A DNA stretch of 42,263 nucleotides from an uncultured Acidimicrobiales bacterium (lineage in GTDB: Bacteria > Actinomycetota > Acidimicrobiia > Acidimicrobiales > SHLQ01): the NCBI GenBank assembly GCA_964494395.1, contig CAZBTI010000005.1, positions 12,830 through 55,092 of the forward strand, read 5' to 3'. A model generated the notes under the pieces. That model had not been told where the DNA came from and did no database searches. It saw only the letters and a program-made list of their open reading frames with translations. The position numbers and the translations under genes were made by a program. Shown piece after piece: positions 1 through 42,263 of this stretch. Positions within the stretch are counted from its first letter, which is position 1; the number at the start of each line of letters is the position of its first letter.

Positions 1-53
1 TCCGCTGTCTCCGCAGCGCCCTCCGCTGTCTCCGCAGCGCCCTCCGCTGTCTC
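1..53. repeat. 21-bp tandem repeat, about 2.5 copies visible, encoding ETAEGAA linker units
   Basis: TCCGCTGTCTCCGCAGCGCCC at 1-21 and 22-42, with a partial copy from 43. Confidence 0.9.
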
Positions 54-152
54 GGCGACGCCAGTTTGTGCTGCTTCGCCTGCCGATCCGCAGGCAGCGG
101 CGAACAGCGCAACGCTCATGAGTGGCGCGAGCATCTTTGGCGAAATCGACAT
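3..152 (-). CDS. N-terminus of a lipoprotein, running off the window edge
   Basis: Manual translation from ATG at 152 gives MSISPKMLAPLMSVALFAAACGSAGEAAQTGVAETAEGAAETAEGAAETA, a hydrophobic signal with lipobox FAAAC. It is not in the ORF track because it is truncated. Confidence 0.75.
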   Translation of the reverse strand, partial: MSISPKMLAPLMSVALFAAACGSAGEAAQTGVAETAEGAAETAEGAAETA

Positions 153-216
153 AGGCACTAGTTCACCACGGCGCAGACCGAATGTGCTGCTCAGGCCGGC
201 GGTGTTCTGATCAGGT

Positions 217-813
217 TCAGCTCGGACGTTCGGCGATGAGATCGATCAGCGCAGCTCGCCCGACGTGCGCTGTGCCTGAATCCTGTTCCCGCAGATAGCT
301 CGCAAGCCGGAGAATCTTCCAGTCGGCGAAGGCCTCGGCGAGTAAGTCCTCGGTGTACATGTTCTCGGCGACTGGCGGACCACCAGTTCCAAGCTCGACC
401 TGTTCGGGGGTGAAGCCATGAAGGAGCAGTCGACCACCGGGCTTGGTCGCTGCCTGAAGATCGGCGAACTGTTGTGGTCTTTGGCTCGGGACCGCGAATT
501 GGACGAAAATCGCCACGGTGAGGTCGAACTGCTGAGACCAATCCCACGCCCCCCACTCCGACACATGCGCATCGACGCTGACACCGGCGGAGGCTGCAAG
601 TTCTGCGGTGCGCCCAATCGCTGTGGTGGACAGATCGAACGACGTCGCCTCAAGACCCTGTTGCGCGAGGTAGACCGCATTCCGACCTTCTCCGTCGGCC
701 ACACAAAGCGCAGTGCCTGCGCCCTGGAAGACCCAAGGGTTCTCCCGAAGGACATGAGCCGGCGCCCGTCCGAACAGGTAGTCAGCATGGTTTGCGTAGC
801 GGTCTTCCCACAC
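217..813 (-). CDS. Class I SAM-dependent methyltransferase (TehB-like / Methyltransf_25-type)
   Basis: WEDRY..YLFG, ALCVADGEGRN (SAM motif I), FDLS, KPGG motifs. Start moved from 852 to GTG 813 because TAGAGT lies 8 nt upstream and a terminator-like hairpin occupies 838-865. Confidence 0.85.
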   Translation of the reverse strand: MWEDRYANHADYLFGRAPAHVLRENPWVFQGAGTALCVADGEGRNAVYLAQQGLEATSFDLSTTAIGRTAELAASAGVSVDAHVSEWGAWDWSQQFDLTVAIFVQFAVPSQRPQQFADLQAATKPGGRLLLHGFTPEQVELGTGGPPVAENMYTEDLLAEAFADWKILRLASYLREQDSGTAHVGRAALIDLIAERPS

Positions 814-837
814 GAGGACGAACTCTAAAACGCGAGA

Positions 838-865
838 GACCCCGCCCGACAAATCGGGCGAGGTC
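838..865 (-). terminator. Hairpin, probable terminator of the 931-3483 gene
   Basis: GACC-C-CGCCCGA-caaa-TCGGGCG-A-GGTC stem-loop, followed on the minus strand by TCTCGCGTTTT. Confidence 0.6.
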
Positions 866-930
866 GCACGCTACTCATGGTTTGTTTGTGGCTATCGAGC
901 GGAGGACACCGCCTAGACAGCCACTAGGAA

Positions 931-3483
931 CTAACCGATGGAGACGAGGCCCTGCGTGTCGATCTCTGGGAGACCGTCGCTGATGACCTGGGTCTGGGTA
1001 AGGGTGCCGTCTTCAGCTACGTCGAAGACGTAAATTTCACCGCTGAGACCAGCAAGCTGGTACAGCTGGTTGCCGTCTGGGCTGACGTCGAGGTCGATCC
1101 ATCCGTCGGTGGTACCGAAGGTGGTAGGACCGTCAACAGCGAGGCCTTCCTCAGCAAAGCCGCTTACGCCAGCAGCTGCCACCGTGTCGAGAACCGTCAC
1201 GGTTCCGTCAGCGTTGAGCTCGAAGCTGGAGATGGTGGCGTTGATAGCGTTGGAGACGAAGAAGGTTGTTCCGTTTCCGTGGAAGTCGATCCAGCAAGCG
1301 GTGAGCTGCTGTCCGTCAGCGCCGAATGCGTTCGGAGCTGCAGGATCGCCGTCAGTCGTAGCGAGGTCACTCTCGGTGATGGTGAGCGAACCGTCAGCGG
1401 CAAGCTCGTATACCGTTACCGAACCAGCCTGGAGGGCTGGAAGCGCAGGTGGATCACCAGCTGCGTTGAACTCACGTGCCTCGGTGACTACAACAAACTC
1501 GCTGTCGCCGACCGTCTGGATATCGAAGTCGATAGCCGATGGAAGGTTACGACCCTCAGCGTTGTCACGGAGCGTTGGGGTGCCGGTGTCGGCAAGCGAG
1601 AGCTCACCGTTGTCCGCTACCGCAAAGCTGTATACCGATGCCTCAGCGTTTGGACCGGTCAGCTGGTTCGAACCAGACGTGATCGACGAAACGATGATTG
1701 CGCTGCCGTCGGCGTTGAAGCCGATGTTTGCAGGACGGTTGTCGAGGTCAGCGACGTAACCGGTTGGGCTGAGCTCGCCGGTCTCCGAAAGGCTGAATCC
1801 GACGACGTTTCCTTCATCGTTAGGCTCGCCACGGGTGGTACCGGCTTCGCCAAGCGCCAGACCGTCACGGTCGATGTTGGTTACGAAGACGTTGCCGTTC
1901 TGTACGGCGACCGAGTTCGGTCCTACGCCGCCCGAAGGCACGACCGAGATCAGCTCAAGGCTGAAGTCGTCGTTGATGTAGAACGAGCTGATCGTGTCTG
2001 AACCAGCGTTCACGGTGAGCAGGAACTGCTCGTCTTCGGTGACTACAACCGAGTCAGCTGAGATGAGTGGGTCGAGACCTTCACCGCCGTCGAACTCCGT
2101 CGAGCCGGCGCCGCCGGTTGCGAAGTTACCTACGTGAGTGAGGGTTCCGTCCGCTGCACGCTCGAACGCTGCAATCTCGTTGTTCTCGAGATCGTTGGTT
2201 CCAACGAATACAGCACCAGCTGCTTCTTCAACAGGAATAACTGACCATGCGGTCGACGCACCTGGGGTGGTGCTGGTGTTGACGTTGAAGCCAGGACGGG
2301 TTGCGTTGAGCAAACGGCCACTGTCGACGTTCACGATGTAGTACGCACCATCGCCTGCGTCTTCGAGGGTCCAACGGATACCTACGTCAGTAGAGTCGGC
2401 GAGGCCAACGTTGTATCCGGTTTCGCCTCCGTCAGCGTCCAGGAAACGGCCGGTGTAGGCGTTCTGGATGTAGACGTCGCCGTCGCCAGCGTCGAGGGTC
2501 TGCCACTCGGTGGTTGTGTGAGGAACGGTGACGGTGTCAGCGTTGCCAAACGATGCCTCGAGGTAACGGCCAAACTCGCCGTCGACGAGACGGAAGGTCG
2601 ATGGCGCATCAGCGTCATCGCCAGAGTCAGCAGCGGCGTCGCCAGCGACAACGCTTCCCTCGAAGAGCGGACCAACAGCCGACTGGGTGTTGATTGCAGC
2701 GCCGAGATCGATGGTTACACGAGCGAGAAGCTCGTCATCTGCAACTGCGCCCGAGCCGTCAGAACCAATCGTGGTGCCTGCAGCGGTCTGGAGACCGATG
2801 AGGTTGTCGAAACCTGCGTGAGGACCAGCGACGCCCGTTGGGTCGTCGGTCGACTCGCCAGATCCCTCACCGTCAAAGCCGAGCGAGAAGCCAGCAGCGC
2901 CAAGAGCGTTGTTGACCTCGGTGCCTGCGTCGACGATGTCGGAGCCGTAGATGTCGATGGTTACTGGACCGGTGAAGTTTCCGTCAGCATCGAAGATCTG
3001 GATGAGATCGTCGTTGCCGAAGAATGCATCGTTGGTTGGGATGAACATCGAAGCAAACGATACGTACTGGTATGCAGCAGGGTTGCGTACGTCGATCGAA
3101 CCGGAGATGACCTCTCCCGGTGAGATGAACTGTACTTCGCCGTTGCCGACCGTTGCTTGGAGGCGTCCGCCCCGAGCAAACTCTGAGCCGAGCAGTTCGG
3201 TGTTGCCACCTTCTGCCAAAGACTCGAGGCCAGGGGTTACGCGCTCTCCAACGTTGTAGAGGTCGAAGTCTTCGCTGTGAAGGCCAACCCATGGCTCGGT
3301 GAAGAAGAACCCGTCAGCGGGCTGCAGGTTCTCGAACGTGAACGTCACGGCATCTGCCGCAGCGATCTCTTGTGCTTGAAGATCGGCCGATCCGACAGCG
3401 ACGGTGGTGGACACCATCGCTAGAGCGAGGAACGCTGAGAAGCGACTCCGGCCCACTTTGCGACCATTGCGGTCATGACTCAT
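931..3483 (-). CDS. Large acidic secreted protein: spondin_N domain, ricin-type beta-trefoil-like repeats and lactonase-family beta-propeller
   Basis: Signal peptide; FENLQP..FFFTEPWVGLH, LESLAEGG, SFASMFIPTNDAF, DAGTEVN (spondin_N); WxxxDAGDGxxYIxNxxxGRxL repeats; C-terminal NAGSDTISSF, CWIDF, IDLDVSPDGNQLY propeller blades; RBS AGGAG upstream. Confidence 0.75.
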   Translation of the reverse strand: MSHDRNGRKVGRSRFSAFLALAMVSTTVAVGSADLQAQEIAAADAVTFTFENLQPADGFFFTEPWVGLHSEDFDLYNVGERVTPGLESLAEGGNTELLGSEFARGGRLQATVGNGEVQFISPGEVISGSIDVRNPAAYQYVSFASMFIPTNDAFFGNDDLIQIFDADGNFTGPVTIDIYGSDIVDAGTEVNNALGAAGFSLGFDGEGSGESTDDPTGVAGPHAGFDNLIGLQTAAGTTIGSDGSGAVADDELLARVTIDLGAAINTQSAVGPLFEGSVVAGDAAADSGDDADAPSTFRLVDGEFGRYLEASFGNADTVTVPHTTTEWQTLDAGDGDVYIQNAYTGRFLDADGGETGYNVGLADSTDVGIRWTLEDAGDGAYYIVNVDSGRLLNATRPGFNVNTSTTPGASTAWSVIPVEEAAGAVFVGTNDLENNEIAAFERAADGTLTHVGNFATGGAGSTEFDGGEGLDPLISADSVVVTEDEQFLLTVNAGSDTISSFYINDDFSLELISVVPSGGVGPNSVAVQNGNVFVTNIDRDGLALGEAGTTRGEPNDEGNVVGFSLSETGELSPTGYVADLDNRPANIGFNADGSAIIVSSITSGSNQLTGPNAEASVYSFAVADNGELSLADTGTPTLRDNAEGRNLPSAIDFDIQTVGDSEFVVVTEAREFNAAGDPPALPALQAGSVTVYELAADGSLTITESDLATTDGDPAAPNAFGADGQQLTACWIDFHGNGTTFFVSNAINATISSFELNADGTVTVLDTVAAAGVSGFAEEGLAVDGPTTFGTTDGWIDLDVSPDGNQLYQLAGLSGEIYVFDVAEDGTLTQTQVISDGLPEIDTQGLVSIG

Positions 3484-4031
3484 TTGCAAACTCCTAAGTA
3501 GTTTCGTTACCCGCCAAATGCGTGGTAACGGAAATGCAACCTAGGGAAGAAATGCGTTCACTACTATCGACAACTGATGAACGAGTTTCCGATTCGTTCA
3601 TCTCCCATTCTCAACTACTCTGCGTGGTCGTATTTCTACCGCTTTCTCGCTTTTTAGCGGAGGTCTTTTTACTCCCGCATCACACGCGAACCTGGAAGGT
3701 ACTGACGCTCAAAAGGCCCTTGTTTTATGGCTTTTTGTCAAACATCAGGTCGACCCTTCAAGTAGTTGTCAATAGGTCAAATTACCCCTTCAACCTTTCT
3801 TAAGCGCAGAGAGTGAGAACGCCGAGAGTCACTGTAGAGGTTGTGAACATTTGAGTACCAACAGTCGTTTTATCAAATCACAACAGCTTCATGAGGGAAA
3901 AGCGACTACTCTGCGTGATCAATATGGCGAAATTCCGCTCGAAACGCCACTAAGCCGCATGCAGTCGGCGGTCGAAAAGTAACGCCTCTTTGTGCAAGGC
4001 CGGGGATAGCTTCCTGGGTAAGCCAGCGGGT

Positions 4032-4586
4032 CTAGGTTGCTGAGCCCTCGAGCGACTTCCGTTCGTAGGTGAGCTGGACCATCCCGTTTTGGTAGGTCTT
4101 GGTCGCCAGGTGATCGAGCCACTGTGGGGCGTCGAGACCGCCGAGAAGGGGTATGCCTTCTCCGCGGACCACAGGCAGAATCGACACGATCATCGAGCAG
4201 AGGAGTCCGGTGTTGATGAAGCTCGACACGAGTTGGCCTCCATCGATATAGATCTTCTTCCAACGACGACCTTCGGCGAGGTTTGCGAGTGCTTCAGGGC
4301 TGCCACGAAAGATCTCGCAGTCCTTTGCGTTGTCGGGAAGTTCGGTCATCGAACTCGACATGACCACGACCGGCTTATTCCATGGCCACTCGTCGACGAG
4401 CGCAACGACAGTCTCGAACGTCCGGCGCCCCATGACTAGGGCGTCTACATCGGAGGTGAAGGCAAGGTAGCCGTAGTCCTCCCCCTCGATCGGGGGCATC
4501 TCATCGAGCCAGTCGAGTTCGTCATTTGGCCCGGCGATAAAGCCGTCGAGGCTCATTCCGAGGAAGGCGTCGAAGCGGACGGTCAT
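4032..4586 (-). CDS. Dihydrofolate reductase family protein (RibD C-terminal domain)
   Basis: MSLDGFIAGP, LVMGRRTFE, IYIDGG, PVVRGEGIPL motifs; 4-nt overlap with upstream gene. Confidence 0.9.
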   Translation of the reverse strand: MTVRFDAFLGMSLDGFIAGPNDELDWLDEMPPIEGEDYGYLAFTSDVDALVMGRRTFETVVALVDEWPWNKPVVVMSSSMTELPDNAKDCEIFRGSPEALANLAEGRRWKKIYIDGGQLVSSFINTGLLCSMIVSILPVVRGEGIPLLGGLDAPQWLDHLATKTYQNGMVQLTYERKSLEGSAT

Positions 4587-5005
4587 TGGTTCACCTGCCC
4601 CACGACCGACAGTGGTGTGAAGGTCGCGAGCAAGCGCCCTTCCTCGACCATCGCCGCCCGATACTCATCCCAATTCGGGTGTGGCCCACCAGAGATATCT
4701 TCGTAGTACTTCACGAGAGCGTCGTTTGTATCGTCGTCGACTGCGGTGGTGGCCGTGCTTAGTTCGACGGTTCCGTCGAAGGAGACGTAGCTCCATTCGT
4801 CGGGTGCACTGATGTGGAGGACGATTCGGTTGTCGCGGCGCATGTTCTTGGTCTTGGCGCGGCTCTCGGTCAGCGAGATCACGAATGTCTCGTTCTCGAT
4901 GACGTAGACGATGTCGGACGATTGTGCCCTACCGTCTTTTCGTAGGGTGATGAGGGCGGCGTGCTTTCGGGTGCCAGCCCAGCCGAGTGCAGTCGAGAGG
5001 TCCAT
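4583..5005 (-). CDS. PPOX class F420-dependent oxidoreductase
   Basis: LITLRKDGRAQSS, RAKTKNMRRD, HPNWDEYRAAMVEEGR motifs. Confidence 0.9.
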   Translation of the reverse strand: MDLSTALGWAGTRKHAALITLRKDGRAQSSDIVYVIENETFVISLTESRAKTKNMRRDNRIVLHISAPDEWSYVSFDGTVELSTATTAVDDDTNDALVKYYEDISGGPHPNWDEYRAAMVEEGRLLATFTPLSVVGQVNQ

Positions 5006-5045
5006 CGCCTCAGGCTAGTAAGGTGACGCCTCCAAGGGAGATCTC

Positions 5046-5525
5046 ATGAGCCTGCAATCCAACAGCGATGGCTGGCACCTCGCACAGTTGAACATCGGGC
5101 TCTTCAATCACCCGCTCGAACACCCTGAAATGGCCGAGTTCGTCGACAATCTGGATCGCATCAACACGCTCGCTGAAGGGGCACCCGGTTTTGTCTGGCG
5201 CCTCACCAGCGACGAGGGCGAATCGTCGAGCTATGTCGATGTCCCGGGAGCAACAGACCCGCTCGTCGCTCCAAACCTTTCGGTGTGGACCGGCGTCGAG
5301 GCATTGCGAGAGTTCATGTTCAAGACCGATCACGTGCACTATCTGCGTCGTCGGGCCGATTGGTTTCAGAAGCAAGACGGTCCACTTGCGGTGCTCTGGT
5401 GGATCCCAGCGGGAACAGTCCCCACACTCGAAGACAGTGTTCGCCGGCTCGACGTGCTCAAGGAGAAAGGCCCCTCAGAAGTTGGATGGACCTTTCGGGA
5501 GCCCTTCCCTACACCGACGCCTTAG
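5046..5525 (+). CDS. DUF3291 domain protein
   Basis: HLAQLNIG, FVDNLDRINTLAEGAPGFVWRL, NLSVW, LRRRADWF, VLWWIPAG, GPS motifs. Confidence 0.85.
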   Translation: MSLQSNSDGWHLAQLNIGLFNHPLEHPEMAEFVDNLDRINTLAEGAPGFVWRLTSDEGESSSYVDVPGATDPLVAPNLSVWTGVEALREFMFKTDHVHYLRRRADWFQKQDGPLAVLWWIPAGTVPTLEDSVRRLDVLKEKGPSEVGWTFREPFPTPTP

Positions 5526-6526
5526 GCGTAGGTCGGTAGGCGCAAGCTCGACGTAGCCCCTTGGTCGAGCGGAGCTGGGCCGTCGGAGTGCATGCGCCAC
5601 CAGCCCGCTGCGGCAACCATCGCTGCGTTGTCCGTACACATTGATCGAGTCGGCACAAAGGCTTCGATACCATCTTGGGCGGCGAGGTCGACCGTGCGCT
5701 GTCGCAGGGACGAATTCGCAGCAACACCTCCGGCCAGGCACAAACCTTTGGCTCCGTACTCGTGCACGGCGCGTTGCGCCTTGGTCAACAGCACGTCGAC
5801 CACCGCCTCTTGGAACGAGGCCGCAATATCGACATCGGCTACGTCGGGGTTCTTGCGGACGAAGTTCACGACCGATGTCTTGAGGCCGGAGAAGGAGAAG
5901 TCGTAGCCGTCTTTGGCCATAGCCCGAGGGAAGCGAACCGCTTCGGGGTTTCCGTCGAGGGCCATCTTGTCGATGATTGGACCGCCGGGGTAGCCGAGGC
6001 CGAGGTAGCGGGCGACCTTGTCGTAGGCCTCGCCCGCAGCATCGTCGAGCGTCTGACCGAGGAGGCGATACTGTCCGTGGCCCTCCATGAGTACGAGCAT
6101 CGTGTGACCACCTGAAACAAGGAGTACGACGACGGGCAGTTCGAGATCAGGTTCTTCGAGGAACGACGCGTACAGGTGGGCTTCGAGATGGTTGACCGCA
6201 ATGAACGGCTTGTCCCAGACGAGAGCGAGCGACTTTGCGGCGCTGACACCGATGAGGAGTGAGCCGATCAGGCCTGGGCCGACCGTGCACGCAATGGCGC
6301 TGAGGTCGTCCTTGTCGACACCGGCCTCGACCATTGCCTCAGCAACGACGGGCATCATCATCTCGACATGTGCTCGGCTTGCGACCTCCGGCACCACTCC
6401 CCCGTACCGGGCGTGAATGTCGATCTGGCTGGACACGATGTTCGATCGAACATCGCTGCCATCGGCAACGATCGCTGCAGCCGTCTCGTCGCAACTCGTC
6501 TCGATTCCCAAGATCAATTCAGCCAT
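5522..6526 (-). CDS. tsaD: tRNA N6-threonylcarbamoyladenosine transferase TsaD
   Basis: LGIETSCDET, GGVVPEVASRAH, NHLEAH, VSGGHT, DDAAGEAYDK, FSFSGLKT, CTDNAAM. Confidence 0.98.
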   Translation of the reverse strand: MAELILGIETSCDETAAAIVADGSDVRSNIVSSQIDIHARYGGVVPEVASRAHVEMMMPVVAEAMVEAGVDKDDLSAIACTVGPGLIGSLLIGVSAAKSLALVWDKPFIAVNHLEAHLYASFLEEPDLELPVVVLLVSGGHTMLVLMEGHGQYRLLGQTLDDAAGEAYDKVARYLGLGYPGGPIIDKMALDGNPEAVRFPRAMAKDGYDFSFSGLKTSVVNFVRKNPDVADVDIAASFQEAVVDVLLTKAQRAVHEYGAKGLCLAGGVAANSSLRQRTVDLAAQDGIEAFVPTRSMCTDNAAMVAAAGWWRMHSDGPAPLDQGATSSLRLPTYA

Positions 6527-6530
6527 GGAA

Positions 6531-7019
6531 TCAGGCTACCTCCGTGGGGTCTGACCCCAATTTGGTCAGTAACCGGGCCGTCATGATGTATGCGTCCTCG
6601 CCGTTGTCGGCGTAGTAGCCAGGTCGGCGCCCCATGACCGCCAGGCCGTGGCGCTCGTAGAGGGCGATCGCTGGAAGATTGCTTTGCCGCACTTCGAGCG
6701 TGAGCTCGTAGTAGCCGCCTTCGGTTGCAGCTTCCCTGAGCCTGTTCATAATCGCCATACCAATCCCTTGGCGTCGAAAGTCTTCGGAGACCGCGATCGT
6801 CGCTACATGAGCCTGATCGCCGAGGAACATGAGGCCGCCATGCCCAACGATGGTCGAGTCTCGCTCGGCGACGAGGTGTACCCGACCGGGGTCGGTGACC
6901 TGGGCAATAGTCCAGCCTTCCGACCACGGAGACGGGAACGAAGAGCGATCGATTGCACGAATATCACGAACGTCGCCAATCTCAGCCCGCCGAAGACTGA
7001 ACATGGAGTCCTCGTTCAC
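6531..7019 (-). CDS. rimI: Ribosomal protein S18 alanine N-acetyltransferase RimI
   Basis: FPSPWS, RRQGIG, TLEVRQSN..AIALY, RPGYY..EDA; located between tsaB and tsaD. Confidence 0.92.
   Translation of the reverse strand: MNEDSMFSLRRAEIGDVRDIRAIDRSSFPSPWSEGWTIAQVTDPGRVHLVAERDSTIVGHGGLMFLGDQAHVATIAVSEDFRRQGIGMAIMNRLREAATEGGYYELTLEVRQSNLPAIALYERHGLAVMGRRPGYYADNGEDAYIMTARLLTKLGSDPTEVA
6545..6559. repeat. REP-core palindrome inside the 3' end of rimI
   Basis: TGGGGTC-T-GACCCCA, same GGGTCTGACCC core as the RAYT-flanking units. Confidence 0.6.
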
Positions 7020-7717
7020 GATCGACCGTCACGAACCTTCCAGTTGATCTCCGCGTCGGGCAGCCGGATGTACATCGGTTCGATCTCGCTCGGCGAGACG
7101 AACTCTTCCCGCATGGCCTTGGGGTGTGCCAGTTCGACCAACGAACGAGCCGAGGGATACCAGAGCCCGTTGCCGGCGAATTCGGCGCCGGAGATTTTCT
7201 CGAAGTGCTCGCGATAACGCTCGGCGCCGTCGCCGAGGAACAGTACTTCTTCGGACAGCGTTACGAGATCGGCTGCCAACTCTTCGGGAGTCGACACGGC
7301 GGGTTCGGTGATGCGCTGGACCTCGCCGAAAACAGATCGGTAGTGCGCTGAGAAGACCTCGCCGCGTCGGGCGTCGTAGCACGGGACGATGAGTCGAGAG
7401 GAGTGTGAAGCTGCGAAAGCTCCGAGGTCGAGGCTCGACACACCGACCATCGGAACGCCCAGACCGTGAGCGACGGCCATGGCCGAAGCAATGCCCACTC
7501 GCAGCCCCGTGAAGAGACCGGGGCCGATATCGACCGCGACGGCGCCGATCTCGTTCAGTTCGACACGGGCCTGTTCGCACACGAACTTGATCTGCGGGGT
7601 AATGCTCTCGGCGTGGCGGCGGTCTTTCGATGAGTGTGCCGAGGCAAGCACGCCCTCGTGCCCACCAATGGCTACGCCCACCTGCGCCGTCGCTGATTCG
7701 ATTCCAAGGATCAGCAC
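7016..7717 (-). CDS. tsaB: TsaB, t6A complex dimerization subunit
   Basis: ILGIESAT, HAE, GPGLFTGLRVG, DARRGEV, EPMYIR. Start GTG 7717 overlaps the tsaE stop (GTGCTGA). Confidence 0.95.
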   Translation of the reverse strand: MLILGIESATAQVGVAIGGHEGVLASAHSSKDRRHAESITPQIKFVCEQARVELNEIGAVAVDIGPGLFTGLRVGIASAMAVAHGLGVPMVGVSSLDLGAFAASHSSRLIVPCYDARRGEVFSAHYRSVFGEVQRITEPAVSTPEELAADLVTLSEEVLFLGDGAERYREHFEKISGAEFAGNGLWYPSARSLVELAHPKAMREEFVSPSEIEPMYIRLPDAEINWKVRDGRS

Positions 7718-8196
7718 GCTTCGTCTCCAGAGCCAGCGAGCGCCTCGAGTGCACTGCAGCGGGCCATCCACCGATCGCCGACGGGCCGAAGTTCGATGCT
7801 GCGATCGTCGTCGCCTTCACCAAAGGTGAAGCGGACTTCGAGAAAGTCTGGGGGCAGCATGGGCATAATGGCGTCGCCCCACTCGATGAGGACCACACCG
7901 CCCGAATCGAGCAGATCGGGGAGGTCGAGGTCGAGCACCTCCGCCATTTGCTCGAGTCGGTAGACGTCGAGGTGGTGCAAGGTCAGACGACCCTCGTACT
8001 CGCGAGCGAGCGTGAATGTGGGGCTGGTCATGGGCTCGTCGATTCCGAGCGCCTTTCCATACGCCTTAGAGAATGCCGTCTTGCCGGCCCCCAAATCGCC
8101 GACGAGAACGAGGACATCGCCGCCCTCGGCGAGGTCGGCGAGCCCTGAGGCCAGTTCGCTGGTGTCGTCAGCCGAAGACGAGAGGACCGTGATCAC
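7711..8196 (-). CDS. tsaE: TsaE ATPase
   Basis: GDLGAGKT Walker A, SPTFTL, HLDVYRL, IEWG. Confidence 0.97.
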   Translation of the reverse strand: MITVLSSSADDTSELASGLADLAEGGDVLVLVGDLGAGKTAFSKAYGKALGIDEPMTSPTFTLAREYEGRLTLHHLDVYRLEQMAEVLDLDLPDLLDSGGVVLIEWGDAIMPMLPPDFLEVRFTFGEGDDDRSIELRPVGDRWMARCSALEALAGSGDEAC

Positions 8197-8222
8197 AGGA
8201 CAGATTCTACGGCATGGAGCTT

Positions 8223-9110
8223 CTAGGACACGGCGTCCTCGGTGCGGATGGCTTGCTCGACCGCTGATGCGACGAGGATCCGGACGGTTGCCTCATCGGC
8301 CGCGACCTCGGGCTTCGCAACCACGACGAGTGCATCGCCGTCGCTCGGACCGTGGGCTGGAAACACCGCACGAGCCAAACCATCGTGACCCGCTTCGGCG
8401 AGAGACCGGCATTGTGCCTTCGTGGTCGTGTCCTCCGAGAGCTTTGCATTGGTGGCGATTAGACCGATGGTCGTGTTCTCGCCGAACGGCGACTCAACCT
8501 CGGGCCACTCGAACGTCCCCTCGGCCAATTCGCGCCGAGCAGTGTCGGCTCGTTCGCCGACATCGCCAGCGGCGTTAACCGCCACCAGCGCAGCCACAAT
8601 CACGTCGTCCTTGCGAGCAACAGCGAACCTGAGCCCTACTGGGTATGCGTGCTCGACACCCCGCCACTTCCCCGCTGTCGCCCCAGCACCCGCACCGACC
8701 AGACCCACATCGAAGATGGACGACACCTCGTTGAGCGCAGCGTCGCCCTCGGGAACACCCGGCCAACGCATTGCATTGCCAACATCGAGATCGTAGAGCG
8801 ACATCGCAACGACGATCGGCACACGACCGTGCGCTGTCTCAAACCCAATGTCTTGGGCCCGGAGCGAGCGGGCCACACCATCGGCGGCGGAGAGGCCAAA
8901 GGCCGATCCGCCCGACAGCACAACCGCATGAATCGACTCGACCATCTTCGTGGGTTCGAGCAATGCGAACTCTCGGGTCGCTGGAGCGCCACCGCGCACC
9001 TCCCCCGATGCAACGACATCTCCCAGCACGCGAACGACGGTGCAACCGGTCTGCGCCCCGGAATCGGTCCAGTGACCAACCTCCAACCAACCAAACGGCG
9101 ACTTCGCCAT
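8223..9110 (-). CDS. P1/S58 (DmpA-like) peptidase
   Basis: TGCTV, RGGAPATRE, LSGGSAFGL, GAGAGA, NTTIG, HDGLARA..PAH..DGD. Confidence 0.9.
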   Translation of the reverse strand: MAKSPFGWLEVGHWTDSGAQTGCTVVRVLGDVVASGEVRGGAPATREFALLEPTKMVESIHAVVLSGGSAFGLSAADGVARSLRAQDIGFETAHGRVPIVVAMSLYDLDVGNAMRWPGVPEGDAALNEVSSIFDVGLVGAGAGATAGKWRGVEHAYPVGLRFAVARKDDVIVAALVAVNAAGDVGERADTARRELAEGTFEWPEVESPFGENTTIGLIATNAKLSEDTTTKAQCRSLAEAGHDGLARAVFPAHGPSDGDALVVVAKPEVAADEATVRILVASAVEQAIRTEDAVS

Positions 9111-9141
9111 GACGCCTCCCAGGGCAGCTACGGTTCACTTC

Positions 9142-9819
9142 GTGAGCGAAACAGTAGACGGCCCCAACATCGGTCGCTCCGCCCTAGCCGAATTCATCGG
9201 CACCGCTTTTTTGCTCGCCGGCGTCGTGGGTTCGGGGATCATGGCCGAGCGACTCACCGACGACGTGGCTCTACAGTTGCTCGCAAACTCGACAGCCACC
9301 GTCTTCATACTCATCGCGCTGATCCTGACCTTCGCCAATACCTCCGGAGCGCATTTCAACCCGGCGGTCACCCTCACCGAAGTAGCCCTCGGCACGATGG
9401 ATGCCGCCCGAGCGACGAGCCACATCGTTTCCCAAGTACTCGGGGGCATCGTCGGAGTGATTGTGGCGAACATCATGTTCGACCTCGACCCGGTCAACAT
9501 CTCGACGACGCAGCGCCTCGGGGCCAACCTGGTCTTCGCCGAAGGTGTCGCCACGTTCGGGCTCCTCCTCACCATCTTCGGCATCGTGAGAGCAGGCAAC
9601 CCGGCGATGGTCGCCTTCGCCGTGGGTAGCTACATCGGCGGCGCCTACTGGTTCACTTCGTCGACCAGCTTTGCCAACCCCGCCGTGACCATCGCCCGCA
9701 CGTTGTCCGACACCTTTGCCGGTATCGAACCAGGCTCAGCGCCACAGTTCATCTTCGCCCAAGCGGTCGCCACCGTCGCCGCAGTGATGACGATTCGGTT
9801 GATCTGGCCGCGTCGCTAG
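9142..9819 (+). CDS. MIP/aquaporin family channel, AqpS-like (arsenite/antimonite-type subfamily)
   Basis: AEFIGT, GSGIMA, SGAHFNPAVT and YWFTSSTSFANPAVT..DTFAGI. Start GTG 9142 is supported by TACGGT 7 nt upstream. Confidence 0.88.
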   Translation: MSETVDGPNIGRSALAEFIGTAFLLAGVVGSGIMAERLTDDVALQLLANSTATVFILIALILTFANTSGAHFNPAVTLTEVALGTMDAARATSHIVSQVLGGIVGVIVANIMFDLDPVNISTTQRLGANLVFAEGVATFGLLLTIFGIVRAGNPAMVAFAVGSYIGGAYWFTSSTSFANPAVTIARTLSDTFAGIEPGSAPQFIFAQAVATVAAVMTIRLIWPRR

Positions 9820-9870
9820 ATCAGCTCACCTTACGTCCCATCCATCCAGGCGCTCTTTCTCGCAGCCGAA

Positions 9871-10134
9871 ATGCTCCGAACCGGCATTGAGGTCTCGGTG
9901 CTTGCAGACCCCGAGGTTCTCAGCGCCCTTCGGTATCAGTTCTCGAGCAGGGTCACCGAGCATGGCCTGAATTCCGATGGCCGAGTCGAACTCACTCTGA
10001 CAGAACTCGCACCGCGGCCACTCGCTGCTCAGCTGGCTGGCCACGGACGAGCGGTCGAGGTTCTCAACCCCGGCCAGGAGCTACGGCACGAATTCGTTCG
10101 GTTGGCGAACGACCTCCGTGACCAGTGGTTGTAG
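9871..10134 (+). pseudogene. Isolated WCX (C-terminal) domain of a YafY/WYL regulator, probably a remnant
   Basis: LAAQLAGHGRAVEVLNP..ELRHEFVRLANDL resembles WYL-regulator C-termini. No HTH or WYL region upstream; the frame is closed by the aquaporin TAG at 9817-9819. Confidence 0.55.
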
Positions 10135-10142
10135 CTGACGAG

Positions 10143-11246
10143 TTAGTACGTCCGCGGCACGCGCTTGGAGATTGCGCAGACGAGCTCATATGGAATCGTC
10201 CCGAGAATCTTTGCCATCTCCTCGGCGGTGATCTGCTCATCACCTTGTGAGCCAATAAGGATCACCTCATCACCTCGGGCGACCGTGGAGTCGGGGCCGA
10301 CGTCGACCATGATCTGATCCATGGTGACAACGCCCACGATTGGATGGCGCTTACCGCCGATCAACACCGAACCGCCCTTGAGGCCGAGATCGCGACGCAA
10401 CCCATCGGCGTAGCCGATCGGAACAGTAGCGATTGTCGTTTCACGATCGGTTGTCCACCGGTGTCCGTAACCAACACCGACTCCCGGAGGAACGCTCTTG
10501 ACCCAGGACACCTCCGAGCGAAGCGTGAGCGCTGGCTGCACGTCGATCATGCCGGTGAGCGCTTCGTCGGGATCTATCCCGTACAACGAAATGCCGGGCC
10601 GGACCATCATTGGCTCGCCCGCCGCGGCCGCCTGGCCGGTGAGCAACGTGGCCGAGTTCGCCACGTGCACTTGCAAACCCGGCGCTTGTTCTCGGATCGC
10701 AGCGCCGAGCTTGTCGAGTTGGGTGGCGGTAAACGGATTGTCGGGCTCGTCGGCAACCGGGCAATGCGTCCAGACCGCGTTGAGTGAAAGGTTCGGATAG
10801 TTCTTCACGCTCGCGACAAAGTCGGCGATCTCATCGAGCTGGACGCCAACTCTCGTCATCCCCGAGTCGACATCGAGATGAATGTCAACGACCTTCGACG
10901 CCGCCGTGGCAGCTGCCGAAATCGCCTCGAGACCTTCACTCGAATACACCGTGCATGTCAGGTTGTGCGCAACACACGCTTCCAAGCCGGCGGAGGGGGG
11001 CTCGGAGAGCACCAGAATCGGCACGGTGATACCGGCGTTGCGCAGCTCGATGCCCTCTTCCACAATCGCCACGGCAAGCCAGCTCGCTCCGCCGGCAATC
11101 GCCGCCTCCGCGGACTGCACAGCGCCATGGCCATAGCCATCGGCCTTCACCACAGCACAGATCGGGGTAGGAGCAGCTCGCTCCTTTAGCGTCCGGACGT
11201 TCTTCTCGATCGCCTTAAGGTCGACGATGCACGATGTAGGCCTCAT
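10143..11246 (-). CDS. alr: Alanine racemase
   Basis: AVVKADGYGHG (PLP lysine), DSGMTRVG, RPGISLYG, PIGYADG, MDQ, GTIPYE, RVPR; TAACCT 8 nt upstream of ATG 11246. Confidence 0.97.
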   Translation of the reverse strand: MRPTSCIVDLKAIEKNVRTLKERAAPTPICAVVKADGYGHGAVQSAEAAIAGGASWLAVAIVEEGIELRNAGITVPILVLSEPPSAGLEACVAHNLTCTVYSSEGLEAISAAATAASKVVDIHLDVDSGMTRVGVQLDEIADFVASVKNYPNLSLNAVWTHCPVADEPDNPFTATQLDKLGAAIREQAPGLQVHVANSATLLTGQAAAAGEPMMVRPGISLYGIDPDEALTGMIDVQPALTLRSEVSWVKSVPPGVGVGYGHRWTTDRETTIATVPIGYADGLRRDLGLKGGSVLIGGKRHPIVGVVTMDQIMVDVGPDSTVARGDEVILIGSQGDEQITAEEMAKILGTIPYELVCAISKRVPRTY

Positions 11247-11287
11247 TGCGGCCAAGGTTACAGAGGCCACCCGGTACGCTCGTGGCA

Positions 11288-11860
11288 GTGGAGCTCATTC
11301 TCATTCGTCATGGACGACCCGAACGCATCGACCACGACCCGGACGGCGCCGACCCAGCGCTGACCGAACTCGGTCACCGTCAGGCAGCAGCTATGGCGAG
11401 CTACCTCGCTGACCAAGACATGTCGGCGATCTACGTCAGTTCGCAACAGCGAGCGATCGAGACCGCCCAACCGCTCGAAGTGATCAAGGGCCTCGATGCA
11501 ACGGTTGTTCCGGGAATTGCCGAGTTCGACCTCGGCCACCCCTCGTATATCCCTGGTGAGGAGATGGAGATCACCGAAGAACAACTCAACGAACTGGTCG
11601 CCCAAGCGACTGCCGACCACTTTCTCGAGCGTGTGCGCACTTCTTTCGATGCAATTATCAACGACCATCCGGGCGAGACCGTCGCAGCGGTCTGCCACGG
11701 CGGCGTGATCTCGGTGGTTCTGAACGACATTCTCGGCATGCCGATCGAGACCTACCACGACGCGAAATACACCTCCGTTAGTCGTATCGCTGCGTCACGA
11801 GACGGCCGCCGGTCGATGACGTCGTTCAATGAGTGCCACTGGCTTCGAGAAATCTCGTGA
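11288..11860 (+). CDS. Histidine phosphatase (phosphoglycerate mutase-like) family protein
   Basis: LILIRHG, LTELGHRQA, RAIETA, AEFD, VCHGG, FNECH; TACGCT 7 nt upstream of GTG 11288. Confidence 0.92.
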   Translation: MELILIRHGRPERIDHDPDGADPALTELGHRQAAAMASYLADQDMSAIYVSSQQRAIETAQPLEVIKGLDATVVPGIAEFDLGHPSYIPGEEMEITEEQLNELVAQATADHFLERVRTSFDAIINDHPGETVAAVCHGGVISVVLNDILGMPIETYHDAKYTSVSRIAASRDGRRSMTSFNECHWLREIS

Positions 11861-12846
11861 CTGCGGACGCATCTCCTGTTCTCATCATCGGCGCTGGGCT
11901 GTCCGGACTCACCGCTGCCCGTGAGCTTCTCGCAACGGATATGCAAGTCCAGATCGTCGACAAGGGTCGTGGGGTCGGCGGTCGGCTCGCCACCCGGCGG
12001 ATGGGCAATGCTCGCCTCGATCACGGCGCCCAATTCTTCACCGTCCGGGGTGACGAGTTCCGGGCGACCATCGACGCGGCGATCGACCAAGGTGTCGTCG
12101 ACGTGTGGAGCCATGGGTTCGGCGATGGCGACGGCTACCCCCGCTATTTCTGCCCAAACGGTATGACCGCCCTCGCCAAGTGGCTGACCGAGCAAGTCAC
12201 CGCTGCTGGCGCCACCATGAGCCTCGGCACACGCGTCTCGCACATCGCGGCGAAGGAGCAAGGTTGGGAACTCCCTCTCGATTCGGGAGGCGAACTAACC
12301 GCCCACGACCTGATCGTGACCTCACCGGTGCCCCAAACGCTCGACCTCATCGACGACGGTGGTGTCGTTCTCGATCCCGCCGTCCGAGCCGAACTCGACG
12401 CGATGTCCTACAAGCCAGTGATTGCGGTGTTGGCAACGCTCGATGGCCCGTCAGCCATCCCCGCTCCTGGTGGTGTCCAGCAGAGCGAAGACGACGTCTT
12501 TAGCTTCATTGCCGACAACCAGCAGAAGGGCATCAGCCCAGAGCCGGCGGTCACCTTTCACGCCAACGGGTCACTCTCCACCGAACGTTGGGATGACGAT
12601 GATGCCACCGTGCTCGCCGACCTGCTCACCGAGGCACAGCCCTGGTTGGGAACCGCCAACGTGGTAGATGCTCAGCTCAAAAAGTGGAAGTACGCAGGTG
12701 TGTACGTTCCTCACAGTGACCGATGCGTGGTCGCCGCTGATATGCCTGGAGCGCTCATCTTGGCGGGCGATGCCTTCGGCGGCCCAAAGGTCGAAGGCGC
12801 CTTCAATTCCGGACTCGCCGCCGCTCGAGCGGTCACGAACCGCTAG
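11857..12846 (+). CDS. Renalase-like NAD(P)/FAD-dependent oxidoreductase
   Basis: IIGAGLSG, DKGRGVGGRLATRR, DHGAQFFT, WKYA, AGDAFGGPKVEGAFNSG; GTGA overlap with upstream gene. Confidence 0.9.
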   Translation: MTADASPVLIIGAGLSGLTAARELLATDMQVQIVDKGRGVGGRLATRRMGNARLDHGAQFFTVRGDEFRATIDAAIDQGVVDVWSHGFGDGDGYPRYFCPNGMTALAKWLTEQVTAAGATMSLGTRVSHIAAKEQGWELPLDSGGELTAHDLIVTSPVPQTLDLIDDGGVVLDPAVRAELDAMSYKPVIAVLATLDGPSAIPAPGGVQQSEDDVFSFIADNQQKGISPEPAVTFHANGSLSTERWDDDDATVLADLLTEAQPWLGTANVVDAQLKKWKYAGVYVPHSDRCVVAADMPGALILAGDAFGGPKVEGAFNSGLAAARAVTNR

Positions 12847-13673
12847 GAATTCTTCATCTTGGCCTTCTGAGCGAAGATGATCTCTGACAGCACGTGTAGA
12901 TCGAAGTCGACAACGACGGGCACGTGCTCTTCGGCACGAACGTTCTGGAACCAAGATTCCGGGTTTCCCACCTGCACGTCGCGTAGCGCCGGCAACCACT
13001 CAGATGAGATAAAGCAGTAGTCGGTGTGATGGCTCTCGAGGATGCCAGCAATTTCTGGTTTGAATCGAGTGGGCTGCTCGCGGGGGTCACCGTGATCGAG
13101 ACCACTGAATGCGTGGTATGCGCTCACGAAGCCAAGCGCTTCGAATCGGGCGATCAGTTCGAGCATGTCCCAGCTCGGGTCGTTGCGGTGGAACACCGGA
13201 TTGTTGTTGAAATCGCCAGCGATCACCGTGGGCGACTCCAAGATCTTCTTGTACAGACGGAGCATCTGCATTGGTTGTGATGACGGTGGGTTTGTCTTGA
13301 ACTTCACCTGTGCCCGCTCGTTCAAGGCCCAAATCGCCATGAGGTTGTACGTCACGGGGCCACTGACCGCGATCGGTGCAATCCACTCCAGTCGCTGATC
13401 CCACTTCCCGGCTTCGAGCTTCACAAAGGTTGGATCAAAGGACAGGGTGCCGAGCCCACGTTGGCTGTGTCGGCCCACCCACGCCATTGCCGAGTGAGTA
13501 TTCCGACCGGCCTTCAACAGTCGAACTTCGTTGCCGGAGCGAGCAGTGACGATCACGTCAGCTTCGAGCCCCACAATCTCCGGGTACCGCTTCTCGATCG
13601 CGGAACCGACCGTCCATACGACAATGCGGTACTGCCCAGCAGGCCGAGGTTTGATGTCGGATTCGAGCGTCAC
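12843..13673 (-). CDS. Endonuclease/exonuclease/phosphatase (EEP) fold protein with a degenerate active site
   Basis: IAGDFN, HTDYCF, EEHVPVVVDF, RIVVWT motifs. Start GTG 13673 is supported by TAATGT 7 nt upstream; the longer ORF overlaps the next gene. Confidence 0.75.
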   Translation of the reverse strand: MTLESDIKPRPAGQYRIVVWTVGSAIEKRYPEIVGLEADVIVTARSGNEVRLLKAGRNTHSAMAWVGRHSQRGLGTLSFDPTFVKLEAGKWDQRLEWIAPIAVSGPVTYNLMAIWALNERAQVKFKTNPPSSQPMQMLRLYKKILESPTVIAGDFNNNPVFHRNDPSWDMLELIARFEALGFVSAYHAFSGLDHGDPREQPTRFKPEIAGILESHHTDYCFISSEWLPALRDVQVGNPESWFQNVRAEEHVPVVVDFDLHVLSEIIFAQKAKMKNS

Positions 13674-13736
13674 GTTGGGAACATTAGCCAATGAGATTGC
13701 TTGCGACGACGGGGCTCGCTCGTGAGAGACTGACAC

Positions 13737-14885
13737 ATGGCCGCTGACCTCATGGACTACTTCCCAGCAATCTCTGATCTCGAAGCAAAGGCTCGGCGAC
13801 GAATCCCTGCATTTGCGTGGACCTATCTTGAATCTGGGACCGGCCAAGACGTTGCCCGTGATGAGAATATTGCAGCGTTGGAACGGGTGAAGTTCGTTCC
13901 ACAATTTCTCAAGGGCGTGCTCGTTCCTCAAATCGAGACCGAATTGTTCGGCGTGACCTACAGCGCTCCGATCGGTATTGCTCCAGTTGGCCTTACCGGC
14001 CTGATTTGGCCCGGAGCCGACGAGGCGTTGGCCCGCACAGCGGCCGTCCATCGCATCCCGTACGTTCTGAGCACCGTCGCTACAGCTGCTCCAGAAACCG
14101 CCGGACCCATCTCGGATGGCATGGGCTGGTTTCAGCTCTACCCGCCCCGCGATCGCAGTATTCGAGAGAGCCTTCTGCAGCGGGCCGCGGAGTCCGGACT
14201 AACCGCTCTCGTCGTCACCGCCGACGTGCCAGCACCTAGTCGACGCGAGCGTCAGCGCAAGGCACAACTACGAGTACCTCCGGCGATCACTCCAAAATTG
14301 ATCGCTAGCGCAGCGATCTGCCCGTCGTGGGTCCGAGCACTTCGCGAGCACGGCTCACCACGTTTCAAGACGCTCGAGCCCTATGTCGACAGCGAAGACA
14401 TGAAGAAGACCGCCGGTTTCGTTGGCGCCCACCTCGGTGGAACCCTGTCATGGGAATACCTCTCCGAACTGCGCGACGAGTGGACAGGACCGCTGGTAGT
14501 CAAGGGAATACTCGACCCTGATGATGCACAGCGTTCTGTCGACCTCGGAGCGGACTCGGTATGGGTTTCGAACCATGGCGGCCGCCAACTCGATGGGGCC
14601 GTCGGGGCGATCGATGCGCTCGAACCCATCGCTACTCGCCTGAACCGAAGCGTGCCGTTGATCTTCGATTCGGGTATTCGAGACGGGATTGACGTCGCTC
14701 GGGCACTCGCCCTCGGTGCCGACTTCTGCTTTGCCGGCCGGGCATTTATGTTTGGCCTCGGAGCGCTCGGTGACCAAGGGCCCGCTCATGCACTCGAGAT
14801 CATGAGCGACGGCTTAGTGAACGTGCTCCATCAAGTCGGCGTAGAAGAACTCTCGGCCCTGTCGAGCAGACTGGCTCCTAGATGA
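13737..14885 (+). CDS. FMN-dependent alpha-hydroxy acid oxidase/dehydrogenase (LldD-like)
   Basis: PIGIAPVG, WFQLY, VTAD, VVKGI, VSNHGGRQLD, DSGIR, GRAF. Confidence 0.93.
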   Translation: MAADLMDYFPAISDLEAKARRRIPAFAWTYLESGTGQDVARDENIAALERVKFVPQFLKGVLVPQIETELFGVTYSAPIGIAPVGLTGLIWPGADEALARTAAVHRIPYVLSTVATAAPETAGPISDGMGWFQLYPPRDRSIRESLLQRAAESGLTALVVTADVPAPSRRERQRKAQLRVPPAITPKLIASAAICPSWVRALREHGSPRFKTLEPYVDSEDMKKTAGFVGAHLGGTLSWEYLSELRDEWTGPLVVKGILDPDDAQRSVDLGADSVWVSNHGGRQLDGAVGAIDALEPIATRLNRSVPLIFDSGIRDGIDVARALALGADFCFAGRAFMFGLGALGDQGPAHALEIMSDGLVNVLHQVGVEELSALSSRLAPR

Positions 14886-15750
14886 TTTCGCTCTGACCAG
14901 CGACGCACGCTGCACGATAAGCCGCTGGAGTCATCTCGACCTTGCGATGGAAGAACTTGGAGAAGTTGCTCTGTTCGCTAAAGCCGAGTTTGTACGCAAT
15001 CCAGTTCACCGAAATATCGGTGTTGGCGAGGAGACGACAAGCCGCGTACGCAACGCGACGGTCGATAATCTCCTTAGGTGTTTGGCCGACAACGGCCTTG
15101 GTGGCCCGAGTAAGTGTCTTGGCCGAGCAGCCAACGAGATTCGCGTAGTCGCCAACCGAACGGGTCGAAAGGTAGTGGAACTCAAGCTCTCGGCGGAAGT
15201 CGCCGACGATCCTGTGCTCGGCTGCGGTTTCGGCACGCATAATCGTGCGGCCACTGGCTCCGGCAATCAACTCAAGAAGTACCGCTGCCATGCTTAATTG
15301 CAGCCGTTGTTGAGCTGCCTTTGGAAGCATTTCGGGTGCGGTTAGGGCGGTGACCAATACGTGGGCGACTTCGATCGATGTACCAAGCATCGCTAACGGG
15401 GACGGTGCTGGGAGGTCGAAAAGTCCAGGAGGTGCGATGTGTTCATCGATCGCGATGGCCCAACCGTCGAACGTTTCATTGTGAAGCAGGCGGTGCAGTT
15501 GCCCTGGCTCCACGTGCAAAACCGAACCGGGTTCGATCGAGTATTCCTCGCCTTCGACCATATGGCGGCCGAGAACATTGGGGTCGGGAACGACGATGAG
15601 GTGACGAGAACTCTGCACGTCAGCGTTTCGCTGCACACGAGGAAGGTCTCGAAGGTCACTTATACGCGCTGAAGAAATTGTTCGGTTCGGACCCGATTTG
15701 TCAGCGACGACATCGATACTGACGACTTCTGGAAAAGTGTTATCAGCCAT
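14878..15750 (-). CDS. AraC family transcriptional regulator
   Basis: N-terminal cupin (PGQLH); C-terminal double HTH (SVGDYA..CSAKTL; IAYKLGFSEQSNFSKFFHRKVEMTPAAYR); RBS AGGAG. Confidence 0.9.
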   Translation of the reverse strand: MADNTFPEVVSIDVVADKSGPNRTISSARISDLRDLPRVQRNADVQSSRHLIVVPDPNVLGRHMVEGEEYSIEPGSVLHVEPGQLHRLLHNETFDGWAIAIDEHIAPPGLFDLPAPSPLAMLGTSIEVAHVLVTALTAPEMLPKAAQQRLQLSMAAVLLELIAGASGRTIMRAETAAEHRIVGDFRRELEFHYLSTRSVGDYANLVGCSAKTLTRATKAVVGQTPKEIIDRRVAYAACRLLANTDISVNWIAYKLGFSEQSNFSKFFHRKVEMTPAAYRAACVAGQSEII

Positions 15751-15773
15751 GGAAGTGAGCTCTCCTACGCTTA

Positions 15774-16238
15774 TTATCGCACACTTCCGGCCAATTTTGC
15801 TACTAATCCGCCAAGTGTGTCTTTCGTTATCTCATCGGAATCGAGAGATCCTGCGGTCAACAAAAGCAATTCGTCGATGGCATCAACCGGCCCGCCAGTG
15901 GGGTACCACAGCGGATCCAAGATCTGCATAGACCAACCCGGGAAGACACGATCCGTGCCTCCCAACTCGGCCACGGTCATGAGTTGATGTCGATCATCCT
16001 CTTCAATTCGCCCAAATACTGACCTAACAGCCGAGCGCTCACCCTCCAAATACTGGGTGAAACGCCCATCCCGGTAGCTGAGATAGCCAGTAATCCCGAG
16101 AAGAGCGTTCGATGCGCTCGAGTGAACTCCCAATTCTTGGAGTGACACATCGTCAAAAGGTACGAGCGCCCTGCTGAGATACAGCATGGAGAACACCTCG
16201 CCTTGGTCACTCTCGTTGGAAAATCCACTATTTGCCAC
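15774..16238 (-). CDS. Stand-alone BLUF blue-light sensor protein
   Basis: LYLS (Tyr), N..LGITGYL, FTQYLEG (Gln), RIEEDDRH, RVFPGWSM; start codon uncertain (16238 or 16187). Confidence 0.92.
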   Translation of the reverse strand: MANSGFSNESDQGEVFSMLYLSRALVPFDDVSLQELGVHSSASNALLGITGYLSYRDGRFTQYLEGERSAVRSVFGRIEEDDRHQLMTVAELGGTDRVFPGWSMQILDPLWYPTGGPVDAIDELLLLTAGSLDSDEITKDTLGGLVAKLAGSVR

Positions 16239-16491
16239 ACCTGCATCTTGCAGGTGTTATAAGGCATTAGCGAGAAACTCAGCGGAATAGACCGCTTCTG
16301 ACTAATAGCAGTCCTGAAATGACCTTTGCAGAAGCAAAAAATCAGGAGAAGCTGCGTACGCGAACCTGCGGGTTCTTCTGAGATGTGGCTAGCCGACGTC
16401 GTTGCGGGCGTTGTTCTTGCATAAACACATTTCTCAAAACCCCTTGCCGGCCCAATCGTGTCCAGCCCTCGATCGGGTCGGCAAGGATGGT

Positions 16492-16833
16492 TTACCCACC
16501 TTCGGTGAACGCTGATTTCGCGTGATCGAAGATTTTGCCCAACGCCACCCGCTGGGTAGGTTTCGCCATCTGTGCGCCGAGCACCTCGGTACGAGCCGCT
16601 GTGGCTCCACCCGTGCGGAAAAATCTCCGCCGGACCGTGCCGAGCACAACCACTTCGTCGCCAGCGCCCACAGCCTGAACCTTCCGATCGGCATCCTCCC
16701 ACTGCACCGGAACGGTGTGTGCAGCACCGGATTCGAGTGCACGGACCTCCCAGTTCGTAACCGTTACCCCCGATGCCAGGGTCCGTTCAGTCGGCTCATC
16801 CAACACTGTCCCGCGCAAAACCACGATATTCAT
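16492..16833 (-). CDS. Short single-stranded DNA-binding (OB-fold) protein, SSB paralogue lacking the acidic tail
   Basis: MNIVVLRG..P..RTLASG, GDEVVVLGTVRRRFF..RTEV. Confidence 0.75.
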   Translation of the reverse strand: MNIVVLRGTVLDEPTERTLASGVTVTNWEVRALESGAAHTVPVQWEDADRKVQAVGAGDEVVVLGTVRRRFFRTGGATAARTEVLGAQMAKPTQRVALGKIFDHAKSAFTEGG

Positions 16834-16960
16834 GACCTGTATCCATCATCTGTATGAAGCTGCGGGGGAAGCGCTACATCAGACGCTAGACGTGGGGTAT
16901 GACAAGCGCCGCGGTCATCGAACACCAACCCCTTTTCGAGGTCGAAAGAGAACTGACGCG

Positions 16961-18046
16961 TCAGGTGGTTGAGCCCTCGTAGAGCGGGCCGTGCTCCAAT
17001 TTCGTCAGCACGTGTTTGGCGAACAAATCCGCCTCGGCGGCGTGCGTGTAGCCACTCAGAATGAACGCTCCGACGCCAACTTCTTGATATGCACGGATCT
17101 TTGCGAGCACCTGATCGGGGTCACCAACGATCGCTGCACCAGCGCCACTGCGAGCGCGCCCAACACCAGTCCACAGGTTCTCTTCGACGAAGCCATCGTC
17201 TTCTGCCGCGTCACGAAGCTCGTTCTGACGAGCGACCCCCGCCGATGCGGTGTCGAGCGACTTCTGGCGGATCTTCTCGCCCTCTTCAACATCGAGCTTC
17301 GAGAGCAACCTGGTCGCTGCCTGCCGGGCCTCCACCTCGGTCTCACGCACGATGACGTGCGCTCGCAGTCCGTACTTCAGAGTGCGATCGAAACCCTTCG
17401 CCCTGCCGACCATGTCGTCGATAGTCGCCGCAACGCCTGCGACGGTGTCGGGCCAAGTGAGGAACACGTCGGCATGCTCGGCGGCGGTGTCCTTCGCCGC
17501 GGGACTAAAGCCGCCGAAGTAGAAGGGCGGGCTCTTGCCCGAAACGGTTCGCATCCGGGGAGGGTCGACCTTCACCTTCACAAACTCACCGTCGAAATCG
17601 ATCGACTCGCCGTTCAGCAGCGCCCGCAGAACGTGCATCCACTCCCGTGTGCGTTGATAGCGGGGTTCGCTCTCCAAGGGAGCCCCGGGGATATCACTCG
17701 AGATGATGTTGATGGTGAGCCGACCGTTTGCCATCTGATCGATCGTGGCCAACTGTCGTGCGAGCTGAGGTAACCACATCTCGCCCATGCGAACCGCTGC
17801 CAGTAACTGGATCTGCTCAGTGTGCGTCGCAATCGCCGCAGCAAACGACGTGGTGTCCATGCCAAGGTCATAGCCCGACGGCAGTAACACGTTGTCGAAT
17901 CCAAGACGATCGGCGGTCTGAACGATACTCGAACAGTGCGCCCATGAGCTCTTCAAATGATCCTCAGGGACCCCGAGATACTCATAGTCGTCGTCACATA
18001 GTGCGCCGAACCAAGAGATCTCCGGGGTAGTGACTGGTTGGCTCAT
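16961..18046 (-). CDS. smoC: LLM-class flavin monooxygenase, sulfoquinovose monooxygenase (SmoC/SquD)-like
   Basis: EISWFGALCDDDYEYLGVP..KSSWAHC, NIISSD, FYFGGFS, YGLRAHVIVR, LWTGVGRARSGAGAAIVG, FILSGY match SmoC/SquD as I recall them; coupled to an aldo-keto reductase. Confidence 0.8.
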   Translation of the reverse strand: MSQPVTTPEISWFGALCDDDYEYLGVPEDHLKSSWAHCSSIVQTADRLGFDNVLLPSGYDLGMDTTSFAAAIATHTEQIQLLAAVRMGEMWLPQLARQLATIDQMANGRLTINIISSDIPGAPLESEPRYQRTREWMHVLRALLNGESIDFDGEFVKVKVDPPRMRTVSGKSPPFYFGGFSPAAKDTAAEHADVFLTWPDTVAGVAATIDDMVGRAKGFDRTLKYGLRAHVIVRETEVEARQAATRLLSKLDVEEGEKIRQKSLDTASAGVARQNELRDAAEDDGFVEENLWTGVGRARSGAGAAIVGDPDQVLAKIRAYQEVGVGAFILSGYTHAAEADLFAKHVLTKLEHGPLYEGSTT

Positions 18047-18951
18047 GGCAATGGAACTCCTTCGCTAGCAGCGACGATTTCGTAGACGTCCTGGCGATCG
18101 AGCGACACGTCGAACGCAGCAGCAGCCGAAATGAGTCGTGCTGGCGTTTGGGTACCGAGGAGAGCAACGGGCTTGGACGGGTTCGCGAGAACGAAGGCTG
18201 TTGCGATCGCGGCACGGTCGACGCCCTCGCGTTCCGCGAGACGGTCGACGACCTCGAGCAGTTCTGGACGAATGCCATCGCCACTAAACAAGCGGCCACC
18301 GGCGAGCGGGCTCCATGCCATTGGAACAACGCCGTCGCGCATAGCTCGATCGAACGTGCCATCGCGCATTGGTTGCAACTGGGCTACCGAGAATTCCGGT
18401 TGGGTCGACACGATCGGGTGCGTGAGGTGCGCAGAGAGCGCGTCGTACTGATCAACCGTGAAGTTGGAGACACCAACCATGCCGATTTTGCCCTCATCGA
18501 TGAGCGCATCGAGCGTCGCAGCGACAACGGCTGGGTGGGTGAACATGTCGGGACGGTGGATCTGCCACAGATCGATGTGTTCGACCCCGAGACGGGTGAG
18601 CGAGGCCTCGACCGCCGAGCGCAGATATTCAGGGCTCGAGTCGTAGGGCAGCGGCGGCATGATCCCGCCCTTGGTCGCCAGCACCATCCGATCACGCAGC
18701 GACGGGTCTGCGGCCAACACCGCGCCCAACTTCTCTTCGTTCTGGCCAAACCCAGTGCCACCATGATCGAGGCCGTACACGTCGGCGGTGTCGATGAGGT
18801 TCATGCCCGCACTCAACGCGGTTTCGATGAGTTCTTGGTTGATCGTCGTGTCGTCGGCGGTCAGACGCCACGTGCCGTATCCAACGGCGCCAATCTCTGG
18901 TCCATCAACGCCCAACTTGCGGGCGGCAGCGTTCACAAGGTTCGAAGTCAT
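18043..18951 (-). CDS. smoB: Aldo/keto reductase, probable 6-oxo(dehydro)glucose reductase (SmoB/SquF-like)
   Basis: GTWRL, DTADVYG, LATKGGI, IHRPD, GVSNF, MAWSPLAGG; 4-nt overlap with smoC. The specific role is inferred from context. Confidence 0.7.
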   Translation of the reverse strand: MTSNLVNAAARKLGVDGPEIGAVGYGTWRLTADDTTINQELIETALSAGMNLIDTADVYGLDHGGTGFGQNEEKLGAVLAADPSLRDRMVLATKGGIMPPLPYDSSPEYLRSAVEASLTRLGVEHIDLWQIHRPDMFTHPAVVAATLDALIDEGKIGMVGVSNFTVDQYDALSAHLTHPIVSTQPEFSVAQLQPMRDGTFDRAMRDGVVPMAWSPLAGGRLFSGDGIRPELLEVVDRLAEREGVDRAAIATAFVLANPSKPVALLGTQTPARLISAAAAFDVSLDRQDVYEIVAASEGVPLP

Positions 18952-18984
18952 AGGCGCTAGCGTAGCCCATCGAGCCAGTTCGTG

Positions 18985-18998
18985 TGCAAGCGTTTACA
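18985..18998. promoter_or_regulatory. LacI-type operator in the divergent smoB/sqgA promoter
   Basis: TGCAAGCGTTTACA fits TGNAANCGNTTNCA; lies between -10-like boxes at 18959-18964 (minus) and 19024-19029 (plus); overlapped by TTTACAT-atc-ATGTAAA (18993-19009). Confidence 0.7.
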
Positions 18999-19035
18999 TA
19001 TCATGTAAAATCAACGTTTATGGTACGATAGCCAA

Positions 19036-20202
19036 ATGAGCAGTTCGCATATCCGATACGGGATCATCGGAACCGGCATGATGGGCATCGAGCACATCGA
19101 GAACATCTTGGCGCTCGATGACACTTCGGTCGTTGCGATCGCCGACACCGACGCTGGTTCGCGTGAGACCGGCGCAGTGCACGCCGGACCCGATTGTGTG
19201 GCTTACGAAGACTACGAAGACCTGTTGGCCGACCCAAACGTCGATGCCGTCGTCGTCGTAACTCCGAACTTCACCCACATCGACGTGATGACGAAGGTCA
19301 TTGCTTCTGGCAAGCACGTGCTTTGCGAGAAACCACTCTGCACCACCGCGTCCGACTGCAACACGCTGATCTCATTGTCCGAAGGCTACGACGGCGTGAT
19401 CTGGGTGGGCCTCGAGTATCGCTACATGCCTGCGGTCGACGCGCTCATTAGCCAAGTTCGCGACGGTTTCGTCGGCGATGTGCAGATGGTTGCTATCCGC
19501 GAGCACCGCTTTCCGTTCCTTGAGAAGGTCAACCACTGGAATCGCTTCAACAAGAACAGTGGAGGCACCTTGGTCGAGAAGACCTGCCACTACTTCGACC
19601 TCATGAACCTCATCATTGGCGAGCATCCCTTGCAGGTATTCGCGTCCGGAGGACAAAACGTCAACCACCTCGACGAGGTCTACGACGGCGAGACGAGCGA
19701 TATTTTCGACAACGCATACGTCATCATCGATTATCCGAACGGTGTCCGCGCAATGCTCGATCTCTGCATGTTTGCCGAAGCGACAAGGGATCAAGAAGAG
19801 CTCTCGGTCGTAGGGAACCTCGGAAAACTCGACGCTCGGATCCCTACCTCAGAACTCCATCTGGGCAAGCGATCGGGCAAAGGCCTGGCCGATATCGGCG
19901 TGGTCGAGACTCGCCCAATCACCAACGACGAGATTCGCCACACCGGCTTACACCACGGCGCCAGCTACCTCGAACACGTCGACTTCGCCGACGCCGTGAG
20001 GACGCATCGTGCTGCCCGCCTAGCAGCAGTCGACGCCGGCCAGTCGACCGAAGACGCAATCGCTGCCGCCAGTAACGCTGTCGATGCACTCGACACGCTC
20101 GTCAACCTCGACGACGGACTCTGGTCGGTTGCGATCGGCCAAGCCGCCCACCTCTCAATCGCCGAAAACCGGCCAGTAGCCCTCTCCGAAATCATCGACT
20201 AG
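19036..20202 (+). CDS. sqgA: Gfo/Idh/MocA-fold protein, probable GH188 NAD+-dependent sulfoquinovosidase (SqgA-like)
   Basis: GTGMMGIEH, CEKP, GLEYRY, IREHRFPFLEKVNHWNRF, GGTLVEKTCHYFDLM, LDLCMFAE, GLHHGASYLEH; divergent from smoB-smoC. Confidence 0.75.
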   Translation: MSSSHIRYGIIGTGMMGIEHIENILALDDTSVVAIADTDAGSRETGAVHAGPDCVAYEDYEDLLADPNVDAVVVVTPNFTHIDVMTKVIASGKHVLCEKPLCTTASDCNTLISLSEGYDGVIWVGLEYRYMPAVDALISQVRDGFVGDVQMVAIREHRFPFLEKVNHWNRFNKNSGGTLVEKTCHYFDLMNLIIGEHPLQVFASGGQNVNHLDEVYDGETSDIFDNAYVIIDYPNGVRAMLDLCMFAEATRDQEELSVVGNLGKLDARIPTSELHLGKRSGKGLADIGVVETRPITNDEIRHTGLHHGASYLEHVDFADAVRTHRAARLAAVDAGQSTEDAIAAASNAVDALDTLVNLDDGLWSVAIGQAAHLSIAENRPVALSEIID

Positions 20203-20288
20203 TCAACTCCAGGGTCAGACCCTCCAGTTGACCACCAACCACTCCCCTCCCCAAAGGTAAATCCCAGGGTCAGACCCTTGGATTGACC
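20201..20288 (+). repeat. Two REP-like imperfect palindromes left of RAYT
   Basis: AGTCAACTCCAGGGTCAGACCCTCCAGTTGACC (20201-20233) and GGTAAATCCCAGGGTCAGACCCTTGGATTGACC (20256-20288). Confidence 0.85.
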
Positions 20289-20398
20289 TTGAACCTGTTT
20301 CGCTGTCAGACCATCACAGTAAGTTCGCGAGTGAGCTCGTTCACAGCTCACTTCTCGGTGACTTCATCGCCCTCCTCCCTTCAAGACAGAGGGCCAAC

Positions 20399-21349
20399 AT
20401 GGCGAGACCACTACGGATCGACTTTCCCGGCGCGTTCCATCACGTAATGAACCGTGGAGCAGATCACCAGGACACCTATCGGAACAGGCTCGACAAAGCG
20501 CTGTTCCTGACGCTGTGGGAGCAGGCAACATCTCGGTTTGGGATCGAGGTGATCTCCTATGCACTCATGGGGAATCACTACCACGTCTTTGTCCATTGTC
20601 CTGATGGGCAACTGAGTAGAACAATGCAGTACATCGGCCGGGCTTACACCCAAGAGTTCAATCTGCACCATGACAGAGATGGGGCCCTCTTTCGAGGCCG
20701 CTTTCACTCAGTCCTAGTCGATAGCGAAATGTACTTTGCCCGCGTCGCTCGCTACATCGAGCTCAATCCTGTTGCAGCTGGCATCTGCGCAATGGATGAA
20801 CTGAGGAGATATGAGTGGTCTAGCTACCGCTATTCATCTGGCGAAGTCGACTCCCCATACTGGTTGTCGACGCGACATTTGAGAACACGATTCACACAGA
20901 TCGACTACCGCGATTTCGTTGAGGCTGGCGCCCCCGATGACCGCCTCAAGAAGTTCTACGACAGGTCTCGAAAGACTCGAAACATCCTCGGCTCTCCTGC
21001 ATTTGTTGAGCGAATCTCGAAATCGCACCCAAACATCCCTGTCATGGACGGTTGCGCCATTGAATCTCCGACGTTGCCGGAGATTGAGGCGGCGGTGATC
21101 GAAGTCGCAGGTGTTTCGTATCGAACAATCGCAGCTCCGTCGCGCCTCCGTCACCCCGCCCGCACAACCGTGATCATTCTCTGTTCTTTGTTGACCGACG
21201 AACCCAGAGCCCTCTTGGCCGATCGCTTTGGGTTCTCATCAGCTTCGTCATTCGTCAAGGCGGTGACTCAAGCGAAGACAGCACCGGTTGCAGAAGAAGT
21301 CGCAACGTTGCAAGCGCAAGTTCTAGAACGCTTGAGGAATCGGGGGTAA
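20399..21349 (+). mobile_element. REP-associated tyrosine transposase (RAYT, HUH/Y1) with a C-terminal DnaA_C-like HTH
   Basis: MARPLRI..PGAFHHVMNRG, ALMGNHYH (HUH), GALFRGRF, RYIELNP (catalytic Tyr), YEWSSY; palindromic repeats on both sides. Confidence 0.92.
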
Positions 21350-21434
21350 ACCGGAGGGTCTGACCCCGGAGTTGACCGCCGGAGTGCGATGGGTGTTCGG
21401 AGGTGCATGGGAGGGTCTGACCCCGGGATTGACC
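21345..21434 (-). repeat. Two REP-like palindromes right of RAYT, inverted relative to the left pair
   Basis: 21345-21377 (reverse complement GGTCAACTCCGGGGTCAGACCCTCCGGTTTACC, 29/33 identical to the first left unit) and 21402-21434 (reverse complement GGTCAATCCCGGGGTCAGACCCTCCCATGCACC). Confidence 0.85.
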
Positions 21435-21493
21435 ACCGGAGGGGACCGCCGACGATGATCAACCCTGAGGCCGAACTTTGGGGGAACTGTCGC

Positions 21494-22447
21494 CTAACCC
21501 TTGACCGACCCGGCGAGCAGACCTCGCACGAAGTACCGCTGGAGGCTAAAGAACACCGCGATTGGAACGAATGCCTGAACGAACGCTCCAGCGGTGAGGA
21601 GGTGTTCAGTGTCGGTGAAGTCGCCGGACAGGTTGGCGATACGGACCGTGGTGGGAGCGTCAGAACCAATGCCGAGCATCGTGTTGGCGATGAGGAAGTC
21701 GTTCCATGTCCAGAGGAACTGGAAGATCCCGAACGCTGCGAGCGCCGGGACCGAGAGCGGCAGGACGAGTCGCCAGAAGATGCCGAAGTGATTCGCACCA
21801 TCGATCTTGGCCGACTCAAAGATGTCCTTTGGAAGCTGCGAGATGTAGTTGTGTAGCAAGAAGATCGCAAACGGCATCGCGAAGCCCGTATGCGTGAGCC
21901 AAACAGAGGTAGTCGTGCCCGCCAAATTGTTGAGTGGTAGCAACGTCAGCGTCTTGTCGGTGAGAGGAACCGTGAGGTGAGCGCCACCGAACGGGTCGCC
22001 GTCACCAAACAACTGGAGCAAGGGAATCAGCGCAACCTGAAGTGGCAACGCCAGCAGCGAAACGGTCACGATAAACAACCACTTGCGCCCTCTGAAGTCG
22101 ATCCACGCAAAGCCATAGGCGGCAAAGGCAGCGAAAGCGATCGGGATAATCGTCGCTGGGATGGCGATAGCAAGACTCGTCACCAACGATGCGGTCAGAC
22201 TGTTGGTCGCTCCAGCGGACAAAACCTCGGCGTAGTTCTCGAGCGTGATTTCCGGTTCGAGAAGGATGTTCCAGAATGCATTTCGTCGCTGGCCATCGCG
22301 GCTGCGAAACGAGTTGACGGCGAGGCTCAGATTCGGGATCGTCCAAATTGCGACGATGGCCCACATCGCCCACGTCGGAACATCGCTCAACCTCTTGTAG
22401 AGACGGTCGCCCAGACCGCCCCCAGTTGCGGGACCAGTAGCGGTCAT
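21494..22447 (-). CDS. Carbohydrate ABC transporter permease (MalG/AglG-like)
   Basis: AAFAAYGF, PLQVALIP, EAA loop IFESAKIDGA, QFLWTWNDF, QRYFVRGLLAGSVKG. Confidence 0.93.
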   Translation of the reverse strand: MTATGPATGGGLGDRLYKRLSDVPTWAMWAIVAIWTIPNLSLAVNSFRSRDGQRRNAFWNILLEPEITLENYAEVLSAGATNSLTASLVTSLAIAIPATIIPIAFAAFAAYGFAWIDFRGRKWLFIVTVSLLALPLQVALIPLLQLFGDGDPFGGAHLTVPLTDKTLTLLPLNNLAGTTTSVWLTHTGFAMPFAIFLLHNYISQLPKDIFESAKIDGANHFGIFWRLVLPLSVPALAAFGIFQFLWTWNDFLIANTMLGIGSDAPTTVRIANLSGDFTDTEHLLTAGAFVQAFVPIAVFFSLQRYFVRGLLAGSVKG

Positions 22448-24588
22448 GCGTGTCCCTTCTGCAAGTTATAGATGTTGTAGACCATCACCGGAAGGACGAG
22501 TAGGAACATCACGATCGCGATCGCTGCTCCGAAGCCGACGTTTCCGATCTGGAACGACTCGGTGATCATCTGGTTTGCCAAGACGTCGTTGCCGAAGGTT
22601 CCGCGAAGACCAGCAACATTGACGATGTCGAAGACTTTGGTCACCTGAACGATGAGCGTGGTGACCACCACGCCGATCGTCGGGAAGATAGTGGGCAAAG
22701 TCACCTTGAAGAAGATGTCGGCATCGGTGGCCCCATCGACCCTGGCGGACTCGATGAACTCTTGGGGGACGGCCTTGATCGCCGCCGAGATAATGACCAT
22801 GGCGAAGCCGGTCTGAATCCAAATGAGGATCAACATGAGCCAAACATTGTTGAAGGGCTGCTCGGTCAGGAATTGAATCGTCTCGGGCACTAACTCACCC
22901 TGGGCATTGGTGGTGAATCCGCCGAGTCGGGGCCCGATGAAGCGGTATGTCAGCCAAGCGGAAATGAACAAACCAATGGACGCACCAGTGAACGCTCGGT
23001 CGGCGCGAACACGGCGCAAGATTTCGAACGCAAATGCCACCGTCAACGCTCCGAAGAGCACGATCATCACAATTCGCGGAGCGCCCGAGTTGCTCAGCTC
23101 ACCTAAAGCCACCCAAACCGCGTTTAGCGTTCCGGTCTGGCTCTGACTGATCGGGCGGGCTTGGAACTGCAGTCGCCACACGATCGATGCGCCAACGAAC
23201 GAGATTGCCATCGGCATGAAGATGAGGCTCTTGGCGAGGCTCTCCCCCACCTTTGCCCGATCGGACAAGACAGCGATGGCGGTGCCAGCCACAGTCGAGA
23301 CCGTGACCACGGTGAGGACCCACCAGATGTTGTTGAAGAACGTTCCTCGCAATACGGACAACGCAGCGAAGGATGCCAAGAAGAGCGCAAGGAAGATCGC
23401 TCCCATTGCCGTTGGACCGCTCTCGATGGATGCGTGACCGTTGCGACGAATACCTCCAACTACCGAAACGAGAGCGGCGATGACCAAGAGGATCAGTGCG
23501 GCGTAGAACAACCGAGAGGTAAAGAACGCAGCCCAGTTCGAGGTATCGAAGGAGTCTGACGCCGTAAACAGCCGTTGATAATTCGCGAGCTGGACGAACT
23601 CATCGCCGTCGCGATCCGTGAACGAAAGAATGCCGGTTCGAACCGTTGGGATGACCAGAGAAATGAGGAGAAACGAAAGCGCCGGACCAACAAAGATCGC
23701 TGCTCGTGCTCGGCTATCGAATAGGGCCCGTTCACGATGACTTGGAGCAGCCTGCCAACCCGCACCCGCCATCAAGAGGACCAGCGGTGGGATCGTCGAA
23801 ATCAACGGCACGTCGGCGACGACTTCGAACGGCGAGAGCAACCATCCTCCGATCGCCCAGCCAATTCCGGCGCCAATGAGCGCTCCGCGAATCGGATCAC
23901 CGGCCCTGCCAGTAATCAAGGCGCCGAGCGCTCCAAAGATCAGAACCGCAATGATGATGGCGACAAAGTTTGGGTCCGGGCGTTGCAGCACACGAGTGTT
24001 GCTCGCAACAAGAAACCCTCCGACCGCTCCGACCGCCACCGCGAGTCCCAATCGCCCAGCCAGGATCGGAATCGACTTGATGATGAAGAGACCACCACCG
24101 AACAGAAGTGCGCCGAGAACCGGCCACTCGAGGTGACCGAGTAGGCCAACGCCGACGGCTTCGCGCACGAGCAATGGGTCGAGCCCTTCGAACCCTGGAG
24201 CGACGTCTGCAAGCAGCGGCCCCACCGAGCGATTACCACGCAACAGGCCAAAGAAAGCCGCTCCGAGCGTCGCCCCGACGATCCCCGAAAATACGCTCCA
24301 TCGTCGAGCGGACTGATTCACGAAGACGTTCAGCAGAACCCAAAGTCCAATGCAGACCACAACCGATATCAACACGGTGGCGAGCATTCGCAGGACGCGC
24401 TGGAAGTCGCTGCTCGTCATGACCCCGACCGCACCGCCATCGTTCGCGATGACGAGGACGAAGGCTCCACCAAAGATGACGACGAACCCGAGGATCGCTT
24501 TGAATGGACTCGACTTTGAAAGCCGGGCGAGCCCGTAAATCGCCAGAATAACAAGGGCTATGAGAACAATGGCTCCGAGCCACAGCAT
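22444..24588 (-). CDS. Extended carbohydrate ABC transporter permease (MalF/AglF-like)
   Basis: KSLIFMPMAISFVGAS, WIQTGFAMVI, ESARVDGA, KVFDIV; long additional hydrophobic N-terminal region. Confidence 0.88.
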   Translation of the reverse strand: MLWLGAIVLIALVILAIYGLARLSKSSPFKAILGFVVIFGGAFVLVIANDGGAVGVMTSSDFQRVLRMLATVLISVVVCIGLWVLLNVFVNQSARRWSVFSGIVGATLGAAFFGLLRGNRSVGPLLADVAPGFEGLDPLLVREAVGVGLLGHLEWPVLGALLFGGGLFIIKSIPILAGRLGLAVAVGAVGGFLVASNTRVLQRPDPNFVAIIIAVLIFGALGALITGRAGDPIRGALIGAGIGWAIGGWLLSPFEVVADVPLISTIPPLVLLMAGAGWQAAPSHRERALFDSRARAAIFVGPALSFLLISLVIPTVRTGILSFTDRDGDEFVQLANYQRLFTASDSFDTSNWAAFFTSRLFYAALILLVIAALVSVVGGIRRNGHASIESGPTAMGAIFLALFLASFAALSVLRGTFFNNIWWVLTVVTVSTVAGTAIAVLSDRAKVGESLAKSLIFMPMAISFVGASIVWRLQFQARPISQSQTGTLNAVWVALGELSNSGAPRIVMIVLFGALTVAFAFEILRRVRADRAFTGASIGLFISAWLTYRFIGPRLGGFTTNAQGELVPETIQFLTEQPFNNVWLMLILIWIQTGFAMVIISAAIKAVPQEFIESARVDGATDADIFFKVTLPTIFPTIGVVVTTLIVQVTKVFDIVNVAGLRGTFGNDVLANQMITESFQIGNVGFGAAIAIVMFLLVLPVMVYNIYNLQKGHA

Positions 24589-24648
24589 GGGTGGTAAGTG
24601 CTCCTAAATAGCGCAACCGACAAGCTCATGCCGGTGAAAGTGTGGAGC

Positions 24649-24719
24649 CTGTGGGGATGACAACCCATCCCCACAGACCCAATTTCAGTTCTCGATCGAG
24701 GTCTCAGGCGACCTCGATC
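24649..24719 (-). terminator. Two tandem hairpins between the solute-binding protein gene and the permease gene
   Basis: CTGTGGGGATG-acaacc-CATCCCCACAG (24649-24676) and GATCGAGGTC-tcaggc-GACCTCGATC (24694-24719), both perfect stems. Confidence 0.7.
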
Positions 24720-24726
24720 CGGGTAT

Positions 24727-26226
24727 TTAGTTTGTTGGCCAGAAGGTATCGATCTCGGCCGTGCCGTCTTCGATCGAGACATCTCCGTTGACGATCTGCG
24801 TACCAACTTCCCAGAACGCATTGTTGACGTCGCCACCAATGAGGTCAGAAGCGTCGAATCGGAACACATCAGCGTCCTGAAGGATCTGGACGAAGTTCGC
24901 CTCCAGTGGGTTCCACAGCGATGGATCAGCGCCGGTGTTCGCGGTCACGAAGCCCGAGAGGACGAGCTCCTCACTTTCACCTTGAAGTAGCGCTTGCTGT
25001 GCTGCCTGTCGAGCATTTGCGTACTCGGGGCTAGCAAAGTACTCCATCACGGCCCAAACCTCTGGGCGATCGTTGAAGGCACCAACGAAGGTTCCGCCAC
25101 CGAGGACTGGACGGTCGGTGCCGTTACCTGGGAAGAAGAACACGTCGACTGCATCTTCGGTGCCGTCAGCCACGGGGGTTCCTTCTGGGAAGAAGGAGGC
25201 AAAGAACGATGCCTGACGGTGCATGAAGCAGTCTCCGTTGACAAGCGGTTCACCGTTTGCCTGGAAGGCAGTGGTAGCGATGCTGCCACCGGCAGCAAAG
25301 ACCGCGCCTGGCTTGTTCCACTCGTCGATGATGATCTGGAAAGCGTTGGTGAGCTCAGGACTCGAAAAGGTCAGCTCGCCTGCAACCCATGCGTCGTAAT
25401 TCTCCGGGGTGGTGGTTCGAAGCATGATGTCTTCGACCCAGTCAGTGAATGGCCAACCGGTTGCGCCACCCGACTCGATGCCGACACACCATGGGGTGTT
25501 GCCGTCGGCGATCATCGTGTCGCTAAGTGCGAACAGATCGTCGAGGCTCTCGGGGATTTCGTAGCCGGCTGCTTCGAAGCGAGCTGGCTGGTACCACACG
25601 AGCGACTTGAGGTCGTTCTTGTTTGGAAGACCGAACTGGGTGCCATCGAAGTTTGCAAAGTTGATCGCATCTTCGGTCCAGTTCGCCGAAGCTGCTTCGA
25701 TGATCTCGGCTGGAACTTCTTGTACGTGTCCTGCGTCGGCGGCATCGCGAAGGTTGCCGGGCTGCGGGAACACCGAGATGTCTGGGTTGGTGCCAGCCTC
25801 GAGCTGGATGTTGATCTCGGTCTCCCAGTCGGCTGAGCCCTGGTAGATGATCGAGATGCCGTTTGCATTGCCGAACTCTTGGAGCGCCTGGTTCAGTGCG
25901 CCCGCTTCAGCTTCGGAGCGCTCTGGCCCGGAAACGGTAACGACCGGAACCGATCCGTCGTCGTCGCCGCCAGCGCCGGCTTCTGCTTCGAGTTCTGCGA
26001 CTCGTTCCTCAGCCTCGGCTTGGGCAGCTTGGGCCGCTGCGAGTGCATCGTCACCGCCGCCGTCGTCGCCCCCATCGTCGGAACTCTCTTCTTCGCTGTC
26101 AGCTGTCTCTTCGGCGGCATCATCCCCGCCTGCAGCACTATCTGTTGTTGCAGTGCTACCGCACGCCGCAGCAACCAACGACATTGCAAAAAGTGTCGCA
26201 AGCAGCTTCATCCACTTACTTCTCAT
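24727..26226 (-). CDS. Sugar ABC transporter substrate-binding lipoprotein (AglE-like)
   Basis: Lipobox LVAAAC; PQPG, KSLVWY, PWCVGIESGGATGWPFTDWVED, CFMHRQASF, FRFDASD. Confidence 0.9.
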   Translation of the reverse strand: MRSKWMKLLATLFAMSLVAAACGSTATTDSAAGGDDAAEETADSEEESSDDGGDDGGGDDALAAAQAAQAEAEERVAELEAEAGAGGDDDGSVPVVTVSGPERSEAEAGALNQALQEFGNANGISIIYQGSADWETEINIQLEAGTNPDISVFPQPGNLRDAADAGHVQEVPAEIIEAASANWTEDAINFANFDGTQFGLPNKNDLKSLVWYQPARFEAAGYEIPESLDDLFALSDTMIADGNTPWCVGIESGGATGWPFTDWVEDIMLRTTTPENYDAWVAGELTFSSPELTNAFQIIIDEWNKPGAVFAAGGSIATTAFQANGEPLVNGDCFMHRQASFFASFFPEGTPVADGTEDAVDVFFFPGNGTDRPVLGGGTFVGAFNDRPEVWAVMEYFASPEYANARQAAQQALLQGESEELVLSGFVTANTGADPSLWNPLEANFVQILQDADVFRFDASDLIGGDVNNAFWEVGTQIVNGDVSIEDGTAEIDTFWPTN

Positions 26227-26267
26227 AGGGGTCCCCTCCATGTTCAACGCGTCCGGCTCATGCGGAC

Positions 26268-26281
26268 TGTAAACGTTTGCA
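26268..26281. promoter_or_regulatory. LacI-type operator upstream of the solute-binding protein gene
   Basis: TGTAAACGTTTGCA near-palindrome. Confidence 0.75.
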
Positions 26282-26460
26282 TTGGGAACCTAGTGGAACA
26301 TATGCGGTTTGTCACACCGGCCATGCGCACATTCTGCGACGAGTTTCGATTCCGCTAATAATGTCAACGTTTTTTCGGCCCGGTCACCGTTTTTGCGATA
26401 ATCGCTTTTCAGCCGTTTCGAGCCGAAAACCGTCAATTTGACCCTCTGGGAAAGGCGCTA

Positions 26461-27507
26461 CTACGAGGCCACCGTCGAGGCCCGAACGACCAACTCGATC
26501 TGGTCTGTACTCGCGGCGAGGTCAGCTCTTGCCTCCTCTTCCGATGGCTCGAAGGCTCCCTCATCATCGATCAGTCGCAACAATCGCTCGGCTGCCGCAG
26601 CGCCCAACTCTCGTGGAGCGAGGCGAATAGTGCTCAGCCCCACCATCGACGCCAGTTCATGATCGTCGATGCCGATCACCGCAATATCGTCCGGCCAGGA
26701 CAGGCCGCGCTCCTGCAATGCTCCGTAGGCTCCGAACGCCATCTCATCTGACAGCGCAAACACCGCGGTGGGCGGGTCGTCGAGGTCGAGCAGACGCTCC
26801 ATTGCCCGCCGGCCGCCTTCGGCGGTAAAGAACCCAGAGTTTTCCAGCGAGGTATCGATCGAGATTCCTGCTGACGCGAGCGCAGCGGTATAGCCGGCGA
26901 TCCGAAGTCCGGGGACCGAGAAGGCAAGGGGGTGGTTTGGCTCACCGGAGATCAAGCCGATGCGGCGATGCCCGATATCGAGCAGGTGCTTTGTTGCGAC
27001 AAGGCCGACCTGGTAATCGTCGACCACCACCGAAGGGAACTTCTCGGTGCGAAAGCCCGCCGTCACCGCATTGATTCCCGCAGCGTGCAACTTCGACGCC
27101 GCCTCTTCGGAGATGTTGAGGTCGACAACGATCAGACCGTCGACTCGCTTTTCGAGACGGAGCATCTCGTCGAGGAAGGCCTTTCGCTGTTCAGGGTTCT
27201 CGATCGGGTGAGAGATCGCCTCGTAGCCCCGACCCAAGAGCAGTTCGATCGCTCCAGCGATGAACCGCGAGAAGTACCACCCATCGACCGTCGGAGTGAG
27301 CAGCTGCACGAGGTTGGTACGGCCGGTCGCGAGGCGAGCCGCACTCGGGTCGGCCCGGTAGTTCATCTCTTGGGCAATCGCTTCGACGCGGCTTCGAGTT
27401 CCTTCGGCCACATTCGGGAGTCCGCGTAGCGCACGTGACACCGTCGCCACAGAGACTCCCGCTTCGCGTGCGACATCTTCGATCGATGGTCCGCGACCCC
27501 GCCTCAT
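26461..27507 (-). CDS. LacI family transcriptional regulator
   Basis: SIEDVAREAGVSVATVSRAL HTH, LLDIGHRRIG, PPTAVFALSDEMAFG, IGIDDH. Confidence 0.96.
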   Translation of the reverse strand: MRRGRGPSIEDVAREAGVSVATVSRALRGLPNVAEGTRSRVEAIAQEMNYRADPSAARLATGRTNLVQLLTPTVDGWYFSRFIAGAIELLLGRGYEAISHPIENPEQRKAFLDEMLRLEKRVDGLIVVDLNISEEAASKLHAAGINAVTAGFRTEKFPSVVVDDYQVGLVATKHLLDIGHRRIGLISGEPNHPLAFSVPGLRIAGYTAALASAGISIDTSLENSGFFTAEGGRRAMERLLDLDDPPTAVFALSDEMAFGAYGALQERGLSWPDDIAVIGIDDHELASMVGLSTIRLAPRELGAAAAERLLRLIDDEGAFEPSEEEARADLAASTDQIELVVRASTVAS

Positions 27508-29081
27508 GAACCGATCACCATCATGATGCGAGCCTCATCGGGGCCGAGCGTCGTTCTCGATTCTCGGGCCTCATCGAGGGTCGAGAACAGCAGCTCGCCT
27601 TGAAGGGGCGAGTTCGTACGATCATTAGAAATATTTGCCATGAACACAATGTCTCCTCGACGGAAGGCGACCACGCTCTCACCGGCGTCGACCCACTCGA
27701 GGTCGGTGGTAGCGATGTGGGTCAGCTTCTTCCGTACGCCGATGAGTTCGCGGTAGCGATACAGCATCGACTCGGGGTCGTTTCGTTGGGTCTGCACCGT
27801 GTCGGCATCCGTGCGACCGCCAAAGGGAAGCCACGGAGCAATGCCGGGTTGGGTGAAGCCCATTCCCTCGCCAGGTTCCCAAGGGATTGGGGTTCGGGTT
27901 CCATCTCGTCCGGCGTTGGGGTCATCGCCGCCGACCGGATCGAGTTTGTCGCCAGGGGCCACTTCCCCACTCTCGAGGCCGAGCTCCTCGCCCTGAAACA
28001 GGAAGGGCATTCCCGGAAGCCCAGCGAGAAGGACTGCGAGGCTCAACGCCCGGCGGCGTCCAATATCGCCCTCACCGAAGCGAGTGACCGAGCGGTGTTC
28101 GTCATGGCTGTTCTGCGCCCAACCGAGCCCGGCCGAGATGTTTGCGAGCGGTAGGTCGAACGTCGACCGGATCGACTCGACGGTCCAGTCGAGATGCATG
28201 GCGCCGAACCAGAAGCCCACGTGGAGAGCATCGCCTCCCGAGAGCAGGCGGTCGAGTTTGTCGAGGCTCACCAAGTCGTATGTCTCGCCGAGTAGGAGCG
28301 CGTCATACTCGGCTGCGATGTCGTTCCACGACTGGAAGATCTCGAGGGTCTCGGGCTGGAGGGTGTCGTATTGATGATCAAAGCAGCCCCACTCTTCCCA
28401 TCGCTGCATCGATGGCTCGACCGGCTTGAGCTGCGGGTTCGACCGAAGGGCCTCATCTTTGACCAACCCCTGAGCAACGTCGATCCGGAACCCGTCGACG
28501 CCTCGGTCAAGCCAGAACCGGAGGATGTTCTCGAACTCGGAGCGCACCGCCGGGTTCCGCCAGTTGAGGTCGGGCTGCTCGGCGAAGAACAGGTGAAGGT
28601 AGTACTGGTTGGACAGCGGCTCGAGCGTCCAGGTCGGACCCCCGAAGTACCCCACCCAATTGTTTGGCAGCGATCCGTCCGCGGGAGGGTCTTGCCAGAT
28701 GTAGTAGTCGCGGTACTCACTAGTCGGGTCGGCGAGCGCTTTCTGAAACCACACGTGTTGGTCGCTGGTGTGATTCGGAACGATGTCGATGATGACCTTT
28801 AGGCCGAGCTGGTGCGCCTTCTCGACCACCGCGTCGAAATCGTCGAGTGTTCCGTAGGTCGATTCGATCCTGGTGAAGTCAGCAACGTCGTAACCCCAGT
28901 CGCGCATCGGCGAGGAATAGAACGGCGTGATCCAGAGCACGTCGACACCCAACCAGGCGAGGTAGTCGAGCTTGTCGACCATGCCAATAAAGTCGCCGAT
29001 ACCGTCGCCATTTCCATCGGCGAACGATCGGATGTAGATCTCGTACCCAACGGCGTGCTGCCACCAATCATCGTTTGCCAT
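27504..29081 (-). CDS. GH13 alpha-glucosidase (oligo-1,6-glucosidase-like)
   Basis: WW...[36 protein letters not shown] (nucleophile), GE, NSHD, RDGTRTP; start ATG 29081 with TACATT 7 nt upstream. Confidence 0.93.
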
Positions 29082-29085
29082 GACA

Positions 29086-29125
29086 GCGAATGTAATCATT
29101 TACATTCGCAATGCAAAAGTTTGCA
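29086..29125. promoter_or_regulatory. Two operator-like palindromes over the GH13-lacI promoter
   Basis: GCGAATGTAA-tcat-TTACATTCGC (29086-29109, core TGTAATCATTTACA) and TGCAAAAGTTTGCA (29112-29125). Confidence 0.7.
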
Positions 29126-29140
29126 GCGCGGTCCTGTCGG

Positions 29141-29869
29141 CTAGCCGCCCAGTGCGCCGAGGATTCCGCCGCCGCCTGCGCTGCCGCCACCACCGCCGAG
29201 TTGGGTCGGACCTTCGGATGGCTGAACGAGCACAAATCCCTGTCCACCAAAGGCCATCTGGAAGGTCTCACCGGTACCGCCACGAACCATCGACTTGAGG
29301 CCGCCGCTCGTGTCGGTCTTGAGTTGCATCTGCACTCCTCCGGACCACATGACGACAGCTTGAGCGTCGCCGAAGGTGGGAGCGCTCGCAACGTCGAGCA
29401 TGACGGGAGGGCCATCGGTGGTGATGGCGACGAAGCCCGTGCCCGACAGTTCCATGTTGAACAGTCCGCCAGCGAGAGCGCCTGCGGCTCCTCCGCCGAG
29501 ACGCTTGATGTCCCACTCGATCGACTCGTTAAACGCGAGGACGTTGGCACCGTTCACCGACATCGTGTCGTTCTCGAGGTACATGATGTGGACGTCTTTG
29601 GCGTCGTCGGCGAGGAACAGCTCGCCGGAGCCGTTGGCGTTCATCATGTCGGCGCCTTCACCGGTCGCTGCCTTCTTCAGCATCTTGCCGAGGCCACCGG
29701 AGCCTTGGTTCTCGAACTTCACATCACCTTGGTACGCGACCATCGAGCCGCGCTTAGCGTGCACACCACCAGCCGCTAGTTCGATCTTCAGCAGTTTGGA
29801 ATTTTGCCGGGTGAATTGTTCGCCGGTTTCGTTCTCTGCGTACTCGTCAAGGTTGGACTTCAAGGCCAT
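29141..29869 (-). CDS. AIM24 family protein
   Basis: GSMVAYQG, TGEG, GELFLAD, VLAF, GGLFN..LSGTG, GETFQMAF.GQGFVLVQPSE. Confidence 0.88.
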   Translation of the reverse strand: MALKSNLDEYAENETGEQFTRQNSKLLKIELAAGGVHAKRGSMVAYQGDVKFENQGSGGLGKMLKKAATGEGADMMNANGSGELFLADDAKDVHIMYLENDTMSVNGANVLAFNESIEWDIKRLGGGAAGALAGGLFNMELSGTGFVAITTDGPPVMLDVASAPTFGDAQAVVMWSGGVQMQLKTDTSGGLKSMVRGGTGETFQMAFGGQGFVLVQPSEGPTQLGGGGGSAGGGGILGALGG

Positions 29870-29953
29870 GGTGATTCTCTCCCACTCGTTGCTTTCACCA
29901 GTGTGGTGGATGTGGTTGTCGGTTGTCGAACAACGCCAACTTGAGTCTTTTCT

Positions 29954-30895
29954 CTACCGCTCCGCAGAGACGAGGATGAGAGACTCGATCACATCGACGC
30001 TCACAAGGTCGTCAGCGCCGGGTGGCAAGTATTCGGCGGCATAGCTGTTCTCAGAGGCCTGCATGGGAGTGACAGCAGTCCAGCCATGGCTCTGCAGGTG
30101 TTCGTCGACGACGACCGCCATTTCCTCCACGCTCGCGCCGGCATAGCTGAGATTCACCGATGCCGAGGCTTCGGTCTCGCCGACAAAGAAGTTGCTTTGA
30201 GAAACCGTTGTTCCGGGTACTTCGAGCTCGGAGAGTTGCGGTGCGTGTTGCAGGAGGAGCTCACCCGATGGCGCTGCATCGAAGAAGTTCACAAACACGT
30301 CGCTGAAGCCTTCGACTTCGAACACTTGAACTCGGGCGTTGGCCCCGCCCAGCCTCAAGCTGGTATCGACCGGCGACGCTTGCTCGGCCTCGAAGTCGGG
30401 ATAGATCTCGGTCATGGACTGCATCACCTGATCGTGGGTAGATACCGCGTCGGCCGTCGTTCGGAAGTTGAATAGGTAGCTCTCGTTCAGACCAAACGAG
30501 ATGTCGATTCCCAAGAGGAACGCGTCCGGCGGCGCGGAAAGTTGCCCGAGTCGGGAAACCGCTGGTTCGAGGCTGGCGCCGATGTCGCTCGTCGAACCGG
30601 GCACGTTGGCGAGCCGGTCGAAACTCCCGATAAACGTCGCCTCGGCAGGGAGCAAAGCCGCTGTACTCACCGGGGCATCTGTCGTGGTGGAGTCAGGTTC
30701 AGTCGTGCTGCCCTCGACGTTGTTCGTCGATGTTGCTGTGGTTGATGAATCGTTCGTCGTCGGGCTCGTGGTCTCGTCCGATGTGTTGGATGTATCCGCT
30801 GTGGTCGTCGAGGCCTCGGGCGAGTCAGCACAGCCGGTTGCGACGAGCGCCAAAGCCAGCATCGTCGTCGCAATCCGAGATCCGAGCTCCATCAT
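29954..30895 (-). CDS. Hypothetical lipoprotein with a Ser/Thr-rich linker
   Basis: Lipobox VATGC followed by a low-complexity T/S stretch; start uncertain. Confidence 0.75.
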   Translation of the reverse strand: MMELGSRIATTMLALALVATGCADSPEASTTTADTSNTSDETTSPTTNDSSTTATSTNNVEGSTTEPDSTTTDAPVSTAALLPAEATFIGSFDRLANVPGSTSDIGASLEPAVSRLGQLSAPPDAFLLGIDISFGLNESYLFNFRTTADAVSTHDQVMQSMTEIYPDFEAEQASPVDTSLRLGGANARVQVFEVEGFSDVFVNFFDAAPSGELLLQHAPQLSELEVPGTTVSQSNFFVGETEASASVNLSYAGASVEEMAVVVDEHLQSHGWTAVTPMQASENSYAAEYLPPGADDLVSVDVIESLILVSAER

Positions 30896-30957
30896 GTCCA
30901 ACTTTCACCGCAGTCTTTGCGCACACGATTCCGACGCAAGCGGTTGGAAACGTGGGG

Positions 30958-32040
30958 CTAGCCGGCGTCTCGACTCTCAAAAAATGCAGCGAGCCACCGG
31001 GTGTTTTCATCGGACGTACCAACGGTGATCCTTAGGCCTAGGTTCGGGAACGGCCGGGCCACGACACCGAGTTGCTCCATGCGGTCGGCGATCGCCAGCG
31101 TTGCCTCACCCGTAGGGATGAAGATGAAATTGGCATGCTGTTGAGGGATGTCGAGCCCTGCAGCCAAGAGCTCATCCACACATCGGTTGCGCTCGGCAAT
31201 GAGGCCATCAACTCGCTCCATTGCCTCGTCTCGATGCTCGATTGCCGCCACAGTCGCGGCCTGCGCCAGGTTATTGATGGAGAAAGGAAGCCGAACCTTC
31301 TCGAGTTCGTTCACGATCTCTGGGTCGGCAACTGCGTACCCGGTTCGCATACCGGCCAACCCGAAGGCCTTGCTGAACGTGCGAGTCACCACGACGTTGC
31401 GGTGGTCTTTGCACAATTCGACCGGGTTACCCATCGATGGTGAGTTGAACTCTCGGTACGCCTCGTCGATCACGACGATGACATCGCTCGGGACCGACTC
31501 GACCAAGCCGCGAAGACGCTCGACCGAGACCGAAGTACCGGTCGGGTTGTTGGGCGTGGCGAGAAAGATCAACTTTGTCGACGCCGTGACCGCTGCCGCG
31601 ACTGCGTCGAGGTCGAATGCGTAATCGACGAGAGGGACCGTTACCGCAGTCGCCCCGAAGAGCTTCGAAAATATCGGATAGACCTCGAAGGACGGGTAGG
31701 GAAACAGCACCTCGTCGCCGGGGTCGACGTAGACCATAAAGAGTTGCTGTAAAAGCCCACTCGACCCGCAGCCGATCGAGATCGAACCAGCGTCGACCGA
31801 CAACCACTCCGACAGTGCAGATCGGACTGCGAGGGCGGTGTTGTCGCCGTAGCGGTTCACCCCCGCAATCGCGTTGGTGATCGCGTCCTGGACACCTTGG
31901 ACCGGGGCCCACGGGTTCTCGTTGGAAGCAAGTTTGATGACGTTCGAGATGTTCTGCTCGACCTCAACTTGTTCTGCGGCCTTGCCGGGTTTGTAGCTCG
32001 CCATGTTCTGGACTGCGGGCCGAACTTTGCCAATCGTCAT
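30958..32040 (-). CDS. hisC: Histidinol-phosphate transaminase family aminotransferase (HisC or Pat)
   Basis: YKPG, KLASNENP, PNNPTG, DEAY, RTFSKAFGLAG.R.GY, RITVG. Confidence 0.85.
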   Translation of the reverse strand: MTIGKVRPAVQNMASYKPGKAAEQVEVEQNISNVIKLASNENPWAPVQGVQDAITNAIAGVNRYGDNTALAVRSALSEWLSVDAGSISIGCGSSGLLQQLFMVYVDPGDEVLFPYPSFEVYPIFSKLFGATAVTVPLVDYAFDLDAVAAAVTASTKLIFLATPNNPTGTSVSVERLRGLVESVPSDVIVVIDEAYREFNSPSMGNPVELCKDHRNVVVTRTFSKAFGLAGMRTGYAVADPEIVNELEKVRLPFSINNLAQAATVAAIEHRDEAMERVDGLIAERNRCVDELLAAGLDIPQQHANFIFIPTGEATLAIADRMEQLGVVARPFPNLGLRITVGTSDENTRWLAAFFESRDAG

Positions 32041-32141
32041 GGCTCTTCCCTATCACGGAACCTCGAATGGTTGCGACCTTCGTCGGGGCTCGCCGAGCGT
32101 CCAATGTCGCATCCACCAATGTCCCCGGGTAGCCTGATTTC

Positions 32142-32230
32142 AGCGACGGGAGTACGCCAACTCCCTCAATGTCGTAGGCAACCGGACGGTTGCACGTGGG
32201 GTTGGGTCACCTCTTAGGTCGACCAGCCCC
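32142..32230 (+). ncRNA. Candidate structured small RNA or leader with three hairpins
   Basis: TAGCCT -10-like box at 32130-32135; stems GGGAGT/ACTCCC, GCAACC/GGTTGC and GGGGTTG..ACCT/AGGT..CAGCCCC; no family recognised. Confidence 0.45.
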
Positions 32231-32345
32231 TCATGCTTCTCGATTGCCACTTGGGACCAACTCACCGTTCGCGGCGTGGCGGTTCTGAGCTTTCTCATCC
32301 CACCCGGGGATGTCAGCCGTAGGAGAAATCGTTATCGCTACCACG

Positions 32346-35300
32346 ATGAACGCAGCCGAGTTCGAGCGTTTCGCGCAAGCCCACCTCGACAACGCAGCAG
32401 ACAAAGACCAGATCAAAGCCCTCGAGTCGAACAAGGACGCGTGGGCAGAGGCACTGTGGTGCCTGCTCGACGATGCTGAAGTCGCGTTGTCAAAGGCGCG
32501 CAAGACAGTGCGAGGCCCCGAACGGGCAAACGTTCTCAACGACCTCGACGAGGAGTGCTTCCGTATCGATGAGGCCCTCACCGCGTTGGTTGGAGCCCCC
32601 AAGGAAGAAGACCTTGCGCCGCTCCCCCAGCAACGGCGACAGCAGCAGGCACAGGCCGAAAAGACCGGCACGGCCCAACTTCAGCTCTCCTGGAACGACG
32701 GCCAACTCGTTGCTTGGGTCGCAGGACACGACGCCCGCTACGAACAGGTCGATGTCATCAGGGAGTACCTCGCCACAACCGACGGCGCCGGAATTGCGTG
32801 GGAAGAGCGCGGCCTGCTGCGCATTCCAACCGGACAACGGGTTCCCGCACTGACGACGCCCGTGACCGCAGCCCTCGGTTGGCTGGTCGCGCAAGCTCGC
32901 GAAACACACAATCCAGTGGTCTCACCCAGTCTTCGATGGATGGGCATGGCCGCAGCCACCGCCGTCTCCGCCGTCGCTCAGGGCAGGATCGCTCCTCAAC
33001 TACGCCAAGCCCGACGTGGCAAGAAAGGCAGCGAGAGCACCTTCTCGGTTCGCTGGCTTCCGGGGCTGATCGATGCCGATCACCTTGCAAAGCTCATCTC
33101 ATCGGTTCCGGGCGCAGCGATGGTGGGCCAGCAACGTCAAGAAGCCCTCGCGTTCACCACTGCAGTTATGGGTGACGTGACCAACCAGGTCGTGCGAATG
33201 GCTGCTTCGCAAGTCGAAGTGCCAGCACCGCCGCCCGAGGTCAAAGACCGGAACGACATCTCCGAAGCCTTCCTCGGTCGACTCGACGGGTCTCCCTTCC
33301 AAGCTCCCGACTCGGCCGGCGCCGAGATCGCTCGCCGGATCGACCGCTGGGCAGCTCCCGTCATCGGCACAAAGAACCCCCAACTCATCGTTTCGCTCAG
33401 CCCGCCAGATGACTCCAACGCGTGGCATGCACGAGTGCTCGGCACTTCCTCTGCGGGTGCGCTCGAACCATTCGAGGTCGTCCTCGCCGAGGCATCGAAA
33501 GATCGGTCGCGACTCTTCGAGCATCAAGCATCACGCCTCGAACGGCTCTTCCCTGCTCTCCTGCGCCCGGGCGGGCGTCGCCGCGGTGAGGTCATCCTCA
33601 GCCAAGACGAGGCATGGCAACTCATGACCGAGGTCGGGCCCGTACTCCGGACCGCCGGCTTTGATGTTCGAGTTCCGCCGCTTTCTCGTAAGAAGTCCAC
33701 GCCCTCACTTCGGCTCACAGCAGAGGAAGCCGAAGAGTCGGTCGTTGGAGCCCAGCAGTTGGCGAACGTGCGCTGGTCGGCAATGTTCGACGACGTCGAG
33801 CTCACCGCAGCCGAAATCGCGAAGCTCGCACAGCAGGCTCGCCCACTCGTTCAGAGCAGAGGCCAGTGGATCGAACTCGATCAAGCCGACCTCGCCGAAG
33901 CCGCGGCGGCGCTCGCCGAACGAGCAGACCAAACCAAGCTCACCGGCGCCGACATGTTGCGTCACGCCATGGGCCTCGAAGGCGACCCGCTCGGTGGGGG
34001 CATCTCCATCGCCGGCGATGGTTGGGCCGCCGACCTCTTCGCCAGCCTCGGTGAGCTACCTGAAGATCCAGACACCACTCCCGAGGGGTTCCATGGCGAG
34101 CTCCGCAGCTATCAGGCCGATGCGCTGTCGTGGCTGACCTTCCTCGACGACGCGGGCCTTGGCGGATGCCTTGCGCTCGACATGGGTCTCGGCAAGACCC
34201 CGACGTCGCTCGCTGCGCTCTACCAATCTCGCGAACACGGCACCGGCCTTGTCATCGCTCCTCCCGCCGTCGTCGGCAACTGGGCGGCGGAGGCCAAAAA
34301 GTTCCTCCCCGACATGTCGGTGCACGTCCACCACGGAGCCAGTCGGATCAAGAAGGGTTTCCGATCGACGTTCGAGAAGGTCGACCTCGTCATCACCACC
34401 TACGGCACTGCGGTCCGGGACATGGACGAACTGTCGAAACTCACCTGGGGCAAAGTCGTCATCGACGAAGCACAAGCCATCAAGAACCCCGCCGCTGAAA
34501 CGTCACAACAGCTGCGTCGCCTCGAAGCCCGCACTCGGGTGGCACTCACCGGAACACCGATCGAAAATGGCCTCGGCGACCTGTGGGCGATCATGGATTG
34601 GGCCAATGCAGGGCTCGTCGGTGCTCGGCCACAGTTCATTTCCCAGCTCACACCGGCGAAGAAGAACGGATCGAAGGGCGGCGAAGAAGCCCTCAAGGCC
34701 CTCAACGGCATCCTCGTCTACCGCCGCACGAAGATGGAGCCCGAGATCGCGGCCGAACTACCGGACCGCATCGACGAACTCGATCACTGCGCAATGACGC
34801 CCGAGCAGGTTGGCCTGTACCAGGCTGTCGTCGACACGCTCGTCGCCGAGACGTCCGATCGCCCGGCCGGAACGCCCGAACGCAAGGGAGCAGTGCTCGC
34901 CGCGATCACGGCGCTCAAGCAGATCTGTAATCACCCGGTCAATTATCAAGAGGACGACGAACCGCTCGACGGCCGTTCAGGCAAGCTCGCCCGCCTCAAC
35001 GAGATCATGGAATCGGTGTTCGCCGCCGACGAGAAGATGCTGATCTTCACCCACTTTGCGTCGTGGGGTGAACGCCTGTCTGAGTACCTGAGTGAGCGCA
35101 CCGGCAAGACGATCGAGTGTTACCACGGCGGGCTCTCTCGAGGCGCCCGCGATCGCATGATCGACAACTTCCAAGATGCCGAGGGTTCCGGTGCGCTAGT
35201 GCTTTCACTGAAAGCTGGTGGCACCGGCCTGAACCTCACGGCGGCCAACCACGTCGTGTTGTACGACCGGTGGTGGAACCCGGCGGTCGAAGATCAGGCT

Positions 35301-35588
35301 CGAGATCGTGCGTGGCGGATCGGCCAGACCAAGACGGTCATCGCTCACCGCCTCGTATGCCCGGGCACCGTCGACGAACGTGTCGAAGAGGTCGTCGCTG
35401 GAAAGCGAGAGATCGCCAACATGGTCCTGCCAAAGTCGAGTTCGGTCGGCGACCTCGACGCCGAGCAGCTCCAGGTGGCCCTCGGAATCGATCCCGAACT
35501 GTTGATGACCCAAGACGCGACTACCGAGCTTGCACCCGAACCGGAGATGCCCGCCGAAGAGACCGAACCCGTCGGAGCGTCCGCATGA
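32346..35588 (+). CDS. SNF2-family (SWI2/SNF2-like) helicase/ATPase
   Basis: LRSYQ, DMGLGKT, DEAQ, LTGTPIEN, SLKAGGTGLNLT, DRWWNPAVEDQA.DRA.RIGQ; start could be 32310 or 32346. Confidence 0.95.
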   Translation: MNAAEFERFAQAHLDNAADKDQIKALESNKDAWAEALWCLLDDAEVALSKARKTVRGPERANVLNDLDEECFRIDEALTALVGAPKEEDLAPLPQQRRQQQAQAEKTGTAQLQLSWNDGQLVAWVAGHDARYEQVDVIREYLATTDGAGIAWEERGLLRIPTGQRVPALTTPVTAALGWLVAQARETHNPVVSPSLRWMGMAAATAVSAVAQGRIAPQLRQARRGKKGSESTFSVRWLPGLIDADHLAKLISSVPGAAMVGQQRQEALAFTTAVMGDVTNQVVRMAASQVEVPAPPPEVKDRNDISEAFLGRLDGSPFQAPDSAGAEIARRIDRWAAPVIGTKNPQLIVSLSPPDDSNAWHARVLGTSSAGALEPFEVVLAEASKDRSRLFEHQASRLERLFPALLRPGGRRRGEVILSQDEAWQLMTEVGPVLRTAGFDVRVPPLSRKKSTPSLRLTAEEAEESVVGAQQLANVRWSAMFDDVELTAAEIAKLAQQARPLVQSRGQWIELDQADLAEAAAALAERADQTKLTGADMLRHAMGLEGDPLGGGISIAGDGWAADLFASLGELPEDPDTTPEGFHGELRSYQADALSWLTFLDDAGLGGCLALDMGLGKTPTSLAALYQSREHGTGLVIAPPAVVGNWAAEAKKFLPDMSVHVHHGASRIKKGFRSTFEKVDLVITTYGTAVRDMDELSKLTWGKVVIDEAQAIKNPAAETSQQLRRLEARTRVALTGTPIENGLGDLWAIMDWANAGLVGARPQFISQLTPAKKNGSKGGEEALKALNGILVYRRTKMEPEIAAELPDRIDELDHCAMTPEQVGLYQAVVDTLVAETSDRPAGTPERKGAVLAAITALKQICNHPVNYQEDDEPLDGRSGKLARLNEIMESVFAADEKMLIFTHFASWGERLSEYLSERTGKTIECYHGGLSRGARDRMIDNFQDAEGSGALVLSLKAGGTGLNLTAANHVVLYDRWWNPAVEDQARDRAWRIGQTKTVIAHRLVCPGTVDERVEEVVAGKREIANMVLPKSSSVGDLDAEQLQVALGIDPELLMTQDATTELAPEPEMPAEETEPVGASA

Positions 35589-36043
35589 GTAGTCGTAGCC
35601 GAAAGCGCAGCAACAAGAACGCGTCGAACAAGAAGCAGTCGTCGCAGAAGAACAAGAATCAGAGCAAGAGTAAGAAGAGGAAAGTCGACCCAAAGGTGCT
35701 TTGGGGAGACTTCGACGCCCTTCCGAGCCCGGACGGCTTTGCGATTTCTACGCCCGATCCTGTCGCTGTGGTGAATTCGCTCGGCCAACCGCCGCTTCCC
35801 GGACACGGCGCAGCGTCTCCGCACTATTTCAAGCTCGTATACGGCCGAGCGACCCAGCTCGCCGGAGCGCTTGCGATGGCGGGCCAGATCGACGATCTCA
35901 CCCCCGAGCCACTTCCCGAGCCTGAAGAGGACGAGGCCATCGTGGGCGAATCCGACGATGACGCCGACGGCAACACGATCACCGAAGCCAGCGCGGATAC
36001 CGAGGGCGCCCCCAACGAAGCCAGCTCCGACGACGAAGAATGA
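35585..36043 (+). CDS. Hypothetical protein (basic N-terminus, acidic C-terminus) translationally coupled to the helicase
   Basis: ATGA overlap at 35585-35588; MSSRSRKRSNKN.., core LWGD..SLGQPPLPG..HYF..VY. Confidence 0.7.
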   Translation: MSSRSRKRSNKNASNKKQSSQKNKNQSKSKKRKVDPKVLWGDFDALPSPDGFAISTPDPVAVVNSLGQPPLPGHGAASPHYFKLVYGRATQLAGALAMAGQIDDLTPEPLPEPEEDEAIVGESDDDADGNTITEASADTEGAPNEASSDDEE

Positions 36044-36086
36044 GATCTGTTGCGGTTGGTGGGCTGAGCTTCGTTGACTGGTGTAC

Positions 36087-36578
36087 CTAGCTCACGTCTT
36101 CGCCGTACATGGCTCCTAGGTCGTCGGCGATGAGTTCGATGCGCTCGCCATCGGGGCCGGCGAAGTAGATCGAGGTTTCAAAATCGAAATCGATCTTCAC
36201 GCCAGCGTCGATGACGGCTTGGCGCAGGCGGGCATGATTCTCGGGGTCGACGGAGATGGCTATGTGGTGCAGACCTCCGAGAACTTCCATGTATGGGCCG
36301 AGGCCAAGATCTGGGAAGTCGAAGAACGCGAGCAAGTTGCCGTTGCCGAGATCGAAGAAGAAGTGCGTCGAACCGGGGTAATCGCGGTTCTCGAACAGTT
36401 CGGTGAGCGGGAAGCCGAGGACCCCTTGGTAGAAGTTGATCGTCCGTTCGACATCGCTGCTCAGAGCAACCACGTGATGAACCCCCCGAGCCGTAGAGGC
36501 GGGGCGCTCCGAGGAGGGGTGGAGGTATTGGGAGCGAAGGGTGTCCCATTCCTCGGTCCGATCGACGTGGTTGCTCAT
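36087..36578 (-). CDS. VOC/glyoxalase family protein
   Basis: GVHHVAL, FYQGVLGF, GGLHHIAI, SIYFAGPDGERIEL. Confidence 0.9.
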   Translation of the reverse strand: MSNHVDRTEEWDTLRSQYLHPSSERPASTARGVHHVVALSSDVERTINFYQGVLGFPLTELFENRDYPGSTHFFFDLGNGNLLAFFDFPDLGLGPYMEVLGGLHHIAISVDPENHARLRQAVIDAGVKIDFDFETSIYFAGPDGERIELIADDLGAMYGEDVS

Positions 36579-36603
36579 TGCATGTGCCTTCCTGTGTGCC
36601 CCG

Positions 36604-37140
36604 CTATCCCTCGCTCGGGACAGCTTGGATTTCTAGCTCGATACTGATCTTGTCATTGATCAGCATGCCGTCAAGGCCGATCGGCATGTTGAAGCTGATA
36701 CCAAAGTCGGATCGCAGGATTTCGCCCGTCGCGCTGAAGCCTGCCCGCGTGACGCCGTAGCCGTCGACCGCCACGCCATGAAACTCGAGGTCGAAGGTGA
36801 CTTCCTTGGACGTCCCGTTGATCGAAAGGTCGCCGGTGAGCGAGGACTCGGTAACGCTGGTCGAGGTGAACGTCATTTGCGGGTTGTTCTCGACGCCGAA
36901 GAAGTCGGTGCTCTGCAGGTGCCCGTCGCGGTCGGCGTTGTTGGTGTCGATCGAGGAGAGTTCGACGACGGCCTGTACGGAGCTTGCGAGTCGGTCGGCC
37001 GAGATTTCCAGAGCCCCACTGAACTCGTTGAACTGGCCTCGGACCTTGCTCAGACCGAGGTGGCGGACGGTGAAGCCGACCGAGCTGTGCGCAGGTTCGA
37101 TGTTCCAAGTGCCTTCGGTGAGCGTGGGTGATTCGGACAT
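36604..37140 (-). CDS. YceI family protein
   Basis: HSSVGFTVRHLG.SKVRGQF, SIDTNNADRDGHL...DFF, GDLSING, RSDFGI; RBS AAGGAGG before ATG 37140. Confidence 0.93.
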   Translation of the reverse strand: MSESPTLTEGTWNIEPAHSSVGFTVRHLGLSKVRGQFNEFSGALEISADRLASSVQAVVELSSIDTNNADRDGHLQSTDFFGVENNPQMTFTSTSVTESSLTGDLSINGTSKEVTFDLEFHGVAVDGYGVTRAGFSATGEILRSDFGISFNMPIGLDGMLINDKISIELEIQAVPSEG

Positions 37141-37184
37141 GGGTGCCTCCTTGGCGGGTTCGTGTTCTGAGGACTCAGACACGA

Positions 37185-37233
37185 TAGTTAAAGTTTGAAC
37201 TACTCGTGGAGTATATGGTTCAAGTTTGAACTA
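37185..37233. promoter_or_regulatory. Two palindromic operators, probably bound by the MarR regulator
   Basis: TAGTTAAAGTTTGAACTA (37185-37202) and TGGTTCAAGTTTGAACTA (37216-37233) between divergent yceI and marR. Confidence 0.7.
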
Positions 37234-37267
37234 TTGCAACGTCGCGCTCGGCTATCCTGTAATAGCA

Positions 37268-37738
37268 ATGAGCAGAACCGACTGGCTTTCAACCGATGAG
37301 ATGCGTCTGTGGCGCACGTTCCTCAAAGCATCAGCCGCCGTGATGACCAACGTCGATGCCTCCTTCAAGAAGGCTCACGACATTGGGGTTGACGACTACG
37401 AAGTTCTCGTTCACCTGAGTGAGGCCGAGGGCCATCGACTTCGAATGAGCGAACTATCCGCTGTGCTACTGCACTCGCGGAGCCGGCTCACCCAGCGAGT
37501 CGACCGATTAGAGAAGCGGTCCTATGTCGAGCGACAGAAGTGCGCGGACGACGGACGCGGCACGTGGGCTGTCCTCACCGACTCCGGCTCGGCGGCCCTG
37601 AAGAAGGCCGCACCCGACCACCTCGTCGACGTGCGTACGTTCTTCTTCGATCACATCGATACAGACGACGTGCCCGCACTCGCGGACGCTCTTGAGGGTG
37701 TGGCCGATCAGCTCGAGAACAAGTCGAACGACACCTAG
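37268..37738 (+). CDS. MarR family transcriptional regulator
   Basis: WL...E...WR, YEVLVHLSE, LRMSEL, SRSRLT..VDRLE, DGRG...LT. Confidence 0.93.
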   Translation: MSRTDWLSTDEMRLWRTFLKASAAVMTNVDASFKKAHDIGVDDYEVLVHLSEAEGHRLRMSELSAVLLHSRSRLTQRVDRLEKRSYVERQKCADDGRGTWAVLTDSGSAALKKAAPDHLVDVRTFFFDHIDTDDVPALADALEGVADQLENKSNDT

Positions 37739-38928
37739 CTCGGGTCCGAGACCGAATCGTCGCGGTGCTCGATGAACTTGCGACGACGCGGGCGGCGCTT
37801 CGGGATCATGTCGCGCATCTCTTCGAGCTTTCCGAAACACAGAAGTTGATCGTTCGCTTCGAGGACGAGACTTCGCTTCGGCGTCGGGATGACTTGGGTT
37901 CCGCGCTGCACGGTCAAGACGGTGATGTCACGCTCCTCCAGACCGCTCTCCCCGAGTGGGCGTCCAACGAACGCTCCGTCTTCGCGGACGAGTAATTCGG
38001 CGACACCATACCCTCGCGAGACCGACAGCCGCTGGCGAACGTCGAGCTCAGGGAACGCCACCTGGTTATCGACGTAGTCGATGATGATTCGGGCGATGTT
38101 CTTGCCCGTCGCTCGTTCGATGCCTTGCAGACCGGGCGAGGAGTTGACCTCCATCACCAGCGGACCGCGATCGCTTTCCAACATGTCGACGCCGGCAACA
38201 CGCAACCCCATGATCTGCGCGGACCGAACCGCAGCCTGTTCGTATTCGGGGCTGAGGTCGATGCCCTCGGAATTTCCGCCGCGGTGCAGGTTCGACCGAA
38301 AGTCGCCTCCACCCGAAGACCTCCTCATCGCCCCCACCACTTGATCGCCAACGACGAACGCTCGCACATCAGTGCCGGAGCTTTCTTTGACGAACTCCTG
38401 GATAAGTACGTTCTGTCGCGTGGCCTGCAGCGTCTCGATCATGGCTTGAGCAACGATGAGGTCGGGCGCCAGCATCACGCCAATGCCTTGGGTGCCTTCG
38501 TGGAGCTTGATGACGACAGGAGCACCACCGACGCGATCGATCGCCGGAAGAATATCGGCCCGGTCACGAACGAAGGTGGTGGCAGGCATGCCGATGCGAT
38601 GGCGGGCGAGGATCTGGTGCGCGTGGAGCTTGTCTCGGCTGTTCCGAATGCCTGCAGAGGTGTTCGGTGTGTACACATCCATCTGTTCAAACTGACGGAC
38701 GACCGAGGTTCCGAAGTAGGTGACCGACGCTCCAACGCGAGGTAGCACAGCGTCATAGTCCGACAGTTGGTTGCCCGAGTAGAAGAGATCGGGCTCGTCA
38801 TCGCTGAGGTCGATTGCGAACCGGAACGTGTCGAGGATGCGGACTTGGTGTCCGGCTTCGAGCGCGGCCGTCTTCAGACGCTGAGTCGAATAACTCCTCG
38901 GTTCTCGGGAAAGGATCGCAAGCCTCAC
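37735..38928 (-). CDS. RimK-family ATP-grasp alpha-L-glutamate ligase with a C-terminal TrkA-C (RCK_C) domain
   Basis: YSTQRL, PRVGAS, SRDKL, VIKL.EGTQGIGV, FRSNLHRGG, EVNSSPG; C-terminal VGRPLGESGL..ITVLTVQRG..P..LEANDQLLCFG. Confidence 0.9.
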   Translation of the reverse strand: MRLAILSREPRSYSTQRLKTAALEAGHQVRILDTFRFAIDLSDDEPDLFYSGNQLSDYDAVLPRVGASVTYFGTSVVRQFEQMDVYTPNTSAGIRNSRDKLHAHQILARHRIGMPATTFVRDRADILPAIDRVGGAPVVIKLHEGTQGIGVMLAPDLIVAQAMIETLQATRQNVLIQEFVKESSGTDVRAFVVGDQVVGAMRRSSGGGDFRSNLHRGGNSEGIDLSPEYEQAAVRSAQIMGLRVAGVDMLESDRGPLVMEVNSSPGLQGIERATGKNIARIIIDYVDNQVAFPELDVRQRLSVSRGYGVAELLVREDGAFVGRPLGESGLEERDITVLTVQRGTQVIPTPKRSLVLEANDQLLCFGKLEEMRDMIPKRRPRRRKFIEHRDDSVSDPS

Positions 38929-39038
38929 TACACTCCTGATCGGCCGGGCGGGCCACCCTCTTCACTTAAGCAGTTCATGCTGGACCGGCCCTCGAACAGT
39001 AACGCGAGCCGACCGCTCGCGAGAAATAGCGATCACCC

Positions 39039-40025
39039 ATGACTTCCCGAGCTCCCTTCGAAATCGGCGGTGCCGATGTCAAGCCAGGCCGTTCCGCGCA
39101 GGTTGAGCTGCCCGTCGATCGGCTGATCACCGGCGCCCCAATGTCCATGCCAGTCACCGTGCTTCACGGCGCAAACGACGGACCGACCGTGTGGATCAAC
39201 GCAGCAGTTCACGGAGATGAACTCAACGGTGTCGAAGTCGTCAACCGGGTACTTGCTGACCTCGACCCGAAGTTGATGAACGGCACCCTTCTCGCTGTAC
39301 CGGTAGTGAACGTACACGGCTTCATGAGCGGTGACCGCTACCTTCCCGACCGTCGTGACTTGAACCGATCGTTTCCGGGCAGCGCCAAGGGTTCCCTGGC
39401 TTCGCGCATGGCCCACATCTTCATGACCGAGATCGTCGATCGTTGCGAGATTGGCATCGACCTCCACACCGCAAGCGACAATCGCACCAACCTTCCCCAG
39501 ATTCGTGCCGACCTCGACGATCCTCGGACCCGGGAGCTCGCCGAAGTGTTTGGAGTGCCGCTCATGATGCACTCGAAGGCGGGAGCTGGCACCCTTCGTC
39601 GTGCCGCTGGCAAAACCAATACGTTGCTCCTCTTATATGAGGCAGGTGAGGCATTGCGCTTCAACAAGCGGGCGATCAGCAACGGCGTGAGTGGCGTGCG
39701 GCGAGTACTCCGGCATCTAGAAATTGCCGATTGGGACGGACCCGAACGCAAGACCACAGAGATCTCTCGGTCATCGCGATGGATGCGGGCATCGAAGAGC
39801 GGGGTGCTCCGTATGGATGTCGACCTTGGCGATGTCGTCGAGGAGCGACAAGTCCTCGGCACGATCATCGATGCGTTTGGCAAACGACTCAGCACGGTGA
39901 AATCAACGCGAGCTGGCCTCGTTATCGGACGGACGCTCTACCCCATATGCAACAAGGGTGATGCTCTTGTGCACATCGCCAGCCTCGAAGAATCTAACGG
40001 TGCCCGGGAGACTTCCGGGCCATAG
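39039..40025 (+). CDS. Succinylglutamate desuccinylase / aspartoacylase (M14-like) family protein
   Basis: AAVHGDELNG, DLNRSFPG, IDLHT, LYEAGEALR. Confidence 0.92.
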   Translation: MTSRAPFEIGGADVKPGRSAQVELPVDRLITGAPMSMPVTVLHGANDGPTVWINAAVHGDELNGVEVVNRVLADLDPKLMNGTLLAVPVVNVHGFMSGDRYLPDRRDLNRSFPGSAKGSLASRMAHIFMTEIVDRCEIGIDLHTASDNRTNLPQIRADLDDPRTRELAEVFGVPLMMHSKAGAGTLRRAAGKTNTLLLLYEAGEALRFNKRAISNGVSGVRRVLRHLEIADWDGPERKTTEISRSSRWMRASKSGVLRMDVDLGDVVEERQVLGTIIDAFGKRLSTVKSTRAGLVIGRTLYPICNKGDALVHIASLEESNGARETSGP

Positions 40026-40071
40026 GTCAGAAGGACCTCAATCCAACCCGATTTTCTGTCGATAGGCCAGC

Positions 40072-40545
40072 ATGTCGAACCTCGACCCTACTCTCGACGA
40101 TGACAACTCCGAGAGCCAGAAAATTCAAGTCCTTCACAATCGTGTGATCCCTGGTTCGATCGGAACGATCGAACAGCTCATCATCGCGAACCACGCGGTG
40201 GTCGTCGTCGCATCGACTTCGAAGAAGGGTCGGGTCAAGGCCAGCAAGAGAGGCGTTTCTGTCGGCGGAGCCGATCTCGAGGTCATCCTCACCGGCTTGC
40301 ATGGCCGCGTGAACACTGTCAGGCACCTGCTCGGTGGCGAGGCGCTCGTCTATGGAGCGCTTGTGCTCAACAAGATTCCTAAGGCTGATGTCGTGGTGCA
40401 AAACACCATCCCGATCGGATCGGCGACGGCAATCTTCGAGTACGTCACGCAACAACACATGGCTGCACCACCGAGAAACTTGAAGGCCATCGCGTACGAC
40501 CTTCACGGGATCTTCGTCGAGATGGAAACGTTCGGCGTCGCCTAA
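40072..40545 (+). CDS. Hypothetical protein resembling a degenerate NERD domain
   Basis: VLHNRVIPGSIGTIEQLIIA..AVVVVASTSKKGRV compared with typical VLHD..IPGS.ANIDH...P.GV.VIDAK..KG. Confidence 0.55.
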   Translation: MSNLDPTLDDDNSESQKIQVLHNRVIPGSIGTIEQLIIANHAVVVVASTSKKGRVKASKRGVSVGGADLEVILTGLHGRVNTVRHLLGGEALVYGALVLNKIPKADVVVQNTIPIGSATAIFEYVTQQHMAAPPRNLKAIAYDLHGIFVEMETFGVA

Positions 40546-40567
40546 CTACTGATCGTTCTCGGTGTCG

Positions 40568-41770
40568 CTACGGCGCGAGAACGTTCATTGCCTCGAGAGC
40601 CCGACGATGACACGTTGGCCACTGCGTGTTCGGTCGGGTTGCCTCCCACCAGACCTTCGTGACCTCATCTTGGATGTCGGCTGGCACGAGGTGCGGTAGC
40701 ACTCCGTCGAACTGCGGGAAACCTGCGAGTCTCGTCGCCGCGTTCCATGTAGCGGGGAGCCATTGCACGCCACCGAAGAAGCCGTTGCCGGTATTGATCG
40801 CATGGTTGTTGGTCGACTCACAGAAGAGCATTGCTTCCAACCCAACATCGGTGAGGAGCGGCCACCCGAACTGGTTTACGCCCTGGGGGGCTTGACTCGC
40901 CGGAACCGGTTCACCCACCGGTGGGGCCACATCGGCCGGATCTTCATCGACAGGGGCTGGGTCGACCGGCGCTGGGTCGTCAAACTGGTTCTCGCAGTTG
41001 ATGACCCGATCGCCGTCTTCGAAGTCGCAGCGGTCGACACCACCACCAGCGCGGACAACGTCGCTGCCAGCGTCGCCGTCGAGCGTATCGGTACCTCGGT
41101 TACCAAAGATCGCGTCGTTACCCGAGTCGCCGGAGATGACATCAGCTCCGCGCCCACCAAGGATCCGGTCATTGCCGGGGCCCCCGGCCAGTCGATCGTC
41201 GCCTGCATGACCCAAGACGAGGTCGACACCGTCGCCACCAAAGATCACGTCGTCCCCCCGCCTACCCTGCAAACGGTCGTCGCCGGCTTCGCCTGAGAGA
41301 CGATCGTTACCTCCCATGCCGAGCAGCACGTCATTACCGGTACCACCGATAAGGCGGTCGGCACCAGCACCACCACGAGCTTCATCGTTCCCTGCCCCAA
41401 GGCTGATCTCGTCTTCTCCCCCACTGCCGAGAACACGGTCATCGCCGTCGCCACCATTGATGACATCGTCACCGGTACCGCCACAGATCAGGTCGTCACC
41501 ACCGCCACCGCTCAAGACGTCGTCACCGCCAAAGCCAAGAATGAAGTCCCGTGTGGCGTTGCCGCCGACAAGCACGTCGACGCCATCGGTTCCAAGGATG
41601 ACCTCGTAGCCAGCAGCAGCTGCAGTCTCGGCGGTAAAGCCGAGACACGAGGTATCGACAGCTTGGGCACCGACCGGACCGGCCGTTGCTAGAACGCTGG
41701 CCGAAAGCGACAGACCCAACAGCGCAATAACGCGTCGAATCAATGGGTTGTGTACACGTTCATGCGACAT
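40568..41770 (-). CDS. Secreted protein with hemolysin-type (RTX) Ca2+-binding repeats and a C-terminal Rpf-like transglycosylase domain
   Basis: Signal peptide; many GGxGxDxLx nonapeptides; CES, INTGNGFFGGVQW...TW, Q, WPTC. Confidence 0.88.
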   Translation of the reverse strand: MSHERVHNPLIRRVIALLGLSLSASVLATAGPVGAQAVDTSCLGFTAETAAAAGYEVILGTDGVDVLVGGNATRDFILGFGGDDVLSGGGGDDLICGGTGDDVINGGDGDDRVLGSGGEDEISLGAGNDEARGGAGADRLIGGTGNDVLLGMGGNDRLSGEAGDDRLQGRRGDDVIFGGDGVDLVLGHAGDDRLAGGPGNDRILGGRGADVISGDSGNDAIFGNRGTDTLDGDAGSDVVRAGGGVDRCDFEDGDRVINCENQFDDPAPVDPAPVDEDPADVAPPVGEPVPASQAPQGVNQFGWPLLTDVGLEAMLFCESTNNHAINTGNGFFGGVQWLPATWNAATRLAGFPQFDGVLPHLVPADIQDEVTKVWWEATRPNTQWPTCHRRALEAMNVLAP

Positions 41771-41838
41771 GGGGGTGACCCGCCTTTGGACGATTAGCGC
41801 CACAACCTAAGTCCGTAACACAAATGAAACAAGTCGAA

Positions 41839-41861
41839 GGTCAATCCTGAGGTCTGGCCCT
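41839..41861 (+). repeat. Degenerate REP-like copy
   Basis: GGTCAATCCTGAGGTCTGGCCCT, 19/23 identical to the reverse complement of 21412-21434. Confidence 0.45.
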
Positions 41862-42263
41862 GTGTGTTGTAGGCCGACAATCATTCTTGGAAACGACAGT
41901 CTTTCTTGGAAGACCTCTGGAAATTCCAAACTACGTTGCCAGCCTGCCAAGGTTGGACACTAGGGGTTTCGTTCAGCGGAACACTGCGATCAGGTCAAGC
42001 ATGAGCAAGGGACCTTCAAGGTACTGGCCCTCTTTGCCAGCCTCGCCCCATCGTCGATCCGTTTTCGCACTGTGCCAAGCATGAGGGCACGGTCGTCTTG
42101 TGGCAGTTGGCGGACTACTTCTGGTTTCATGGCTCCGGCGAGCGACCAGTCGGATTCGTCGTCGTCTCCGACACACAGCGAATTCTTGACTTCGTCAAGT
42201 GGGAGCCAGACAGTGCCGCGTAAATCCGACCATCGCAGGTCCAGCGGCCTCCAATATTACCTT

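What the first reader, a model, noticed from the sequence alone, without database searches (positions are those of the whole stretch)
16961..20202. Putative sulfoquinovose monooxygenase pathway using a GH188 oxidoreductive sulfoquinovosidase in an Acidimicrobiia-like actinobacterium
Seen: three generically annotatable genes (LLM, AKR, Gfo/Idh/MocA) form a divergent unit with an 84-bp shared promoter. Knowledge: the LLM's WFGALCDDDYEYLGVP and LWTGVGRARSG segments match SQ monooxygenases SmoC (Agrobacterium) and SquD (Novosphingobium), which work with an AKR (SmoB/SquF) to turn SQ into 6-oxo-glucose and then glucose, releasing sulfite. The REHRFPFLxKV..WNRF, GGTLVEKxCH and HHG motifs match GH188 (SqgA) NAD+-dependent sulfoquinovosidases as I recall them. 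Inference: SQ glycoside -> SQ -> glucose. As far as I know this pathway was characterised in Proteobacteria, typically with a GH31 enzyme, so an actinobacterial GH188-based version would widen the known sulfolipid degraders.
Basis: partly seen in the sequence, partly recalled or inferred. Interest (0 to 1): 0.85.

Follow-up and report, generated by a model that had tools for sequence, protein, structure and literature searches.

The report
Sulfoquinovose breakdown genes in a marine Acidimicrobiia
This marine actinobacterium carries a known type of gene set for splitting the plant and algal sulfosugar sulfoquinovose into glucose and sulfite, together with a likely importer and repressor, which adds an abundant aquatic group to the probable consumers of this sugar.

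Summary
The three genes, the 84-bp divergent spacer and all quoted motifs are at the stated coordinates.

The interpretation also holds. The monooxygenase matches solved SmoC at 356 bits against 226/204 for MsuD/SsuD, and falls on the SmoC/SquD side of a 100/100 tree split. The reductase matches SmoB best. The Gfo/Idh/MocA protein matches the two founding GH188 sulfoquinovosidases at 310/301 bits (next family 104) and keeps every published catalytic and sulfonate-binding residue.

In 300 other genomes of the class, all 50 with the monooxygenase also have the GH188 gene, within 3 kb in 30.

The system is larger than reported, about 16961-29099. It includes a sugar ABC importer that in relatives sits in one array with the reductase and monooxygenase. 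The importer also accompanies the GH188 gene beside sulfo-TAL-like and sulfo-EMP-like genes. A LacI repressor and a 14-bp operator at both promoters complete it. No flavin reductase is linked.

Novelty is modest. GH188 within sulfo-SMO clusters was published in 2023, and such clusters in Actinomycetota were noted in 2026. This is a new member of a known kind, and no activity has been measured.

The parts
16961..18046 (-). SQ monooxygenase, SquD/SmoC type (FMNH2-dependent, luciferase-like), 361 aa
   Evidence: PDB phmmer gives 7oh2 RoSmoC 355.8 bits and 7olf AtSmoC 347.5, against MsuD 226.3 and SsuD 203.9. The tree split is 100/100. W198, R228, H230, Y333, H335, Y130 and the FGGFS serine are conserved.
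18043..18951 (-). 6-oxo-glucose (6-dehydroglucose) reductase, SquF/SmoB-type aldo-keto reductase, 302 aa; 4-bp overlap with the monooxygenase gene
   Evidence: Best PDB match is SmoB 7bbz/7bby at 154 bits; the next is YdhF at 117. D54, Y59, K94, H132, R133, W213 and F222 are conserved. It shares the short loop of the sphingomonad type. An AKR is adjacent in 80 of 80 closest loci.
18952..19035 (.). 84-bp divergent spacer between the reductase-monooxygenase operon and sqgA
   Evidence: No sigma-70 consensus was found in it.
18985..18998 (.). LacI-type operator O1, TGCAAGCGTTTACA
   Evidence: One of only 2 matches to TGNAANCGNTTNCA in the window, against 0.04 expected. The same position holds the motif in 12 related loci.
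19036..20202 (+). GH188-type NAD+-dependent sulfoquinovosidase SqgA, 388 aa
   Evidence: PDB phmmer gives 8qc3 ArSqgA 309.6 bits, 8qc2 FlSqgA 301.2 and 8zn9 295.9; the next family scores 103.6. K99, Y128, E156, R158, L162, K164, E181, H185 and H306 are the equivalents of ArSqgA K107, Y136, E164, R166, L170, K172, E189, H193 and H321. All but L162 (18 L, 2 F) are invariant in 20 of 20 sequences.
20020..20100 (+). 27-residue Ala-rich insert in SqgA (residues 329-355), absent from 19 relatives and from the Sphingobium, Ruegeria and ArSqgA proteins
   Evidence: Alignments. Contigs of two samples cover it without indels.
21494..22447 (-). ABC importer permease 2 (317 aa)
   Evidence: BPD_transp_1 and GlcU-like. 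A homologue lies within 6 kb of the monooxygenase gene in 54 of 80 closest loci.
22444..24588 (-). ABC importer permease 1 (714 aa; the transport domain is only at residues 573-703, after a long membrane-rich N-terminal part)
   Evidence: Homologues are 643-775 aa in relatives.
24727..26247 (-). Solute-binding lipoprotein of the importer (506 aa from the TTG; lipobox LVAAAC, then an acidic linker), a candidate SQ-glycoside binding protein
   Evidence: No Pfam hit. Only weak matches to sugar-binding proteins, best 3zkk at 2e-08. Of 27 genomes with an orthologue, 24 have SqgA, and in 12 the gene lies within 10 kb of SqgA or SmoC. The array LacI-SBP-Perm-Perm-AKR-SmoC occurs in L043-L045.
26268..26281 (.). 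LacI-type operator O2, TGTAAACGTTTGCA, 21 bp upstream of the binding-protein ORF
   Evidence: The motif lies upstream of the binding-protein gene in 27 of 43 related loci that hold that gene.
26461..27507 (-). LacI-family repressor (348 aa), the candidate regulator of the locus
   Evidence: Pfam LacI and Peripla_BP_3. It occupies the same position in L017, L019 and L043-L045.
27504..29099 (-). GH13 alpha-glucosidase-like enzyme (531 aa); its role in the system is uncertain
   Evidence: Alpha-amylase domain at 2e-107. It lies beside the module also in L010 and L039, and in 3 of 80 closest loci. A GH13 found in a Marinovum sulfo-SMO cluster was shown not to be an SQase (bioRxiv 10.1101/2023.03.31.535182, passages).

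Best explanation
The locus encodes a sulfolytic sulfoquinovose monooxygenase pathway (sulfo-SMO, also called sulfo-ASMO) with a GH188 gateway enzyme.

Inferred flow:
- SQ glycosides such as sulfoquinovosyl glycerol are taken up by the adjacent ABC importer, a lipoprotein binding protein plus two permeases. Its ATPase is encoded elsewhere.
- SqgA cleaves the glycoside through transient NAD+-dependent oxidation at C3.
- The SquD/SmoC-type monooxygenase uses FMNH2 and O2 to cut the C-S bond, giving sulfite and 6-oxo-glucose.
- The SquF/SmoB-type aldo-keto reductase reduces this to glucose.
- FMNH2 comes from an unlinked flavin reductase, as proposed for Novosphingobium aromaticivorans.
- A LacI-family repressor binds 14-bp operators in the sqgA/reductase spacer and in front of the importer genes, so that enzymes and importer form one regulon.

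Shown here: the homology, residue conservation, phylogeny, synteny and motif placement. Inferred: every activity, the importer's substrate, and the repressor-operator pairing.
For: Enzymes:
- Each protein's best solved relative is the matching characterised enzyme, by a wide margin. The PDB codes were tied to SmoC, SmoB and SqgA through the papers.
- Residues are conserved in all three.
- In the tree, 28 SmoC/SquD-side rows, including 21 Acidimicrobiia, separate from 6 SsuD/MsuD-side rows at 100/100 support.
- Identity is 62-65% to sphingomonad and rhizobial proteins that lie next to an AKR, 48% to the Ruegeria SmoC (itself 683 bits to AtSmoC), and 32.5-37.5% to SsuD/MsuD rows.
- The own genome has no second SsuD-like gene and no GH31 hit at 94.6% completeness.

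Co-occurrence:
- 50 of 300 other class genomes have the monooxygenase and 72 of 300 have SqgA.
- All 50 of the former are among the 72. The two genes are 3 kb apart or less in 30.

Importer:
- Permease 2 lies within 6 kb of the monooxygenase gene in 54 of 80 closest loci. The commonest layout, 22 of 80, is SBP-Perm1-Perm2-AKR-SmoC on one strand.
- The importer also lies beside SqgA in 5 genomes without the monooxygenase. Two of these neighbourhoods were annotated. One carries transaldolase, isomerase-like, Ldh_2 and altronate-dehydratase-like genes; the other carries PfkB kinase and DeoC/LacD aldolase genes.

Operator:
- 2 matches in the window against 0.04 expected.
- 59 matches in 1.43 Mb of 108 related loci: 27 upstream of the binding-protein gene, 12 in the SqgA/AKR spacer and 4 upstream of LacI.

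Flavin reductase:
- Three PF01613 genes lie elsewhere in the genome.
- The review PMC9594981 (passages) says N. aromaticivorans also lacks a linked one.
Against: - No activity, expression or binding datum exists. No RNA run holding the stretch was listed.
- The reductase lacks the 9-residue loop that carries SmoB Lys120, a glucose contact. Asn285 is Gln.
- There is no flavin reductase in the window, and I annotated no sulfite exporter or sulfite oxidase in it.
- The SmoC residues I mapped are shared with SsuD/MsuD, so they do not prove SQ specificity. No SmoC-SQ complex has been solved.
- The binding protein shows no detectable similarity to SmoF. More distant relatives of it (41% identity or less) are common in genomes without SQ genes; 122 of 301 genomes match at E<=1e-40.
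- I wrote the operator pattern after seeing the two sites. In 8 related divergent spacers that I read, no site came closer than 3 mismatches.
- The 20 neighbourhoods were picked by me from the 32 genomes where the two genes lie 6 kb apart or less.
Confidence: 0.85

Rival explanations
1. Only the three enzyme genes act on SQ. The ABC importer, LacI repressor and GH13 form an ordinary alpha-glucoside (maltose, trehalose or sucrose type) uptake system that merely lies next to them.
For: GH13 alpha-amylase domain at 2e-107. The layout LacI + binding protein + two permeases + GH13 is a classic alpha-glucoside layout (my knowledge). The GH13 in a Marinovum sulfo-SMO cluster is an alpha-glucosidase and not an SQase. 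Binding-protein relatives are widespread, 122 of 301 genomes. There is no similarity to SmoF.
Against: The orthologue group (44% identity or more) tracks SQ genes. Of its 27 genomes, 24 have SqgA, against 72 of 300 overall. The importer genes stand in one co-directional array with the reductase and monooxygenase. They also accompany SqgA beside two other SQ-pathway-like gene sets. The same operator sits in the sqgA/reductase spacer. GH13 itself is rare beside the module, 3 of 80 loci.
Confidence: 0.2
2. The genes are a general sulfonate sulfur-scavenging set: an SsuD-like alkanesulfonate monooxygenase with unrelated oxidoreductases, the Gfo protein being an inositol or sugar dehydrogenase.
For: The best NCBIfam models are SsuD (268.6 bits) and inositol 2-dehydrogenase (131.3 bits). 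Sources name close homologues 'alkanesulfonate monooxygenase'.
Against: Both scores are far below the curated cut-offs of 518.2 and 355. The tree split is 100/100 against SsuD/MsuD. The match to SqgA is 310 bits against 104 for the next dehydrogenase, and the sulfonate-binding R158 and K164 are kept. No ssuABC- or ssuE-type genes are linked. The habitat is a marine metagenome, where sulfate is plentiful (my knowledge).
Confidence: 0.03
3. The same enzymology acts on a different 6-sulfonated sugar or glycoside, for example sulfofucose conjugates or beta-linked SQ glycans, rather than on sulfolipid-derived SQGro.
For: GH188 enzymes cleave both alpha- and beta-SQ glycosides. The window's SqgA carries a unique 27-residue insert. 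The reductase differs from SmoB in a glucose-contacting loop. A sulfofucose pathway exists in other bacteria (PMC12421959, search listing only).
Against: All sugar-hydroxyl contacts of ArSqgA are invariant, including the C4-OH ligand Glu189 (here E181). The short reductase loop is shared with the Novosphingobium-type cluster, which carries a GH31 gene and glycerol genes.
Confidence: 0.07

Closest known systems
Novosphingobium sulfo-ASMO cluster (SquD monooxygenase, SquF reductase); stand-ins read here: N. pentaromativorans pLA3 and Sphingobium yanoikuyae pKN1
   Same: This is the nearest proteobacterial relative of the monooxygenase, at 62-65% identity, and of the reductase, at 43-47% with the same short loop. 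The order is AKR then LLM. There is no linked flavin reductase. A LacI regulator is present in N. pentaromativorans. Sphingobium has the identical divergent Gfo <-> AKR-LLM layout.
   Different: N. pentaromativorans uses a GH31 enzyme and carries glycerol kinase and dehydrogenase genes. Uptake genes there are TonB-dependent receptor or MFS types, not this ABC system. Orthology of these plasmid genes to the characterised N. aromaticivorans SquD/SquF is inferred and was not tested.
Agrobacterium tumefaciens smo cluster (SmoA-I; Sharma 2022, PMC8795539)
   Same: The same three chemical steps. The monooxygenase and reductase are the best PDB matches. Uptake is also through an ABC importer.
   Different: The SmoC clade is more distant, about 48% identity by its Ruegeria orthologue. 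Agrobacterium uses the GH31 SQase SmoI, a linked flavin reductase SmoA, and the binding protein SmoF, which shows no detectable similarity to the binding protein here. SmoB has the Lys120 loop.
Roseobacter-clade sulfo-SMO clusters with GH188 (Ruegeria sp. TM1040 megaplasmid, Marinovum algicola pMaD9)
   Same: GH188 together with SmoC and SmoB in one cluster in a marine bacterium. Kaur 2023 calls this near-universal in the clade.
   Different: Those clusters have a GntR regulator, a linked flavin reductase, and TRAP or other ABC transporters. Here the regulator is LacI-type, no reductase is linked, and the importer is a different one.
GH188 founders ArSqgA and FlSqgA (PDB 8QC3/5/6 and 8QC2/8)
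   Same: 310 and 301 bits, with all named catalytic and sulfonate-binding residues kept.
   Different: The Arthrobacter enzyme serves a sulfo-EMP pathway. The window's protein has a 27-residue C-terminal insert.
E. coli SsuD and Pseudomonas MsuD alkanesulfonate monooxygenases
   Same: The same fold and the same FMN and sulfonate residues.
   Different: 32.5-37.5% identity, a separate clade at 100/100, different N-terminal and LW(A/T)G motifs, and a score below the TIGR03565 cut-off.

Membership tests
SmoC/SquD sulfoquinovose monooxygenases | Luciferase-like (Bac_luciferase) two-component monooxygenase fold | tested here: met
   PF00296 at 4.3e-53 over residues 32-325.
SmoC/SquD sulfoquinovose monooxygenases | Closer to characterised SmoC than to SsuD/MsuD; on the SmoC/SquD side of the tree | tested here: met
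   356/347 bits against 226/204. The split has 100/100 support and branch length 1.38. The anchor row, Ruegeria, scores 683 bits to AtSmoC.
SmoC/SquD sulfoquinovose monooxygenases | Trp206-Arg236-His238-Tyr341-His343 constellation and FMN-phosphate Tyr136/Ser189 (RoSmoC numbering, PMC8795539) | tested here: met
   W198, R228, H230, Y333, H335, Y130 and the FGGFS serine are present. These residues are also kept in SsuD/MsuD, so the feature is necessary but not discriminating.
SmoC/SquD sulfoquinovose monooxygenases | Family-specific motifs SWF.ALC.DDY..LGVP and LWTG.G.ARSG | tested here: met
   Present in the window, in 3 Acidimicrobiia rows and in 5 proteobacterial rows. Absent from 6 SsuD/MsuD-side rows. 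I derived these motifs from that alignment; they are not a published definition.
SmoC/SquD sulfoquinovose monooxygenases | Sulfite release from SQ, not from SQGro or other sulfonates | not testable with these tools
   This needs an enzyme assay.
SmoB/SquF 6-oxo-glucose reductases (AKR) | AKR catalytic tetrad Asp71/Tyr76/Lys104/His151 plus Arg152, Trp232, Phe241, Thr284 and Arg289 | tested here: met
   D54, Y59, K94, H132, R133, W213 and F222 are kept, as are the Thr and Arg of GTQTPAR.
SmoB/SquF 6-oxo-glucose reductases (AKR) | Glucose contact Lys120 (SmoB) | tested here: not met
   The 9-residue loop that holds it is absent. The same gap occurs in the Novosphingobium and Sphingobium AKRs but not in the Ruegeria one. 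The protein is therefore SquF-like rather than SmoB-like.
SmoB/SquF 6-oxo-glucose reductases (AKR) | Gene next to the SQ monooxygenase gene | tested here: met
   4-bp overlap in the window. An AKR is adjacent in 80 of 80 closest loci and in 14 of 20 more distant ones.
GH188 NAD+-dependent sulfoquinovosidases (SqgA) | Rossmann N-domain plus Gfo/Idh/MocA C-domain, with nearest relatives ArSqgA and FlSqgA | tested here: met
   E 3.4e-91 and 1.2e-88, with the next family at 1.3e-28.
GH188 NAD+-dependent sulfoquinovosidases (SqgA) | Lys107, Tyr136, Glu189, His193 and His321, and the sulfonate triad Arg166, Leu170 (backbone) and Lys172 | tested here: met
   K99, Y128, E181, H185, H306, R158, L162 and K164. 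All but L162 (18 L, 2 F) are invariant in 20 of 20 sequences.
GH188 NAD+-dependent sulfoquinovosidases (SqgA) | Match to the CAZy GH188 C-terminal-domain HMM; cleavage of SQGro or PNP-SQ with NAD+ | not testable with these tools
   The CAZy model is not on hand, and the second point needs an assay.
SsuD alkanesulfonate monooxygenase (TIGR03565 equivalog) | Score over the curated cut-off | tested here: not met
   268.6 bits against a cut-off of 518.2.
sulfo-SMO gene cluster | SmoB and SmoC homologues co-located (criterion of PMC13372026: both within 10 ORFs) | tested here: met
   The two genes overlap. The criterion was read.
sulfo-SMO gene cluster | Linked flavin reductase SmoA | tested here: not met
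   No PF01613 gene among the window ORFs scanned. Three lie on other contigs. The Novosphingobium type also lacks a linked one.

The most novel reading that the evidence does not exclude
Acidimicrobiia, a group abundant in sea and fresh water, may be a large overlooked guild of sulfoquinovose consumers built on a modular gateway. The gateway would consist of a GH188 sulfoquinovosidase, a so far undescribed SQ-glycoside ABC importer, and a LacI-type repressor with a TGNAANCGNTTNCA operator that responds to SQ or SQGro. The importer's binding protein has no Pfam family, and its first permease carries a long membrane-rich N-terminal extension. This gateway would be plugged into at least three alternative downstream routes in different lineages: sulfo-SMO here, and sets resembling sulfo-TAL with sulfolactate cleavage and sulfo-EMP elsewhere.
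Probability: 0.45. Interest if true: 0.55.

Novelty: new member of a known kind. Interest (0 to 1): 0.35.

Why it matters
Sulfoquinovose is made on a scale of about 10 billion tonnes a year (Kaur 2023). In print, its marine turnover is credited mainly to Roseobacteraceae, Oceanospirillaceae and Alteromonadaceae.

In my sample of the class, 50 of 300 other species genomes hold the monooxygenase and 72 of 300 hold the GH188 gene. If the genes work as predicted, Acidimicrobiia should be counted in sulfonate-carbon budgets.

The importer and the repressor-operator pair would give new markers for SQ use in metagenomes. They would also give a testable SQ-responsive regulator.

None of this changes the known chemistry. 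Its value is ecological, and for annotation: sources name these genes 'alkanesulfonate monooxygenase' or 'LLM class flavin-dependent oxidoreductase'.

Tried and rejected
- **Promoter and terminator scan** of 16700-20500: nothing in the spacer, and counts at chance level.
- **RNA evidence**: no RNA holder was listed for the stretch. The 5 DNA holders come from 2 studies. Two of the runs may be the source sample.
- **Laying contigs**: it only showed that contigs of two samples of one study agree with the window, without indels. One joint skipping 20283-21345 rests on a 39-letter contig with 28 letters on its shorter side. I take it for REP-repeat cross-talk, not a deletion.
- **Earlier findings of this scan**: none, by place or by words.
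- **Flavin reductase, sulfite exporter or sulfite oxidase next to the genes**: none found in the window. Elsewhere the genome holds 3 PF01613, 4 TauE and 3 Oxidored_molyb matches.
- **Other neighbours of the core genes in relatives**: heterogeneous. They include CoA-transferase, EamA, Rieske oxygenase, cytochrome assembly genes and a PF03601 protein, and none is a flavin reductase.
- **Marinovum algicola pMaD9**, fetched to compare its GH13: no GH13 lies in that stretch.
- **First literature search**: the five-term search ranked papers without 'sulfoquinovose' and was useless. One search replaced it.
- **My ORF caller**: it is crude and missed some genes, including the AKR in several loci and the SqgA of L006. 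I therefore based counts on tblastn.
- **Not done**: I did not fold any protein, because the sequence matches to solved structures were decisive.

Full report
**1. What is there**

The window is contig C5:12830-55092 of a 3.68-Mb assembly with 285 contigs, 94.6% complete.

- 16961-18046 (-), 361 aa
- 18043-18951 (-), 302 aa, overlapping the first by 4 bp
- 19036-20202 (+), 388 aa

They leave an 84-bp divergent spacer. Pfam gives Bac_luciferase, Aldo_ket_red and the GFO_IDH_MocA N and C domains. All quoted motifs are in the translations.

**2. The monooxygenase**

Against all PDB chains, the best matches are 7OH2 (355.8 bits) and 7OLF (347.5). MsuD 7JV3 scores 226.3 and SsuD 1M41/1NQK scores 203.9. 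Sharma et al. 2022 (PMC8795539, passages) identify 7OH2 as Rhizobium oryzae SmoC and 7OLF as Agrobacterium SmoC.

NCBIfam's SsuD equivalog scores 268.6 bits, below its cut-off of 518.2.

A tblastn of PLSDB plasmids shows three tiers:
- 60-66% identity to Sphingobium, Sphingomonas, Novosphingobium and Rhizobium genes, annotated where annotation exists as lying next to an aldo/keto reductase (15 records)
- 48-51% to Roseobacter-group genes
- 41% or less to genes annotated ssuD or msuD

The Ruegeria sp. TM1040 gene from the middle tier scores 683 bits to AtSmoC. It sits in a Gfo/GntR/LLM/AKR/flavin-reductase/TRAP cluster. It therefore anchors the biochemically defined SmoC clade.

I built a maximum-likelihood tree of 34 proteins. 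These were the window, 20 Acidimicrobiia, 4 sphingomonad or rhizobial proteins, Ruegeria, Qingshengfaniella, Spirosoma, 5 annotated SsuD/MsuD and one Streptomyces LLM. The tree splits 28 SmoC/SquD-side rows from 6 SsuD/MsuD-side rows with 100/100 support and a branch of 1.38. The window sits in a 4-row Acidimicrobiia clade (100/98). The sphingomonad and rhizobial group nests among Acidimicrobiia rows (97/91 with L016). I do not interpret that as a direction of transfer.

The published constellation Trp206/Arg236/His238/Tyr341/His343 and the FMN-phosphate residues Tyr136/Ser189 are kept, as W198, R228, H230, Y333, H335, Y130 and the FGGFS serine. SsuD and MsuD keep them too.

The genome has no other SsuD-like gene. 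The next LLM hit has 31% identity and 66 bits.

**3. The reductase**

The best PDB matches are SmoB (7BBZ/7BBY, 154 bits). YdhF follows at 117. The tetrad Asp71/Tyr76/Lys104/His151 and Arg152, Trp232, Phe241, Thr284 and Arg289 are kept (for the residue list, for the alignment).

Lys120 lies in a 9-residue loop that the window's protein lacks. Asn285 is Gln. The same short loop is found in the AKRs of N. pentaromativorans (46.5% identity) and Sphingobium (42.6%), but not in Ruegeria (37.0%). The protein is therefore of the Novosphingobium (SquF) type.

According to the review PMC9594981 (passages), SquD and SquF were characterised in N. aromaticivorans DSM 12444, whose cluster also lacks a flavin reductase. 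I used N. pentaromativorans as a stand-in. Its orthology to the characterised proteins is inferred.

**4. The glycosidase**

The best PDB matches are:
- 8QC3/5/6 at 309.6 bits
- 8QC2/8 at 301.2 bits
- 8ZN9 at 295.9 bits, deposited only as 'Oxidoreductase, putative'

The next family, 3EZY, scores 103.6. Kaur et al. 2023 (PMC10755693, whole text read) assign these entries to ArSqgA and FlSqgA, the founders of GH188.

The paper names Lys107, Tyr136, Arg166, Leu170 (backbone), Lys172, Glu189, His193 and His321. PDB chain numbering is native numbering plus 13, and the printed alignment gives K99, Y128, R158, L162, K164, E181, H185 and H306. The paper's 'Glu163' maps to E156 if it is chain residue 177; the numbering is off by one.

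In an alignment of the window with 19 relatives, all are invariant except L162, which is L in 18 and F in 2.

The window's protein alone has a 27-residue Ala-rich insert, residues 329-355 (DNA 20020-20100). Contigs from two samples of one study cover this stretch with no indel.

**5. Conservation in the class**

Names that sources give to close homologues, and the titles of 80 related loci, are almost all Acidimicrobiales, Acidimicrobiia, Ilumatobacteraceae or Ilumatobacter MAGs. A few carry other labels: Verrucomicrobiales, Chthoniobacterales and Deltaproteobacteria.

In 300 other genomes sampled evenly from the class:
- 50 have the monooxygenase at E<=1e-60, with 54-76% identity
- 72 have SqgA, with 46-61% identity
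- all 50 of the former are among the 72
- the two genes are 3 kb apart or less in 30, 4.9 and 5.8 kb apart in 2, far apart on one contig in 4, and on different contigs in 14

Kin are not independent, so I give no test.

Of the 32 genomes where the two genes lie 6 kb apart or less, I picked 20 neighbourhoods. The AKR is adjacent in 14 of those 20. In the 80 closest loci (67-91% identity, flank 6 kb, some cut by contig ends), the AKR is adjacent in 80 of 80.

**6. The system is larger than the finding**

Downstream of sqgA, after an inserted element, lie these genes on the minus strand:
- two ABC permeases, 21494-22447 and 22444-24588
- a 506-aa lipoprotein with no Pfam family and only weak likeness to sugar-binding proteins, 24727-26247
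- a LacI repressor, 26461-27507
- a GH13 enzyme, 27504-29099

Three lines of evidence tie the importer to SQ.

(a) In the 80 closest loci, within 6 kb, permease 2 is present in 54, permease 1 in 40 and the binding protein in 32. The commonest layout, in 22 loci, is SBP-Perm1-Perm2-AKR-SmoC on one strand. In L043-L045 the array begins with LacI.

(b) Of 27 class genomes with a binding-protein orthologue (305 bits or more, 44% identity or more), 24 have SqgA and 15 have the monooxygenase. In 12 the gene lies within 10 kb of one of them. More distant relatives (41% or less) are common: 122 of 301 genomes at E<=1e-40. That tally includes the unpublished genome G254.

(c) In five genomes with SqgA but no monooxygenase, the importer lies 3-8 kb from SqgA. 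I annotated the genes between them in two.
- In L038 they are a transaldolase (TAL_FSA), a fucose-isomerase-like protein, a GAPDH-like protein and a 2-hydroxyacid dehydrogenase. Ldh_2 and altronate-dehydratase-like genes lie alongside.
- In L040 they are a PfkB kinase and a DeoC/LacD aldolase.

From my knowledge of the published pathways, these resemble sulfo-TAL with sulfolactate cleavage, and sulfo-EMP. That reading is recalled, not tested.

**7. Regulation**

The spacer holds TGCAAGCGTTTACA (18985-18998). TGTAAACGTTTGCA lies 21 bp before the binding-protein ORF (26268-26281). These are the only two matches to TGNAANCGNTTNCA in the window, against 0.04 expected, and two of 7 in the genome.

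I wrote the pattern after seeing the sites. It also fits the LacI-family consensus as I recall it. As an independent check, 108 related loci (1,432,069 bases) hold 59 matches. By the window's shuffle rate I would expect about 1.4.
- 27 lie upstream of the binding-protein gene, in 27 of 43 loci that have that gene
- 12 lie in the SqgA/AKR spacer, in 12 of 45 loci with both genes, all close relatives of the window
- 4 lie upstream of LacI
- 1 lies upstream of the AKR
- 15 lie elsewhere

In more distant relatives with the divergent layout, the spacer has no site within 3 mismatches. The pairing of this repressor with these sites is inferred.

**8. What is missing**

No flavin reductase lies in the window. 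Three PF01613 genes lie on other contigs. No GH31 hit was found in the genome at 94.6% completeness. That fits the complementary GH31/GH188 distribution reported by Kaur 2023. TauE (4 matches) and sulfite-oxidase-like genes (3 matches) exist elsewhere.

The GH13's role is open. A GH13 in a Marinovum sulfo-SMO cluster was shown to be an alpha-glucosidase and not an SQase (bioRxiv 10.1101/2023.03.31.535182, passages).

**9. Novelty**

- Kaur 2023 already reports GH188 in sulfo-SMO clusters, near-universal in Roseobacter and also in a Sphingomonas and a Mesorhizobium.
- Sphingobium pKN1 has the same divergent layout.
- PMC13372026 (passages) states that sulfo-SMO clusters are frequent in Actinomycetota and Spirochaetota among aquatic proGenomes genomes.
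- A full-text search for 'sulfoquinovose' with 'Acidimicrobiia' found 1 paper, which is irrelevant.
- 'Actinobacteri', 'Actinomycet', 'Acidimicrob' and 'Ilumatobacter' have no occurrence in the main text of PMC12780224 or PMC13436972.
- In PMC13372026, 'Acidimicrob' and 'Ilumatobacter' have none; 'Actinomycet' has 2.

Supplements were closed and may list such genomes.

I conclude that this is a new member of a known kind. The new elements are the class-level extent, the importer, and the repressor-operator pair.

Noticed in passing
window 20203-21493: A REP-associated tyrosine transposase gene (20399-21349, 316 aa; Y1_Tnp 1.8e-07, NCBIfam REP_Tyr_transpos 2.3e-12) lies between sqgA and the importer genes. 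It is flanked by two GGGTCAGACCC hairpin repeats upstream (20212, 20267) and two inverted GGGTCTGACCC repeats downstream (21356, 21413). The genome holds 37 such cores on 23 contigs, often in pairs about 100 bp apart, and only this one transposase gene. The gene sits at the same place in 6 of the 80 closest loci.
   Followed up: partly
window 20020-20100: An in-frame 27-residue Ala-rich insert in SqgA, just before the last conserved C-terminal segment. It is unique among the 20 sequences compared and is present in contigs of two samples. Its effect on the dimer or the active site is unknown.
   Followed up: partly
window 22444-24588; L017, L019, L038-L045: The first permease is 643-775 aa long, and the ABC transport domain covers only the last 130 residues or so. 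The long N-terminal part looks like many membrane helices and has no family match.
   Followed up: no
L038 (G198:C5) and L040 (G007:C1): Acidimicrobiia that have SqgA and the importer but no monooxygenase carry other gene sets between them. One has transaldolase, isomerase-like, Ldh_2 and altronate-dehydratase-like genes. The other has PfkB kinase and DeoC/LacD aldolase genes. This suggests other SQ routes in the same class.
   Followed up: partly
window 13737-16238: An FMN-dependent L-lactate-dehydrogenase-like gene (13737-14885, +), an AraC regulator (14878-15750, -) and a BLUF blue-light sensor protein (15774-16238, -) lie beyond the monooxygenase gene. The same trio is seen only in the closest relatives, 3-4 of 80 loci. 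No link to SQ is evident.
   Followed up: no
window 16492-16833 (-): A small 113-aa ORF just downstream of the monooxygenase gene, with no Pfam hit. By eye its sequence resembles an OB-fold single-strand-binding-like protein.
   Followed up: no
L004 (G014) 10315-11412 and L022: In two relatives a PF03601 (Cons_hypoth698) membrane protein follows the monooxygenase gene. PLSDB annotates 'putative sulfate exporter family transporter' genes near the Sphingobium and Ruegeria clusters. I did not test whether these belong to the same family. If they do, this could be the sulfite or sulfate exit in those genomes.
   Followed up: no
genome contig C20:26193 and 26348: Two further exact copies of the operator pattern (TGTAAACGTTTACA) lie 155 bp apart on another contig. 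They may mark another LacI-type regulon or further members of this one.
   Followed up: no
L049, L058, L060: Three of the 80 closest loci come from MAGs labelled Verrucomicrobiales, Chthoniobacterales and Deltaproteobacteria, although their monooxygenase is 78-85% identical to the window's. This is probably mis-binning or mislabelling rather than transfer.
   Followed up: no
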